This document shows positions 1 to 64,000 of a stretch of DNA of 64,000 bases, piece by piece. The notes under the pieces were generated by a model that saw nothing but the letters and a program-made list of their open reading frames with translations, did not search any database and was not told the DNA's origin. The position numbers were made by a program, and so were the translations under genes. Source of the DNA: Acetofilamentum sp. (lineage in GTDB: Bacteria > Bacteroidota > Bacteroidia > Bacteroidales > JAADGE01); NCBI GenBank assembly GCA_020720665.1, contig DYOF01000001.1:25950-89949 (forward strand). The letters are read 5' to 3'. The first letter of the stretch is position 1. Each line of letters opens with the position of its first letter.

Positions 1-95
1 TATTGAAATTTTTAACACATTCTTACATCAAAAAAAATGATGTTGAAAGTTTGAATGAAATTCAGCGCATATTAAATTTGTTTAAATAATCAGAG

Positions 96-359
96 ATGGA
101 TAAAAAGGTAAATATTCCTGTTGTGGCAGCCGGTATTATTATGTTAATTGTATCCGGAATTAATTTTTTAATGAATAATGATTATGTTTCCTTAGGTATT
201 TTTATTTCATTCGGAACCGGTTTTATTCTTTACGGAATAAAAAACAAATATTCTGAAAATCAATCAAAAAGAATAAACAAATACGCTCTTACGTTTTTAG
301 CCGGAGGAGTAATAATATTTCTGATTTGGTTATTGCAGGCAAAATTTGAACTTTTCTAA
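96..359 (+). CDS. small integral-membrane protein, unknown function
   Basis: 87-aa track ORF with three hydrophobic segments (VVAAGIIMLIVSGINFL, LGIFISFGTGFILYG, FLAGGVIIFLIWLL). No family recognised. Confidence 0.4.
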   Translation: MDKKVNIPVVAAGIIMLIVSGINFLMNNDYVSLGIFISFGTGFILYGIKNKYSENQSKRINKYALTFLAGGVIIFLIWLLQAKFELF

Positions 360-1273
360 TAAACTAAATGTCGGCGTTTTTTACTTTCATAAATATCATT
401 AACCGTAACTAATATTCCGGTTTCTTCTACTTCTCCGAAATGTGAATTTTTTGCTGTTCCGAAACATTTCATTGTTCGAGATAAACTCATATATGAATTA
501 ATTAAAGGAGGAATGTTTTCACCTCTGTTTCTGACTTCTTTTGATAATATTTTTTTATTTGTTTCATAGTCATCGTCAGAAAAAATTTGTTCTAATTCTT
601 TTTCTGAGTGAAAATAGGGTAGAGGTGAAATCGGGTAAACTAATTTTTTAGAATCGGTAAAATGTTTATTCATAAAATAGAGAATTAAATCTCTTGAAAA
701 TTTTTCAAAATGAGTGTACATTGTAACTTTCCCGAAAAAATACTTTATTTTTGGGTTCGTTTTTAATAAAGCACCCAAACCGTCCCATAAATTATCCAAA
801 GCAAATAAGGTTTTTCTGGTTGCACTGCCCGATTGAAAATTCGGTTGAACAAATGAACGCCCCAGCTCAATGGTATATGGCATATATTCGCTTATGAATT
901 GTTCGGAAAATTCAAACAAACCTTGTGTTGCCAATTTAATTTCTTTTAATTTTTCGGAGGGAACCTCACTCAGGTCAATATAGCGATATCCGCCGGTAAT
1001 TTCTTTGTCGCGTTCATCCCAAACAATTAACTGTTTGTAAGGAATTTCAGCAGTGTCATAGGAGTCAATATCAGCATCTTTTCCGGTACCGCCGCCGGCA
1101 TTTCTGAATGCAAGTTCTCTTAATCGTCCTACTTCTTTCATTACGTTCGGCGAATTGTGAGCCGTACAAATATATATTGCATTATCGCCGAAATTCGTAC
1201 GACGCATAAATTTGTCTTTCGTTAGTTCCGAAATCAAAAGGTCTTTGCTGATAGGCGAAATAATTTCTTTCAT
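356..1273 (-). CDS. GNAT-superfamily N-acyltransferase of the OlsB/GlsB ('putative hemolysin') type, amino-acid-lipid synthesis
   Basis: 305-aa ORF. Its length and blocks such as RLRELAFRNAGGGTGKDADIDSYD and ELGRSFVQPNFQ fit my recollection of lyso-ornithine/glycine-lipid N-acyltransferases. It sits next to a PlsC-type acyltransferase. Confidence 0.6.
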   Translation of the reverse strand: MKEIISPISKDLLISELTKDKFMRRTNFGDNAIYICTAHNSPNVMKEVGRLRELAFRNAGGGTGKDADIDSYDTAEIPYKQLIVWDERDKEITGGYRYIDLSEVPSEKLKEIKLATQGLFEFSEQFISEYMPYTIELGRSFVQPNFQSGSATRKTLFALDNLWDGLGALLKTNPKIKYFFGKVTMYTHFEKFSRDLILYFMNKHFTDSKKLVYPISPLPYFHSEKELEQIFSDDDYETNKKILSKEVRNRGENIPPLINSYMSLSRTMKCFGTAKNSHFGEVEETGILVTVNDIYESKKRRHLVY

Positions 1274-1387
1274 ATTTTATTCTTATTCTTTGCGGTCAAA
1301 TATATGTAAAAATATATTAAAAGAAATATTTAATTATATTATATCAATTATTTTGTAAAGTATTTAACAAATATGTTTAGGAAAACA

Positions 1388-2254
1388 CTAAAATTCAATT
1401 GTATTGTCATCAGCTAACTTATACACATGTGCTTTAACTTCTTGTGCCCACTCAAAATGTGTTTTAGACGAGTCGAATTTTTGGAAAGATATTGGTTTAC
1501 CTATTGTGATTATTATAGTATTACCTTTTTGCCGGAATAATTCGTCAACTAAGTAGAACATTTCAAGATTTGATTTAATCCTCAGTAATTTACGAAGATT
1601 TGCTATTCTGTAAAAACGCTTACTTAATTTTCCGTTAATATGTATCGGAACAACATTTCTTTCGTGTTTTATTGCCCTGCTTATAAATGTTTTTTTCCAA
1701 TCTCCGTCAGAAATTTTACCCTTTGTTTTTCTTGAAACCAACCCTGACGGAAAGAAAAAAATAGGATAATCAGAAGAGAATACACCGTTTAAAAGTTTTA
1801 CCTGTTCTCTTTGTGTCGTGCCGTGTTTATTAACACCTACAAAAAATTCATTCAGGTTTTTAATGTTTAATAACAGGTCGTTAACTACGGCTTTAACTTT
1901 TTTATATTTTGTATGCAATATGTCAATTATGTGTAAGCCGTCAAAACTTCCTATCGGATGATTTGAAATCAATATAATTTTCCCTGTTTCAGGTAAGTTT
2001 TCAATATTTTTAACGCTTGATTTAATGTCAAATGACAGGAATGAATTTTTCAAAAATTGTATCCCGTTATTTTCGAAATTCTGAATGATGAATGAATTTA
2101 ATTCATCTTGATGTATCGTTTTTTTTATGTATTTAATTACAAATGCAGGCAGTAGCTTGTATAACCGAGGGTTTTTGGCTTTAATTATATGTTCAATATT
2201 CAATAATTGAGTATGATTTTGTTGAATATTCATTTGAAATTCCGGTTTTTGCAA
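1388..2254 (-). CDS. PlsC/LPLAT-family O-acyltransferase (OlsA/GlsA-like)
   Basis: 288-aa ORF with acyltransferase His/Asp box ILISNHPIGSFDG and an FPEGTR-like block FFFPSGLVSRKT. It is on the same strand as the N-acyltransferase, 114 bp away. Confidence 0.6.
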   Translation of the reverse strand: MQKPEFQMNIQQNHTQLLNIEHIIKAKNPRLYKLLPAFVIKYIKKTIHQDELNSFIIQNFENNGIQFLKNSFLSFDIKSSVKNIENLPETGKIILISNHPIGSFDGLHIIDILHTKYKKVKAVVNDLLLNIKNLNEFFVGVNKHGTTQREQVKLLNGVFSSDYPIFFFPSGLVSRKTKGKISDGDWKKTFISRAIKHERNVVPIHINGKLSKRFYRIANLRKLLRIKSNLEMFYLVDELFRQKGNTIIITIGKPISFQKFDSSKTHFEWAQEVKAHVYKLADDNTIEF

Positions 2255-2401
2255 ATATAAAAATTCATATTATTTCTTCAAATAAATTGTATTTTAAAAA
2301 AAAGTATTGACAATAAATTTTTAATAAATTAGTTAATGTTCAGAAAATCAATAATATACATTAATTGTTAATAGTGTTAATAAATTGACAATTAGATAAT
2401 T

Positions 2402-2426
2402 GTGGGGTAAAGTGGGTTAAAGTGGT
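2402..2426 (+). promoter_or_regulatory. candidate MraZ operator: three direct GTGG(G) repeats with exact 10-bp phasing
   Basis: GTGGGgtaaa GTGGGttaaa GTGGtaaaa, with repeat starts at 2402, 2412 and 2422. It lies immediately upstream of mraZ and 11 nt upstream of a TAnnTTTG box. Confidence 0.6.
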
Positions 2427-2436
2427 AAAAATGTAT

Positions 2437-2444
2437 TATATTTG
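2437..2444 (+). promoter_or_regulatory. candidate Bacteroidota-type -7 promoter box (TAnnTTTG) for the dcw operon
   Basis: TATATTTG. The mraZ ATG (2470) is 26 nt downstream of the motif end. Confidence 0.4.
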
Positions 2445-2469
2445 TCTTATATTATTTTTAAAAAATAAA

Positions 2470-2931
2470 ATGGCAATTTTTATCGGAGATTTTACTGCAA
2501 AAATTGACTCTAAGGGTAGAGTTAATTTTCCGGCTGCATTTTTAAAGCAGATGCCGGAAAATTCCGAATATACATTTGTCATTAAAAAGGGTATTTACGA
2601 TAAATGTTTAATTATTTATACCGCAGAAGAATGGGCTCGGCAAACCGATATCATCAATAAAAAAACAAATCCGTATAATCGTAAGCATTCTTTATTTTTA
2701 AGAGAGTTTTATAAAGGAACGGCTGAGTTAAAATTAGATCCCAATAATAGAATTTTAATTCCTGCGCGTTTATTGGAAGAAATAGGAGTAGAAAAAGAAA
2801 TTCAGTTATTAGGGCAAAACAGAAAAATTGAGCTTTGGGCGGCAGAAGAATATAAACAAAACGAAATATCATCTGATGATTTGGCAAATTTAGCTGAGGA
2901 AATTATGGGAGGTGATTTACCGGAATTATAA
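2470..2931 (+). CDS. mraZ: transcriptional regulator MraZ
   Basis: MAIFIGDFTAKIDSKGRVNFPAAF and a second LDPNNRILIPARL half (duplicated SpoVT/AbrB-like MraZ halves). It is the first gene of the dcw cluster. I prefer ATG 2470 over the track GTG 2422, which lies inside the operator repeats. Confidence 0.9.
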   Translation: MAIFIGDFTAKIDSKGRVNFPAAFLKQMPENSEYTFVIKKGIYDKCLIIYTAEEWARQTDIINKKTNPYNRKHSLFLREFYKGTAELKLDPNNRILIPARLLEEIGVEKEIQLLGQNRKIELWAAEEYKQNEISSDDLANLAEEIMGGDLPEL

Positions 2932-2941
2932 AATCAAGATT

Positions 2942-3865
2942 ATGAACGACACCTATCATATTCCTGTATTACTTAAAGAATCAACAGATGCTTTAAAAAT
3001 TAATCCCAAAGGTATTTACGTTGATCTTACGTTCGGCGGCGGGGGGCATACAGTTGAAATTTTAAAACAATTAACTACCGGAAAATTAATTGCCTTTGAT
3101 CAAGATGCTGATGCTGAGAAAAATATCGATAAAGTAAAACGTCAAATTTCTAAGGCCGATAACTTAATTTTTTTTAGGTCTAATTTTAAATTTCTCTCAA
3201 ATTTTATCAAATATGCAGGCTATAAAAAAGTTGACGGCATTTTAGCTGATTTAGGGGTGTCATCACATCAAATAAATAATGAAAAAAGAGGTTTTTCATA
3301 TCGTTTAGGAGGAGTTCCGGACATGAGAATGAACACCGACGCAAAATTATCGTCAATTGATATTCTCAATTCATTTGATGAAGAACGCTTATTTATAATT
3401 TTCAAAGAATACGGAGAATTGAACAGTGCCGGAAAATTAGCCTCTGCAATCTTAAAATTTCGTGAAACCCAAAGAATCAATAACATTGAACAGCTTAATC
3501 AAATAATTAATCAAACAATAAAATCCGGAAAAGAGTTTAAAATCCTTTCAAAAGTTTACCAAGCTTTAAGAATAGAAACAAACAACGAATTAGATGCTCT
3601 GAAAATTATGCTGAATCAAACAAAATCCATTTTAAATAAAAACGGAAGATTAGTCGTAATCAGTTATCATTCACTTGAAGACAGAATCGTAAAAAATTTT
3701 ATTAAGTATAATAATTTTGAGGGCAAGCTGATAACCGATATATACGGAAATCCTGAAAAAGAATTTGTTGAAATTAATAAAAAAGTGCTCATACCTTCTG
3801 ATGAAGAAATTTTATTAAATAACAGAGCACGAAGTGCAAAATTAAGAATAGCAGAAAAACTATAA
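2942..3865 (+). CDS. rsmH: 16S rRNA (cytosine1402-N4)-methyltransferase RsmH/MraW
   Basis: HIPVLLKES, SAM motif DLTFGGGGH, DLGVSSHQ, SYHSLEDRIVK. ATG at 2942 is preferred to the track start 2912, which overlaps mraZ. Confidence 0.9.
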   Translation: MNDTYHIPVLLKESTDALKINPKGIYVDLTFGGGGHTVEILKQLTTGKLIAFDQDADAEKNIDKVKRQISKADNLIFFRSNFKFLSNFIKYAGYKKVDGILADLGVSSHQINNEKRGFSYRLGGVPDMRMNTDAKLSSIDILNSFDEERLFIIFKEYGELNSAGKLASAILKFRETQRINNIEQLNQIINQTIKSGKEFKILSKVYQALRIETNNELDALKIMLNQTKSILNKNGRLVVISYHSLEDRIVKNFIKYNNFEGKLITDIYGNPEKEFVEINKKVLIPSDEEILLNNRARSAKLRIAEKL

Positions 3866-4191
3866 TGGCAAATTTTTTAAAAACAGGAAAAAATATATTA
3901 ACAGGTAATTGGCTGGGCAGCGAAATAAATACAAGCAAAATGTATTATTTGTTTTTTGTTGTTGTCCTTGTTGTTTTTTTAATTTATAACCGCTATAGAG
4001 CAGAAGAGATTTTAATATTAAACAGAAAATTGCAAGATGAAGTTGATATTTTACATTCAAAATATACAAAAATTGAAACGAAATTAATTGTCTTAGGAAC
4101 AGAACGAAAGGTTGCCGAAGACAGTACAATAATTAATTCCGGATTAAAACTGCCGCCAAAACCGCCAAAGCAAATTATAATAGAAAAATAA
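3865..4191 (+). CDS. ftsL: FtsL-like cell-division protein
   Basis: 108 aa with a single TM (MYYLFFVVVLVVFLIY) followed by a coiled-coil-like stretch. It occupies the conserved slot between rsmH and ftsI, and its start overlaps the rsmH stop (TAATG). Confidence 0.6.
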   Translation: MANFLKTGKNILTGNWLGSEINTSKMYYLFFVVVLVVFLIYNRYRAEEILILNRKLQDEVDILHSKYTKIETKLIVLGTERKVAEDSTIINSGLKLPPKPPKQIIIEK

Positions 4192-4226
4192 ATTAAAATT
4201 TTTAATAAAATCAGATAATCGTTAAA

Positions 4227-6356
4227 GTGTCATCAGAAAACTTAAATATAAGAGAACAAATAATTTCGAGGATAGCATTAGTATATATCGTACTGATTAT
4301 CTTTGTGATATATCTTGTGGTGAAAATGGTTTTGATTATTACGGTTGAAAAAAGTAAATGGGATGAAAAAATAAATTCAATAGCCGTAGAATTAAGAGAA
4401 GATGAACCTATCAGAGGGAATATATACGATGAAAACAAAAAAATATTGGCTACAACAGTTAGCTTTTTTGATGTTCACATGGACACAAAAGCGCGAGGTC
4501 TTGGTGATAAAACCTTTAATGAAAATATCGATTCATTAGCTATCTGTTTGTCAAATTTTTTCAAAGATAAAACGCCAAAGCAATATAAAGAAAAAATAAT
4601 AAACGCCAGAAACAATTCGGTTCACTATCTTAAAATCGGCGAGCATTTAACCTACGATGAGTTTATTGAATTAAAAAAATTCCCGATATTTAGATTAGGC
4701 AGTAATAACGGGGGTTTTATCAGTCAAACAACAACTCAACGCAGAAGACCATTTAACGATTTGTTCAGACGAACAATAGGCTTTTTAGGCGAAGATAAAA
4801 ACACCGGATTAGTTCAAGGAAAAGCCGGCCTCGAATATACTTATAACAGAGAACTCGGCGGAAGAGCCGGTAAATCATATATGAAAAAAATTGCCGGAGG
4901 AAACTGGCGAGAAATAAAAGGCGGAAAAATTTTAGAAACCGAAAACGGATTAGACTTAGTTACGGCAATTGATATTGATTTACAAGATTATGTTGACGAT
5001 ATTCTTAAAGAACAATTATCTAAACTAAAAGCTGATTACGGTTCAGTTGTTATTATGGAAACCGAAACCGGATATATAAAAGCAATGGCAAATGTAAAAC
5101 GCTATGATAATGAGACCTTTGCCGAAGTACTTAATTATGCCGTAGGAGAAAATTTAGCACCGGGTTCAACCTTTAAATTGCCGGTTTTAATGGCTGCATT
5201 AGAAGATGATTGTGTTGATTTGGATGATATAATTGATACAGGAAACGGACATATCATGTATCACGGAGTTGCGGTTGATGATGCCGCTGACCATAGCTAC
5301 GGAAAAATACCTGTGTGGCAGGTGTTTGCAAAATCATCCAATGTGGGTATGCTGAAAATTATTGATGATAATTATGTCAAAAAAGGAAAAATTAAACATT
5401 TTTTAAAACAATTGAACGCCATAGGAATTGGTGATATTTCAGGTGTTGATATTTATGGTGAAAATAAGCCGATGATTAAAACACCCGAACATCATGATTG
5501 GGCGGCTTCAACTCCGGGAATGATAGCTCACGGATACGAAGTAACTATTTCTCCGCTTCAATTACTTACATTTTATAATGCCGTTGCAAATGACGGTGTT
5601 ATGATGAAACCCCAAATTGTCAAGTATATTGAAAAAAACGGTTTGGTCGTAAAAGAATTTAAACCCGTAGTATTAAACCCGATGATTTGTTCTAAATCAA
5701 CAATAAAAAAAGCTCAAAAAATTTTAAGAGATGTTGTTGAAGTAGGTACTGCAAAATCTATAAATTCAAGCGAATATAACATTTCCGGAAAAACAGGAAC
5801 TGCCGAACATTATGATACCGAAACAGGTACACATAATGAAACATACAGAGCATCGTTTGTCGGTTATTTTCCTTCTGAAAATCCTGTATATTCAATTATC
5901 GTTGTTATAAACAAACCTCTGACAGATTATTACGGTGCATATGCAGCTGCACCGGTTTTTAAAAAAATTGCCGATAAGTTATTTTCAAAAGACAGAAGAA
6001 TAAATAAACCTGATGATTTTCAAAATGTTGAAATTAATACACCCTTATCAAAAAACGGATACCGTGAGGATATAGAAACTGTATTTGCAAGCCTGTTAAT
6101 TCCTGTAAATAAAACACATAATGAAGATTGGGTTACAACAGAAGCTCAAAAAGATGTTGTCCTTTTAAAATCACAAACGATTAACAGAAAAACTATTCCC
6201 GATTTGAAATATATGGGTGCAAAAGATGCAATTTATTTGCTCGAAAACATGGGATTTAAACCTAAAATTTACGGGCGAGGTTTTGTTGTTTATCAATCAA
6301 TTTTACCCGGAACAACAGCAAAAAAAGGAACAGAAATAGTATTAGAGTTAAAATAA
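4227..6356 (+). CDS. ftsI: class B penicillin-binding protein FtsI (PBP3) with C-terminal PASTA-like domain
   Basis: N-terminal TM. Transpeptidase motifs SxxK (GSTFK), SxN (KSSNVG) and KTG (GKTGTA). PASTA-like tail IPDLKYMGAKDAIYLLENMGFKPKIY...GTEIVLEL. GTG start. Confidence 0.9.
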   Translation: MSSENLNIREQIISRIALVYIVLIIFVIYLVVKMVLIITVEKSKWDEKINSIAVELREDEPIRGNIYDENKKILATTVSFFDVHMDTKARGLGDKTFNENIDSLAICLSNFFKDKTPKQYKEKIINARNNSVHYLKIGEHLTYDEFIELKKFPIFRLGSNNGGFISQTTTQRRRPFNDLFRRTIGFLGEDKNTGLVQGKAGLEYTYNRELGGRAGKSYMKKIAGGNWREIKGGKILETENGLDLVTAIDIDLQDYVDDILKEQLSKLKADYGSVVIMETETGYIKAMANVKRYDNETFAEVLNYAVGENLAPGSTFKLPVLMAALEDDCVDLDDIIDTGNGHIMYHGVAVDDAADHSYGKIPVWQVFAKSSNVGMLKIIDDNYVKKGKIKHFLKQLNAIGIGDISGVDIYGENKPMIKTPEHHDWAASTPGMIAHGYEVTISPLQLLTFYNAVANDGVMMKPQIVKYIEKNGLVVKEFKPVVLNPMICSKSTIKKAQKILRDVVEVGTAKSINSSEYNISGKTGTAEHYDTETGTHNETYRASFVGYFPSENPVYSIIVVINKPLTDYYGAYAAAPVFKKIADKLFSKDRRINKPDDFQNVEINTPLSKNGYREDIETVFASLLIPVNKTHNEDWVTTEAQKDVVLLKSQTINRKTIPDLKYMGAKDAIYLLENMGFKPKIYGRGFVVYQSILPGTTAKKGTEIVLELK

Positions 6357-7814
6357 ATGACCAAAAAATTAAAACATATCTGCAAACATTTTAAGCACGA
6401 AATAATTTCGGGTTCTGACGAAATTAAAATAACAGGCATTAGTTTTGATTCACGAAAGACTCAAAAAGGTCATTTATTTATTGCCGTAAAAGGAGAAAAA
6501 ACTGACGGTAACTTGTTTATTTCGGATGCAGTTCAATCCGGTGCGTGTGCAATTTTGTCTGAAAACGATGTGCCGGTTCCAAACGGACTTACTTTTATAA
6601 AAACTTCCGATACTCACAAAGCTTTGGCACTAACTGCTTCGGAGTTTTATAACCATCCGTCGAAAAAACTTTCTTTAGTGGGAGTTACAGGAACAAACGG
6701 AAAAACAACCATTGCAGGATTGTTACATCAATTGTTTATAAATGTGGGTTATAAAGCCGGATTAATTTCAACAGTTAAAAATTGTATTGTTGATAAAGAA
6801 TTACCGGCAGAATACACAACTCCTGATGCAGTTTCTTTTAATAAACTATTATCGGAAATGCTTGATGCCGGTTGTAAATATTGCTTTACCGAAGTAAGCT
6901 CACATGCAATTCATCAAAAGCGTATTTATGGTTTAAAATTTAAAGGTGCTGTTTTTACCAATTTAACTCATGATCATTTAGATTACCACAAAACCTTCAA
7001 AGAGTATTTAAGTGTCAAAAAACAATTTTTTGATGATTTAACTAAAGATGCATTTGCTCTTACTAATATCGATGATAAAAACGGAAAGGTAATGATTCAA
7101 AATACCAAAGCCGAAACATACACTTATGCATTAAAATCGTTTTCTGATTTCAAGACAAAAATTTTTGAACGTCACTTAGACGGAATGCTCTTAGAAATTA
7201 ATGAAAATGAACTTTGGACATTGTTACCGGGCACGTTTAACGCCTATAATATGACAGCAATTTATGCAGTTGCAACACTATTAGGTATTGATTCGGCAAC
7301 CGCTTTGACCGAATTGAGTCGATTAATTCCCGTAGCCGGGCGAATGGAAACTATTAAAAGTGAAAAGCTTACGGCAATAGTTGATTATGCACACACCCCC
7401 GATGCCTTGATTAATGTTTTGAATACAATCGGTGATATAAAAACATCCGGACAAAAAATAATTACGGTTGTAGGTGCCGGCGGAAACAGAGATAAAACAA
7501 AACGTCCGTTAATGGCAAAAGCCGCACTTAACGGAAGTGATAAATTAATTTTAACATCTGATAACCCTCGCTTTGAAAACCCTCAAATCATTATTGATGA
7601 GATGTATGCCGGAATTGAAGAAACGAAAAAAATGAATGTTCTTAAGATTGTTGACAGAAAGGAAGCAATTAAAACAGCAGTAATGTTAGCAGAAAAAGAC
7701 GATATTATATTAATTGCCGGAAAAGGACATGAAAACTATCAAGAAGTAAACGGAATCAAATCTCATTTTGATGATAAAGAAACAATACAAGAAATTTTAA
7801 AAAATATTATTTAA
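6357..7814 (+). CDS. murE: UDP-MurNAc-L-Ala-D-Glu:meso-diaminopimelate ligase MurE
   Basis: Mur ligase P-loop [10 protein letters not shown]. The DNPR motif (SDNPRFENP) is typical of DAP-adding MurE. It sits directly after ftsI. Confidence 0.9.
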
Positions 7815-7819
7815 AAACC

Positions 7820-9043
7820 ATGTTTTACTATCTATTTGAATATCTTGATAAAATTGACTTTGCCGGTGCCGGTTTGTTTCATTATTTGTCATTCAGAGCC
7901 GCTTTGGCTGCGGTAACATCATTAATTGTTTCTATGGTTTTCGGTAAACGCATTATCTTGTTTCTTAAACGTAAACAAGTTGGCGAAGTGGTCAGAGATC
8001 TCGGTTTAGAAGGTCAATACGAGAAAAAAGGAACGCCTACAATGGGCGGATTAATTATAATTGCTGCAATTTTAATCCCGGTTCTGCTTTTTGCTGAAAT
8101 CGGTAATGTTTATATAATTTTAATGATTATTACCACTGTTTGGCTCGGAACTATCGGATTTATTGATGATTACATAAAAACATTTAAAAAAAATAAAGCC
8201 GGTTTATCCGGAAAATATAAAATATTCGGACAAGTAACTTTGGGCTTAATAATCGGTTTGACTTTCTATTTTTCTGATGATATTCAAATAAAAGAAAATC
8301 CGGAAGCATCTGTTTTAACCGAAAAAATAGTAGCACAATATAATTATCCCACAAACGGTGATAAACCTCTAAAAACAACAATACCGTTTGTAAAAGACAA
8401 TGAGTTTAATTATGAATCCTTAGTAGGTTTTATGGGAAAACATAAAAAAGATGCTGCTTGGGTTGTTTTTGTAATTTTAGTTATAATTATTATTACAGCC
8501 GTATCAAACGGCGCAAATATGACCGACGGATTGGATGGTTTGGCAACAGGTACGTCTTCTATTATTGGTGCTACATTAGCAATCTTTGCATATGTATCGG
8601 GTAACATACTTTTTGCGGATTATTTGAATATCATGTATATTCCGCATATCGGTGAATTGGTTGTATTTGCCGGTGCGTTTATGGGTGCAACCATCGGATT
8701 TCTGTGGTTTAATTCTTACCCGGCACAAGTTTTTATGGGAGATACCGGGAGCTTAACCCTCGGCGGTATTATTGCCGTTTTTGCAATTATTGTCAGAAAA
8801 GAACTGTTAATTCCCTTGTTAGCCGGTGTTTTTTTAATGGAAAATATATCTGTTATGATTCAGGTTGCGTGGTTTAAATACACCAGAAAAAAAACAGGCG
8901 AGGGCAGAAGAGTTTTTTTAATGGCTCCTTTACACCACCACTATCAGAAGAAAGGAATTCCGGAACCCAAAATTGTTTCACGTTTTTGGATTGTAGGTAT
9001 TTTATTAGCAATATTAACAATAATAACACTTAAAATCAGATAA
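7820..9043 (+). CDS. mraY: phospho-N-acetylmuramoyl-pentapeptide transferase MraY
   Basis: Polytopic membrane protein with [25 protein letters not shown] and [11 protein letters not shown] blocks. Confidence 0.95.
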
Positions 9044-9064
9044 ACGAATTGTTTAATTAGTAAA

Positions 9065-10402
9065 ATGAAAGGAAAACGAATTGTCATATTGGGCGGAGGC
9101 ATCAGCGGAGTAGGTGCAGCCATTCTTGCAAAAAAACAAGGATTTGATGTTTTTGTTTCGGAAAAAGCACATATTTCTGATGCCGATAAAAATCGTTTAA
9201 TAAATGCCGATATTCTTTTTGAAGAAGAACAACATTCCAAAAATTTGATTTTAAATGCCTCTGAAATAATTAAAAGTCCGGGTATTCCTGATAAAGCAGA
9301 CATTGTTAAAGAAGCAATAACTAATAAAATCCCTGTAATATCTGAAATTGAATTTGCCTCAAGATATACCGATGCAAAATTAATTTGTATTACCGGAAGC
9401 AACGGAAAAACAACAACAACACAGTTAATTTATCATATTTTTAAACAAGCAGGATACAATGTAGGTATTGCCGGAAATGTAGGACAATCTTTTGCTTTGC
9501 AGGTTGCAGATAATAAATTTGATTATTATGTATTAGAGTTAAGCAGCTTTCAGCTCGACAATATGTACGAATTTAAAGCCGACGTTGCCGTATTATTAAA
9601 TATAACACCCGATCATTTAGATCGTTACAATTATAATTTTCAAAATTATATCAATTCAAAATTCAGGATAATTCAAAATTTAACTTCAACCGACAGTTTT
9701 ATATTTTGTGCGGATGATGAACAAATTCAAAATGAACTCTCAAAAAAAACAATTAATGCTCAAATGTTTCCATTCTCAGTGAAAAATGAAATACCGAACG
9801 GAGCTTATAAACACAAAAATCAAATACATTTTAACATAAATTCTAAACAATTCATAATGGAAAATTCTCTCTTGTCAATCGAAGGTGATCATAATATCTA
9901 TAATTCTATGGCTGCCGGACTTGCTGCAATGATAAACAATATAAAGAATGAGGAAATTAAAAAAAGCCTGTCCGGTTTTACAGGTGTTGAACATCGTTTA
10001 GAAAAATATATTAAGGTAAGAGGTATTCAATTTATTAATGATTCTAAAGCAACGAATGTAAATTCGGTTTGGTATGCCTTACAAACTATAAATGACCCTA
10101 TTGTGTTAATTATGGGTGGTACCGACAAAGGCAATGATTATGGTGTGTTGAAAGATTTAGTTAAACGAAAGGTAAAAGCAATTGTTGCTCTCGGGCTTGA
10201 TAACCAAGCTATTTTTGATGCTTTTGAGGATTTTGTAAATGTTTATGATACAAAATCCATGCATGAAGCAGTGAAAACGGCTTATCAAATAGCCTATGAA
10301 GGGGATGCGGTATTGCTGTCGCCCGCATGTGCCAGCTTTGATTTGTTTGAGAACTACGAAGACAGAGGAACTCAGTTTAAAAACGAAGTCAGAAATTTAT
10401 AA
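9065..10402 (+). CDS. murD: UDP-MurNAc-L-alanine:D-glutamate ligase MurD
   Basis: N-terminal Rossmann GGGISGVGAA, P-loop ITGSNGKTTT, plus dcw position. Confidence 0.9.
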   Translation: MKGKRIVILGGGISGVGAAILAKKQGFDVFVSEKAHISDADKNRLINADILFEEEQHSKNLILNASEIIKSPGIPDKADIVKEAITNKIPVISEIEFASRYTDAKLICITGSNGKTTTTQLIYHIFKQAGYNVGIAGNVGQSFALQVADNKFDYYVLELSSFQLDNMYEFKADVAVLLNITPDHLDRYNYNFQNYINSKFRIIQNLTSTDSFIFCADDEQIQNELSKKTINAQMFPFSVKNEIPNGAYKHKNQIHFNINSKQFIMENSLLSIEGDHNIYNSMAAGLAAMINNIKNEEIKKSLSGFTGVEHRLEKYIKVRGIQFINDSKATNVNSVWYALQTINDPIVLIMGGTDKGNDYGVLKDLVKRKVKAIVALGLDNQAIFDAFEDFVNVYDTKSMHEAVKTAYQIAYEGDAVLLSPACASFDLFENYEDRGTQFKNEVRNL

Positions 10403-10420
10403 CGTATTAAAGGAAACGAA

Positions 10421-11584
10421 GTGTCTGTATTAAAAAAATATTTCTTAGGCGACAGCGTATTATGGATAATAACTTTATTACTCTTATTGCTGTCTATTCC
10501 GGCTGTATATAGTGCATCTGCCATGATTTCACATAAATCATATCATGGGGATATGCATTTTTTAGTCAGACAAATTTCTGCAGTTGCCTTTGCGCTTTTG
10601 GTAATTTTTATTGTATCTCGAATTAATTATAAATTATGGTTGAAATTAATAAAATTTATTTTCCCCATAATTATTGTAATACTTTTATTTACTTTGCTTA
10701 CAGGAGTTTCTCATAACGATGCAAAACGATGGTTTTTAATCCCGTTAATAGGAATTGAAGTGCAAACATCCGAATTAGCAAAAATTGCTTTAATAATTTT
10801 TGTGGCAGCTTCTTTAGCTACTAAACGAAATGATGCGGAAGTTCATGATTCAAAGGTGAAAATCGCAGTTTGGACAAGTGTATTGACAATCGGTTTGATT
10901 TTTCCGGCAGATTTATCATCAGCACTTATGATATTAGTAATCATCGGAATCGTTATGTTTATAGGTTCTGTTCAGTTAAAGAAAATATATAAAATTATTT
11001 TAATTGCCGGTGCTGCATTTGTTGTTTATATGTTAATTGCAGAAGCATATCATTTACCCGGTCGTTTATCTACATGGACTCATCGGATTGAAGTTTTCTT
11101 AGGTGATGATACTGAGTTGCATAGCGACGAAACGTATCAGTTAGATATTTCAAAAATGGCAATTGTTAACGGAGGTTTCAGAGGTCAAGGACCGGGAAAC
11201 GGAACGGTCAGGTATTTATTGCCGCAATCTCATTCTGATTTCATTTTTGCCTTTATTGTAGAAGAATATGGGTTTTTTATGGCATTATTTATTATTTCAT
11301 TATATGGTGCTTTATTTTACAGAGGAATAAGAATTGCACGAAAAACCGGTAGCTTATTCGCAGCTTATTTAGCAATCGGGTTAACAGTTGCGATTGTTAT
11401 GCAGGCTTTAATTAATATCGGTGTTTCGGTAGGAGCACTTCCGGTAACAGGGCAAACACTACCTTTAATCAGTATGGGACGCACATCCTTATTCGTAACA
11501 AGTTTTTCAATAGGTGTTATAATAAATATAAGTAAAATGACAGATGTTAGTGATGATGCAGAATCAAATGAAAATGTTAATTAA
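10421..11584 (+). CDS. ftsW: SEDS-family lipid II flippase/peptidoglycan polymerase FtsW
   Basis: Polytopic. Blocks HSDFIFAFIVEEYGF and GQTLPLISMGRTS resemble SEDS signatures. It lies between murD and murG. GTG start. Confidence 0.85.
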   Translation: MSVLKKYFLGDSVLWIITLLLLLLSIPAVYSASAMISHKSYHGDMHFLVRQISAVAFALLVIFIVSRINYKLWLKLIKFIFPIIIVILLFTLLTGVSHNDAKRWFLIPLIGIEVQTSELAKIALIIFVAASLATKRNDAEVHDSKVKIAVWTSVLTIGLIFPADLSSALMILVIIGIVMFIGSVQLKKIYKIILIAGAAFVVYMLIAEAYHLPGRLSTWTHRIEVFLGDDTELHSDETYQLDISKMAIVNGGFRGQGPGNGTVRYLLPQSHSDFIFAFIVEEYGFFMALFIISLYGALFYRGIRIARKTGSLFAAYLAIGLTVAIVMQALINIGVSVGALPVTGQTLPLISMGRTSLFVTSFSIGVIINISKMTDVSDDAESNENVN

Positions 11585-12699
11585 TGGAAAAAATTAAAGC
11601 AAATATTATAATCAGCGGTGGTGGTACCGGCGGACATATTTTTCCTGCCATATCTATTGCTCAAGCCCTTCAGCAAATCAGTCCGGATATAAAAATTCTG
11701 TTTGTAGGAGCAAAAGGCAAAATTGAAGAGAAAAAAGTTCCGGAAGCAGGGTTTGAAATTAAACTTATTGATATCAGAGGTTTTGAGAGAAAAATTTCAT
11801 TTGAAACCATTAAAAATATTTTTCGACTTTTTGTCAGCTATTTTAAATGCAGAAAAATTATAAAGCAATTTAAACCGGATGTTGTTGTAGGTGTGGGCGG
11901 ATATGCAAGCGGTCCGTTAGTTTATGCCGCCGTTAAAAAAGGAATACCGGCTTTAATTCAGGAACAAAATTCGTATCCGGGAATAACGAATAAAATTTTA
12001 TCTAAATCTGTCGATAAAATATGTGTGGCTTATGATCAGACAGAACGTTTTTTTCCTGCCGAAAAAATTGTTGTTACCGGAAATCCTGTCCGTAAAGATT
12101 TGACACAAATGAGTGTAACAAAAGAGGAAGTTCATAATTTTTTCGGTTTTGAAGAAGATAAAAAAGTTATTTTAAGCTTAGGAGGAAGCGGAGGTGCTAA
12201 AAGCATAAATGAAAGTATTAAGCAAAAAATTAATACCATATCACAAGCGAATATTTATTTTATATGGCAAACCGGAAAAACCTATTATGAAGAGTATAAT
12301 AATGCTGTTATTGAATCGGGGGCAAAAAACATTAAAGTGTATGATTTTATTTCAAGAATGGATTTGGCATTTAAAGCTGCCGATTTAGTAATTTCCAGAG
12401 CCGGAGCCGGTACAATATCTGAACTCGGGTGTTTGGCGAAAGCAACAATATTAGTTCCCTCACCCAATGTTGCAGAAGACCATCAAACTAAAAATGCAAC
12501 AGCTCTTGTAAATAAAAATGCGGCAATTTTGATTTCTGATAAGGATGCAAATGAAAAATTAGTTGATGAAGCCCTTCGTTTAATTTCAAATCAAGACAAA
12601 TTGAACGAATTATCAACAAATATTTTTAATGAAAAACTATCGGATTCTGATGTTAAAATTGCAGAGGAAGTTTTAAAACTAATAAAAAAGCAGAACTAA
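11584..12699 (+). CDS. murG: UDP-GlcNAc:lipid I N-acetylglucosaminyltransferase MurG
   Basis: SGGGTGGHIFPA N-terminal loop, GGSGGAKSIN and RAGAGTISE blocks. Its start overlaps the ftsW stop (TAATG). Confidence 0.9.
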   Translation: MEKIKANIIISGGGTGGHIFPAISIAQALQQISPDIKILFVGAKGKIEEKKVPEAGFEIKLIDIRGFERKISFETIKNIFRLFVSYFKCRKIIKQFKPDVVVGVGGYASGPLVYAAVKKGIPALIQEQNSYPGITNKILSKSVDKICVAYDQTERFFPAEKIVVTGNPVRKDLTQMSVTKEEVHNFFGFEEDKKVILSLGGSGGAKSINESIKQKINTISQANIYFIWQTGKTYYEEYNNAVIESGAKNIKVYDFISRMDLAFKAADLVISRAGAGTISELGCLAKATILVPSPNVAEDHQTKNATALVNKNAAILISDKDANEKLVDEALRLISNQDKLNELSTNIFNEKLSDSDVKIAEEVLKLIKKQN

Positions 12700-12702
12700 A
12701 AA

Positions 12703-14112
12703 ATGCAAACTAATTACCAATTTTCAGAACATATTAAAGCGGCTTATTTTATAGGTATCGGCGGAATCGGTATGAGTGCGTTGGCAAGATACTTTAATCA
12801 TGCAGGTGTTTTTACCGCAGGTTACGATAAAACATCTTCTTCAGTCACCGAAAGCTTAACTTCTGAAGGAATTTCCGTGCATTATGTTGATGAAATTTTA
12901 TTAATAAATTCTGAAATTTTGAACTTACCTAAGGATGAAGTAATTGTAGTTTACACACCGGCAGTACCGAAATCTCATAAAGAACTGAATTGGTTTTTAA
13001 ACAATAACTATTCGGTTTATAAACGCGCAGAAGTGTTAGGCGGAATAACAAATTTATATAAAACTATTGCGGTAGCCGGAACACACGGAAAAACTTCAAT
13101 TTCAGCTATAATTTCTCATATTTTTAAAACTGCAAATGAAAACTTTAATGCCTTTTTAGGCGGAATTTCTAAAAATTATAACAGTAATTTAATTTTAAAC
13201 AGTTCATCTGATTCTGAACCCTTTGCTGTTACCGAAGCCGATGAATTTGACCGATCTTTTTTACGCTTAAACCCTTGGATGGCTGTAATTACTTCAGTTG
13301 ACGAAGACCATTTGGATATTTATAAAAATTTAGCGGATATTATCGAAACATTTGAACATTTTATCGGACAAATTGATAAAAAAGGATATTTAATTATTAA
13401 ACAATCACTTCAATTAAATTCAAACTGTTACCCTCAAAATGTTTATACTTATGCGTTTAATCAAAAAGCTGATTTTTATGCAGATAATATTAAAACCTTT
13501 GAGGACAAAAGTGTATTTGATATTATAACACCCGGCGTAAAATTATCGGATATTGAAATTAATATTCCGGGAAATTTGAATATTGAAAATGTAGTCGCAG
13601 CATCAGCAGTTGCATATATTAAAGGTGTTTCAGAAGAAAATATAAAAAGTGCTTTGAAATCATGGTCAGGCGTAAAAAGACGATTTGAGTATATTATTAA
13701 AACGCCCGAATTTGTTTATATTGATGATTATGCCCATCATCCTGAGGAATTAAGAAGTTTTATTAATTCAGTAAGAAGTATATACCCAAAAAAAAGAATA
13801 AGCGGAATTTTTCAACCGCATTTATATACACGAACTCGTGACTTTGCTGATGATTTTGCAAAAAGTTTAGATTTGCTTGACAAGTTGTATTTATTAGATA
13901 TTTATCCGGCACGTGAAGAACCTATTGAAGGTGTGAGTTCAGAACTGATTTTTAATTCTGTTACAAATCAAAATAAATATCTGACAACAAAAAATGAACT
14001 TTTAAGTAAAATAACCCTTAATGATACTGATATTCTCCTTACAATAGGTGCCGGAGATATTGATAAATCGGTAAATCAAATAAAAGAAAAATTATTGAAT
14101 TTATTGAAATAG
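12703..14112 (+). CDS. murC: UDP-N-acetylmuramate:L-alanine ligase MurC
   Basis: FIGIGGIGMSALA, P-loop AGTHGKTS, DDYAHHP. Confidence 0.9.
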   Translation: MQTNYQFSEHIKAAYFIGIGGIGMSALARYFNHAGVFTAGYDKTSSSVTESLTSEGISVHYVDEILLINSEILNLPKDEVIVVYTPAVPKSHKELNWFLNNNYSVYKRAEVLGGITNLYKTIAVAGTHGKTSISAIISHIFKTANENFNAFLGGISKNYNSNLILNSSSDSEPFAVTEADEFDRSFLRLNPWMAVITSVDEDHLDIYKNLADIIETFEHFIGQIDKKGYLIIKQSLQLNSNCYPQNVYTYAFNQKADFYADNIKTFEDKSVFDIITPGVKLSDIEINIPGNLNIENVVAASAVAYIKGVSEENIKSALKSWSGVKRRFEYIIKTPEFVYIDDYAHHPEELRSFINSVRSIYPKKRISGIFQPHLYTRTRDFADDFAKSLDLLDKLYLLDIYPAREEPIEGVSSELIFNSVTNQNKYLTTKNELLSKITLNDTDILLTIGAGDIDKSVNQIKEKLLNLLK

Positions 14113-14892
14113 ATGAACAAACGAAATAAAATAATAAGTTTTTCCGGAATAGCTGTAATTTTAGTTATTCTAATTGTGTATTTCCTGTTTTCTAAACAAC
14201 CCGTTTGTAAACAAGTAGAAATTTTGATTTCGGGTGAAGAAAAAGATTTAATTATTGACCGAGAAAATATAAAAACAATAATTTTTACTGAATATAAAGA
14301 TTTAATCGGACGTTCATTTAATACCATTGATTTATCGAAAATTGAATATATTTTGCAAGCACATCCTTCTGTTAAAAATGCAGAAGTTTATAAAAAAATG
14401 AATGGTTATTTGGTTGTTAAATTAGATTCCAGAATACCTATTGTCAGAGTAATGCCGGTTTCAGGAAATGATTTTTATATCGACCGTGAAGGCAATTTAT
14501 TCCCGGTTTCAAAAATCGGAAGTTCAAGAGTTATGGTCGCCAACGGAAATATTCGATTTAAGTATGATAACTCATTAAAAACAATAGGGAAGGATACAAC
14601 AGTCAGCAAGTCTGTTAAAGAAATTTTTTTAATTGCTCAAAATATTTCCGAAGATGAATTTATGAAAGCACAAATTGAACAAATTTACAGAACCGGAAAA
14701 AATGAATACGAATTGATACCTACAGTGGGTAATCACATCGTCCTTCTCGGCGATATATTCAATTACAAAAAAAAAATAAGTTATTTAAAACACTTTTACT
14801 TACATGTAATTAATAAAGTCGGTTGGCGTACATATGATTATATAAGTTTAAAATATAAAAATCAAATTGTTTGCAGAAAAAGTAATACATAA
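14113..14892 (+). CDS. ftsQ: cell-division protein FtsQ
   Basis: Single N-terminal TM (IISFSGIAVILVILIVYFLF) followed by a POTRA-like region. It occupies the conserved slot between murC and ftsA. Confidence 0.7.
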   Translation: MNKRNKIISFSGIAVILVILIVYFLFSKQPVCKQVEILISGEEKDLIIDRENIKTIIFTEYKDLIGRSFNTIDLSKIEYILQAHPSVKNAEVYKKMNGYLVVKLDSRIPIVRVMPVSGNDFYIDREGNLFPVSKIGSSRVMVANGNIRFKYDNSLKTIGKDTTVSKSVKEIFLIAQNISEDEFMKAQIEQIYRTGKNEYELIPTVGNHIVLLGDIFNYKKKISYLKHFYLHVINKVGWRTYDYISLKYKNQIVCRKSNT

Positions 14893-14929
14893 AAAAATAT
14901 ATAATTCGAACAATTAAAATATTATCACC

Positions 14930-16237
14930 ATGAGAGAAATTGTAACAGCTATTGACATCGGAACAACCAAAATTATTGCATTAGCAGGAGAACGAGGCGA
15001 AAACGGAAAAATCAGAATTATTACACAAGGAAGTGTCCCGACACCTCCGAAAAGTGTAAAAATGGGTGTAGTAGAAAATATTGAAATCGTTTCCGGAGCA
15101 ATAAAAGAAGCCGTGAAAATAGCAGAAGAAAAATCTGATATAAAATTTTCCTCGGCGTTCATAGGTATTGCAGGACAACACGTTAAAAGTATTTATACCA
15201 AACACTCAAAATTTATTAATTCTGAAGATGAGCTGATTAAACAGGAGGATATTGATATAATGATTTCTGACATCAAAAAGATGTCTTTAGAAGCAAATGA
15301 GGAAATTTTAGATGTGATTCCGCAAACCTATACAATAGACAAAGATTCCGGAATTGACCAACCCGTAGGGCGACACGGCAGAAATATTTCAGGTAATTTT
15401 CATGTGATTATCGGCGATACTGCTTCTGCAAAAAATATAAAACGCAGTGTTGAATTAGCCGGAATTAAAGTAAGTGATTTATTTCTTGAACCAATTGCTT
15501 CTGCAAAAGCGGTTTTAAACGACGAAGAAAAAGAAGCCGGTGTCGCATTAATTGATATCGGCGGCGGAACTACCGATTTAGCAATTTATTATGATGGAAT
15601 TTTAAGGCATACAGCTGTAATTCCTTTTGGCGGTGATGTGATTACAAAAGATATTAAGAATGCCTATCAAATTTTACAAAAATATGCAGAAAAATTAAAA
15701 ACCGAGCACGGTACGGCACTTAGTGAATTTGCAAAAAAAGAAGTTTTAGCTGTTATTCCCGGAATAAGCGGAAGAGAACCCAAAGAAATATCGCTGGTTG
15801 AACTCTCCAAAATTATTCAAGCTCGAATGGAAGAGATAATTAATATTTTAAATTTCGAAATTATTAATACAGGATATAAAGAAAAATTGGCTGCCGGTAT
15901 TGCTTTAACAGGAGGCGGTTCATTATTAGAAAAAATTGCTCAATTAATGAAATTTATGACCGGTTTGGATGTAAAACTGTCTAAGCCGTCAAATTCAGTT
16001 TCTTCGGGTAGTGAACGAGTAAACAGTCCGAAATTATCAACAGCAGTAGGTTTAATAATGTTAGGTTTTGAAAATATTGAAAAATCAGCAAAACCTGATT
16101 TGAAAACTAAATCGGTGAAAAAGACTAAAGAAAAAAAATCAGGCGGACTTAAAAACTTATTCACATCAATAACCCAAACTGCTAAGCAAACAGCGATAAA
16201 GTTTTTTGAGGACGAAGACACTGAAATAAAAAATTAG
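14930..16237 (+). CDS. ftsA: cell-division protein FtsA
   Basis: Actin-fold phosphate loops AIDIGTTKI and LIDIGGGTTDLA, and a basic C-terminal tail. Confidence 0.9.
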   Translation: MREIVTAIDIGTTKIIALAGERGENGKIRIITQGSVPTPPKSVKMGVVENIEIVSGAIKEAVKIAEEKSDIKFSSAFIGIAGQHVKSIYTKHSKFINSEDELIKQEDIDIMISDIKKMSLEANEEILDVIPQTYTIDKDSGIDQPVGRHGRNISGNFHVIIGDTASAKNIKRSVELAGIKVSDLFLEPIASAKAVLNDEEKEAGVALIDIGGGTTDLAIYYDGILRHTAVIPFGGDVITKDIKNAYQILQKYAEKLKTEHGTALSEFAKKEVLAVIPGISGREPKEISLVELSKIIQARMEEIINILNFEIINTGYKEKLAAGIALTGGGSLLEKIAQLMKFMTGLDVKLSKPSNSVSSGSERVNSPKLSTAVGLIMLGFENIEKSAKPDLKTKSVKKTKEKKSGGLKNLFTSITQTAKQTAIKFFEDEDTEIKN

Positions 16238-16260
16238 TAACCATATAAAAAAATAGAATC

Positions 16261-17760
16261 ATGGATGATTTATTGCCTTTTGATTTACCGACAAATTTTG
16301 CCTCCATTATTAAAGTTTTCGGAGTTGGAGGAGGGGGCAGCAATGCAGTTACTCACATGTTTTTAAAAGGAATTACCGGAGTTGATTTTGTAGTCGCAAA
16401 CACCGACCTGCAAGCCCTTTCTAAATGCCCCGTTAATACCAAAGTTCAACTGGGAAAAACACTGACCGAGGGATTAGGAGCCGGCAACCAACCCGAAGTC
16501 GGCAGGGAAGCCGCAATCGAAAGTTTAGAAGATATTAAAACCGTTTTAGCTGCCGGAACCAAAATGGTATTTATCACCGCCGGAATGGGCGGAGGCACAG
16601 GAACAGGCGGTGCGCCCGTCATTGCACAAGCAGCGAAAGAAATGGGCATACTAACGGTAGGTATTGTTACTATTCCTTTCGGATATGAGGGTGAAAAAAG
16701 AATACGGTCAGCAATAGAAGGTATTTCCCAAATGGAACAACAGGTAGATGCTTTGTTAGTAATTAATAATGAAAAAATTCGCGAAATATACGGCGATTTA
16801 CCTGCAAGCGTTGCTCTGGGCAAAGCCGATGAGGTTTTAACAACCGCAGCAAAAGGGATTGCCGAAATTATTACCATTGAAGGAAATATTAATGTTGATT
16901 TTGCCGATGTTAAAACCGTTATGAAAGGAAGCGGAGTCGCATTAATGGGTACCGGCGAAGCCGAAGGTGAACACAGAGCAGAAGCGGCAATTAAAGAAGC
17001 TCTGACATCACCCTTGTTGGATAATACAGATATTAAAGGAGCCAAAAACATTTTATTAAATATTACTTCAGGAATTAAAGAAGCAACTCTTGATGAAATT
17101 GACTATATCAATACTTTTGTTCAAAGAGAAGCCGGAAATAAAGCCGATTTAATTTGGGGAAGTAACCGAAATGAAAATTTAGGAGATAAAATTGCTGTAA
17201 CCATTATAGCAACAGGCTTTGCGACAAATGATGTACCCAAATTATATGCTGCCGGGCAAATTAGTAAAGACGAGGTGAAAGAAGAAAAAAAAGTAATTCA
17301 TATAGCCGATAAAGAAGATTATATCACAGATGACGACAAAGATGAGTTTCTTAATGACGACAATATTTTCGATTCATACAATAAAGAACAGCAAATCCGA
17401 ATTAAAGAAGTAAAAAAAGAAAATGCTTCTGACGGAATTGAACGTTCTCATAATTCCTATTTTTCAAACGAAGGAAAAGCAGAAACAAATGAAGTTGAAT
17501 TTGAGTTAGTTACTTCATCAGAATCGAACAACAAGATTAATAACAATAATGAAATGCAATCAACCCGGTTTTATGTTTCAAATTATCAAGAAAACTTACA
17601 CGATTTAGAAGAAGTTCCTGCATATAAAAGAAAAGGAATTGTGCTGAATAACGAAACATTTTCTGAAAAAGATAAATTTTCTCGCTTTACTCTTTCTGTC
17701 GATAACGGCGAAATAAGTCTAAATCAAAATAATTCATATCTGCACGACAAGGCAGACTGA
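16261..17760 (+). CDS. ftsZ: cell-division GTPase FtsZ
   Basis: Tubulin signature GMGGGTGTGGAPV, NTDLQAL, long acidic/Asn-rich linker and C-terminal peptide LEEVPAYKRKG followed by 40 further residues. Confidence 0.95.
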   Translation: MDDLLPFDLPTNFASIIKVFGVGGGGSNAVTHMFLKGITGVDFVVANTDLQALSKCPVNTKVQLGKTLTEGLGAGNQPEVGREAAIESLEDIKTVLAAGTKMVFITAGMGGGTGTGGAPVIAQAAKEMGILTVGIVTIPFGYEGEKRIRSAIEGISQMEQQVDALLVINNEKIREIYGDLPASVALGKADEVLTTAAKGIAEIITIEGNINVDFADVKTVMKGSGVALMGTGEAEGEHRAEAAIKEALTSPLLDNTDIKGAKNILLNITSGIKEATLDEIDYINTFVQREAGNKADLIWGSNRNENLGDKIAVTIIATGFATNDVPKLYAAGQISKDEVKEEKKVIHIADKEDYITDDDKDEFLNDDNIFDSYNKEQQIRIKEVKKENASDGIERSHNSYFSNEGKAETNEVEFELVTSSESNNKINNNNEMQSTRFYVSNYQENLHDLEEVPAYKRKGIVLNNETFSEKDKFSRFTLSVDNGEISLNQNNSYLHDKAD

Positions 17761-17783
17761 TAAAAATTTATACCTGTGATTTT

Positions 17784-17821
17784 AGCCCTGTTTTGAATAT
17801 GTTCAATCAGGGCTTTTTTTA
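17784..17821 (+). terminator. rho-independent terminator after ftsZ
   Basis: Stem AGCCCTG (17784-17790) pairs with CAGGGCT (17808-17814), followed directly by a T-run (to 17820). Confidence 0.6.
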
Positions 17822-17851
17822 TTTATAAATTTTTTGACAATGAATAAAACG

Positions 17852-17859
17852 TATATTTG
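17852..17859 (+). promoter_or_regulatory. candidate -7 promoter box (TAnnTTTG)
   Basis: TATATTTG, 12 nt before the ATG at 17871. Confidence 0.35.
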
Positions 17860-17870
17860 TAAAAAAAATA

Positions 17871-18707
17871 ATGATAAAAATTGGAAATTATAATAATTTA
17901 AGGGTTGTTAAAACAGTCGATTTCGGAATCTATCTTGACGGAGAAGAAGCCGGTGAAATATTAATGCCCTTAAAATATGTTCCTCAAGGTACCGTCCCCG
18001 AAGATTTTATTGATGTGTTCATTTATTCCGATTCAGAAGACCGTTTAATAGCTACTACCGAAACTCCCTATGCTAAAGTCAATGAGTTTGCATACCTGAA
18101 GGTAAAAGCGGTAAATAAATTCGGAGCTTTTTTAGATTGGGGAATTTTAAAGGATTTGCTTGTGCCTTTCAGAGAGCAAAAATCAGATATGATACAAGGG
18201 AAAAGTTATATTGTATATATTTATTTAGATGAAAAAACAAATCGGCTGGCTGCTACTGCAAAAATTAATAAGTTTATAAGCTCAAACATACCCGAATATA
18301 CTGAAAATTCAGAAGTTGAAATATTAATTGAAGGTGAAACAGAAATAGGCTATAAAGCAATTGTAGAAAATCAATTTTCAGGTTTATTGTATAAAAATGA
18401 AGTGTTTACATCTTTATTTGCCGGTGATAAAAAAAAGGCTTTCGTTAAAAAAGTCAGAACAGACGGTAAAATTGATTTGACTTTACAAAAAGTCGGGTAT
18501 GAGCAAATTGATGATATTTCTAAAAAAATTCTTAGGATTATTAAAGAAAATAAAGGCTTTATTGCGGCAAATGACAACAGCTCTCCGGAAATGATTAAAG
18601 TTTTATTCGGTATCAGTAAAAAATCGTTCAAAAAAGCAATCGGTAGTTTGTATAAAGAACGATTAATTGTTTTTGAAGCCGACGGTTTGCGTTTGGTAGA
18701 TAAATAA
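17871..18707 (+). CDS. S1-domain RNA-binding protein, CvfB/YitL family
   Basis: 278 aa with repeated S1-like modules (FGIYLDGEEAGEILMP..., GAFLDWGILKDLLVPFREQ) and a winged-helix-like C-terminus. This is the pattern I associate with YitL/CvfB. Confidence 0.7.
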   Translation: MIKIGNYNNLRVVKTVDFGIYLDGEEAGEILMPLKYVPQGTVPEDFIDVFIYSDSEDRLIATTETPYAKVNEFAYLKVKAVNKFGAFLDWGILKDLLVPFREQKSDMIQGKSYIVYIYLDEKTNRLAATAKINKFISSNIPEYTENSEVEILIEGETEIGYKAIVENQFSGLLYKNEVFTSLFAGDKKKAFVKKVRTDGKIDLTLQKVGYEQIDDISKKILRIIKENKGFIAANDNSSPEMIKVLFGISKKSFKKAIGSLYKERLIVFEADGLRLVDK

Positions 18708-18708
18708 A

Positions 18709-19884
18709 TTATTCGAGTTCAAAAAAAACAGCTAATTCATAATCAGACATAACTGCTTTACCTGCTTCATTTAATGCAGGTTGCCATTTAGGCATTTTAT
18801 TTACCATTTCAATGGCAGCGTCATCCAATTCAGTAGTAACGCTTTTAAAAATTCTTATATTCCCGACAGTTCCGTTTTGGTCAATAAAAAACCCAAGGAT
18901 TACTATGCCTTCAATCCCTTCTTTTTTTGCTTTTTTAGGATAATTCAAATTATCCTTTACATATCTTTTTAGGGCTTCAATTCCGTCCGGAAATTGTGGG
19001 GGAACCGCATATTTAAACAGGTTTTTAGTTTCGTTTTCGTCTTTAAAAAACTTGCTGTAATCCGGAATAATTAACCAACGTTCAATGTTTCTTGTTTTTT
19101 GCTCAAATGTAATATATTCTCGTTTAATGATATATGTTAAATTATCAGTAGTTTGCTTTATTTCAGCAGGTAAATCCGATTCATATGTATATTCATTAAA
19201 CAAAGATTTAGCCGGTTCATTATTTTTTAATAAAAGTGATTTAAGTAAGCCCGTTTCATAAATTGCTTTTATTTCGAAATCGGCAGAAGCTTTTTCGCTA
19301 AGGGCATTTTGTTTTATAGAAAAAAATGTTTGTGAAATTAATTGATTTTCAGAATTATATGTTCTTTCCGAAATGCTCTTTATTACATTTGAAGGACCAA
19401 ATATTATTGATTTGTACGCAAAATTTGAATTATGAAATTTAAAGTATTCTTTTGAATTTACATAACCTAATTCATTTGTTTCATTTCTCTCCGCTAATCG
19501 TTCGGATAAATCGTAATAAAATTTATTTTTGTACAAAAGGCGGTCATTTAAAATATGATACGATGAAGTTTTTTGATTTTTGTCATTAAAAAAATACCTA
19601 TATAAATCTGTAATTTTTCTGTTTTTATCAAAGGAAGCTCTTTGAATAATATTCCCGTTTTCATCAATTGAAATCAATTCATATTTTTGAACGGAATCAG
19701 ATAATACACCGTCAGCTATGGTATAATATCTGTTAACAAAAGCGCGTACATTATTTTTTACATAGCTGTTTTTTAAGTCATCAAAAGTGTTTTGAAGATA
19801 AAATGAATCATTTGTTTTGTATTGTGCAGAAACAAATTGAAACGGAATAAATAATAAAAATAAGAAAAACTGTATTGATTTCAT
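18709..19884 (-). CDS. secreted protein with TonB C-terminal domain
   Basis: Signal peptide (MKSIQFFLFLLFIPFQFVSA). The C-terminus PQFPDGIEALKRYVKDNLNYPKKAKKEGIEGIVILGFFIDQNGTVGNIRI... matches the TonB_C pattern. Confidence 0.6.
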   Translation of the reverse strand: MKSIQFFLFLLFIPFQFVSAQYKTNDSFYLQNTFDDLKNSYVKNNVRAFVNRYYTIADGVLSDSVQKYELISIDENGNIIQRASFDKNRKITDLYRYFFNDKNQKTSSYHILNDRLLYKNKFYYDLSERLAERNETNELGYVNSKEYFKFHNSNFAYKSIIFGPSNVIKSISERTYNSENQLISQTFFSIKQNALSEKASADFEIKAIYETGLLKSLLLKNNEPAKSLFNEYTYESDLPAEIKQTTDNLTYIIKREYITFEQKTRNIERWLIIPDYSKFFKDENETKNLFKYAVPPQFPDGIEALKRYVKDNLNYPKKAKKEGIEGIVILGFFIDQNGTVGNIRIFKSVTTELDDAAIEMVNKMPKWQPALNEAGKAVMSDYELAVFFELE

Positions 19885-19947
19885 ATCTTCAAACTTTTGA
19901 TTTGTCTGTGAAATTCCGTAAAAAAAAATTAAATAGAATTTAGTTTC

Positions 19948-19980
19948 AGCGGGGGTGCGGCTTTAAGTCGTACTCCCGCT
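19948..19980 (-). terminator. GC-rich hairpin, possible terminator for the small ORF/TPR transcription unit
   Basis: AGCGGGGGT (19948-19956) pairs with ACTCCCGCT (19972-19980): 9 bp including one G-U. It lies 45 nt downstream of the minus-strand ORF at 20025-20189. There is no tight U-run, hence low confidence. Confidence 0.35.
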
Positions 19981-20024
19981 TTCTTAGCAAAGAAACGCTT
20001 AGTTAATAAAACGTTTTTTAATTT

Positions 20025-20189
20025 TTAAAATTTGGGTTTACGTTGAATGAAATATAATATAATTCCGATAATCGGAATTACAAGTACAACGGCAGCCCAT
20101 AACCAATAGTTCATACGGCGTTCTTTTGCATCTTGAAAAACTAATAAAGCAAATAGTATTTGAGCAATAAACGGAATAATTCGAATCAT
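20025..20189 (-). CDS. small membrane protein with PLD-nuclease N-terminal (PLDc_N-like) motif; absent from ORF track (<60 aa)
   Basis: Hand translation: MIRIIPFIAQILFALLVFQDAKERRMNYWLWAAVVLVIPIIGIILYFIQRKPKF*. It has two TM helices and a D-x-K-x-R...W-x-W...P-x-x-G...Y pattern typical of these short proteins. Confidence 0.6.
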   Translation of the reverse strand: MIRIIPFIAQILFALLVFQDAKERRMNYWLWAAVVLVIPIIGIILYFIQRKPKF

Positions 20190-20248
20190 ATTTATAAAGT
20201 TTTTAAATTCGCCGTAAAAATAATATTTTTTTATAATACGAAAGACAA

Positions 20249-22066
20249 TTAATCAGTTTCTTCTCTGATTTTTCTGAATCTTCTTCGGGCATCAGAAACA
20301 TATATGCTTTCAGGGTGTTCCAGCATAAGTTTTTTATAATATTCGGCGGCTTCTGTTTTGTTTTTAATTTTATCGTCAAACATCACGGCTAAATTATATA
20401 ATGCAACATCAGACAGAATACCCCAATTATATTCAGTAAATACTTTTTTATAATACTGTTCGGCTTGCGGAAAATCTTTTTCAGATTCAAATATTTTGGC
20501 TTTTAAAAAATAAGCATCATCAATGATTTGATGGTTCGGATTGTGATTTATTAAACTGTCTAAAATCATCAAAGATGAATCGTTTTGGTGTCTGAATTTT
20601 AATAGTTCCGCTCTTGCAAATGCTTTTAATCCTGTTTGTAAAGAGTCATTTTCAATATTTTCTGAAATATGAATTGAATAGAATAAAGCATCATTTGCAA
20701 CCGGTTTTGACGTGCTGGCTTTCAGTGCATCAAATTGTGCTTTTGCCCATTGAAAATTTTCGACGAAGTAGGCTAATTTCGCCTTTCGTAACTTTGCCTC
20801 ATCACCTATGGTGTTCTCTTTATTTTCATGTTCGGCTTGTCCGTAGATTAAAGCCGCATAATCTAAATCATTTTTAAAAATTAAAACATCTCCTAATCCA
20901 ATTTTACACCTTCCGGCTGATTGTTTATCTAATCCTCTTATATTTACAGCATCGGTTAATAATTTTTCGGCTTCTTCGGCTTTATTCAAATAAAATGTTT
21001 GAAGTTGAGCTAATTCAAAAATAGTTTCAATTGTGTTTTGACCAACACCAAAATTTATAAGTGCTAAATTATATTCCTCTTCAAGTTTAATAATTTCTTC
21101 AACCGGTTTATTTTCGCCGTTTTCTAATTGACTAAATTTTATACTTAAAATACCTAAACGGGCAGGAATAAAATATGCCGTTTTAAGACCTTTTTCAATA
21201 ACATATTCATAGGCTTTAACTGCCGTTTCGTATTCATCATTCATTTTTGCCGTTTCAGCCAATTGAATAATATTTTTTCCGTTTGAATTTAATCGTTTAT
21301 CAATTGCAATTTCTTGTATTAACGCATTTCCGAATTCTTTACGTTGCATGTAATACCAAACCAAAAAATTGTTAAATACGATTTTAGAATTTATTTTTTG
21401 AATTCGTTTTAATAATTGGACTTTCAAAATATCCGAAAATTCATTATTTACATCAGAATTGAGAAAGTACTGCATTTGGTTTTGAATGATTGTCAGATTC
21501 AAATCCGATAATTCCAAAAAGTCCAAATATTCGTTAATCATTTCAGGATATTTCCTTTGAATTGCATATAAATTTGCCATTTCGTTTTGAAACAAATCAG
21601 AACTTATTGCTCGACCTTTTAAATATGTTTTTTCGGCAAATTCATATTCTTTCCTGTAAATAAATGCGGCTGCTGTTGTTTTTATCATTACAGGGTTTTG
21701 CGGAAGGTTTTTAATAACTTTATTGTTATATTTATCTGCTTCTTCATTTTTGTTCTGTTTTTTGTATATGTATGCTAAATCAATCAGATAAGTCGGTTCA
21801 TTATTGTTTTTGCGAATTTGTTTTTTTATTTCATTTTCAGCTTCCTCAAATTTGCTGAGTTCTGTTAAACAATCGATATAATAAGTAAAATATATTTTTG
21901 CTCCTGTTTTTTCAAAAATTCGCTTAAATAAAACCTCTGCTTTGTCAAATTCTTTGCCGTTATAGTATTCATAGGCTAAGCGAATATCGTTTCCTGTATT
22001 TTCTTGCGAAAAAACTTGAATCATTAAAACAAAGCTGAACAAAAATAATATCAATTGCTTATACAT
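20249..22066 (-). CDS. secreted tetratricopeptide-repeat (TPR) protein
   Basis: 605 aa with a signal peptide. It has many 34-aa-type repeats with the A/Y/F spacing typical of TPR (e.g. AYEYYNGKEFDKAEVLFKRI, AEYYKKLMLEHPES). Confidence 0.7.
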   Translation of the reverse strand: MYKQLILFLFSFVLMIQVFSQENTGNDIRLAYEYYNGKEFDKAEVLFKRIFEKTGAKIYFTYYIDCLTELSKFEEAENEIKKQIRKNNNEPTYLIDLAYIYKKQNKNEEADKYNNKVIKNLPQNPVMIKTTAAAFIYRKEYEFAEKTYLKGRAISSDLFQNEMANLYAIQRKYPEMINEYLDFLELSDLNLTIIQNQMQYFLNSDVNNEFSDILKVQLLKRIQKINSKIVFNNFLVWYYMQRKEFGNALIQEIAIDKRLNSNGKNIIQLAETAKMNDEYETAVKAYEYVIEKGLKTAYFIPARLGILSIKFSQLENGENKPVEEIIKLEEEYNLALINFGVGQNTIETIFELAQLQTFYLNKAEEAEKLLTDAVNIRGLDKQSAGRCKIGLGDVLIFKNDLDYAALIYGQAEHENKENTIGDEAKLRKAKLAYFVENFQWAKAQFDALKASTSKPVANDALFYSIHISENIENDSLQTGLKAFARAELLKFRHQNDSSLMILDSLINHNPNHQIIDDAYFLKAKIFESEKDFPQAEQYYKKVFTEYNWGILSDVALYNLAVMFDDKIKNKTEAAEYYKKLMLEHPESIYVSDARRRFRKIREETD

Positions 22067-22233
22067 ACGAATAAACTTTTAAACGGAGTTTCAAACCTAC
22101 AAGTTTTTTTGCTAATATCACAATAACAATTAAAAAAACATACGATTGCAGGCTTTGTATCTGTTTATAAGATATGTTTGTTTAATATTTAAACTCATTT
22201 TGATGAAGTTTATTTATAACACAACATTTTTTA

Positions 22234-22241
22234 TATATTTG
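22234..22241 (+). promoter_or_regulatory. candidate -7 promoter box (TAnnTTTG)
   Basis: TATATTTG, 23 nt before the ATG at 22264. Confidence 0.35.
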
Positions 22242-22263
22242 AATAATATTTTTTTAAATAAAC

Positions 22264-22509
22264 ATGTCTTTTTTTGGAAAAAACATCAGAAAAATCAGAA
22301 TCGCAAAAAAGATGACTCAAACAGAATTTGCAGAGTTATTTGATTTGAAGAGAACATCTTTGGGGTCATATGAAGAGGGCAGAGCCGAACCAAAAATTGA
22401 TACTGTAATAAAAATAGCCGATTATTTCAGACTCAGCTTGGATCAATTGCTGAGAGCCGAATTAACAATAAATGATATTTTCCATTTTAAGGCTATTACA
22501 GGGGAATGA
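22264..22509 (+). CDS. XRE-family helix-turn-helix transcriptional regulator
   Basis: 81 aa. IRKIRIAKKMTQTEFAELFDLKRTSLGSYEEGRAEPKIDTVIKIADYFRLSLDQLL is a canonical HTH_3/Cro-C1 pattern. Confidence 0.8.
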   Translation: MSFFGKNIRKIRIAKKMTQTEFAELFDLKRTSLGSYEEGRAEPKIDTVIKIADYFRLSLDQLLRAELTINDIFHFKAITGE

Positions 22510-22610
22510 AGAATGTTTAAGTAAATTTTCATTAAGTCCTTATAATAAATTATTTATGTTTTGTTTTTTCGTTTTTTTTTCATATTATTGTATGACATAA
22601 AATTATTATC

Positions 22611-23189
22611 ATGAAAATAAACTCCGGGTTTTTCGTCTTCCTGTTATTGCTTTGGATGTCCGGCTCAACCTATTGGTATGTTTGTAAGATTAAACATTAT
22701 TGTGACAAAACAGAACTTTCTGATACTTCTGACAATAAACATTCTGATGATGTTCTTATTTCAATAGTACCTGATTCTAAAACTCAAGCAGGTCAAGACA
22801 CATCAAACCGAAAAAAACTTCAAATAATAAAAAATCAACTTCTTGAAGGCTATGTTGTTTATGATTTTCCTAAAAATTGCGGAGAACACAATAAAATTGA
22901 AGATGCTTTTTTTGAATTCGGTGAAAATTTAAAACTTTATTTAAACGAAAATAATGAATCAAAAATAATTATTATCGGACACACAGATAATGTCGGAACA
23001 AATTCTGCAAATTTAGCTTTCGGATTTAAAAGGGCTTCATTCATCAAATCAAAACTGATTGAAACCGGAATTCCGGAGGAATGTTTTATAATTGATTCCA
23101 AGGGCGAAACTCAACCGACAGAAACAAATGAAACACCAACCGGAAGAGCCAAAAACAGGCGTGTTGTAATAAAATTATCAGTTAATTAA
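22611..23189 (+). CDS. membrane-anchored OmpA-family peptidoglycan-binding protein
   Basis: N-terminal TM. C-terminal OmpA_C pattern IIIIGHTDNVGTNSANLAFGFKRASFIKSKLIETGI...GRAKNRRVVIKL. Confidence 0.75.
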   Translation: MKINSGFFVFLLLLWMSGSTYWYVCKIKHYCDKTELSDTSDNKHSDDVLISIVPDSKTQAGQDTSNRKKLQIIKNQLLEGYVVYDFPKNCGEHNKIEDAFFEFGENLKLYLNENNESKIIIIGHTDNVGTNSANLAFGFKRASFIKSKLIETGIPEECFIIDSKGETQPTETNETPTGRAKNRRVVIKLSVN

Positions 23190-23201
23190 AATAATAAAAA
23201 C

Positions 23202-23825
23202 ATGACAGAACACATTTTTGAAATCGTAATTATGTTGCTCGGAACTGCTATCTTAGGTTTTTTAATTGCATGGTTTTGGAGAAATAATAAAATAGAAGAA
23301 TTAGAGCAATATATCAGAGCAATTGAAGATAAAAATAATCGTTTGCAAGCGGAATATAACAAAATTGAGCAAAAATTAATAGATTGCCAAACAGAAAAAA
23401 AGAAAAAAGAAGCTGTAATCGGTGAATTTGAAAAACGTTTGGCAGAATGTCAAGCGAATTTGATAGTTTCAGATTTGAATCTTTTCAAAACCGAAAGTGA
23501 AATTAAAAAGATTGTTAAACCTAAAAAACAATCAAAAGCAATTAAATCGGTAAAGACAGATAAAATTTCAGATAATTTGACAAAAATTGAGGGCATAGGT
23601 CCGAAAATATCAAGTATTTTGAAAAGTGCCGGCATAGATACTTATAAAAAATTATCTTTGACAAAGCCTACAAAAATTTCAGAACTATTAATACAGGCAG
23701 GAGGAAATTCTTATAATCGATTTGATCCGGCTACTTGGCCCAATCAAGCAAAATTAGCTGACCAAGCCAAATGGGATGAATTAAAAAAATGGCAAGATGA
23801 ATTAAAAGGCGGAAAGAAAGAATGA
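23202..23825 (+). CDS. membrane-anchored coiled-coil protein with C-terminal helix-hairpin-helix-like domain
   Basis: N-terminal TM (IVIMLLGTAILGFLIAWFW), coiled-coil segment (EELEQYIRAIEDKNNRLQAEYNKIEQKL) and HhH-like LTKIEGIGPKISSILKSAGIDTYKKL. It lies 12 bp after the OmpA-like gene. Confidence 0.5.
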   Translation: MTEHIFEIVIMLLGTAILGFLIAWFWRNNKIEELEQYIRAIEDKNNRLQAEYNKIEQKLIDCQTEKKKKEAVIGEFEKRLAECQANLIVSDLNLFKTESEIKKIVKPKKQSKAIKSVKTDKISDNLTKIEGIGPKISSILKSAGIDTYKKLSLTKPTKISELLIQAGGNSYNRFDPATWPNQAKLADQAKWDELKKWQDELKGGKKE

Positions 23826-23855
23826 CGACATGAGCCGATTTCGTTAACTTAATAA

Positions 23856-24212
23856 TTAAAAAACACCCGAATTCAGCATAACCAAAGTACAGTTATTTAT
23901 TGTTTCAATATGTTTTTCTTTTGCCATGAATGATAATTTCGAATTTTCTGTGCCGGGATTAAAAATTAGTCGTTTTGGGTTTAATGAAAAAATATAATCG
24001 TAATATTCCGGTTGATTTTGTATGCCGATATATAATGAAATTGTATGAACATCATTCACATAAGGTTTGCCGGTAAGTATTTCAGAGCCTGATATTTGAC
24101 CTTTCCTGATACCGATAGGTATTACTTCATGCTCATACCTTTTTAATAAAACAACGGCTTTATATGAAAATCGTTCGGGTTTCGGAACGGCGCCTATTAC
24201 TATTGTTTTCAC
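23856..24212 (-). CDS. CoA-binding domain protein (YccU-like)
   Basis: 118 aa. MKTIVIGAVPKPERFSYKAVVLLKRYEHEVIPIG fits the small CoA-binding family. Confidence 0.65.
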   Translation of the reverse strand: MKTIVIGAVPKPERFSYKAVVLLKRYEHEVIPIGIRKGQISGSEILTGKPYVNDVHTISLYIGIQNQPEYYDYIFSLNPKRLIFNPGTENSKLSFMAKEKHIETINNCTLVMLNSGVF

Positions 24213-24301
24213 CTGTCTATAAATTTGTAAAAAAAATTGAATGACGATATTATAAAAAAATATCGAAAACGAATAAAGTTTTTTTCAATTTAAAAATAAA
24301 C

Positions 24302-24309
24302 TACTTTTG
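24302..24309 (+). promoter_or_regulatory. candidate -7 promoter box (TAnnTTTG)
   Basis: TACTTTTG, 19 nt before the ATG at 24328. Confidence 0.35.
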
Positions 24310-24327
24310 ATTTTTTAAAATCAAATT

Positions 24328-24831
24328 ATGAAAATAGAAAAAAATAAAGTAGTTGCTGTAAGTTATGAACTTCGAATATCAGAAAACAGTGAAGAAATTG
24401 TTGATGTAGCATATGACGACGACCCCTTAGAATTTATTTTCGGAAGCGGTATGATGTTGCAAAAATTTGAAGATAATTTAGAAGGTTTATCAAAAGGTGA
24501 CACTTTTGAGTTAAAATTAAGCATCGATGAAGGTTATGGCGACAGAAACGAAGATTTTATATCAGAAATTCCAAAAGAAATATTTGAACAAAACGGAAAA
24601 ATAGAAGACGGTTTATTAGATGTCGGGAATATTATTCCGATGCAAGATGAAAACGGAAATCACTTTAACGGACAAGTGATTGAATCAGATAATCAAATGA
24701 TTAAGATGGATTTTAACCACCCGCTTGCAGGAGAAGAATTGTATTTTTCAGGAAAAATTTTAAATGTAAGAGTAGCTACAAAACAAGAAATGAAACACGG
24801 GCACGTACATTCACACGGACACGATCATTAA
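24328..24831 (+). CDS. slyD: FKBP-type peptidyl-prolyl isomerase SlyD
   Basis: 167 aa. VVAVSYELR..., IF-domain insert, FNHPLAGEELYFSGKILNVR and a His-rich tail HGHVHSHGHDH. Confidence 0.8.
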   Translation: MKIEKNKVVAVSYELRISENSEEIVDVAYDDDPLEFIFGSGMMLQKFEDNLEGLSKGDTFELKLSIDEGYGDRNEDFISEIPKEIFEQNGKIEDGLLDVGNIIPMQDENGNHFNGQVIESDNQMIKMDFNHPLAGEELYFSGKILNVRVATKQEMKHGHVHSHGHDH

Positions 24832-24839
24832 TTAAAGGT

Positions 24840-24877
24840 ATAATAAATCCGAATTTAACAAAGTTCGGATTTATTAT
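24840..24877. terminator. bidirectional hairpin terminator between convergent slyD and amidohydrolase genes
   Basis: Perfect 14-bp stem: ATAATAAATCCGAA (24840-24853) pairs with TTCGGATTTATTAT (24864-24877), with a 10-nt loop. It overlaps the stop codon of the minus-strand gene. Confidence 0.6.
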
Positions 24878-26058
24878 GCTAAAGGCTGAACTTTACTCGA
24901 TTCTTGAAGGTTCATGTTTGTAAAGTCAAAGGATTTTATTAAATTTATACCCGGACTTTTACCGACTTCAATACTCCCGAATTTACGGTTGATATTTAAT
25001 GCTTTTGCCCCGTTTAAACAGGCTGATTCAATCAATTTCGAAAACGGAATATCGGGAAAATGTTTAACAATTATCTTAAGTTCACTTAAAATTGATAATT
25101 CGGTATTTGATGCATAACTGTCTGTACCGATACATGTTTTTACTCCCATATCAAAAAACAATTTTATATCGGGAAGCGTATTTTCAATATACAGATTTGA
25201 CAGAGGACAAAATACCCAATACACATTATTTGAAAAATTTTCTGCAAAACTAATGTTTTCATTTCCTGTAAACGTGTTGTGTATCAGCAATATATTGTCT
25301 TTCGGACGTTGTTTGTTTAAAGTATGTTCAATTGCACTTTTTTCATAAAAGTTAAAATCTGCAAATTCAAAGTTTTTTCTTCGTAAAACTTCGGCTAATG
25401 CTCCTTTTTTTGACCTAATGAATGTGTCTTCACTCTCAGTTTCTTGGTTATGAACAGAAATAATTTGTTTTGATTCCGGTCTGTTGTGAATTATCGTTTG
25501 GTATAATGCATCAGGCACTGAATATGCCGCATGAGGTACAATTGTTCCGTTCAGGCTAAAATTTTTAAGTAAATTCAAATTCTGAACGGCTTTTTCATAA
25601 GTGCTTTGGGCTGTTTGGTTATTGATTGTTAAAACCTCAATAAATGTATGATAAAATAAAGCACTTTCTTTTTTTATTTTAAAACTGTCATCGGTATTTG
25701 AAATATCACCTACGGCAACAATACCGTTTCTTTTCATTTCTGAATCCGCATTTATAATTTTTTCTTGCAAATTATCCGGAAAATTTCGTTTGCTGATAAT
25801 TTCGTCAATAAAACCCGGCAAACCTCTGCTTGTATCTTGCTTAATAAGCCCTTTCATATGTGATAATTCAAGATGGCAGTGTGCATTTACAAATCCCGGA
25901 ACAATAACACCTGAAAAATATTCAAGAGATTCTGTTTCTTTTAATTTTCCGTTTGTGTTTATAACATTTAAAATTTCTCCTTTAGAATCAATTTCAATAA
26001 TACCGTTTTTCAGAACAGATGTTCCCGTGAAAATATACGGAGCGGATAGTCTTCTCAT
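24874..26058 (-). CDS. metal-dependent amidohydrolase (chlorohydrolase/deaminase-like)
   Basis: 394 aa. It has the HxH metal motif GFVNAHCHLELS and later H/D ligand blocks (VHNQE, GTDS). Substrate is not assignable. Confidence 0.7.
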   Translation of the reverse strand: MRRLSAPYIFTGTSVLKNGIIEIDSKGEILNVINTNGKLKETESLEYFSGVIVPGFVNAHCHLELSHMKGLIKQDTSRGLPGFIDEIISKRNFPDNLQEKIINADSEMKRNGIVAVGDISNTDDSFKIKKESALFYHTFIEVLTINNQTAQSTYEKAVQNLNLLKNFSLNGTIVPHAAYSVPDALYQTIIHNRPESKQIISVHNQETESEDTFIRSKKGALAEVLRRKNFEFADFNFYEKSAIEHTLNKQRPKDNILLIHNTFTGNENISFAENFSNNVYWVFCPLSNLYIENTLPDIKLFFDMGVKTCIGTDSYASNTELSILSELKIIVKHFPDIPFSKLIESACLNGAKALNINRKFGSIEVGKSPGINLIKSFDFTNMNLQESSKVQPLA

Positions 26059-26060
26059 TT

Positions 26061-26426
26061 TTAGGGATTATCAATAAGTTTGTTTTCCTTTGTTTTTTTA
26101 TAATAATTTGATTGGGAGCGATTGCATCTTGATAATCTGTCAAAGCTTTTCAGAATACCTATAAACACATTTTTTTTAACTGAAATTGCCGCATACTCTG
26201 AGCAAGAAGGACTATACGGGCAATCTTCATTGTCTTGTGAAGAAATAAAATACTTATAGAGCTTAATGAGTTTGAAGTTGTTTTTTAAAGGCTGATGAGT
26301 TTTGCTGATGGTAAGGAGGTTGTAGTACTTTGCGGAATAATCAATTTTTTCACTTTGTGAAAAAGCAATCATCTTTAAAAAAAAGAACCCGAAAAGGAAT
26401 AGTATATTAAGGGCATAATACTTCAT
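26061..26426 (-). CDS. YidD-like membrane protein insertion efficiency factor with N-terminal extension
   Basis: YidD core LIKLYKYFISSQDNEDCPYSPSCSEYAAISVKKNVFIGILKSFDRLSRCN, preceded by a hydrophobic signal/TM segment. Confidence 0.6.
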   Translation of the reverse strand: MKYYALNILFLFGFFFLKMIAFSQSEKIDYSAKYYNLLTISKTHQPLKNNFKLIKLYKYFISSQDNEDCPYSPSCSEYAAISVKKNVFIGILKSFDRLSRCNRSQSNYYKKTKENKLIDNP

Positions 26427-26435
26427 TCAAAAGTT

Positions 26436-26822
26436 TTACGCATTGAACATCAGATGTTTATTAATTGCAAATTCAATGTTTAGTTCTAAACTGGTTTTAT
26501 AAACCGGTTTGGTCATAAACCCGTATGTATTTTTTAAAACAGCTCGTTTAACTGTGTTAACATCACTGACGCCTGAGATATAAATAATCGGAATATTAAA
26601 ATTTTCAGATATGACTTTTGCAGTTTCAACACCGTCTATTTTACCTGATAAATGGATATCCATCAGAATTAAGTCAGGTTTTTTATTTTTACAAAGCTCC
26701 AAAGCTTCTTCACCCGAAGAAACCGTTCCGCAGTGTGAATAAGCTAACTCGTCAAGAAACATCTCAAAAACCGTACATAACATACTGTCATCTTCAACGA
26801 TTAATATTTTTGGTTTACTCAT
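26436..26822 (-). CDS. stand-alone response-regulator receiver (CheY-like)
   Basis: 128 aa with canonical REC residues: ILIVEDD, phospho-acceptor LILMDIHL, YISG, TKP. Confidence 0.85.
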   Translation of the reverse strand: MSKPKILIVEDDSMLCTVFEMFLDELAYSHCGTVSSGEEALELCKNKKPDLILMDIHLSGKIDGVETAKVISENFNIPIIYISGVSDVNTVKRAVLKNTYGFMTKPVYKTSLELNIEFAINKHLMFNA

Positions 26823-26869
26823 TAATAGGTAATTAATTTGTGTGTAAAGTTAATAAAAATATCTGTTAA

Positions 26870-27535
26870 TTAAAATCTCATGTCAATTATTTCAATACCT
26901 TTAGGAAATTTTTTTTCATCAAAAATAAATAACTGTTCTGATATTTTTATGTCAGGTTTTATTTCAGATACTGTAAGAAAATGATTAAGTCCGGATTTTC
27001 CGTATGTTTCAACAGAATAGATTTCATTTTCAATTTTATCCACTCTGATTCTAATTTTAGAATAAGGACTTTCAGATGATTTTTCAGGAAACAAATCTAT
27101 TACATTAAATATTTTTTTCTCTGTTTGTTCTTCCCCTATTAATAAATATTTATAGCCGGTTTCATAAATTGTAAATAATTTTGCAGGGTTAAAAATAGAT
27201 TCTTCATCAGGACCCGGTTCGGTAATTGTAATTTCATTACTTTCTTTCATATATGTCCAAACCGTTTTACCATCTGAAAATATTTCAGTTCCGGGGATAA
27301 TGATTTTATATTTCTTAGCTTGTAAAAAAGCATAACCGGTATGATTTTCTTTAAGCCCGTTTTGTTTATTCTCAACCAAATAGTCAAATTTTATTCTCAA
27401 ACTATTATATGATTTTGTTTTTTTTGCAAGAGCGTCTAAAACTTTTTTTGCTTTGGGATCTTTGTTTAGTTCAACTTGTGAAAATGCAAAGGACATGCTT
27501 AAAAATACAAGGGATGATAAAAACAAATATTTCAT
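26870..27535 (-). CDS. LolA-like outer-membrane lipoprotein carrier protein
   Basis: Signal peptide MKYLFLSSLVFLSMSFAFS. Its size and position directly downstream of ftsK are as in many Bacteroidota. ATG 27535 is preferred to the track TTG 27562. Confidence 0.65.
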   Translation of the reverse strand: MKYLFLSSLVFLSMSFAFSQVELNKDPKAKKVLDALAKKTKSYNSLRIKFDYLVENKQNGLKENHTGYAFLQAKKYKIIIPGTEIFSDGKTVWTYMKESNEITITEPGPDEESIFNPAKLFTIYETGYKYLLIGEEQTEKKIFNVIDLFPEKSSESPYSKIRIRVDKIENEIYSVETYGKSGLNHFLTVSEIKPDIKISEQLFIFDEKKFPKGIEIIDMRF

Positions 27536-27600
27536 AGTGTTTGATTTATTTAAATTAAACAAAAAATGTACCGATTAAATGGTATCAGTTTTTAATTGAA

Positions 27601-30168
27601 TTATGGAAGAGAATTTAAAATTGATTCTAAAGAATATTCATCTGAAACATAAACATCACGGGGTTTACTTCCTTTTGCCGGACCAACGATACCGGCTGCT
27701 TCAAGCTGGTCAACTATTCTGCCGGCTCTGTTGTAACCGATTGAAAGTTTTCTTTGAATCATTGAAGTTGAACCTTGTTGATTCATAACAATTATTTTGG
27801 CTGCTTCGTTAAATAATTCATCACGACTTTCTAAGTCTGTTTCTCCAAATTCATCATCGCTGTCGGTTTCCGGTTCCGGTAAAAAGAAGGGCATCGGATA
27901 AGCTTGTTGTTGTGAAATGTATTGAGTTATTTTTTCTAATTCAGGTGTATCAATGAAAGCACATTGCAGGCGAATTAAATCACTGCCTTGGGTTATTAAC
28001 ATATCTCCTCTTCCGATTAAGCGATTTGCACCCGGACTGTCTAAAATGGTTCGAGAATCAATCATTGATGCAACTCTGAACGCAACACGCGAGGGGAAGT
28101 TTGCTTTAATAACACCGGTTATAATGTTTGTTGACGGACGTTGTGTGGCAACGATTAAATGTATTCCTATAGCTCTTGCTAATTGTGCTAATCGAGCAAT
28201 CGGCAGTTCAATTTCTTTTCCGGCAGTCATTATTAAATCTGCAAATTCATCAATAACCAGAATAATATAAGGTAAATATTTATGTCCTTTTTCGGGGTTG
28301 AGTTTTCGGGCTGTAAACTTGGCATTATATTCTTTAATATTTCTGGTTTGTGCTTTTTTTAATAATTGATATCGATTATCCATTTCGATATTTAACGAAT
28401 TAACGGTGTGTACAACTTCGTGATTATCAGTTATAATAGGTTCTTTTGCATTCGGTAAGGTTGCCAAATAATGGTGTTCCAATTGTTGGTAAAGTGTAAG
28501 TTCTACTTTTTTCGGATCAACTAATACGAACTTAACTTGAGCCGGATGTTTTTTATATAATATTGAGGCAATAATAGCATTTAAACCTACTGATTTTCCT
28601 TGACCTGTAGCACCGGCAACCAACATATGAGGCATCTTTACCAAATCAAATACATAAGCTTCATTTGAAATTGTTTTTCCGAGGGCAATAGGAAGTTCCA
28701 TTTTTGTGTCCTGGAAAGCAGCCGATTTTACTAATGATTTGAATGATACGATATCCGGGTTTTCATTCGGAACTTCAATTCCTATTGTTCCTCTGCCGGG
28801 CATAGGAGCAATAATCCGTATTCCGTGAGCAGCCAAACTAAGAGCTATATCGTCTTCAAGGTTTTTAATTTTAGAAATTCGTACGCCGGGTGCAGGAACA
28901 ATTTCGTATAATGTAAGTGTAGGACCAATTGTAGCTTTAATTTTTTGAATATCAATTTTATAGTCTTTTAGTGTTTCAACAATTCGGTTTTTGTTTCTTA
29001 TTAATTCATCTTTACCTACTTCGGGGTTCCCGGCATGATGGTCTTCAAGTAAATCAATATCAGGCAATACAAAGTTAGAAAGATCCAGGGTCGGATCATA
29101 ATTTCTGAACACGTTGTTCTCAATTGATTCAGACATAACATCATGGTTATGAGTAACATCTAAAGCAAGTTTTCCGTATTGAATTTTATTTAGTTCTTTA
29201 TCAATGTATTCTTGAATTGTTTCATCTTCTTTTTCATCTTCTTCTTTAATTTGATTGTGTTTTTGATTTGTTTGTTCTATTTCGAAACCTAAATCATCGT
29301 GATTTTCAATTTTTTTACCGTCGTCTAAGAGTTTATATTTCTTTTTTTCTGTAATAAGAATTTCATCATCATCGTCATCATCCAAATCAATTATTATTTT
29401 TCTTTCATTCGTCTTTTTATTCAATTCAGGCTTAGAGTCCGTTTCTTTATGAATGCCTTTATCGGCTTTAACAGCCGCTTTTTTTTCTTTAATAAATTCA
29501 TCTTTAAAGCCTGTAAATAATTCAGAAAATTTAAAATTTTTAAATAATTTCTCAAAAAGACCTTTCATTTTATGATTGAAACCGTCAATAACTATCATTA
29601 AAAAAGCCGTGAGTGTAATCATTAAAAAAATTATCTCACCGAAAAAACCAATAATTGATTCAATCCACTCATGCATCGTAAATCCGAACTGCCCGTATAT
29701 TATATCATAATCTTCCTTTCTGTTAAAAATTAATGCAAATGTTACAGATAACCAAAAAACTGAAAAAAATATGTTTTTTGTTATTGTTAATAAAGGTTTT
29801 TTAAATGCATTTAAAAGTTTCAGCCCGATTAAAAAGAATAAAAAAGTAAATAAAAAAGAGGCAATTCCGAACCATTTATAAACAAATATATATGATAACA
29901 GTGCACCGAATTTCCCGGCAATGTTTTCAGAGCTTGCACTTGAGTTAAACAAATAATCAAACCAATTCAAATCAATAATGTCTTGGTCGTCTTTCCATGT
30001 TGAAACAGATGAGCTGAAAGCAATAAATAAGAGAAGGGATATCAAAATAAAAAACATTCCCCACCAGGTTCTGAATTTTTTGTCTTGAATCTTATTTTGA
30101 ATACGGTCTTTAATCGGAACCGCAGCCTTTTTTTTAGTTTTTGATTTTTTTCTTCCCGTTGTTGCCAT
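27601..30168 (-). CDS. ftsK: DNA translocase FtsK/SpoIIIE
   Basis: N-terminal TM segments, acidic linker (DDDDDDE), Walker A GATGQGKSV, Walker B VIDEFADL and a C-terminal gamma winged helix (STSMIQRKLSIGYNRAGRIVDQLE). Confidence 0.9.
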   Translation of the reverse strand: MATTGRKKSKTKKKAAVPIKDRIQNKIQDKKFRTWWGMFFILISLLLFIAFSSSVSTWKDDQDIIDLNWFDYLFNSSASSENIAGKFGALLSYIFVYKWFGIASFLFTFLFFLIGLKLLNAFKKPLLTITKNIFFSVFWLSVTFALIFNRKEDYDIIYGQFGFTMHEWIESIIGFFGEIIFLMITLTAFLMIVIDGFNHKMKGLFEKLFKNFKFSELFTGFKDEFIKEKKAAVKADKGIHKETDSKPELNKKTNERKIIIDLDDDDDDEILITEKKKYKLLDDGKKIENHDDLGFEIEQTNQKHNQIKEEDEKEDETIQEYIDKELNKIQYGKLALDVTHNHDVMSESIENNVFRNYDPTLDLSNFVLPDIDLLEDHHAGNPEVGKDELIRNKNRIVETLKDYKIDIQKIKATIGPTLTLYEIVPAPGVRISKIKNLEDDIALSLAAHGIRIIAPMPGRGTIGIEVPNENPDIVSFKSLVKSAAFQDTKMELPIALGKTISNEAYVFDLVKMPHMLVAGATGQGKSVGLNAIIASILYKKHPAQVKFVLVDPKKVELTLYQQLEHHYLATLPNAKEPIITDNHEVVHTVNSLNIEMDNRYQLLKKAQTRNIKEYNAKFTARKLNPEKGHKYLPYIILVIDEFADLIMTAGKEIELPIARLAQLARAIGIHLIVATQRPSTNIITGVIKANFPSRVAFRVASMIDSRTILDSPGANRLIGRGDMLITQGSDLIRLQCAFIDTPELEKITQYISQQQAYPMPFFLPEPETDSDDEFGETDLESRDELFNEAAKIIVMNQQGSTSMIQRKLSIGYNRAGRIVDQLEAAGIVGPAKGSKPRDVYVSDEYSLESILNSLP

Positions 30169-30293
30169 TAATGTTTTTTTTCAACAAAAACAATACTCAC
30201 AAACTACAAAGGTAAAATTTTTATTGAAAAAATAATTATGCGTGAGAATTAAGTTCTTTAAAATATATTTGTTGCTTAATTGAAAATTGTAAT

Positions 30294-30301
30294 TAATTTT
30301 G
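30294..30301 (+). promoter_or_regulatory. candidate -7 promoter box (TAnnTTTG)
   Basis: TAATTTTG, 32 nt before the ATG at 30333. A second match, TATATTTG, is at 30264-30271. Confidence 0.3.
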
Positions 30302-30332
30302 AAGATTATAATAAATAAAAAAAATTAAAACA

Positions 30333-30803
30333 ATGGGATTATTTTCTTTTAATAAAGATTCCGGTGAAAAGAATACCGGATTAACTGATGAAGCAAGAGC
30401 TTCAGTTATAGAACAAATGATTAAACATTACAATTTGGCAATTGAAGGTTTTAAAATTGAACTTAAAGGAGAGAATGCTAAAGTTTGGGGTGTTGCAAAA
30501 GAGCAAAGTGTAAAAGAGAAGATTATTTTAGCAGTCGGAAATGTGAACGGGGTAGCTACTGTTGATGACTATATTACTGTAGGGAAGGTTGTAAAAGATG
30601 ACAAAGGAAATGAGGAAGTAGAATTAAATCAAGAAGTATCAGAGTTTTATACTGTAAAAAAGGGAGATTCTTTAAGTAAAATATCCAAAGAATTTTATGG
30701 TGATCCTATGAAATACAAAGCTATATTTGAGGCAAATACACCGATGCTTAAAAATCCGGATTTAATTTATCCCGGACAAGTTTTACGAATACCCAAATTA
30801 TAA
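30333..30803 (+). CDS. BON + LysM domain protein (YgaU/Kbp-like)
   Basis: 156 aa with a central BON-like segment (KIILAVGNVNGVATVDD). C-terminal LysM: YTVKKGDSLSKISKEFYGDPMKYKAIFEANTPMLKNPDLIYPGQVLRIP. Confidence 0.75.
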   Translation: MGLFSFNKDSGEKNTGLTDEARASVIEQMIKHYNLAIEGFKIELKGENAKVWGVAKEQSVKEKIILAVGNVNGVATVDDYITVGKVVKDDKGNEEVELNQEVSEFYTVKKGDSLSKISKEFYGDPMKYKAIFEANTPMLKNPDLIYPGQVLRIPKL

Positions 30804-30805
30804 AA

Positions 30806-30839
30806 ATAAAAAAAGCTGTCTGATAAGGCAGCTTTTTTT
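30806..30839. terminator. bidirectional rho-independent terminator
   Basis: AAAAAGCTGTC / GGCAGCTTTTT hairpin (one G-U pair, 6-nt loop), flanked by an A-run and a T-run, between convergent genes. Confidence 0.6.
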
Positions 30840-30859
30840 ATGCTCAAAAACTTATATTA

Positions 30860-31630
30860 TTAATGAATAAATACGTTGAGCCCGCCATACAATAAAGTTC
30901 TTGAGTCGCTTCCGGATATGTATTGATATGCTCCGGCAATATTTGCGTAGCAATCAAAAGAGGATGTTCCTAAAATTCTGTATCCTCCTCTAATAGTTAA
31001 TTCCGAATTTGCAGGTTTTTCAATATTCCAGTCATAAGCTAATCTGAATTCAGGCGAAATCAGTATTTTTCGGTCTGAAAACCCCCAATCAATACCGATA
31101 TAACTTTCATGATACGTTTTCCCTGATTCATCCATTATATACATTAAGCCTTGCCCGATACTCATTTTAAATAATTTTCCGGGAATAATATTAAAGTCGG
31201 CAATAAAATCTAAAAAATCAGTTGAGCCGTATTTGTTTGTAAAATAACTATATCTAAAGTCGCCTGAAATTGCTCCGTAATGTATTTTTAATCGGGGAAC
31301 AAACAGCATTGTGTTGTTAATATCGTTTACAGCACCGGCGTGAACCAAAAGTTCAAAAGATGAAACCGTAGGATTGCTTTTTCCGGAGGATAATAAATTA
31401 GTTTGATATTTTCCGAAGAAAATTCCGGTCAGTTGCATGGCGGTATTCATGCAGGTATTGTTACCCGGATCATTGTTGTTTTTGTCAGTATTTTCTTTCG
31501 GTACATTACCTTCATTATTACTATTTTTATTGCCGCCGTCATCATTTGTTTTTTGAGAAAAAACGAAAGAAGAAGATAATACAACAATTACTATAACACT
31601 AAATAATTTATTCATAATCTGTTTAATCAT
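30860..31630 (-). CDS. secreted hypothetical protein, possible outer-membrane beta-barrel
   Basis: Signal peptide, an Asn/Gly-rich low-complexity segment, then alternating hydrophobic beta-strand-like patterning. No family recognised. Confidence 0.4.
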   Translation of the reverse strand: MIKQIMNKLFSVIVIVVLSSSFVFSQKTNDDGGNKNSNNEGNVPKENTDKNNNDPGNNTCMNTAMQLTGIFFGKYQTNLLSSGKSNPTVSSFELLVHAGAVNDINNTMLFVPRLKIHYGAISGDFRYSYFTNKYGSTDFLDFIADFNIIPGKLFKMSIGQGLMYIMDESGKTYHESYIGIDWGFSDRKILISPEFRLAYDWNIEKPANSELTIRGGYRILGTSSFDCYANIAGAYQYISGSDSRTLLYGGLNVFIH

Positions 31631-31673
31631 AATGCTTATAAATGAATCAAATTTTTATTCAGCTAAAAAATTA

Positions 31674-31681
31674 TAATTTTG
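31674..31681 (+). promoter_or_regulatory. candidate -7 promoter box (TAnnTTTG)
   Basis: TAATTTTG, 24 nt before the ATG at 31705. Confidence 0.35.
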
Positions 31682-31704
31682 TAAAAATATTAAATAATTG
31701 ATGA

Positions 31705-32751
31705 ATGACAAATAAAAACAGAAGAAAAAAAGGAAAGATTATTTTATTCGCAGTGATGATTATTCTCGCTGCATCAGGCTTGTATGCCTATTCAATCTAT
31801 CAGGATATTTTTAAAAGGAACGTTTCGCAAGATGCCTATCTGTACATTCATACAGGGTCTGATTATGAAGACCTTATTAACTCATTGAACTCTTTGAATG
31901 TTGTAACGGATATCAGAACGTTTGAACAAACAGCAAAGCTGAAAAATTTTAGCGAAAAAGTTTATCCGGGCAAATATTTTTTGGAAAAGGGAATGACAAA
32001 TAATGAGTTAATAAATATGTTAAGATCAGGAAAACAAAAACCCGTAAAACTTACATTTAATAATATTGAAACCATCGAAGAATTTTCAGGAAAAATTTCA
32101 CAATTTATTGAAGCCGATTCGGTTGAAATATATGAGCTGCTTACCGATAATGCTATCTTAGAAAAATATCAATTTAGTAGAATTAATATTATCAGTTTAT
32201 TTATTCCGAATACCTATGAATTTTATTGGAACACATCAGCTGAGAAATTTATTGAAAAGATGTATCAGGAATATTCAAATTTTTGGACAGACGAGCGACT
32301 TAAAAAGGCTCAATCATTGAATTTAACAAAACAAGAAGTAGCAACATTAGCCTCAATTGTACAAGCGGAACAAAGAGAACACAGCAGTGAAAAACCAAGA
32401 ATTGCCGGATTATATATTAATCGACTGAGAAGAGGTATGATGCTGCAATCTGACCCGACATTGATATTTGCTTCAGGCGATTTTTCAAAAAAAAGAGTTT
32501 TAAATCGAGATAAAGAAATAGATTCGCCGTATAATACATATAAATATACCGGTTTACCTCCCGGACCGATTAATATGCCTGAAATATCGTCAATTGATGC
32601 AGTATTAAATTATGAAAAAAATGAATTTATTTTTATGTGTGCAAAAGAGAATTTTTCAGGATATCATAATTTTTCTGTAAATGCCAAACAACACGGAATT
32701 TATGCAAGAAGGTATCAAGATGCTTTAAACAGAAAAAAAATTTGGAAATAA
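31705..32751 (+). CDS. mltG: endolytic murein transglycosylase MltG (YceG family)
   Basis: N-terminal TM. YceG blocks LASIVQAEQ, QSDPTLIF, SPYNTYKYTGLPPGPINMP. Confidence 0.85.
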   Translation: MTNKNRRKKGKIILFAVMIILAASGLYAYSIYQDIFKRNVSQDAYLYIHTGSDYEDLINSLNSLNVVTDIRTFEQTAKLKNFSEKVYPGKYFLEKGMTNNELINMLRSGKQKPVKLTFNNIETIEEFSGKISQFIEADSVEIYELLTDNAILEKYQFSRINIISLFIPNTYEFYWNTSAEKFIEKMYQEYSNFWTDERLKKAQSLNLTKQEVATLASIVQAEQREHSSEKPRIAGLYINRLRRGMMLQSDPTLIFASGDFSKKRVLNRDKEIDSPYNTYKYTGLPPGPINMPEISSIDAVLNYEKNEFIFMCAKENFSGYHNFSVNAKQHGIYARRYQDALNRKKIWK

Positions 32752-32757
32752 AATATC

Positions 32758-34014
32758 ATGGAACAAGCCAAAATTAAAATTCAAATTGAATCGGAAATCG
32801 GTGAATTGGAAGGTGTCATTATACACACTCCCGGAAGTGAGCTGGAAAATATGACACCCGAAAATGCTGAACGAGCATTATACAGCGATATTTTAAATTT
32901 ATCGGTTGCTTCGAAAGAATATCAGCAATTAAAAGGTGTTTTAGAAAAAGTTACCAATGTTTTTGAGCTTAAATCATTATTAGCAGATGTTTTTGAAATG
33001 CCGAACGTTAAAAACCTTATGGTTAATCGTATATCAGAAAGTTGCAAAGCTGCCGACGTGAAAAATATATTGTCGGAACAAAACGCTCAAAATTTAGCAG
33101 AATTGTTAATAGAAGGAGTTCCGATGCAGGAAAATAGTTTAACAAATTATTTAGAAAAGAATTATTATCAATTAGAGCCGCTTCACAATTTTTTTTTCAC
33201 ACGTGATGCATCAACAGCAATAAATGATTCAGTATTAATTAATCGTATGGCAAATCCCATAAGAAAGCGTGAGGCAATTATTATGGAAGCCATTTTTGAT
33301 TATCATCCTCAATTTATAGCGAAAACGATAAACCCGAAAAACAGCAGACAATATAACGATAATATTACTACAGAAGGCGGTGATATATTGGTTGCAGGAA
33401 AAGATATTTTATTAATCGGTTCAGGAATTCGTACATCCTCTCAAGGAATTGATTATATTGCATCAAAACTTGAAAGCCGTGAATTTCCCCGACACATTAT
33501 CGTACAAGAATTACCTCGAACACCTGAATCGTTTATTCATTTAGATATGGTTTTTACTCTGTTAGACCGAGATAAGTGTATGGTTTATGAGCCGTTGATT
33601 TTAAAAACAAGCCGTTTTGCAACACTTCATTTAGTTGTAGAAAACGGGAAAATAACATCTATAAAAGAAGTTCCGAATATTCCGTTTATCCTTAATGAGT
33701 TAGGAATGCCTGTTGAACCGATTTTATGCGGAGGTAAAAATCTTCAAAATCAAGAAAGAGAACAATGGCACAGCGGAGCTAATTTTTTTGCAATAGCTCC
33801 GGGAAAAATTATCGGTTATGAACGCAATGTTCATACAATTGAAGAACTTAACAAAAAAGGGTTTTCTGTTTTAAGAGCAAAAGATATAATATCAGGAACT
33901 GAAAAAATTGAAAATCACGAAAAAGTAGTAATAACAATACATGGTTCTGAATTAGCCAGAGGAGGAGGAGGTGCAAGATGTATGACTATGCCGGTCAGAA
34001 GGAAAATATTGTAA
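32758..34014 (+). CDS. arginine deiminase family protein (guanidino-group-modifying enzyme)
   Basis: 418 aa. SEIGELEGVIIHTPGSE, FFFTRDAS, EGGDILV, HLDMVFT and C-terminal catalytic-Cys block RGGGGARCMTMP. No arcB/arcC neighbours. Confidence 0.7.
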   Translation: MEQAKIKIQIESEIGELEGVIIHTPGSELENMTPENAERALYSDILNLSVASKEYQQLKGVLEKVTNVFELKSLLADVFEMPNVKNLMVNRISESCKAADVKNILSEQNAQNLAELLIEGVPMQENSLTNYLEKNYYQLEPLHNFFFTRDASTAINDSVLINRMANPIRKREAIIMEAIFDYHPQFIAKTINPKNSRQYNDNITTEGGDILVAGKDILLIGSGIRTSSQGIDYIASKLESREFPRHIIVQELPRTPESFIHLDMVFTLLDRDKCMVYEPLILKTSRFATLHLVVENGKITSIKEVPNIPFILNELGMPVEPILCGGKNLQNQEREQWHSGANFFAIAPGKIIGYERNVHTIEELNKKGFSVLRAKDIISGTEKIENHEKVVITIHGSELARGGGGARCMTMPVRRKIL

Positions 34015-34019
34015 TTTAA

Positions 34020-35009
34020 TTAGCTGTTTAAAGCATTCCAAATCATGTCTTTAAGTTCAGAAATCCCTTTTTGAGCAACTGAAGAAATAAAAACATACGG
34101 AACAGCGGGCAATTCTTCTTTCATTTCTTCAATCAATCTTTCATCTATCATATCCGATTTTGTCATAGCCAGTATGCGTTGTTTATCAAGCAGTTCCGGG
34201 TTATGCTTTTGTAATTCGTTCAGTAATATATTGTACTCCGATTTAATATTGTCTGTATCAACAGGTATCATAAACAATAAAACTGAGTTTCGTTCAATAT
34301 GTCTTAAAAAACGCAAACCGATTCCTTTTCCTTCGGCTGCTCCTTCAATAATTCCGGGTATATCAGCCATAACAAACGATTGATTGTTACGATATTCAAT
34401 CATTCCCAAATTGGGTGTTAATGTTGTAAATGCATATTCTGCAATTTTAGGTTTCGCAGCTGAAATAACTGAAAGTAAAGTGGATTTACCGGCATTCGGA
34501 AAACCTACTAAGCCTACATCAGCTAAAACTTTAAGTTCAAGTATTATCCAAGCTTCTTCACCTTCTTCACCGGGTTGAGCATATCTGGGCGTTTGATTGG
34601 TAGATGATTTAAAATGAGTATTTCCTAAGCCGCCTCTGCCGGCTTTCATTAAAATTTTTTCTTCATCGTGTTCTGTAATTTCAAATAATACTTCTTCCGA
34701 ATCAGCATATTTTGCAATTGTTCCTAAAGGAACTTCAATTATAACATCCTCTCCTTCGGCACCAAAGCTGTTGCTCTCCGAACCCGGTGTTCCGTTTGGA
34801 GCTACAATATGTTTTTGATATTTTAAATGGAGTAATGTCCATTTATGGCTGTTACCCTTTAGTATGACATGTCCGCCTCGCCCGCCGTCACCTCCGTCAG
34901 GACCGCCCTTTGCGGTCAGCCGGTCTCTTCTTAAGTGCATTGATCCGGCTCCGCCTTTTCCTGCTTTACAAAAAATTTTTACATAGTCAATAAAATTTGA
35001 GTCTGCCAT
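34020..35009 (-). CDS. obg: GTPase Obg/CgtA
   Basis: Gly-rich Obg fold ([12 protein letters not shown]...[12 protein letters not shown]), G1 [10 protein letters not shown]3 DIPG, G4 TKSD. Confidence 0.95.
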
Positions 35010-35017
35010 CAGAATTG

Positions 35018-35042
35018 TTTTGCAAATTTATAATTTGCAAAA
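35018..35042 (-). promoter_or_regulatory. perfect 11-bp inverted repeat containing a TAnnTTTG box just upstream of obg
   Basis: TTTTGCAAATT-tat-AATTTGCAAAA. On the minus strand it reads ...ATAAATTTGC..., i.e. TAAATTTG at 35023-35030, 14 nt from the obg ATG. Confidence 0.3.
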
Positions 35043-35147
35043 GTAAAAAGTATTTGTTATAAAACACCCGTGTATAAGAATTATTAAGATATAGAGTTAT
35101 AAAGTTAAACCTAAATTAGACCAAATTTAATAACTATGTTTTGAATC

Positions 35148-36326
35148 TTAATTAACATTTTCAATAACTACCGCCGAAGCACCGCCGCCGCCGTTACATA
35201 ATCCGGCAACACCGTATTTAGCATTATTTTGTTTCAAAACATTAATTAGGCTTACTATAATTCTGGAACCGGATGCTCCCAGAGGATGCCCCAATGAAAC
35301 CGCACCTCCGTTTACGTTTACATTATTTTCGTCTAATCCTAATTCTTTTATTCCGGCTAATGCTACTACAGAAAATGCCTCGTTAATTTCATAGTAATCA
35401 ATATCTTCAGCTTTTAATCCGGCTTTTTTAATTGCTTTCGGAATCGCTTTTGCAGGAGCAGTCGTAAACCATTCAGGTGCTTGTGCCGCATCACCGTATC
35501 CGATTAATTTTGCCATCGGTTTTACTCCTAACTCATCTGCTTTTTCTTTGCTCATAAGAATCAAAGCCGCAGCCCCGTCATTTATTGTTGAGGCATTTGC
35601 TGCGGTAACTGTTCCGTCTTTTTGAAAAACCGGTCGTAAGGAAGCAATTTTATCAAATTTCACATTTGTGAATTCTTCATCGGTATCAATTGTTATAACA
35701 CCGTTTCTTGTTGTGATTTCTACAGGTACAATTTCATTTTTAAATTTTCCCGATTCAGTTGCCGCAGCTGAACGCTTATAAGATTGAACGGCATAACGGT
35801 CTTGTTCTTCACGACTTATATTCATTTCTTTTGCACAAAGCTCAGCAGCATTTCCCATATGGTAGTTGTTATAAACATCCCATAATCCGTCTTTAATTAA
35901 TCCGTCAACCAAATTACCGTCGCCTAACTTTATTCCGGTTCGCATACCGGGAACATAATGAGGAATTGAAGACATATTTTCCATACCGCCTGCAACAACT
36001 ATATCGTTGTCACCTAACATAATCGTTTGAGCAGCAATCATAACCGATTTCATTCCGGACGAACAAACTTTATTGATTGTCGTACAAGGAACTTTATTCG
36101 GGATACCGGCAAATATAGCGGCCTGCCTTGCGGGAGCTTGACCTAAATTTGAAGAAATAACATTTCCCATAAATACCTCATCTATAAGATTTACATCCAA
36201 ATTAACAGCTTTAACAGCACCTTTTATTGCAGTTGCCCCTAATTGTGTTGCCGAAATACTCGACAAACCGCCTCCGAAACTCCCTATCGGTGTTCTTACG
36301 GCTGAAACAATATATACTTCTTTCAT
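35148..36326 (-). CDS. acetyl-CoA C-acetyltransferase (thiolase II)
   Basis: 392 aa with active-site Cys block NKVCSSGMKS, NEAFS, GHPLGASG and C-terminal GLCNGGGGASA. Confidence 0.9.
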   Translation of the reverse strand: MKEVYIVSAVRTPIGSFGGGLSSISATQLGATAIKGAVKAVNLDVNLIDEVFMGNVISSNLGQAPARQAAIFAGIPNKVPCTTINKVCSSGMKSVMIAAQTIMLGDNDIVVAGGMENMSSIPHYVPGMRTGIKLGDGNLVDGLIKDGLWDVYNNYHMGNAAELCAKEMNISREEQDRYAVQSYKRSAAATESGKFKNEIVPVEITTRNGVITIDTDEEFTNVKFDKIASLRPVFQKDGTVTAANASTINDGAAALILMSKEKADELGVKPMAKLIGYGDAAQAPEWFTTAPAKAIPKAIKKAGLKAEDIDYYEINEAFSVVALAGIKELGLDENNVNVNGGAVSLGHPLGASGSRIIVSLINVLKQNNAKYGVAGLCNGGGGASAVVIENVN

Positions 36327-36368
36327 TTTGATAGTATTATTTAAAAAAATTGATTAATTCACATCAAA

Positions 36369-36376
36369 CAAATTTA
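36369..36376 (-). promoter_or_regulatory. candidate -7 promoter box (TAnnTTTG) for thiolase gene
   Basis: The minus strand reads TAAATTTG, 43 nt before the ATG at 36326. Confidence 0.3.
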
Positions 36377-36609
36377 ATAATTTATTTCTCGTTATGCAAA
36401 TTCATAATTATTAATAAACTGCCGGTTTAAAGAAAAAATATGTTTAACAATTATTATAATAATTAAACATCCTGACAGACACATTAATACAAGAATGTTC
36501 ATTTTTTATATATTTTATATTTTTTTCATTTTTTATATTTTTTTTATAAATTTACATTTTGGTATTCATTATTATTTAAAATTTTAACAAATTCTCTAAA
36601 ATAAAAGAT

Positions 36610-38481
36610 ATGTTTAAGTTCAAAATGTCATTAGGGGTAAAAATTTCGGTACCCATTATTTTAATAACAACTATACTAATGTTAACCTTGTTATTAATAA
36701 ACTATCAAAGAGTTAAAACACAACATCAAAAATCAATTGACAAATCTTTTGAAAATAAAATGAAAGATATCGACAATAACATCAAAAGAATACAAAATAA
36801 GGCTTTGTGGATAGCGTCAGTATGTTCAAATTTGGATATAGTAAAAAAATCGTATGCTGATTATTATGAAACAGGTGATATAGAGGGCAGTACAAAATCA
36901 CTTGCTAAACAAATGACCCAAATTAGCGAAGCTTTAAAAAGTTATACCGGTGTGCAAGATGCATCCATTCACTTTCACTTGCCGCCCGCTCTGTCTTTTT
37001 ATAGAAGCTTTTCCAAAAAAAAGGGTGATGATTTAAGCAGTTTCAGAAGCACTGTTTTAAAAATATCTGAAATTCACAAACCCGTTGAAGGTATTGAAGT
37101 AGGACGCGGTGGTTTTGTTATCAGAGGTATTGCACCCATATTCAGCGATAACGGACAATTCTACGGCTCCGTTGAAAATTTTTATTCTATTACGGAAATG
37201 GTTAAAGCGGCTAAACTTACAGATAATGAAGATTTTGCTGTTTTTATGAATACCTCATTGTTGAATATTGCTACTGATTTCTTTGAAGAAGGCACAACAA
37301 ATGTGAAAGCCGAAAATCCGATTATCGGAAATTTTATTTTTATCGAATCAACCGCTAAAAATTTTAATGTTAAAAATATTCAAGCCGAGCAATTAAATTC
37401 GGGAATAAAAGAAGTAACAAAATCTCGAACCGGAAATTTTTATTATGCCTATTTTCCGATTTATAATTTTGACAACAAAGCTGAAGGCGTTGGGGTTATA
37501 CAATTTGATATGTCAGAAGCAGAGGCATCAATAACGAATACAAGGTTAACAGTTTATATTTTAAGTATTGCCTTACCGATAGTTATCATCTTTTTGGTAC
37601 TCTTTTTAACAAGAATTTTCATAAGCAGACCAATTTCTACGGTTGTAAATGTTATGGATAAAATTGCAAATAGAGATATTCGTTCAAAAATTACTGCAAC
37701 CACTAATGATGAAATCGGTTATTTGTATCATTCGGTGAATAAAATTGCCGATAGTTATCAAGAAATTATTACAGAACTTACAGAAACTTCAAATACTATT
37801 TACGGAGCATGTGCTCAATTATCAGAAATTGCAGTAAATGTGCATTCAACGTCTGATACCCAATCGGCAACTACCGAGGGAATATCTTCATCAATAGAAG
37901 AAATTTTAGCAACGGTTGAATCAAACACAAAACGAGCAGAAATGACAGGAGAATCTGCAAACAAATCTGCTGCCGGAATTAAAGAAAACAATGCACTTTT
38001 TACACAAGCAATTAATTCTGTTTACGAAATTACTAAGAAAATTGCCATTATTTCTGAAATTGCATCAAAAACAGACATCCTGTCAATAAATGCCGCAATT
38101 GAAGCTGCACACGCCGGCGATACAGGAAAAGGATTTGCCGTTGTTGCCCAAGAAATCAGAAAATTAGCTGATAAAAGTAGAGATGCGGCATCCGATATTG
38201 AGAAAATATCAATAGAAAGTCAAGAAATTTCTAAAGATGCAAGAGAAAAACTTAACAGTATCGTACCGGAAATTGCTGAAAGTGCCGATTTAATTGACAG
38301 TATTGCTGTTGCGAGTAAAGAATTAATTATGAGTATTGAATTGATAAACACGTCTGTTTTAGAATTAGTAGGTTTCAGTCATACAAACACTGTTATCGCT
38401 GAAGAATTGTCTGTTTCTTCTGAAGAACTGCAAGCTCAGGCAGAAGCACTTAAAAATCAAATTTCTACATTTAAAATATAG
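36610..38481 (+). CDS. methyl-accepting chemotaxis protein with large Cache-like periplasmic domain
   Basis: TM1, a ~280-aa periplasmic region ([14 protein letters not shown]...[12 protein letters not shown]...[19 protein letters not shown], which resembles Cache_3/Cache_2-type sensors), TM2, HAMP and the signalling hairpin [38 protein letters not shown]. Confidence 0.9.
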
Positions 38482-38490
38482 ATTTATACC

Positions 38491-39294
38491 ATGATTGATA
38501 AAAAAGATTATTTCAAGCAAGTATTATCATTAGGCGATTTCTCTAAAATATCTTCATATATTGAAACAACATACGGAATACAATTGCCTAATAATAAATT
38601 AAACATGGTTCAAACACGTTTAATTAAACGATTAGCAGAAATTGAAAAACCGACATTTAAAGATTATATTGAGTATGTTTTTAGCACTTCGGGAAAAAAT
38701 GAATTACAAAATATGGTTGATGAAATTACAACTAACCGAACCGAATTTTTCAGAGAAATACAACATTTTGATTTTTTAAAAGAAAATTTTTCAGATAAAA
38801 AGGATAAAGTAAAAATTTGGAGTGCAGGATGCGCTTCGGGTGAAGAACCCTATTCAATAGCCATGTTATTACATCATCATAATATTGATTGTGAAATTTA
38901 TGCTTGCGATGTATCTGTAAAAGCATTAAATGAAGCACGAAACGGAGAATATCAGGAGCGTGAGGTTTCTCCTGTTCCCGAAGCGATGAGAACAAAATAT
39001 TTCACAAAAGTTCAAGACGGATATAAAGTAAACGAAAATATTAAAAAATTAATTAAATTTTATCATATCAACTTATTGGATAACACATATAATATTCCTA
39101 ATGATATTGATATTATATTTTTTCGAAATGTATCCATTTATTTCAGTAGCGCTAATCAAGATTCAACATTCATTAAAATGGCTTCATATTTAAAAAAAGA
39201 CGGTTATTTAATTATCGGAGTTTCTGAAAACATGTTTAATAAAGATTTACCTTTTAAAAAACTTAAATTTTCAATTTTTCAAAAAAGCGAATAA
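38491..39294 (+). CDS. cheR: chemotaxis protein methyltransferase CheR
   Basis: TEFFREIQHF and SAM-binding IWSAGCASGEEPYSIAMLL. It lies 9 bp after the MCP gene. Confidence 0.9.
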   Translation: MIDKKDYFKQVLSLGDFSKISSYIETTYGIQLPNNKLNMVQTRLIKRLAEIEKPTFKDYIEYVFSTSGKNELQNMVDEITTNRTEFFREIQHFDFLKENFSDKKDKVKIWSAGCASGEEPYSIAMLLHHHNIDCEIYACDVSVKALNEARNGEYQEREVSPVPEAMRTKYFTKVQDGYKVNENIKKLIKFYHINLLDNTYNIPNDIDIIFFRNVSIYFSSANQDSTFIKMASYLKKDGYLIIGVSENMFNKDLPFKKLKFSIFQKSE

Positions 39295-39323
39295 ATTGCA
39301 AATCATAAGCTTACAGATTTTTT

Positions 39324-40088
39324 ATGAAAAGAGTAGTTTTAGTAGGATTTCCTGACCAATATAATTTAAACATAACGAATAATATTCAAAATTCAGGGTG
39401 TTGTAATGAATTTACCAAAAAATATACGAATTTACAATTTTTCAGAGATTATAAAAATGAAAGTGCCGATATAATTTTTTTGGATTCATTTTCAAAAGAT
39501 TCAGAAATAACAGATGTAGCTAAAAAAATTAGGGCAATAGATTCAGAAGTTTTCATTGTAGGAATGTCTATGAGTTTTAATCCTATATTAAAAGAAACAT
39601 TTAAAAAAGAAATAACAAAATCTGATTTTATTTTAAAAACACAAGACAACAAAAATTATATAACACAATTATTGGAAGGAGAAACCCCCGGCACTTTTAA
39701 TGAAAATAAAAAACAAAAATCAAAAACCGCTTTAGTTGTTGATGATTTTTCGAACACATTAAATGTAATAAAATTCACTCTTGAAAAAAATAATATAAAT
39801 GTAATAACAGCCGGGAGCGGCGAAGAAGCACTAAAAATTTTAAACAAGCAAATCATACCCGATATTATTATAACAGATTTGAACATGCCCAAAATGGATG
39901 GTTTTGAATTGATTGAAAATATTAGAAAAATAAAAGAAATTGACAAGGTTCCTATTTTCATTTTAACAACTGATTTTAACTTCAATAAGAAACTAAAAGC
40001 TAAGCAACTAAATGTTACAGGCTGGATACAAAAACCATATAATTCCAATGATTTCATAAAAATTATCGGTAATGCATTAAAAAACTAA
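39324..40088 (+). CDS. two-domain response regulator: degenerate N-terminal receiver-like domain + canonical C-terminal receiver
   Basis: C-terminal REC: ALVVDDFSN, IIITDLNMPKMDG, FILTT, IQKP. The N-terminal ~120 aa has REC-like strand/helix spacing (RVVLVGFPDQ, IIFLDSF, FIVGMS) but lacks the DD acidic pair. Confidence 0.8.
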   Translation: MKRVVLVGFPDQYNLNITNNIQNSGCCNEFTKKYTNLQFFRDYKNESADIIFLDSFSKDSEITDVAKKIRAIDSEVFIVGMSMSFNPILKETFKKEITKSDFILKTQDNKNYITQLLEGETPGTFNENKKQKSKTALVVDDFSNTLNVIKFTLEKNNINVITAGSGEEALKILNKQIIPDIIITDLNMPKMDGFELIENIRKIKEIDKVPIFILTTDFNFNKKLKAKQLNVTGWIQKPYNSNDFIKIIGNALKN

Positions 40089-40101
40089 ACAAAGCAGACT
40101 T

Positions 40102-42135
40102 ATGTTTAATGAACAAAAAAAATTGTTTGTACAAGAAGTAACCGATTTGTTATTAAAAGTTGAAAAAGATTTACTTTTATTAGAAAATGACTCAACAAAC
40201 AATGACATTATTCAAGATATTTTCAGAGCCATGCACACCGTTAAAGGTTCAGCAGGGGTATATAATCTTGAAAAAACAGTTCTGCTTGCACATAATTTTG
40301 AGTCGCTTTTTGAAAACATCAGAAAACAAGAGTTAAAAGTTACTAATGAAATTATTACATTAACTCTTCAGGCAAATGATACATTACTAAGATTAATAAA
40401 TGCAGATACAGAAACTATTATTGACGACTCGGAAATTGAATATTTAATTTCCCAAATTAACAGTATTAAAGTTCAAATCACTTCCAAAGTCAGAACATCC
40501 GTTAATATTACAAATTTCAAAACCTTTTATATTTTTTTTGAACCCAATCTTGATATAGAAGAAAGAGGAATAGGAATTGACGGCATTATTAATGATTTTG
40601 CAGATTTTGAATATAAAACCATTTCTAAAAAAACTGACTTCGAGCGTAGGCAAAAAGGAAAACATGAAAAGTTTTTTGAAATAATTGTAAGTTCAACATA
40701 CACAGAAGACGAAATCAAAGCAGTTTTTCTTTTTGTACCCAATGAATATGAAATTATTGAAATAGCAAATTTTAATATTTTTGAAAAAACCGATTTCAAT
40801 GAGTTCTATTTCAGTGCGGTTGATATAGTCCCTGAAAAAGAACAACGAATTGAGTTGCTGAAAGATTTTTGTAATATATTTAAAGAACAAAGCCAATTTG
40901 AAGCTCTTCCGGAAGAAGCGAAATCGGATGCCGATGTATTAATCGGTGCGGAAGAAATTGAAAAAGACTCAAAGTCAGAAACGCAACAAATTGAACAAAT
41001 CAGAGTTCCGGCAAGCAAATTAGACGAATTACTGAGTTTAGTCAGCGAGTTGATTATCAATAATTCTCAATTAACTAAAAGTGCACTCAATAAAGACTAC
41101 GAAAAAATAACAATACTTTCTGAGAATATTTCAAAAATCACAAATACAATAAAAGAAAATACGCTCAGCCTTCGTTTAATTCCCGTTGAAAATATTATAC
41201 CTCCGTATAAACGCCTAATCAGAGACTTATCGCTTAAATTTAATAAAAAAATCTATTTTATTGCCGACGGTGTAGAAACCTTAGTAGATAAAAATATTAT
41301 AGAAAAATTATTTACACCGCTTTCACACATCATCAGAAATGCGATAGACCACGGCATTGAATTACCCGAAGAACGAATAAAAAAAGGAAAAGGAGAAACC
41401 GGAATCATCCGTTTTATTGCATTTTATTCAAGCACAAATGTATTTGTTCAAATTCAAGATGACGGAAGAGGAATAAACCCCGAAATCGTAAAAAATACCG
41501 CTATAAAAATGGGCTTAATCAAGCCGACAGATGAATTGACGAAAAAAGAAATTTATGATTTACTTTTTATTCAAGGATTTACAACTGCTAAAAATTTAAC
41601 AGAAATTTCCGGCAGAGGAATCGGCATGGATGCCATAAAAAAATCAATTCAAGATTTAAGAGGTGATGTAGAAATAGATTCAGAAGCGGAATTAGGCACA
41701 AGTGTTACGATTAAACTTCCCTTGACGCTTTCAATCATCGAATCAATGCATTTAACTGCCGGAAACTTAAATTTCTTAATCCCGATTTCAAATATAAATC
41801 AGTGTTTGAAGTTTAATTCGGAAGAAGTAAAAGAATTTGAAAAAAATAAAATCTTATTAAACAACGAGTTAATACCGATTATTAATATTTCAAAAGTTTT
41901 TAACCTAAAACACAATGAAGCACAAAATAATTTAATAATTGTTAATCACGGACAAACAAAAACAGGATTACTGTTTAATAACATCATCGGAGAATATCAG
42001 GCTGTTATTAAAAACTTAGGCTCTATTTTTCGAGAATATGACTTTTTTATCGGTGCCAGTATTTTATCTGACGGTTCAATAGGTTATATTCTTGATACCT
42101 ACAAATTAATTAATAAATTAACAACTGCAAAATAA
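40102..42135 (+). CDS. cheA: chemotaxis histidine kinase CheA
   Basis: Hpt FRAMHTVKGSAG, dimerisation region IRVPASKLDELLSLVSELII, HATPase N-box IIRNAIDHGIE, G-boxes QDDGRGI and SGRGIGMDAI, and a C-terminal CheW-like domain. No fused receiver. Confidence 0.9.
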   Translation: MFNEQKKLFVQEVTDLLLKVEKDLLLLENDSTNNDIIQDIFRAMHTVKGSAGVYNLEKTVLLAHNFESLFENIRKQELKVTNEIITLTLQANDTLLRLINADTETIIDDSEIEYLISQINSIKVQITSKVRTSVNITNFKTFYIFFEPNLDIEERGIGIDGIINDFADFEYKTISKKTDFERRQKGKHEKFFEIIVSSTYTEDEIKAVFLFVPNEYEIIEIANFNIFEKTDFNEFYFSAVDIVPEKEQRIELLKDFCNIFKEQSQFEALPEEAKSDADVLIGAEEIEKDSKSETQQIEQIRVPASKLDELLSLVSELIINNSQLTKSALNKDYEKITILSENISKITNTIKENTLSLRLIPVENIIPPYKRLIRDLSLKFNKKIYFIADGVETLVDKNIIEKLFTPLSHIIRNAIDHGIELPEERIKKGKGETGIIRFIAFYSSTNVFVQIQDDGRGINPEIVKNTAIKMGLIKPTDELTKKEIYDLLFIQGFTTAKNLTEISGRGIGMDAIKKSIQDLRGDVEIDSEAELGTSVTIKLPLTLSIIESMHLTAGNLNFLIPISNINQCLKFNSEEVKEFEKNKILLNNELIPIINISKVFNLKHNEAQNNLIIVNHGQTKTGLLFNNIIGEYQAVIKNLGSIFREYDFFIGASILSDGSIGYILDTYKLINKLTTAK

Positions 42136-42144
42136 AAAAATAAG

Positions 42145-42642
42145 ATGGCAAAAAAATCAAGCTATATACTCTTTAAATTAGGCAACGACACATTTGCAAT
42201 AGATGTACTAAATGTTATTCAAACCTTAGAAACCGAAGATTTAACCCCTCTGCCTAAAACCCCGGAATTTGTTAAAGGAATAATGATTTTCAGAGGAAAT
42301 ATATTACCGGTTATAGATTTGCGTTTAAAATTCAATATAAAAAATACACAAGAACTAAACAAAGGGTTTATTATTGTTACCAAATTTTTTAATAATGAAA
42401 AAGAACAAGAAATAGGTTTAATTGTTGATTCCGTTTTAGAAGTATCAGATTTTGACGCGTATGATATCGGCACTTATCCTGAAATAGGAAGCAAATACAA
42501 TCTTGAATTTATTAACGGATTTGTCAAACAAGACGATGAAATTATTACAGTTCTTAACATTGAAAACATTTTATCATCCGCAGAAATAGAAATTCTGAAA
42601 AAAAGTACTGAAAAAATTGAATTTGATATTGAAAATGAATAA
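42145..42642 (+). CDS. cheW: chemotaxis coupling protein CheW
   Basis: 165 aa. ILFKLGNDTFAIDVLNVIQ...VKGIMIFRGNILPVIDLRLKF...IGLIVDSVLEV. Confidence 0.9.
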   Translation: MAKKSSYILFKLGNDTFAIDVLNVIQTLETEDLTPLPKTPEFVKGIMIFRGNILPVIDLRLKFNIKNTQELNKGFIIVTKFFNNEKEQEIGLIVDSVLEVSDFDAYDIGTYPEIGSKYNLEFINGFVKQDDEIITVLNIENILSSAEIEILKKSTEKIEFDIENE

Positions 42643-42646
42643 TCCG

Positions 42647-43732
42647 ATGTCAGAAAAAATTAAAGTCTTACTTGTTGATGACTCTGAACATATCAGGCGT
42701 ACAATTCAATTATTATATAATGATGATGAAACAATTCAGGTCATAGCAGAAGCATCCGACCCTTTTGAAGCCGTTAAAGAAATTCAATTATTAAAACCGG
42801 ATGTACTCCTTTTAGATATTGAAATGCCCAAAATGAACGGTTTAGTATTTTTAAAAAATTTAATGACAAAAAATCCTATACCGGTTATTATATTTTCTGC
42901 GTTTGTAAACGAAGGCAGTGAAAATGCCCTAAAAGCATTTGAATACGGAGCAATTGACATAATAGAAAAACCTAAATTAAGCACTCCGGTTGAATTTAAT
43001 AAATATAAAAACAAATTAAGTGCAGCTCTACAAACTGCAAAAAATGCCAATGTTTCGCCTATTGATAACACAGAAAAAACATTTTTTAAAATTGAAGAAA
43101 AAACGGCATCAAAATTCGGCAGTTATTTCAGCCCGGAACATGAAGTCAGCTATATCATTGCAATAGGAGCATCAACCGGCGGAACCGAAGTTGTAAAATG
43201 GTTTCTGGACAGTATTCCGGAACAGTTTCCGCCGATTCTTATAGTGCAACATATGCCGGCCGGATTTACACAATCATTTGCAGAAAGACTAAACAATTCA
43301 TCAAAAATAGAAGTAAAAGAAGCTGAAGACAATGAACCCTTGAAAAACGGTTGTGCATACATCGCAAGAGGAGACAGACATTTAATATTGAACAAAGAAA
43401 ATAATAATTTTCAGATAATATTAAGTGATGCAGAACCGGTGAACAGACACAAACCGTCAGTTGATATTCTCTTTAACTCTGTTGCAGAACATTTTACAAC
43501 AAATTCAGTAGGTATAATTCTTACAGGAATGGGAACTGACGGAACCGAAGGATTAAAAAACATGAAAAATTCCGGAGCGTACACCATTGCTCAAGATGAA
43601 AATACCAGTATTGTGTTTGGAATGCCTAAATCTGCAATATTGGCAGGTGTTATTGATAATGTATTGCCTATTTACAAAATACCGGAAAATTTAATAAAGC
43701 TTGTTGAGAAATTTATAACAAAAGAAAAATAG
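42647..43732 (+). CDS. cheB: chemotaxis response regulator protein-glutamate methylesterase CheB
   Basis: REC (VLLVDDSE, LLLDIEMPKMNG) plus esterase (AIGASTGGTE, LIVQHMPAGFT, LTGMGTDG). ATG 42647 is preferred to the track start 42617, which overlaps cheW. Confidence 0.9.
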   Translation: MSEKIKVLLVDDSEHIRRTIQLLYNDDETIQVIAEASDPFEAVKEIQLLKPDVLLLDIEMPKMNGLVFLKNLMTKNPIPVIIFSAFVNEGSENALKAFEYGAIDIIEKPKLSTPVEFNKYKNKLSAALQTAKNANVSPIDNTEKTFFKIEEKTASKFGSYFSPEHEVSYIIAIGASTGGTEVVKWFLDSIPEQFPPILIVQHMPAGFTQSFAERLNNSSKIEVKEAEDNEPLKNGCAYIARGDRHLILNKENNNFQIILSDAEPVNRHKPSVDILFNSVAEHFTTNSVGIILTGMGTDGTEGLKNMKNSGAYTIAQDENTSIVFGMPKSAILAGVIDNVLPIYKIPENLIKLVEKFITKEK

Positions 43733-43824
43733 TAAGTATAAAATAAATAAGTTTGTATTCATATTGAAATCAATCGGGTTTTTTATTTGAGTACATTTTT
43801 CTAAAACATTTAAAACAGAAAATT

Positions 43825-44007
43825 ATGGGACAAAAGTTAAAACAATATTTTGAAAAAGCAAAGGAAATAGGAGGCTTCAAAGCAGCAGGCAAATTAGCTC
43901 TTTTAACCAAAATACCGAGCATGTATGCAGAAGAAACGCCGGATAGCCCTGAAATGATTGAAAAATTTGAAAAAGCAATGGAACAAATAAGAAAAGAATT
44001 TTATTAG
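43825..44007 (+). CDS. hypothetical small protein
   Basis: 60-aa ORF that looks helical and charged. No family recognised. Coding status is uncertain. Confidence 0.3.
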   Translation: MGQKLKQYFEKAKEIGGFKAAGKLALLTKIPSMYAEETPDSPEMIEKFEKAMEQIRKEFY

Positions 44008-44080
44008 CAATTTTAATTAAAAAAATTTGCTAAAATTAAAATTACCCAAATAAATTAGGTTTTAACATTCAAAAGATATA

Positions 44081-44608
44081 ATGAATGATAGTATAGAAAT
44101 AATTAAGTATATAACACCTCTGATAATTCTTATTGTTGCCGTTCTTTTAATCCTTAAACATTTTTCGGATAAAGAAAAGAACAATTCAAAATTTGAAATT
44201 ATCAGATCCAATAATAAAATACTTACCCCTATAAGGTTACAGGCTTATGAACGACTGACTTTGTTTTTAGAACGAATTAAACCCGATTCCTTAGCACTTA
44301 GGCTTTATAATTCAGATAACACCTCTAAACAAGCTCAAATGTTATTAACGGATAATGTTAAAAAAGAGTTTAACCATAACCTTTCACAACAGGTTTATAT
44401 ATCTGATGAATTATGGCAGGTAATTGTTAATGCAAAAGAACAATTAATACGAATAATTAATTTGACAGGAACGAAACCGGAAACACAATCAAGCTCGGCT
44501 GAATTTTCAAGAGTATTGATTGAAGTTTATAATGATTTAGAAAAAAAACCGATTGAAGATGCTTTGCTTCTGCTTAAAAAGGAAGCTTCATTATTCTTCG
44601 GCATGTAA
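44081..44608 (+). CDS. hypothetical membrane-anchored protein
   Basis: 175 aa with an N-terminal TM (ITPLIILIVAVLLIL); the remainder is helical. No family recognised. Confidence 0.4.
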   Translation: MNDSIEIIKYITPLIILIVAVLLILKHFSDKEKNNSKFEIIRSNNKILTPIRLQAYERLTLFLERIKPDSLALRLYNSDNTSKQAQMLLTDNVKKEFNHNLSQQVYISDELWQVIVNAKEQLIRIINLTGTKPETQSSSAEFSRVLIEVYNDLEKKPIEDALLLLKKEASLFFGM

Positions 44609-44611
44609 AAA

Positions 44612-45583
44612 TTAAATATATACTTCCAATATCTCCGAGTACTTTTCCGGAATTATTTCAATTTTCTTAATGCATGCGGGTATTAAAACTGTTTCGCCCT
44701 TTTTAACAGAAATTGCAAAGTTCTTATAAGCAACATTAAATCCTCCGCTTATACACATATATATCACAAAACTGTCAATGTGCTCATATTCAAATACTTT
44801 TTGCTTGTCTGCTATTATTTTATTTACAGTAAAAAAAGAATTCGAAAATAACTCAACGCTTTGATTTTTTATTTCATCAACTGTTTTATTATTTTGAGTG
44901 TATTTTTCAGTTTCAATAACCTCCAGAGCCAAATTTGTATGCAATTCTCTATATTCCCCGTTTTTATCCTTCCGGTTCCAGTCAAATATTCGATAAGTTA
45001 AATCTGAACTTTGTTGTATTTCTGCTAATAAAACACCTTTCATAATCGCATGAATTCTGCCTGCAGGCATATAAAAATAATCTCCTTTTTTAACCTTAAT
45101 TCTATTTAAAAACGGCACCAGATTTTTATCTTTAACAGCTTTCGCATACTCACTTTTTGTCAGCGTTTTATTAAACCCAATAATTATTTCGGCATCAGGT
45201 AAATTATCTACAATATACCACATTTCATTTTTTCCGTTTTCATTATGAGTTTTTTTTGCAAAATTATTATCCGGGTGCACCTGAACCGATAAATCATCCG
45301 CTGCATCAATAAATTTTATTAACAACGGAAAATCATAGCCAAATTCTTTAAAAACTTTATTTCCTAAAAAATCTGATTTGTATGTTTCTATTAATTCATT
45401 AAGAGTTTTTCCTTTAAGTTTGCCGTTTCTTATTACCGACAAATTATTTTGAATCCCCGAAATTTCCCAACTTTCACCGATTAGCTCTACAGGTGTTTCC
45501 TTATTTAATATATCCCTGAGTTTAGTGCCACCCCAAACTTTCTCTTTAAAAATCGGTGTAAATTTTAACGGATATAAGTTCAT
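44612..45583 (-). CDS. manA: class I mannose-6-phosphate isomerase
   Basis: 323 aa. WGG...GESWEIS, LSVQVHPD, NEMWYI and cupin His block AGRIHAI. Confidence 0.8.
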   Translation of the reverse strand: MNLYPLKFTPIFKEKVWGGTKLRDILNKETPVELIGESWEISGIQNNLSVIRNGKLKGKTLNELIETYKSDFLGNKVFKEFGYDFPLLIKFIDAADDLSVQVHPDNNFAKKTHNENGKNEMWYIVDNLPDAEIIIGFNKTLTKSEYAKAVKDKNLVPFLNRIKVKKGDYFYMPAGRIHAIMKGVLLAEIQQSSDLTYRIFDWNRKDKNGEYRELHTNLALEVIETEKYTQNNKTVDEIKNQSVELFSNSFFTVNKIIADKQKVFEYEHIDSFVIYMCISGGFNVAYKNFAISVKKGETVLIPACIKKIEIIPEKYSEILEVYI

Positions 45584-45660
45584 AAATACGAATTTAGAAT
45601 ATTTATACTTCTAACTTATTAAGAAATTATAAACTTTTAATAAGTTTTTACTTTTTTTCA

Positions 45661-45668
45661 TATCTTTG
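45661..45668 (+). promoter_or_regulatory. candidate -7 promoter box (TAnnTTTG)
   Basis: TATCTTTG, 44 nt before the ATG at 45712. Confidence 0.3.
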
Positions 45669-45711
45669 TTGATACCAAGAAAAAAATATGCTTCTTTTAA
45701 ACACATTTTAA

Positions 45712-48700
45712 ATGAATATTTTTCAAAACATAAGTATCCGCACCAGATTTAATTTCATTACAATTTTTGTAATAATTTTAATATCATTTATTATACTGTT
45801 TTTTACGTATTCTATTAATAAAGTAAACCGATATAATGAATACAATGAAAATATCAACAATCTAAAAATTCATTATTTGAATATACGAAGATACGAACAA
45901 CATTTTATTTCAAGATACCATGAAGACGCTAATTTTTTTATTTCCGGTGAAAACACATATATTCAGAAATTAAACTCAGAAGCTGTTGCAGCATCAAAAA
46001 TAATAACTGAACTTAAAAAAAGCACCATTTCAAATAAATTAAAATTAATTGAAAACATAAATAAGCTCGAAGCAATACTTCAAAATTACATCCTTTCATT
46101 CAATAATTTAACCCAAAAAATATACAAACGCGGTTCCTTAAACGGCGGTATTTTATATGAGTTAAAAATTTCCGCCGAAAAACTTGATAATCTATACGGA
46201 GTTCCGGGTTCGGCAATATCAAAAATGACAAATTATTCTGAAAAATATATGTATTCGTTTGATGAAAAATATTTTGAATTATTTTTAAAAGAATACGGAA
46301 AATTGTCAAACCTTTCAAATCCGGAAACCCTGACGGTTCCGGAAAATTCAATTACCGCCGATAAGCATATAAACGAATTTAAAAACATTTTTACTGCATT
46401 AGCAGGGATTAATAAAGAAATTGGAGTTTCATATAACGACGGAATAAAAGGTCAGTTAAGAAACATGGAATTTTCGGCTTTAGATATTATTGTAAATATC
46501 GTAAACGAAAATAAATATACAACCGAACGAATTTCAAAACGTAATATTTTTATATTCTTCGGACTGATAACCCTTATATTTTTGTATCTTTTTTGGCGAT
46601 TTTCAAATTCTATAGTTGAACCTCTTACCAAATTAAAAGAATACATTTATCCTTTAAGTAAAGGTAGTTTACCAAAAGTTATTTACAAATCAGAAGGGAA
46701 AAATGAAATTTCTGACATTAGTGAAAACCTAAACAGTTTAGTACAAGGTTTAAAACAAACAACAGAATTTGCTTTGTCAATCGGACGAGGGAAATATTCA
46801 ATTGACTATACACCATTAAGTAAAGAAGATTCGCTTGGAAATGCTTTACTTGAAATGAGAAGTAATTTAATTATTGCGAGAGACGAAGAACAAAAAAGAA
46901 AAGAGGAAGATGAAATTCGTTCATGGACAAACGTAGGGCTGACAAAATTCAACGATATATTAAGACAAAATCAAGGAAATATTAACGAAATGTCCATTGC
47001 TGTTATTTCTGAATTGGTTAAATTTATTAATGCAAACCAAGGCGGAATGTTTGTTTTTAATGACGATGAGGAAAACAAATATTTAGAATTAACGGCAGCT
47101 TATGCCTATGGTCATGAGAAGAAAAAACAAAAACATATCTACCTCGGAGAAGGGCTTGTAGGAACTGTTGCCGTTGAAAAAGAAACGATTTATATGACGG
47201 ACATTCCGGAATCGTACATAACAATTTCTTCCGGCTTAGGAGGCTCATCTCCTCGAAGTTTATTAATTGTTCCTATGACTGTAGAGGATGAAGTTATCGG
47301 CGTTGTGGAATTGGCATCATTCAATTTGTTAAAAACATATGAAATTGAATTTGTTGAAAATCTTTCGAAAAATATTGCCTCATCTCTTTCAATTACCAGA
47401 ATTAACCAACGAACAGCGTTCTTATTTGAACAATCTCAGCGTCAGGCTGAGTTAATGAAAGTGCAAGAAGAAGAAATGCGTCAAAATTTTGAAGAATTAC
47501 AGCAAGTTCAAGAAGAATCATCCAGAAACGCTGCCGAAATGAGCAGCATTTTAGATGCAATTGACTCATCATCATCAATATTTAACATTGATTCGAACGG
47601 AATTATCGAATCCGTAAATCAACAATTTCTTATGCTTACTAACATACCGGAAGATAAACTTGTCGGCGAATATCATAAAAATATATTCCATTTTACGGAA
47701 GATGAATATAAAGAATTCTGGAACATGTTGCTTGCCGGTGAAAATATTCAAAAAATTGAATACTTAAAAATTGATGAAAATGAAATTTGGCTTTCGGTTG
47801 TTTATCGTCCGATTATGGATAATAACGGTAAAATTCGCTATATTTTCTCGGTAGGAATAAATTTAACAGAATCAAAAGAATTAGAAAACCAACTTAAAGA
47901 AAAACTTATACTATTAGAAGAGGCTCAAAAAGAAGCTGAAAGAAAACAACATATTCTGGAAAACACTAACGAAATGTTAATTGCTAATGAAAGAACCTTA
48001 CAATCAGCCATTGAAAACGCAATGAAACAACGAAAGGAATTAGCAAAAAAAATGGAAGAAATTGCAGAAGAAGAAGCAATAACAGGCAGTCGATTAGAAG
48101 GAATAAACCAAACTAACATTTCCTTTAATTTTGATTTAGAAGGAAATATCTTTTCATCCAACAAAATTTTTAATACACTATTCGGTTTTAATGAAAATGA
48201 TGTCATCGGTACAAATATATCATCAATACTTACAGAAAACTTTTTAAATACAAAAGCCTATGAAGATTTGTGGGAAAAATTAAAAAACGGAAAACATCAT
48301 AACGGGACATTTAATTTTAAAAGTTCCGACAATAAAAAAATATTCATTCAAGGAACGTTTACAGCTATTAAAGACAGACGAGGAAAAACAACAAGTGTCT
48401 TTTTTATCGGATTTGACATAAGCGATTTAGCCAGGAAAACTGAAGAATTGACAGCCCGAGAAACAGAATTATTTTTCCAAATTGAAGATATGCAAAAAAT
48501 GCAAAATCTAATGGTAAAACAAGAAGCCGAACTTATTGCCGGTTCAAAGGAACTTGCAGAAAAAGAAGCTGTTTCAAAAAGCCGTTTAGAAGGAATCAAC
48601 CAAACAAACATTATTGCCGAGTTCAGTATTGACGGCATAATAACTGATGTCAATGAAAATTTTATAAACACATTCGGATATCAAAAAGACGAAATATTAT

Positions 48701-49020
48701 CAAAAAATCAAGAGATATTATTTTCTGAAAAAGTTATTGAAACTAAAATATACAAACAATTACTCGAAGATATTCAAAACGGTAAGCACGTATCAGGAAC
48801 ATTTAATTTTATAGGAAAAAACAAAAACAAAATATTTATTCAAGGAACCTTTACAATTATTAAAGACTCATCAAATAATATAAATAAAATTATTCTGATG
48901 GGATTTGACACAACGGATTTAGTTATGAGAACAGAAGAATTAAAAGCAAGAGAAACTGAAATGTTTTTTAAATTACAAGAGTTAGAAATTTTACAAGAAA
49001 AATTAAAAAATAAAAAATAA
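45712..49020 (+). CDS. membrane sensor protein: TM - periplasmic helical domain - TM - HAMP - GAF - coiled coils - three PAS modules, no recognisable output domain
   Basis: 1102 aa. TM1 [21 protein letters not shown]2 [17 protein letters not shown]. GAF core [23 protein letters not shown]...[32 protein letters not shown]...[10 protein letters not shown]. Coiled coil [18 protein letters not shown]. Three PAS-like modules. I see no HisKA H-box, HATPase N/G boxes, GGDEF, EAL or MA domain. Confidence 0.8.
   Translation: [1102 protein letters not shown]
48091..49017 (+). repeat. intragenic tandem duplication of a PAS + coiled-coil module (period 492 bp)
   Basis: Anchor cgattagaaggaataaaccaaactaacatt (48091) matches cgtttagaaggaatcaaccaaacaaacatt (48583). 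The peptides [11 protein letters not shown]..., GKH..GTFNF....[14 protein letters not shown] and TEEL.ARETE.FF recur in register. Confidence 0.8.
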
Positions 49021-49043
49021 AGTTAACGAACTGATTTTTTGCC

Positions 49044-49086
49044 ATATAGAAAAGCTTCAATTAAAACAATTGAAGCTTTTCTATAT
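49044..49086 (+). terminator. strong hairpin (19-bp perfect stem) downstream of the sensor gene
   Basis: ATATAGAAAAGCTTCAATT (49044-49062), loop aaaac, then AATTGAAGCTTTTCTATAT (49068-49086). It starts 24 nt after the stop codon. Confidence 0.6.
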
Positions 49087-49098
49087 TATAAATAGGGT

Positions 49099-49141
49099 AA
49101 ACGAATAATAAAATATCATAGATATGAAACGAATAATAAAA
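49099..49141 (+). repeat. 15-bp direct repeat AAACGAATAATAAAA x2 in the promoter region of the 49159 gene
   Basis: Copies lie at 49099-49113 and 49127-49141 (28-bp spacing). ATATCAT also recurs after each copy. Confidence 0.5.
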
Positions 49142-49158
49142 ATTAAAACTTAAATATC

Positions 49159-50454
49159 ATGGAAACAAGAAACAAATTAAAAAAACTGTGCTTAGTAGCT
49201 TTAATTTTAATAACAACCCTAAATTACAGTCTTGCCGGCTCATTAATAAGCGGTTTAAATGTCATAAATTCTGATGATTACATCGTTATTGAAGGAAAAG
49301 TTATCGATTCAAAAACACAAAAACCGATTATTTTTGCAACAGTATCTGCAGTCGGAACAAACATCGGAACAATAACAAATACCGAAGGAATGTTCTCAAT
49401 AAATATTGAAAAAAATTTAAACGTAAAACAGCTTAGTTTTAGTTATATAGGGTATGTAAAACAGCTCGTTAACATTTCCGATTTGCCTAAAACTGATTTA
49501 ATAGTTAAATTAGAATCGTATGCTGTTCCTATTGAAGAAGTCATTGTTCATCCGAACAACCCTCGAGAACTGATTATTGAGATTTTAAGAAAAATTCCGG
49601 AAAATTACAGTAACACACCAAATAAAATGATGGCATTTTACAGAGAAACCATTTCAAAGAAAAGAAAATATGTTTCAATATCAGAAGCTGTTGTTGAAAT
49701 ATATAAAGCCCCTTACAATCAGAACATTAGTGAAGATTTAGTTAAACTCTATAAAGGCAGAAAAAGTGCCGATGTTAAAACTCAAGATACAGTAATAATG
49801 AAATTAAAAGGCGGACCGAGTACAGCTCTGTTATTAGATATTGCAAAAAACCCCGATTTGATTTTTTCAAAAGAAAATATTGATGATTATAAATTTGAAA
49901 TTACTGAAATTACCGGTATAAATAATAAACAAAATTATGTGATAAATTTTACGCAAATTAAAAACAATGACTATCCGCTGTTCAACGGCAAATTGTATGT
50001 AGAAATTAATTCACTTGCAATTACAGCGGCAGAGTTTAGCCTTAATCTGGATAATGAAAGAGCCGCAGCCGCCTTATTTATAAAAAAGAAGCCATTATTA
50101 ATGTCAATTGTTCCGACTTCTACAACATACTTTGTTAAATATAAAGAAGATAACGGCAAATATTACTTCTCACATGCAAGAGGCGAAGTCAGTTTTAAAT
50201 GCAATTGGAAAGCGAAAGTTTTTAATTCAAAATACACTGTAATGACTGAAATTGCAATTACGGATAAATCGGATAAAGATGCGGTTAAATTTAACAAGAA
50301 TGAACAATTAAGAGCCGGAATAATTTTCGAAGACAAAGTAAGACCCTACCAAGATGAAGACTTCTGGGGTAAATACAACACAATTAAACCTGAAGAATCT
50401 ATCGAAAATGCCATTAAAAAATACGGTGTTATTTTAAAAATTCAAACCAATTAG
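49159..50454 (+). CDS. secreted CarboxypepD_reg-like domain protein with unassigned ~300-aa C-terminal domain
   Basis: Signal peptide. CarboxypepD_reg pattern IEGKVIDSKTQKPIIFATVSAVGTNIGTITNTEGMFSI. The C-terminal region is paralogous to that of 52038-53549. Confidence 0.65.
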   Translation: METRNKLKKLCLVALILITTLNYSLAGSLISGLNVINSDDYIVIEGKVIDSKTQKPIIFATVSAVGTNIGTITNTEGMFSINIEKNLNVKQLSFSYIGYVKQLVNISDLPKTDLIVKLESYAVPIEEVIVHPNNPRELIIEILRKIPENYSNTPNKMMAFYRETISKKRKYVSISEAVVEIYKAPYNQNISEDLVKLYKGRKSADVKTQDTVIMKLKGGPSTALLLDIAKNPDLIFSKENIDDYKFEITEITGINNKQNYVINFTQIKNNDYPLFNGKLYVEINSLAITAAEFSLNLDNERAAAALFIKKKPLLMSIVPTSTTYFVKYKEDNGKYYFSHARGEVSFKCNWKAKVFNSKYTVMTEIAITDKSDKDAVKFNKNEQLRAGIIFEDKVRPYQDEDFWGKYNTIKPEESIENAIKKYGVILKIQTN

Positions 50455-50472
50455 TTCTCATAGTCAGCCAAG

Positions 50473-50508
50473 ACCGGTATTTGCCAAATTAAAATACCGG
50501 TTCTTTTT
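50473..50508 (+). terminator. rho-independent terminator
   Basis: ACCGGTAT (50473-50480) pairs with ATACCGGT (50494-50501), followed by TCTTTTT. Confidence 0.65.
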
Positions 50509-50513
50509 AAAAA

Positions 50514-51077
50514 TTGTCTTATATTTATATACCGAATTTTAATTCGTTCAAATTGGAAAATACGAGTATAAATAATTTAAACATAAAAAATTTCGAGTTC
50601 ATTTTTAAAAAACATTATAAAGAGCTGTGTTATTTTGCATTAAAATTTACTAAAAATGAAGAAGAAGCTGAAGAAGTCGTTCAAGATGTATTTTATAAAA
50701 TTTGGGAAAAACGCAAATTCATAAACATTAAAATTTCTGTAAAATCATACTTATACATGTCTGTCAGAAATAAATGCATACAGAACATTAATCACAATAA
50801 ATTAATTAAATTATACGAAAGTCAAATTCAAGAAAACGAAAATAATGAATGCGAATTACCCGATGATTTTATAATTTACAATGAAAGCATTAAAATTTTT
50901 AATGAAGCGTTAAACACACTCCCTGAAAATTGTGTAGAAATATTTAAAATGAGCCGATTTGAAGGATTAAAATACAAAGAAATAGCTGAACGCTTAGCAA
51001 TTTCAATAAAAACAGTTGAAGCAAATATTAGTAAAGCATTAAAAACATTCAGAATTTATTTTCCTGAATATACATAA
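50514..51077 (+). CDS. ECF-type RNA polymerase sigma-70 family factor
   Basis: Region 2 EEAEEVVQDVFYKIWEKR and region 4 HTH LKYKEIAERLAISIKTVEANISKAL. There is no in-frame ATG near the 5' end. The track start is TTG 50514 and an alternative TTG is at 50553, so the start is uncertain. Confidence 0.85.
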   Translation: MSYIYIPNFNSFKLENTSINNLNIKNFEFIFKKHYKELCYFALKFTKNEEEAEEVVQDVFYKIWEKRKFINIKISVKSYLYMSVRNKCIQNINHNKLIKLYESQIQENENNECELPDDFIIYNESIKIFNEALNTLPENCVEIFKMSRFEGLKYKEIAERLAISIKTVEANISKALKTFRIYFPEYT

Positions 51078-51086
51078 TCTAAAGCC

Positions 51087-52022
51087 ATGTTAAACAAAGA
51101 ATACGATATACTGAATAAATTCATCAACGGTACACTTGATGACAAAACCCGAATAATAACTTCAGAAATGATTAATAAAAATTATCAAAATTCTGACATT
51201 GAAACTAATTCTGATGAAACTAAGTTCAATCCGGAAAATGCATGGATGAAACTTCAAAACAAAATTGATAAAGAATCTAATTCCGGATTCACCACATTCA
51301 AATCGGTTTCAAAAATAAGAATTGCAGCAAGTATTATAATTGTTATCGGAATAATGCTCACCGGAATTCTATTGCTGAATCCCTTCGCAACTGTAAAATA
51401 TGCTCAAATAAAAACAGGAAATGAAATTAAAGAACTTAAACTCTCAGACGGTTCTGTTATAACATTAAACAGAAACTCCGTACTTAAATATCCTGAAACA
51501 TTTGCATCTGAAAAAAGAGAAATTGAATTCAGCGGAGAAGCATATTTTGAAATTGCAAAAAACCCTCAAAAACCGTTTATAATAAAAACTAACGATGCAG
51601 AAATTAAAGTTTTAGGAACTTCTTTCAATGTACGCTCAGAACAGAAAAATGAAGTAATAGTAAATGTTAACTCGGGGAAAGTACAACTTGTTAACAAAAA
51701 TAATGAAAGCCTTGTTTTAACAAAAAATGAAACCGGAAAAATTGAAAACAACACCCTAACAAAAAATATAAATTCAGATTTGAATTATTCGGCATGGAAA
51801 ACGAAACATTTTATTTATGAAAATGTAAAATTAAATACGGTTATTAATGATTTAAATAGGGTTTATCAAACAAATATTGTTTTTAAAAATCTTGATATCG
51901 GTGAAATAAAAATAACAACTGAATTTGTTAATAAACCTATTGATTCAGTTATTGAAATTATATGCGTATCTCAAAATTTAAAATACAAACAATCAGAAGA
52001 AACAACAGTTATATATAAATAA
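51087..52022 (+). CDS. FecR-family anti-sigma factor
   Basis: Cytoplasmic N-terminus, single TM (IRIAASIIIVIGIMLTGILLL), FecR domain (LSDGSVITLNRNSVLKYP, GEAYFEIAKN, IKVLGTSFNVRS) and a C-terminal VINDLNRVYQTNIVF-type domain. Confidence 0.85.
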   Translation: MLNKEYDILNKFINGTLDDKTRIITSEMINKNYQNSDIETNSDETKFNPENAWMKLQNKIDKESNSGFTTFKSVSKIRIAASIIIVIGIMLTGILLLNPFATVKYAQIKTGNEIKELKLSDGSVITLNRNSVLKYPETFASEKREIEFSGEAYFEIAKNPQKPFIIKTNDAEIKVLGTSFNVRSEQKNEVIVNVNSGKVQLVNKNNESLVLTKNETGKIENNTLTKNINSDLNYSAWKTKHFIYENVKLNTVINDLNRVYQTNIVFKNLDIGEIKITTEFVNKPIDSVIEIICVSQNLKYKQSEETTVIYK

Positions 52023-52037
52023 CAATACATTTTTAAT

Positions 52038-53549
52038 ATGAAGATTTATATACTTGCAATAATTTTATGCATTATAGGTATTCGCTATAGCAATTCTCAA
52101 TCTTCAGTTTTAGAAAAAAAAATTAATCTTCAATTAAAAAACAATACGGCAAGTGATATTTTTAAAAAAATAACAGAAAAAACAAACTATTACTTTACTT
52201 ACAACTCTGAAATTATTAATCAAAATAAATATTTGACTTATAATTTTAAAAATGTTTCAATTAAAGAAATTTTAGACATTTCTTTATCTGACACGTCATT
52301 AATTTATAAAGTAGTTGATAATCATATTGTGATATGCAAAAACAGAAAACAATTCAAACCCGCTGATTATCAAGAAACTAAAATTAAAATCAACGGAAAA
52401 ATTTCAGAAGCCGATACAAAAAAAAACCTTCCTTTTGTTTCTGTCGGCATTTTAAATTCAACCATCGGAACGGTTACAAATGAATCAGGCAATTTTACAC
52501 TCCAAATAGACTCTGTTTATATCGATTCAACCCTATATGTAATTCATTTAGGATATAAATCTGTAAAAATACCGGTTAGGGAAGCTTCTGAGAAAGAGAT
52601 TAATAACATTATTCTCCAAGCAGAATATTTACCTATACAAGAAGTAATAATTCGAATAAATGACCCTATTTTTTTGTTAAAAAAAGCACTTGAACATACA
52701 CAAAATAATTATTTTCAAAAACCGACTGTTTTGTCTGCATTTTATAGAGAAGGGGTTTATAAAAAAGAAACAATTCTTAATTTTTCGGAGGCTTTAATTA
52801 CAATTTATAAATCACCCTATAAATCATCCTTAATTACTGATAAAATTAAAATCGAAAAATCAAGAAAAATCAGAAATGTAGAGAAATCTGACTCCCTTAT
52901 TATTAAATTAAAAGACGGTTTATACTCCGGTTTGGAATTGGATATTATTAAAAACCCCGTTGATTTTCTCAATTCAGAAAATTTACAATATTATAAATAT
53001 CACTTAACCGATTTGACTGTTTATGACGGCAAATTGGTTTATGCTATTGATTTTGAGCAAATTGGAGGTTTGGAGGATGCACTTTTCAAAGGGCGTTTCT
53101 ATATTGAAACAGAAACATTTGCCATAATAGCTGCTGAATTTGAACTTAATTTAAAAGAGGGAAATAAGCGACCCGAATTTGTAGTTAAAAAAAATAAAAA
53201 ATATTCTGTAGAACCTATTTCGGCAAAATATTCGATAAACTATCGACCCGTAAACAAAAAATATATTTTAAATCATGTAAGAGCAGATTTAGAAATGAAA
53301 ATAAAACGTAAAAAAGAATTATTTCCTACAAAATACAGAACATTTTTTGAAACCGTTATATTTGATATCGACACCATCCGTACAGAAAAATTTGAATCCG
53401 AAGAAGTTGTAAAAAAAAATCTGGTTTTTGTTGATTATCAGTATATTTATGACTCAGAATTTTGGGGAAACGAAAATTTCATAAAACCTGACGAATCATT
53501 AAAAGAAGCATTAAAGCGACTCAAAGTAAAACTTATTTTATCTGAATAA
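52038..53549 (+). CDS. secreted STN-like + CarboxypepD_reg-like protein lacking TonB-dependent plug/barrel; C-terminus paralogous to 49159-50454
   Basis: Signal peptide. STN-like N-terminal extension (INLQLKNNTASDIFKKITEKTNYYFTYNSEII...FKNVSIKEILDISLSDTSLIYKVVDNHIVI). CarboxypepD_reg (INGKISEADTKKNLPFVSVGILNSTIGTVTNESGNFTL). Then ~300 aa sharing FYRE, IYK.PY, KLK.G, AI.AAEF.LNL and FWG....IKP.ES motifs with the upstream paralog. Confidence 0.65.
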   Translation: MKIYILAIILCIIGIRYSNSQSSVLEKKINLQLKNNTASDIFKKITEKTNYYFTYNSEIINQNKYLTYNFKNVSIKEILDISLSDTSLIYKVVDNHIVICKNRKQFKPADYQETKIKINGKISEADTKKNLPFVSVGILNSTIGTVTNESGNFTLQIDSVYIDSTLYVIHLGYKSVKIPVREASEKEINNIILQAEYLPIQEVIIRINDPIFLLKKALEHTQNNYFQKPTVLSAFYREGVYKKETILNFSEALITIYKSPYKSSLITDKIKIEKSRKIRNVEKSDSLIIKLKDGLYSGLELDIIKNPVDFLNSENLQYYKYHLTDLTVYDGKLVYAIDFEQIGGLEDALFKGRFYIETETFAIIAAEFELNLKEGNKRPEFVVKKNKKYSVEPISAKYSINYRPVNKKYILNHVRADLEMKIKRKKELFPTKYRTFFETVIFDIDTIRTEKFESEEVVKKNLVFVDYQYIYDSEFWGNENFIKPDESLKEALKRLKVKLILSE

Positions 53550-53554
53550 AAAAA

Positions 53555-53574
53555 GCTGCCCTTTTCGGACAGCC
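53555..53574. terminator. hairpin terminator between convergent genes
   Basis: GCTGCC / GGaCAGC stem with one bulge, preceded by an A-run. The T-rich tail is weak. Confidence 0.45.
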
Positions 53575-53595
53575 TTGTTTATTAAAATTTTAATA

Positions 53596-54231
53596 TTACT
53601 GTTTAGAATAGGTCATTGTTCCGGTTTTAGAATAGCTATCATCACCGTGAGTTTGAGTATAATCAAATGATGAGATAATTTCGTCATTAGCCAATCGGTT
53701 TAATAAAATTATCGTAACAAATGTGTTTGTTTTACCTGACATTGAATATTCATATGTGTCGCCGTCCGGCTCAACTCTTTTATAATTTTCTGTCAAAAAT
53801 TCAACACGTTCTTTGTTTTTTACATCTAAATTATCGTTTCCTTCTAAAAAATACCAAACGCCTTCGGTTGTTTCGGTTGATATACCGGTTTTCCATTCTA
53901 ATGAGCCGCTGTCAAAATATTCAGTCGCTTGATCAATAACCATTTTAAATGTTCCGTCTTTTTCAATAGTTAAAAGCTCTGAATAGTCAATAGTTTCACC
54001 TTCTCCGTCAACTGTTACGGTCAATTTAGTTCCGTCATAAGCATAATTTTCAGTTTCTGTAGTTCCGTCATCAATGTCAACAGTTTTATAATCGGCAGAA
54101 GTTAAATTCCAAACACCGGTAATTCTTGCTTTTCTTGTCAGCAAAGAAAATGGGTCATTTTCCCCTTTTTTACATCCTGCTGATGCAAAAATTAACATTG
54201 TAATCAAAGTTAAACCTAATAGTTTTTTCAT
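53596..54231 (-). CDS. lipoprotein, unknown function (lipocalin-like size)
   Basis: Lipobox IFASAGC after a signal peptide. 211 aa and beta-rich. Confidence 0.5.
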   Translation of the reverse strand: MKKLLGLTLITMLIFASAGCKKGENDPFSLLTRKARITGVWNLTSADYKTVDIDDGTTETENYAYDGTKLTVTVDGEGETIDYSELLTIEKDGTFKMVIDQATEYFDSGSLEWKTGISTETTEGVWYFLEGNDNLDVKNKERVEFLTENYKRVEPDGDTYEYSMSGKTNTFVTIILLNRLANDEIISSFDYTQTHGDDSYSKTGTMTYSKQ

Positions 54232-54404
54232 AATATAATTTATTGTTAATAATCGGCAAAGTTAAAATTACAATCTTAAAATAACAATTTTTTATTCCGA
54301 AAAGTTGCCCTGCGAGTTATTTGTAAAATTTTGCAAATTTAATCCTTATTATCAGCAAATTAAGATTCTTACGGGCGACCGACAGAACAAAACCGCTCTG
54401 AAAC

Positions 54405-55112
54405 TTAAGTTATGTTTTTATGGCTTAACAGTTTTCGTTTCCATTCAATAGAACCATAAACAGCCAAAACCAAAAATATTGCATATTGTATTCCCGTAAA
54501 ACCATATCCTTTAATGAAATACAAAGGTATCGACACAATATTTCCGGCAATCCAAAAAACCCAACTTTCAAGTTTTTTATTTGCCATTAACCACATCGCT
54601 GCAAAAAAAACTCCGGTTGTAAACGTATCCAAAAATGGTGTTATATCTCTGAAATCTGCTAAGTTTCCCGAACTCAGTTTCAAAAAAACATAATTAATAC
54701 TTTCAGCAAATCCTAATTGCTTAGGCATCACATCATAATATCGATACACAACGATAACAAATATTGAAGTAAAAACAAAAATTCCGGTAGTTTTAATCCT
54801 GTCTCTGTTGTCGGTTCGGCTGATTGGTATATGCTTATTTTTGTCATCAATAACTTTGCTCCACATAAACCAACCGTATAAACTCATTAAAGTGTAATAG
54901 ACATTTATAATTAAATCACCGTATAAACTCCATTGAGACAGTAAATATACATATAAAGCTGTACTGATTATTCCGGTAGGATAAACTAAAATATTTTCTT
55001 TTTTGGCATAAAAAACACTTATAACACCAAATAGTGCAGCTATAAATTCTAAAAAAATATTTATACCCGAAGCCTGTTTATAGGGCTCTAAAAAAAAATC
55101 TATTAAAGTCAT
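54405..55112 (-). CDS. pnuC: PnuC-family vitamin transporter (nicotinamide riboside or thiamine type)
   Basis: 235 aa with ~7 TM segments and PnuC-like Trp-rich blocks (LYGWFMW, ESWVFWIAGNIVSIPLY). Confidence 0.8.
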   Translation of the reverse strand: MTLIDFFLEPYKQASGINIFLEFIAALFGVISVFYAKKENILVYPTGIISTALYVYLLSQWSLYGDLIINVYYTLMSLYGWFMWSKVIDDKNKHIPISRTDNRDRIKTTGIFVFTSIFVIVVYRYYDVMPKQLGFAESINYVFLKLSSGNLADFRDITPFLDTFTTGVFFAAMWLMANKKLESWVFWIAGNIVSIPLYFIKGYGFTGIQYAIFLVLAVYGSIEWKRKLLSHKNIT

Positions 55113-55118
55113 ACGTTT

Positions 55119-55361
55119 TTATTGTAAATCAGCATTTACGATTTTCAATAAAAAAATTGATGACGGCAATTCAAAACTTTTTTTTATTTCTTTTGTCAGA
55201 ATCGACATTACATCATTATATTCTCCGAAAATTTGAGTGCTCATACCGTTTCGAGAAATTTCCAAGTTCGGATAATTTTGAATCCGTTCGATAAAATCTA
55301 AAACTGCTGCCTTAAATTCATCTTTTAGAGGATAATAGCTGATTTCAACAGAAATATTCAT
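55119..55361 (-). CDS. MTH1187/YkoF-like small ligand-binding protein (thiamine-binding family)
   Basis: 80 aa. ISVEISYYPLKDEFKAAVLDFIERI...GMSTQIFGEYNDVMSIL matches the ferredoxin-like pattern of this family as I recall it. It lies 6 bp upstream of pnuC. Confidence 0.5.
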   Translation of the reverse strand: MNISVEISYYPLKDEFKAAVLDFIERIQNYPNLEISRNGMSTQIFGEYNDVMSILTKEIKKSFELPSSIFLLKIVNADLQ

Positions 55362-55469
55362 AAAATTGATTTTAAAAATTCAAACCTAAATGATTTTTAC
55401 AATTATAACAAAACAAAATATGTAATTATTAAAAAATATCTACTTTTATATTTCTTTATAAATTACAAA

Positions 55470-56837
55470 ATGACACCACAAAATATAGTAGCATCTCAAA
55501 GAGAATTCTTTTTGTCAGGACAAACCAAACCTGTAAAATTCAGGCTTAAACAATTAAAAAAGCTAAAAGAAGCCCTCCAATTAAATGAAAAATATTTGTA
55601 TGAAGCAATTTACAAAGATTTCGGCAAATCTGAATTTGAAACCTATGCTACAGAATTATCTATGACCTACGCTGAAATAAATTTAGCTATAAAAAAAATA
55701 TCGAAATGGTCAGCAAACAAAAAAACAAAAACAAATATTGCAAATCTTCCGGGAAAAAGTTTTATAGTACCTGAACCCTTAGGAGTTTGTTTGGTTATAG
55801 GGGCATGGAATTATCCGATTCAATTGTCATTAATCCCTTTAATATCTGCAATTGCTGCCGGAAATACGGTTATTCTGAAACCAAGTGAAATTTCAAAAAA
55901 TACCTCTTCCGTTTTAACAAAAATCCTAAACCGTGTTTTTATACCCGAAATTATTCATGTATTTGAAGGCGGAATTAAGGAAACCCAAGAATTATTAGAA
56001 ATTAAATTCGACAAAATATTTTTTACCGGAAGTGTTCCTGTAGGAAAACTTATATATCAAGCTGCTGCAAAACAAATGACTCCGGTAACTTTAGAACTCG
56101 GAGGCAAAAGTCCGGCTATTGTTCTGAAAGATGCAAATTTAAAAATGACGGCAAAACGCTTAGTTTGGGGTAAATTTTTAAATGCCGGACAAACATGCGT
56201 TGCAACCGACTATATTTTAGTAGAAAAATCAGTTGAAGAGAAACTCTTGAATGAATTAAAAACTCAAATTGAAATTCAATTTCCTAATTTTGATACACTT
56301 CCCGAAAATTACGTTCAAATTATAAATGACAGTAATTTTGAACGCTTAATGAATTTAATAGATAAAACTAAAATATTTATCGGAGGAAATTCTGATAAAG
56401 AAAAAAGGCTGATTTATCCTACGATACTACACAAAATCAATTTTAATGACACTATAATGAAAGATGAAATTTTCGGGCCTCTTTTACCTGTTATAGCTTT
56501 TGATTCGCTTGATGATGCATTAAGCAAAATTAATAACAAGCCAAAACCTTTGGCTTTATATGTGTTTTCAAAAAATAAAAAAATCGTAGAATATATTTTG
56601 AACAATGTTTCATTCGGTGGCGGTGCTGTTAATGATTCAATAATGCATTTAACAAATCATCATTTACCGTTCGGCGGAATCGGAACAAGCGGCATCGGGA
56701 ATTATCACGGATATCACGGATTTAAAACGTTTTCGCATTTTAAAAGCATCTTAAAAAAGCCCTTTTGGTTTGAACCTCCCATGAAGTATGCACCTTACAC
56801 ATTAAAAAAACTTAATTGGTTAAAACGTTTAATGTAA
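55470..56837 (+). CDS. NAD(P)-dependent aldehyde dehydrogenase (class 3-like)
   Basis: 455 aa. GAWNYP, FTGS, ELGGKSP, catalytic Cys in NAGQTCVATDY, EIFGP. Confidence 0.9.
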   Translation: MTPQNIVASQREFFLSGQTKPVKFRLKQLKKLKEALQLNEKYLYEAIYKDFGKSEFETYATELSMTYAEINLAIKKISKWSANKKTKTNIANLPGKSFIVPEPLGVCLVIGAWNYPIQLSLIPLISAIAAGNTVILKPSEISKNTSSVLTKILNRVFIPEIIHVFEGGIKETQELLEIKFDKIFFTGSVPVGKLIYQAAAKQMTPVTLELGGKSPAIVLKDANLKMTAKRLVWGKFLNAGQTCVATDYILVEKSVEEKLLNELKTQIEIQFPNFDTLPENYVQIINDSNFERLMNLIDKTKIFIGGNSDKEKRLIYPTILHKINFNDTIMKDEIFGPLLPVIAFDSLDDALSKINNKPKPLALYVFSKNKKIVEYILNNVSFGGGAVNDSIMHLTNHHLPFGGIGTSGIGNYHGYHGFKTFSHFKSILKKPFWFEPPMKYAPYTLKKLNWLKRLM

Positions 56838-56893
56838 AAAAAAGAGGATGAATTCTTTTATTCAGCCTCTTTTAAATATGAATAAAGCCTATT

Positions 56894-58309
56894 TTAGTAT
56901 CTGTAATGGTCTGATTTATAAGGACCTGATACGGGCACTCCGATATATTCGGCTTGAACATCAGTTAAAACAGTAAGTTTGGCACCGACATGAGCAAGAT
57001 GTAATCGGGCAACTTCTTCATCTAATTCTTTCGGCAATCTGTAAACACCGATTTCATAATCTTTTTGCCATAACTCTAATTGAGCCAAGGTTTGGTTGGT
57101 AAAAGAATTACTCATTACAAATGACGGATGTCCTGTTGCATTTCCTAAGTTAACTAATCGTCCTTCTGATAGCAAAATAATTGAATGTCCGTCAGGGAAT
57201 GTAAATTGATCAACTTGCGGTTTTATTCGGTTTCTTACAATTCCCGGATACTTCATTAATTTTTCAACTTGAATTTCATTATCAAAATGACCGATATTAC
57301 AAACTATGGATTTGTCTTTCATTTTCTCCATGTGTTTAATAGTAATGACATCTTTATTTCCGGTTGTTGTAACGTATATATCACCTTCATGCAGCATATC
57401 TTCAATACGTTTTACGGCAAAACCTTCCATGGTGGCTTGTAAAGCACAAATGGGGTCAATTTCTGTAACCGTTACTCTTGCACCATAACCGACCATTGAT
57501 TTTGCAGAACCTTTTCCTACATCACCGTATCCTAAGACAACTACTTTTTTCCCGGCTAACATGATGTCTGTTGCTCGTTTTATTCCGTCAGGTAAAGATT
57601 CACGACATCCGTAGGTATTATCAAATTTAGATTTTGTAACCGAATCGTTCACATTTATTGCGGGGAATAATAATTTTCCTTTTTGCATTAATTGGTATAA
57701 ACGATGTACACCTGTTGTTGTCTCCTCTGAAACGCCTCTCAGTGATTTAACGGTTTTATGCCAAATATCGGGGCTTTCAGCCAAAATTATTTTTAATCGT
57801 TTCAATAATTCCCTTTCATCTTCTTGTGTAACATTTTCATCCAAAACTGATGCATTGTTTTCAGCTTCAAATCCTTTTAAAACCATCATGGTTGCATCTC
57901 CTCCGTCGTCAACAATTAAATCGGGAGTTCCGCCGTTTGGAAACAGTAATGCTTTTTCTGTACACCACCAATATTCTTCAAGAGTTTCACCTTCCCACGC
58001 AAAAACGGGTATTCCTGTTGCGGCAATTGCAGCTGCGGCATGATCTTGTGTTGAAAAAATATTACAACTTGCCCAGCGAACCTCAGCACCCAATTCAACT
58101 AACGTTTCAATTAAAACGGCGGTTTGAATGGTCATGTGTAATGAACCTGTAATTTTTGCACCTTTTAAGGGTTTGCTTGCTCCGTATTTTTTTCTTAAGG
58201 ACATCAGACCCGGCATTTCATGTTCTGCAAGAATAATTTCTTTCCGTCCGAAATCTGCCAAACTTATGTCTTTTACTTTGTAATCATTTGTTTTTAATGT
58301 GTTTGTCAT
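56894..58309 (-). CDS. ahcY: adenosylhomocysteinase
   Basis: [30 protein letters not shown] loop [16 protein letters not shown] and C-terminal [13 protein letters not shown] 58309 is preferred to the track start 58342. Confidence 0.95.
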
Positions 58310-58414
58310 TTTATTTTTTTTATTTAGCCTGCAAATATACATTTTTTATTTTCGATATAAATATAAAAATATCAATTCATGAGTACTTAAAATTTTAATC
58401 ATAAGGATTTTTTT

Positions 58415-58422
58415 TAATTTTG
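58415..58422 (+). promoter_or_regulatory. candidate -7 promoter box (TAnnTTTG)
   Basis: TAATTTTG, 21 nt before the ATG at 58443. Confidence 0.35.
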
Positions 58423-58442
58423 TCCTTATTCAAATTTAAAAT

Positions 58443-59318
58443 ATGAAAGCATACGTATTTCCGGGTCAAGGAGCCCAATTTCCCGGTATGGGCAAAGATT
58501 TGTATGATAATTCTGAGCTTGCCAGAGAATTATTCGAAAGAGCAAATGAAATTTTAGGTTTCAGAATTACTGATATAATGTTTAACGGAACAGAAGAAGA
58601 CCTTAAACAAACAAAAGTAACTCAACCGGCAATTTTCCTACATTCAGTAATATCAGCAAAAACGCTTGGTGATGATTTCAAACCGGATATGGTTGCAGGT
58701 CATTCATTAGGTGAATTTTCGGCATTAACAGCTAACGGAGCTTTATCATTTGAAGACGGTTTAATTTTAGTTTCAAAACGTGCATCAGCAATGCAAAAGG
58801 CTTGCGAAATTGAACCTTCAACAATGGCTGCTGTTTTAGGTTTAGATGATGATAAAGTAGAAGAAATTTGTGCTTCAATAAAGGATATTGTAGTTCCCGC
58901 AAACTACAACACTGACGGACAAATTGTTATATCCGGCTCTGAAAAAGGAATAGATGAGGCAATTATAAAATTAACAGAAGCCGGGGCAAAAAGAGCATTA
59001 AAATTAAATGTCGGCGGTGCATTTCACTCACCCTTAATGGAACCGGCTCGTGAAGAATTAGCCACAGCTATAGAAAATACAACATTTAGCATGCCGATTT
59101 GTCCTGTTTACCAAAATGTTGATGCAAAACCGGTTACAAATACCGAAATAATTAAAGAAAATTTAGTTTCGCAATTAACTTCACCGGTCAGATGGACACA
59201 GATTATGAAAAACATGATTTCAGATGGTGCAAAATCATATACAGAAGTAGGACCGGGAAAAGTTTTACAAGGCTTAATAAAAAAAATTGACAGACAGTTT
59301 CCTACTTTCAGTGCATAA
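58443..59318 (+). CDS. fabD: malonyl-CoA:ACP transacylase FabD
   Basis: FPGQGAQFPGMG, active-site GHSLGEFSAL, GAFHSPLM. Confidence 0.95.
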   Translation: MKAYVFPGQGAQFPGMGKDLYDNSELARELFERANEILGFRITDIMFNGTEEDLKQTKVTQPAIFLHSVISAKTLGDDFKPDMVAGHSLGEFSALTANGALSFEDGLILVSKRASAMQKACEIEPSTMAAVLGLDDDKVEEICASIKDIVVPANYNTDGQIVISGSEKGIDEAIIKLTEAGAKRALKLNVGGAFHSPLMEPAREELATAIENTTFSMPICPVYQNVDAKPVTNTEIIKENLVSQLTSPVRWTQIMKNMISDGAKSYTEVGPGKVLQGLIKKIDRQFPTFSA

Positions 59319-59354
59319 TAATTTTTATTTGCTGTCAAGTTTACTTTCAGTGAA

Positions 59355-59603
59355 GGCTCCGCCGTTCACAAGGTTGTTGTTAAAAAAGAGGATACGATTT
59401 ATGCTTTATCTGACGGGTATGTTGACCAATTCGGAGGAGATTTGGGCGGTAAATTCAAAAGCGGCAGATTTGAAAACATGCTGTTATCCTTTCAAGATAA
59501 ATCCTTGGAAGAACAAAAACATATTATCAACCGAACATTTACAAAATGGAAAAGAGACATTGAACAGGTTGATGATGTGTTAATTATAGGAATCAAAATT
59601 TAA
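59355..59603 (+). pseudogene. start-less C-terminal remnant of a SpoIIE/PP2C-type serine phosphatase
   Basis: Hand translation of the frame ending at TAA 59601-59603: ...GSAVHKVVVKKEDTIYALSDGYVDQFGGDLGGKFKSGRFENMLLSFQDKSLEEQKHIINRTFTKWKRDIEQVDDVLIIGIKI*. The frame opens only at 59322, right after the fabD stop, with no start codon before the homology. The track ORF 59287-59583 is in a different frame. Confidence 0.6.
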
Positions 59604-59617
59604 TCAGATGTAACTTA

Positions 59618-59652
59618 AAAAAGGTGATTTAAAAAATTAAAATCACCTTTTT
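59618..59652. terminator. bidirectional rho-independent terminator
   Basis: 13-bp stem: AAAAAGGTGATTT (59618-59630) pairs with AAATCACCTTTTT (59640-59652), between the remnant and the convergent 59679 gene. Confidence 0.7.
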
Positions 59653-59678
59653 AAGTTCTTACAATTTAACGTCTTTTT

Positions 59679-60146
59679 CTACCAAACCATACAAACTCCC
59701 AGTTTATAATTTGAGGCATAATATCCCATTTCCGAAAAAAATCCGAAATTTGAATTTTTAAATACGTACCTAAATCCTAAAAAGATGTCGGGGTGAAATA
59801 AATATTTTTCAGTCGGTGCAGTAGCAACTCCTACTCCGGAATAAATATCTAAAACCTTGGTTCTGAAAAAACCGGCATGGTAAATAATACGTAACGTTCC
59901 GGAAGCATCAATATCCGATTCTAAAAATAACAAATCTGAGGTTAAACCGACACCGATATAACCCAATTTTCTGATTTGAAATACTGAACGTTCATAACTA
60001 AAATTCGCACCGTATGCTTCTAATCCTATTGTTCTGTATCCGCCTCCTAAATGTAAGGCATTATTTCCTTTTCTGAAAACGTCTTGAGAAAAAGAAAACT
60101 GAACCGTAAACAAAATGAGTATAACCGCTAAAACATTTTTCAACAT
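59679..60146 (-). CDS. small secreted protein, probable outer-membrane beta-barrel
   Basis: Signal peptide, alternating beta-strand pattern and an aromatic C-terminal residue (…GVCMVW). Confidence 0.4.
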   Translation of the reverse strand: MLKNVLAVILILFTVQFSFSQDVFRKGNNALHLGGGYRTIGLEAYGANFSYERSVFQIRKLGYIGVGLTSDLLFLESDIDASGTLRIIYHAGFFRTKVLDIYSGVGVATAPTEKYLFHPDIFLGFRYVFKNSNFGFFSEMGYYASNYKLGVCMVW

Positions 60147-60295
60147 AACATTTGCTGTTTAATTAATTCTACATGTATTAAACTGTAAAAATAATATTTT
60201 TTTTCTTTTAAAACTTCTTTCAAAATTCATTTTAATCATAAGTTTATTTTAATTTAGTTTTCATCTTCGCTGTTTGATACAATTTAAAAATATTT

Positions 60296-60303
60296 TACCT
60301 TTG
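60296..60303 (+). promoter_or_regulatory. candidate -7 promoter box (TAnnTTTG)
   Basis: TACCTTTG, 26 nt before the ATG at 60329. Confidence 0.35.
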
Positions 60304-60328
60304 AAATTTTAAATTAAACCCTATTAAA

Positions 60329-61660
60329 ATGAAAGCTTTTCATGCATACGACATAAGAGGTATTTACAATCAGGATTTCAATAAAGATGATGCCTATAAA
60401 ATCGGATATTTTTTACCGAAATTGCTTAACACAAATAAAATTTTAACAGGGCGAGATGTCAGAGTTTCATCACCCGAAATTTTTGAATACTTATGCAGAG
60501 GGATAAACGATGCCGGCGCCGATGTATATAATTTGGGTTTATCAACAACACCGATGGTTTATTTCATTACAGCCAAACATAAATTTGATGCTTCGGTAAT
60601 GATAACGGCATCGCATAATTCAAAAGAATATAACGGGATGAAAATTTCTCGAACGGATGCTTTACCGGTCGGGTATGATTCCGGATTGAAAGAAATTGAG
60701 TTGATGATGAATTCGGAACCGATTATTGTAAAAGAGCAAAAAGGAAAAATCATTGACTACCCTCAAAAAGAAGAATATATTAATTTTTTAAAAACATATG
60801 TGCCGGACATTTCAAAACTAAATGTCGCCATTGACTGCTCAAACGGAATGGCCGGGCTTTTAATTAAAGATTTATTAGCCGACAGCCCCAAATATATCTA
60901 TGACGAACTCGACGGTACATTTCCTAATCACGAGGCAAACCCTTTAGTTGCAAAAAATATTGTTGACCTTCAAAATTTAGTTAAAAAAGAAAAATCGGAT
61001 ATCGGTATTATTTTTGACGGTGATGCCGACCGAGTTATGTTTGTTGATGAACATGCCAAATTCATTTCCCCCGACCTGATGATTGCAGTTTTAGCTGATT
61101 ATTACAAAAACGAAAGCGGCAAATTCCTACAAGATATAAGAACTTCGAAAGCTGTTGCCGAATATATCGGAAATAGATTTGAAAAAGAAATGTGGCGTGT
61201 CGGCAGGGCATATGCTGCAGTAAAATTACGTGAAATTAAAGGTATCTTTGGCGGTGAGTTAGCCGGACATTATTATTTCAGAGATTTTTATTTCTCAGAC
61301 TCCGGTTTATTGGCAAGTTTGATTTTTTTAAGCGTTATTGCAGAAAACAAGAAAAAAGGAATTTCTGTTTCAAAAATGATTTCAAAAATTGAAGCTTATA
61401 ATAACTCCGGTGAAATAAATTTTAAAATAGAGCACAAAAAAGAAGCAATGAATGCCGTTAAAGATTTTTACTTTAAACAAGCTCAACCTGATGCTTTTTT
61501 TGATTTTGACGGATACCGCTTAGAATATGAAGATTGGTGGTTTAACATACGCCCTTCAAATACCGAACCCTATTTAAGAATGTTGGTTGAAGCTAAATCA
61601 AAAGAATTATTAGATACAAAAGTTAAAGAAATTACCGATATTATTCACGGTTTTAATTAA
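60329..61660 (+). CDS. phosphomannomutase/phosphoglucomutase (alpha-D-phosphohexomutase)
   Basis: Phosphoserine loop ITASHNSKEYNGMK, Mg loop FDGDADR, sugar loop GGELAGH and phosphate loop RPSNTEP. Confidence 0.85.
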   Translation: MKAFHAYDIRGIYNQDFNKDDAYKIGYFLPKLLNTNKILTGRDVRVSSPEIFEYLCRGINDAGADVYNLGLSTTPMVYFITAKHKFDASVMITASHNSKEYNGMKISRTDALPVGYDSGLKEIELMMNSEPIIVKEQKGKIIDYPQKEEYINFLKTYVPDISKLNVAIDCSNGMAGLLIKDLLADSPKYIYDELDGTFPNHEANPLVAKNIVDLQNLVKKEKSDIGIIFDGDADRVMFVDEHAKFISPDLMIAVLADYYKNESGKFLQDIRTSKAVAEYIGNRFEKEMWRVGRAYAAVKLREIKGIFGGELAGHYYFRDFYFSDSGLLASLIFLSVIAENKKKGISVSKMISKIEAYNNSGEINFKIEHKKEAMNAVKDFYFKQAQPDAFFDFDGYRLEYEDWWFNIRPSNTEPYLRMLVEAKSKELLDTKVKEITDIIHGFN

Positions 61661-61804
61661 TAACTCATGCCGTAACTCAATATATGTCAAATTCAGAATA
61701 AAAATAATATTAATATTTTTTTTATTAACATTGACATGTTTAAAATATTTAGTTCCTTTGCAAAAAAAATCCGAAAATAAACTCTCGGAATAATAAATTT
61801 AAAA

Positions 61805-62158
61805 ATGAACATACAAGTCTTAAAATCTAAAATTCACAGAGTCACTGTCACCGGTGCAGACTTGAATTATGTAGGAAGCATTACCATTGATGAAACATTA
61901 ATGGAAGCAGCCAACATTATAGAAGGTGAAAAAGTCCAAATTGTGAATAACAATAACGGTGAGCGAATTGAAACCTACGTCATAAAAGGAAAACGTGATT
62001 CCGGAAAAATTGAACTTAACGGGGCTGCTGCTCGGCGTGTTCAACCCGGCGATATCATTATCATTTTTTCTTATGCCCTCATGGATTTTGAAGAAGCTAA
62101 ATCATTTAAACCTTGCGTTGTTTTTCCCGATACCGAAACAAATAAAATAATTTCGTAA
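61805..62158 (+). CDS. panD: aspartate 1-decarboxylase proenzyme
   Basis: [25 protein letters not shown] (Gly-Ser self-cleavage site), 117 aa. Confidence 0.95.
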
Positions 62159-62245
62159 ATAAGGAATTTCAAGCATTTTATAATAGCATTGTTTTTGCTA
62201 AATATCTGAATTTTATTTATTTTTGCTTATCATTAAAAAAGAGTT

Positions 62246-62842
62246 ATGAATAAACTTTTCTTTCTTTCGCTTCTGCTTTCCGTATTGTTTATCAATCAAA
62301 CACGTTCGCAAGATATTGACATTTTTAACAAACACCAAAACGATAATTTCAAAATGCCCTCTGTTGATAAATCCATGTCTTTTTCTGAATATCAACTTTT
62401 ATCAAGAGACCTTCGAATGAAACACATGCTGTATGCAATGATTGTTCCGGGTTATACACATTTTTATGCCCATGAAAACGAATTGGGCTACAGTATGCTT
62501 GCAACACGCTTAACCGGATATGCCGGATTAGCTTATGTTCTTTCAAACAACAGAGATAGTGTTGATTTAAAAAAACTCTTGTTGTTAAACTTTAATAAAA
62601 ATGATTTTTCAAGCGAAGAACAAAAAAAATACTCAACCATTACCACTATATCTTTGAGTTTGATTTTCGGAAGTTACTTGTTTGATTGGATACACGGACA
62701 ACATCGATTACAAAAAAAACAAGAAGATATACGCTTCAAGTTTAGCCCGCGATTACTTTCAGGAGTTTATTTTCAGGATAATAGATGCGAACTCTTTCAA
62801 AAACAGACTGTTCCGGGTTTTGAAATAAGTTTAACATTTTAA
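62246..62842 (+). CDS. hypothetical secreted/membrane protein
   Basis: 198-aa ORF with a signal peptide (MNKLFFLSLLLSVLFINQTRS) and two internal hydrophobic stretches. No family recognised. Confidence 0.35.
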   Translation: MNKLFFLSLLLSVLFINQTRSQDIDIFNKHQNDNFKMPSVDKSMSFSEYQLLSRDLRMKHMLYAMIVPGYTHFYAHENELGYSMLATRLTGYAGLAYVLSNNRDSVDLKKLLLLNFNKNDFSSEEQKKYSTITTISLSLIFGSYLFDWIHGQHRLQKKQEDIRFKFSPRLLSGVYFQDNRCELFQKQTVPGFEISLTF

Positions 62843-62913
62843 TATTACTGATTAAATAAGTTAAATTTAATCATTGAAAAGATAACTCAGATTTTATTCA
62901 TTTTTATACAAAC

Positions 62914-64000
62914 ATGGCTAAAGTTAAAACCGTTTTCGTATGTCAAAACTGCGGGAATAATGCAGCAAAGTGGGTTGGACAATGTAATGTCTGCGGTGAA
63001 TGGAACACTTTTGAAGAAGAAATTATTGAAAAAGTAAGCAGTTTTACTTCCGGTACCGAGAAAAAAGTTTCATCTAAACCACAATTAATTAAAGATATTT
63101 CTTCCGAAAAAGAAATCCGAATTAATACTTTAAACGGAGAATTTAATCGTGTTCTCGGCGGCGGATTGGTTATCGGCTCAATTGTACTGATTGGCGGTGA
63201 ACCCGGTATCGGCAAATCAACTTTGGCACTGCAAATAGCAACAAACTTAAATACATACAAAACTCTGTATGTTTCAGGTGAAGAAAGCCTGCAACAAATT
63301 AAACTTCGTGCCGAACGTATTGCTGACGGAGAAAATAATTGCTATGTTTTAAGTGAAACTCGCTTGGAAACAATTTTAAAACACACTGAAAATCTAAATC
63401 CAGATATCATTGTAATTGATTCAATACAAACTATTTCCACCGAACGAACCGATTCGTCTCCCGGAAGTGTTACCCAAATACGAGAATGCACTACCGAAAT
63501 TATGAAATATGCCAAGGAAAATAACAAACCTGTAATTTTAATAGGTCATATTAATAAAGAAGGTAACTTAGCCGGACCAAAAGTGCTGGAACACATAGTT
63601 GATACAGTCATTCAATTTGAAGGTGACAGAAACCATTTATATCGTATTATTAGAGCTACTAAAAATCGCTTCGGTTCAACGTCTGAGCTCGGCATTTATG
63701 AAATGAATAATAAAGGTTTAAGAGAAGTTCCTAATCCGTCTGAAATGCTGTTATCTCAAAATGCCGAAAACATGAGCGGTGTTGCAGTTTCTGCCACTAT
63801 TGAAGGCATTCGCCCGTTTTTAATTGAAGTACAAGCATTAGTAAGCACTGCTGCATACGGAACTCCGCAAAGAAGCTCAACCGGATTTAATGTCAGACGA
63901 TTAAACATGCTTTTAGCCGTTTTAGAAAAACGAGTACATTTTAAATTAGCAACCAAAGATGTATTTTTAAATATTGCAGGAGGCTTAAAAGTGGAAGACC
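62914..64000 (+). CDS. radA: DNA repair protein RadA/Sms (3' end beyond the window)
   Basis: Not in the ORF track because it has no stop in the window. Hand translation from ATG 62914: MAKVKTVFVCQNCGNNAAKWVGQCNVCGEWNTFEEE (Zn ribbon), Walker A GGEPGIGKSTL, and RadA motif KNRFGSTSELGIYEM near 63660. Confidence 0.9.
   Translation, partial: MAKVKTVFVCQNCGNNAAKWVGQCNVCGEWNTFEEEIIEKVSSFTSGTEKKVSSKPQLIKDISSEKEIRINTLNGEFNRVLGGGLVIGSIVLIGGEPGIGKSTLALQIATNLNTYKTLYVSGEESLQQIKLRAERIADGENNCYVLSETRLETILKHTENLNPDIIVIDSIQTISTERTDSSPGSVTQIRECTTEIMKYAKENNKPVILIGHINKEGNLAGPKVLEHIVDTVIQFEGDRNHLYRIIRATKNRFGSTSELGIYEMNNKGLREVPNPSEMLLSQNAENMSGVAVSATIEGIRPFLIEVQALVSTAAYGTPQRSSTGFNVRRLNMLLAVLEKRVHFKLATKDVFLNIAGGLKVED

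Follow-up and report, generated by a model that had tools for sequence, protein, structure and literature searches.

Receptors of the 34H length class are paired with F8 chemosensory systems (PMC11253619, PMC9321776, PMC7184735). One such system, cluster II of Pseudomonas syringae pv. tomato (CheY1/CheA1), encodes the two-transmembrane, 34H-length receptor PSPTO_0912, a CheA with domains P1 to P5 and no fused receiver, CheW, CheR, CheB, and a response regulator without an effector domain (PMC11253619). A different output protein is described for the Frz pathway of Myxococcus xanthus, a chemosensory pathway that controls reversals in gliding motility and has the dual-CheY protein FrzZ as its output (Inclan et al. 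2007, as summarized in PMC6952110). Bacteroidota generally lack flagella (PMC6767994), and their Che clusters have been mentioned in passing in genome papers (PMC6275135, PMC9258536); we found no experimental characterization of them in the searchable literature. Homologous clusters have been annotated before in Sporocytophaga myxococcoides, Labilibacter sediminis, and Plebeiibacterium marinum, as well as in many MAGs of Bacteroidales and Cytophagales. Che systems are therefore not foreign to the phylum, and an initial annotation of the present DNA, which set the operon against well-studied Bacteroidota that glide without Che systems, overstated the contrast. The Che operon described here is not new in itself and, taken alone, is unremarkable, being of a kind that annotation has covered before; its tandem-receiver output is a lineage-specific variant.

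Within the window (the whole 64,000-nucleotide stretch of DNA analyzed), six co-directional genes on the forward strand at positions 36610 to 43732 encode, in order, a methyl-accepting chemoreceptor (MCP), CheR, a receiver protein, CheA, CheW, and CheB. Successive gaps from the MCP gene through cheW were 9, 29, 13, and 9 nucleotides (nt), and cheB overlapped cheW by 26 nt if it starts at a TTG, or by 8 nt if the ATG at 42635, which is the start called in other assemblies (e.g., locus L001), is used. As judged by open reading frames, Pfam matches far beyond chance, and sequence motifs, the operon was confirmed to encode a complete chemosensory pathway with both excitation and adaptation parts, as first annotated: the MCP hairpin, a CheA with P1, P3, P4, and P5 plus a separate CheW, the CheR/CheB pair, and a CheY-like pocket were all present. 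A candidate Bacteroidota-type -7 promoter element, TACATTTTG, was read at 36553 to 36561 (forward strand), about 50 nt 5' of the MCP start codon; it has one mismatch to TAnnTTTG and is a weak candidate, and a sigma-70 scan of the region performed no better than on shuffled sequence.

The MCP (36610 to 38481, forward strand; 623 amino acids, or 618 in other assemblies) matched the Pfam families MCPsignal (PF00015; 9.5e-29), dCache_3 (3.2e-13), and HAMP (5e-6), arranged as TM1, a periplasmic dCache_3 domain of about 280 amino acids, TM2, HAMP, and a signaling hairpin. Alignment of the hairpin to the structures of Tsr and TM1143 revealed symmetric deletions, with both arms 7 residues shorter than those of Tsr (36H), such that the heptad class left to be assigned by the initial annotation is 34H, as determined by length rather than by heptad-class HMMs. 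Three Glu-Glu pairs (E430/E431, E598/E599, and E604/E605) aligned with Tsr methylation sites. The receptor ended at the position of Tsr residue 517 in the alignment and, beyond the hairpin, had neither a C-terminal tail nor the C-terminal pentapeptide reported for PSPTO_0912 (PMC11253619).

The remaining canonical components were likewise assigned from domain matches and motifs. CheR (38491 to 39294, forward strand; 267 amino acids) matched Pfam CheR (2.7e-55) and CheR_N and carried the SAM motif AGCASGEEPYS. CheA (40102 to 42135, forward strand; 677 amino acids) matched Pfam Hpt, H-kinase_dim, HATPase_c, and CheW-like families and comprised P1 (with H45 in MHTVKGSAG), a P2 region, P3, P4, and P5, with a single Hpt domain and no fused receiver; its N, G1, F, and G2 boxes were intact, the CheA alignment contained invariant columns, and NCBIfam CheA models matched at 7e-103 and 3e-97, both under their equivalog cut-offs. 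CheW (42145 to 42642, forward strand; 165 amino acids) matched Pfam CheW at 5.9e-31. CheB (42617 to 43732, forward strand; 371 amino acids from the TTG, 365 from the ATG), a methylesterase with an N-terminal receiver, was identified by Pfam (CheB_methylest, 8.8e-66; Response_reg, 4.6e-22), by a score above the curated NCBIfam cut-off (PRK00742, 414.6 bits versus 293), and by its motifs: the catalytic triad S186/H212/D308 and the receiver residues D21/D22/D67/K118.

The output protein (39324 to 40088, forward strand; 254 amino acids) is, on the basis of alignment, AF2 modeling, and Foldseek searches, a lineage-specific tandem receiver in which a predicted divergent receiver fold precedes a canonical CheY-like domain. 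The C-terminal domain (residues 135 to 253; Pfam Response_reg over 137 to 248, 1.7e-25) carried D140/D141/D185/T215/K237, the motif TDLNMPKMDG, and an aromatic residue, W234, at the Tyr106 position; by Foldseek it superimposed on CheY structures at 1.0 to 1.7 Å and was closest to Vibrio cholerae CheY4 (35% identity, rmsd 1.0) and Escherichia coli CheY. The N-terminal domain (residues 1 to 120), joined to it by a disordered linker (123 to 131), kept D11, D54, and K105 and lacked the first acidic residue and the conserved Thr/Ser. AF2 confidence was high for the full-length protein (pLDDT 89.5) and for the N-terminal domain alone (pLDDT 92.5, pTM 0.87); the best Foldseek matches of the latter were all receivers (TM 0.72 to 0.79), its profile matched solved receivers at 1e-6, and its profile-profile match to the C-terminal domain was weak. 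Among 1.84 billion proteins, the N-terminal domain matched only 4 representative clusters, all of the same architecture, and the functional residues of the tandem receiver were invariant across its relatives. The tandem nature of this protein had escaped the initial annotation.

Known two-receiver proteins share parts of this design. Full-length Foldseek alignments to PleD (PDB 1w25; a receiver plus an adaptor receiver) and to the REC-REC structures 3mf4/3luf spanned both domains (256 to 280 columns). As in PleD, an active receiver is paired with a degenerate one; in PleD, however, the phosphorylatable receiver is N-terminal and a GGDEF domain follows, whereas in the present protein the canonical receiver lies at the C terminus, with no effector domain. 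FrzZ, likened here by architecture and not by sequence homology, is likewise a stand-alone, effector-less two-receiver protein that is encoded with a Che cluster and provides the output of a Che-type pathway; the bacterium here would also have to move by means other than flagella. In contrast to FrzZ, the N-terminal domain here is degenerate, without the conserved Thr/Ser or the first acidic residue, though with D54 and K105; FrzE is a CheA-CheY hybrid, whereas CheA here lacks a receiver, and FrzCD is a cytoplasmic receptor, whereas the MCP here is a transmembrane dCache receptor.

The 34H receptor length and the nearest relatives outside the phylum together argue for an F8-like system. Outside Bacteroidota, the best matches to CheA lay in CheY-CheA-MCP-CheW-CheR-CheB clusters, including those of Pseudomonas, whose MCPs are of the same length as the one here. 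In a rough neighbor-joining tree, CheA fell in a Bacteroidota-only clade that neighbored the proteobacterial group whose MCPs are of 34H length without falling within it, and that was separate from both the 36H-associated group and the Firmicute/archaeal groups. By receptor length and this rough tree, rather than by MiST class HMMs, the pathway probably belongs to the F7/F8 lineage and is F8-like. With the F8 systems it shares the 34H-length two-transmembrane receptor encoded in the cluster, the receiver-less P1-to-P5 CheA, CheW, CheR, CheB, and a response regulator without an effector, as well as CheD in some of its relatives. It differs from them in its separate CheA clade, its gene order (MCP, CheR, response regulator, CheA, CheW, CheB), the extra N-terminal degenerate receiver, and a host phylum that generally lacks flagella. 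Two other classes were considered and rejected. ACF, a class formally defined by phylogeny and HMMs and judged here on architecture, typically has a CheA-receiver hybrid, a response regulator with an enzymatic or DNA-binding output domain, or both, and usually one dedicated receptor; here CheA has no receiver, the response regulator has no effector domain, and relatives have 1 to 4 receptors. Tfp systems have a ChpA-like CheA with several Hpt domains and a receiver, PilG/PilH/PilJ, and neighboring pil genes; here CheA has one Hpt domain and no receiver, and pil genes were absent from the window and from the flanking DNA read. The initial reading as an "alternative cellular function" system, in the class sense, was therefore not upheld.

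A core of CheR, tandem receiver, CheA, CheW, and CheB was kept in at least six related MAGs (L084, L086, and L167 to L170), with CheA identities of 37 to 57%, together with 1 to 4 MCPs with differing sensor domains and sometimes CheD. The flanks of these loci were not conserved, and no candidate target gene was conserved beside the operon. A conserved core with varied MCPs and nonconserved flanks indicates that a self-contained module receiving several inputs has been under selection, an arrangement typical of taxis systems. Other Bacteroidota Che clusters (including Paludibacter-labeled ones and Bacteroidales MAGs) come from the same host phylum and share the CheA clade (33 to 37% identity) and MCP length. 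In contrast to the operon here, they encode a single-domain CheY directly ahead of CheA, the gene order being CheY, CheA, CheW, (MCP), CheR, (HATPase_c, CheD), CheB.

The host is probably a member of the Bacteroidales, Bacteroidota. The phylum given in the initial annotation was borne out by several lines of evidence: FtsK was 75% identical to that of a "Bacteroidales bacterium" MAG, LolA1_Flavo scored 185.6 bits (cut-off 100), ECF, FecR_C, and CarbopepD_reg_2 genes were present in the window, TTTG...TAnnTTTG promoter-like motifs preceded several window genes, and, among named relatives, those closest to CheA and to the receiver protein were "Bacteroidales bacterium" or "Bacteroidota bacterium" MAGs. 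Three FtsK relatives (68 to 71% identity) were labeled "Chlorobi bacterium," and the exact class of the lineage is therefore uncertain. Bacteroidota as delimited in GTDB include flagellated classes, such as Ignavibacteria. The window had been described as free of flagellar, MotA/B, and pilus genes, and this held, as it did for gld genes, across the approximately 77 kb read (the window plus about 3 kb past its high end and about 10 kb past its low end); flagellar and mot genes were likewise absent from the flanking stretches of 10 kb at six related loci. Since the phylum generally lacks flagella, the target, and with it the output, is probably non-flagellar.

We judge, with somewhat better than even confidence, that in this uncultured, Bacteroidales-like bacterium these genes form a functional, self-contained pathway that belongs to the F7/F8 lineage and, with its 34H receptor, is F8-like. 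A small ligand would be bound by the periplasmic dCache_3 domain, and the signal would pass via HAMP and the 34H hairpin to control CheA in a CheW-coupled array. CheA would autophosphorylate at H45 and transfer phosphate to D185 of the tandem receiver's C-terminal domain and D67 of CheB, with receptor adaptation through CheR methylation and CheB demethylation at Glu-Glu pairs equivalent to Tsr sites 3 to 5. Lacking an effector domain, the tandem receiver must bind another protein, and output would run through that binding; the clade-specific degenerate N-terminal domain would most likely be a docking or adaptor module, or else a second phosphate acceptor (cf. the second receiver of PleD, and FrzZ). 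As the process controlled we tentatively prefer surface (gliding/T9SS-motor) motility under taxis-type control. A narrower version, in which the tandem-receiver CheY couples the F8-like array to the gliding/T9SS motor (e.g., GldJ, GldL, GldM, or a polarity factor) and thereby controls reversals, is rather doubtful.

Nearly as likely as gliding control, if itself a tentative option, is control of a trait other than motility, for example biofilm/exopolysaccharide, aggregation, stress, or sigma-factor partner switching, as in ACF or ancestral F7 systems. The more distant Bacteroidota clusters L004 and L016 contain genes for STAS and HATPase_c proteins, additional receivers, and PAS/GAF proteins, a content resembling that of ancestral F7 clusters with anti-sigma antagonists (PMC7184735). 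In P. syringae, F8 components influence both biofilm and virulence and engage in cross-talk with WspR (PMC11253619). A SpoIIE/PP2C protein also adjoins the L084 cluster, and the window encodes, 2 kb downstream, a homologue of the PAS/GAF protein linked to such clusters; neither neighbor, however, is conserved within the tandem-receiver clade. The operon itself encodes no STAS, anti-sigma, PP2C, GGDEF, or DNA-binding component, and the combination, across the clade, of several MCPs bearing different sensors with full adaptation is more typical of taxis.

Ordinary flagellar chemotaxis, with a flagellar regulon elsewhere in the genome and the C-terminal receiver binding the flagellar switch, is improbable. 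The strong CheY likeness of that receiver would suit it, F-class systems usually serve flagella, and some close FtsK relatives carry the "Chlorobi" label while Ignavibacteria-type lineages are flagellated (PMC3362086); against this stand the absence of flagellar and mot genes from all regions read, the Bacteroidales/Bacteroidota identity of the nearest named relatives, and the extra N-terminal domain, which flagellar CheYs lack. Least credible by far is a decaying, nonfunctional relic of horizontal transfer: such transfer is known for F-class clusters (PMC9239204) and a self-contained cluster with flanks that differ among genomes fits mobility, but all catalytic motifs were intact, the six open reading frames held no frameshifts or internal stops, the GC content matched that of the surrounding DNA, CheA was 99 to 100% identical on contigs of several separate assemblies and samples, and both the core and the tandem receiver's functional residues were maintained across the clade.

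The Bacteroidota-specific CheA clade, the full adaptation set, and, in this lineage, the dedicated tandem-receiver output together define specific proteins for experimental study. They bear on the question of how Bacteroidota that glide without flagella steer their movement, a question left by the model species, which are not known to have Che genes. Were the pathway coupled to the gliding/T9SS motor, it would be the first molecular link of a Che pathway to Bacteroidota gliding, and a FrzZ-like solution would have evolved independently in this phylum. Were its output instead unrelated to motility, it would be a further example of how an array of the F7/F8 lineage has been put to another use in a phylum without flagella.

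The initial annotation had described six co-directional che reading frames at window positions 36610-43732; the same positions were found, all on the forward strand, and Pfam and NCBIfam concurred on the products, with CheB above the curated NCBIfam cut-off. In order, these encode an MCP (36610-38481; Pfam MCPsignal, dCache_3, and HAMP), CheR (38491-39294; CheR_N and CheR), a receiver protein (39324-40088; one Response_reg match, at residues 137-248), CheA (40102-42135; Hpt, H-kinase_dim, HATPase_c, and CheW-like, with no receiver), CheW (42145-42642; CheW), and CheB (42617-43732; Response_reg and CheB_methylest). The genes are separated by gaps of 9, 29, 13, and 9 nt, cheW and cheB overlap, and the GC content of the operon (~0.30) is the same as that of its surroundings. 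In the translations, CheA carries the N, G1, F, and G2 boxes and H45 within MHTVKGSAG; CheB retains D21/D22/D67/K118 as well as the triad Ser186/His212/Asp308; CheR has its SAM motif; and the MCP has a periplasmic domain of ~280 amino acids between two transmembrane helices. The excitation and adaptation gene set is thus complete and its residues are intact, as had been proposed. CheA sequences 99 to 100% identical to this one were found on contigs from a number of separate assemblies and samples. NCBI MAG GCA_020719425.1 and two Logan assemblies contain the exact P0001 sequence, and a 154,825-bp JGI contig has the gene at window 356-1273 and the adjoining dcw genes.

The third protein of the operon (254 aa) is a tandem-receiver CheY, a variant that is new and narrow in distribution. 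At the C terminus it has a canonical CheY-like receiver (D140, D141, D185 within TDLNMPKMDG, T215, and K237, with W234 at the aromatic switch position), for which the closest Foldseek match was V. cholerae CheY4 (35% identity, rmsd 1.0 Å), with E. coli CheY at ~1.6 Å. The N-terminal 120 residues gave a faint Pfam receiver match (E = 0.16), and AlphaFold2 predicted a second (beta-alpha)5 domain here, both in the full-length protein (pLDDT 89.5, with linker 123-131 disordered) and when this domain was modelled alone (pLDDT 92.5, pTM 0.87). Its best structural matches were receiver domains without exception (TM 0.72-0.79). An hhalign comparison of the two domains (probability 2.8%) was evidence in neither direction, and a profile-versus-PDB search and fold comparison were used in its place. 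The profile aligned over near full length with MrkE (1.2e-6), an archaeal CheY (1.3e-6), and T. maritima CheY (1.1e-5), placing D54 at the phospho-acceptor and K105 at the conserved lysine, and PleD and the REC-REC protein 3mf4/3luf aligned over both domains of the tandem receiver. By profile, predicted fold, and structural matches, the N-terminal domain is therefore a receiver. Among relatives, D11, D54, and K105 are invariant; the first acidic residue is missing and the Thr/Ser is not conserved, which points to a degenerate receiver that serves as an adaptor or to a second acceptor that is atypical. A collection of 5.8 billion proteins held ~23 full-length relatives (255-276 aa), and in a metagenome scan with an alignment of the tandem receiver, dominated by generic receiver motifs, two related Che loci (L087 and L088) had the only full-length relatives among the matches listed. 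A phmmer search of the N-terminal domain against 1.84 billion representatives returned four clusters only, all of 257-269 aa, so this domain is a lineage-specific addition of narrow distribution, found in every case in fusion with a CheY-like receiver.

Receptor length and CheA phylogeny were used to place the system among the chemosensory classes, whose definitions (F8, ACF, and Tfp) come from secondary sources. Compared with E. coli Tsr, a receptor of the 36H heptad class, the MCP is 7 residues short in the N-arm and 7 in the C-arm, making it a receptor of 34H length; its EE pairs 430/431, 598/599, and 604/605 correspond in the alignment to methylation sites 3-5 of Tsr, and it stops at Tsr residue 517, with the tail and pentapeptide absent. 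Receptors of the 34H class go with F8 systems (PMC11253619, PMC9321776, PMC7184735). Outside Bacteroidota, Pseudomonas, Zestomonas, and Devosia are among the best matches in the CheA loci listed; their clusters have the order CheY, CheA, (CheW), MCP, CheW, CheR, CheB, and their MCPs show zero net length difference from that of the window; the MCPs of E. coli-type and Pseudoalteromonas-type loci are 14 residues longer, i.e., 36H. In a rough neighbor-joining tree of 98 CheA sequences, the window CheA fell in a clade made up only of Bacteroidota (with the related loci L004, L007, L008, L016, L054, L084, L086-L088, and L167-L170), in which at least one co-clustered MCP was within one residue of the length of the window MCP wherever measurable (L004, L008, and L087 have no co-clustered MCP to measure). 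In the same rough tree, this clade adjoins a large group of proteobacteria with which 34H-length MCPs are associated and stands apart from both the 36H-associated group and a Firmicute/Thermotogae/archaeal group. The receptor length and this tree position together suggest a system that is F8-like or the sister of F8. In architecture it is neither ACF-like nor Tfp-like, and those assignments were rejected.

A core of CheR, tandem receiver, CheA, CheW, and CheB with one to four MCPs recurs in six related loci (CheA identity to the window: L167 and L169, 57%; L084/L085 and L168, 54%; L086, 40%; L170, 37%). The MCPs of these loci are of dCache_3, dCache_2/sCache_2, PDC_1, or cytoplasmic types, and some of the loci also encode CheD. 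Their flanks are all different (Mfd, PMSR, ribosomal operon, serpin), and beside the cluster the six have no output or target gene in common. In L086, the MCP lies between the response regulator and CheA, and CheB (12487-13485; 332 aa) is a methylesterase only, with no receiver domain.

Several neighbors in the window were considered as pathway parts. Just downstream of cheB are a 60-aa ORF (43825-44007, forward), also a gene call in other same-species assemblies, and a DUF7935 protein that has a transmembrane helix at its N terminus (44081-44608, forward); neither is kept beside the Che cluster in related loci, and both were rejected. A stand-alone 128-aa receiver between LolA1 and YidD (26436-26822, reverse) is 32% identical to the CheY-like domain of the operon; among solved structures it best matches the receiver of a GGDEF protein (8e-24) rather than CheY, and it was rejected as the real CheY of the system. 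An 1,102-aa, membrane-anchored protein 2 kb downstream of cheB (45712-49020, forward) has an N-terminal sensor region bounded by transmembrane helices, HAMP, GAF, and three PAS domains, with no output domain recognized. Soluble homologues of 759-761 aa (33-37% identity, E ~1e-65) immediately follow cheB in the distant Bacteroidota clusters L004 (16558-18843) and L016 (18103-20382), and the protein may serve Che systems of Bacteroidota as an accessory sensor. We did not count it in the operon because an opposite-strand gene intervenes and homologues are absent from the other tandem-receiver loci.

The Bacteroidota context described in the initial annotation agrees with several lines of evidence. 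The closest named relatives of CheA and the receiver protein are from Bacteroidales or Bacteroidota MAGs. For FtsK, a "Bacteroidales bacterium" comes first (75% identity), followed by three "Chlorobi bacterium" MAGs (68-71%) and, at ~55%, by MAGs of Bacteroidota, Bacteroidia, and Salinivirgaceae. LolA1 scored 185.6 bits against NCBIfam LolA1_Flavo (cut-off, 100), and the window has 11 matches to the Bacteroidota promoter pattern TTTG-N17-21-TAnnTTTG versus 5.9 expected, with exact copies directly upstream of gene starts at 2252-2282 and 36369-36400 (reverse) and at 60273-60303 and 62194-62225 (forward). We conclude that the host belongs to an uncultured lineage of Bacteroidota with low GC, probably to Bacteroidales as defined by GTDB, with the "Chlorobi" labels a caveat on its exact class. 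A scan for sigma-70 promoters and terminators was uninformative, its counts being equal to those obtained when this AT-rich DNA was shuffled, and Rfam and tRNA scans of the window gave no match. The window includes the dcw cell-division cluster and encodes TonB, TPR, and OmpA-like proteins, LolA1, FtsK, MltG, arginine deiminase, Obg, thiolase, DUF7935, mannose-6-phosphate isomerase, the large PAS/GAF protein, an ECF-sigma/FecR/CarbopepD_reg set, and metabolic genes. Besides an ECF sigma factor and a FecR anti-sigma factor, that set (50514-53549, forward) includes a protein of 503 aa that combines STN with CarbopepD_reg and gave no plug or barrel domain match; it may be a SusC/TonB-dependent transducer that is truncated or atypical. 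Another CarbopepD_reg protein is encoded at 49159-50454. In a strain variant of the same species (L171, 1171-7358), genes for a 994-aa HEAT-repeat protein and a 1,065-aa Y_Y_Y plus SpoIIE (PP2C) protein lie upstream of the homologue of window 59679-60146, where the window has other genes.

By established Che biochemistry, ligand binding to dCache_3 would modulate CheA via HAMP, the hairpin, and CheW; D185 of the output protein and D67 of CheB would receive phosphate from CheA phosphorylated at H45, and CheR and CheB would reset the receptor. With no effector domain, the tandem receiver would have to act through protein-protein interaction, its N-terminal domain probably supplying a docking or dimerization surface or a phosphate sink. 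Because Bacteroidota, the host phylum, generally lack flagella (PMC6767994), the output target is likely non-flagellar, and flagellar control is improbable; as initially noted for the window, no flagellar, Mot, or pilus gene was found within the 64 kb, nor any gld/spr gene, and the same was true of ~3 kb of flank read beyond its high end and 10 kb beyond its low end. We tentatively favor taxis-type control of surface motility, given multiple receptors with different sensors across the clade, full adaptation, and an effector-less receiver output, a feature common to the tandem receiver, CheY, PilG, and FrzZ. The closest functional analogy to the tandem receiver is FrzZ, a dual-CheY protein that serves as the output of the pathway for gliding reversal in M. 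xanthus (Inclan 2007, as cited in PMC6952110).

A function outside motility, possible rather than probable in itself, is almost as likely as surface-motility taxis. F8 mutants of P. syringae are pleiotropic (PMC11253619), and partner-switching genes in distant Bacteroidota relatives also speak for it. In the distant clusters L004, L007, L008, L016, and L024, a CheY of one domain immediately precedes CheA; L004 and L016 additionally encode a HATPase_c protein (305-325 aa), CheD, the GAF/PAS protein straight after cheB, and one extra receiver each, and L016 also a STAS (anti-sigma antagonist-like) protein (HATPase_c, extra single-domain receiver, and STAS genes at L004 13493-14470 and 16183-16545 and at L016 7069-7446, 9294-9599, and 15374-16291). 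Ancestral F7 clusters include anti-sigma antagonists, and the resemblance of L004 and L016 to them suggests a partner-switching output like that of ancestral F7 systems (PMC7184735).

The initial annotation had offered the operon as the best candidate for undescribed biology in the window. Che clusters are already annotated in Sporocytophaga, Labilibacter, Plebeiibacterium, and many MAGs, so the operon belongs to a known type of system, and the novelty lies in the tandem-receiver CheY. The literature searched yielded no paper on the function of a Che system from Bacteroidota, only passing genome-annotation mentions, such as cheA/B/R/W/Y in an oral Bacteroidales MAG and Sediminibacterium (PMC6275135, PMC9258536). 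The existence of the operon would not surprise a specialist; what a Che pathway puts out in a flagellum-less phylum is the question that these proteins make testable.
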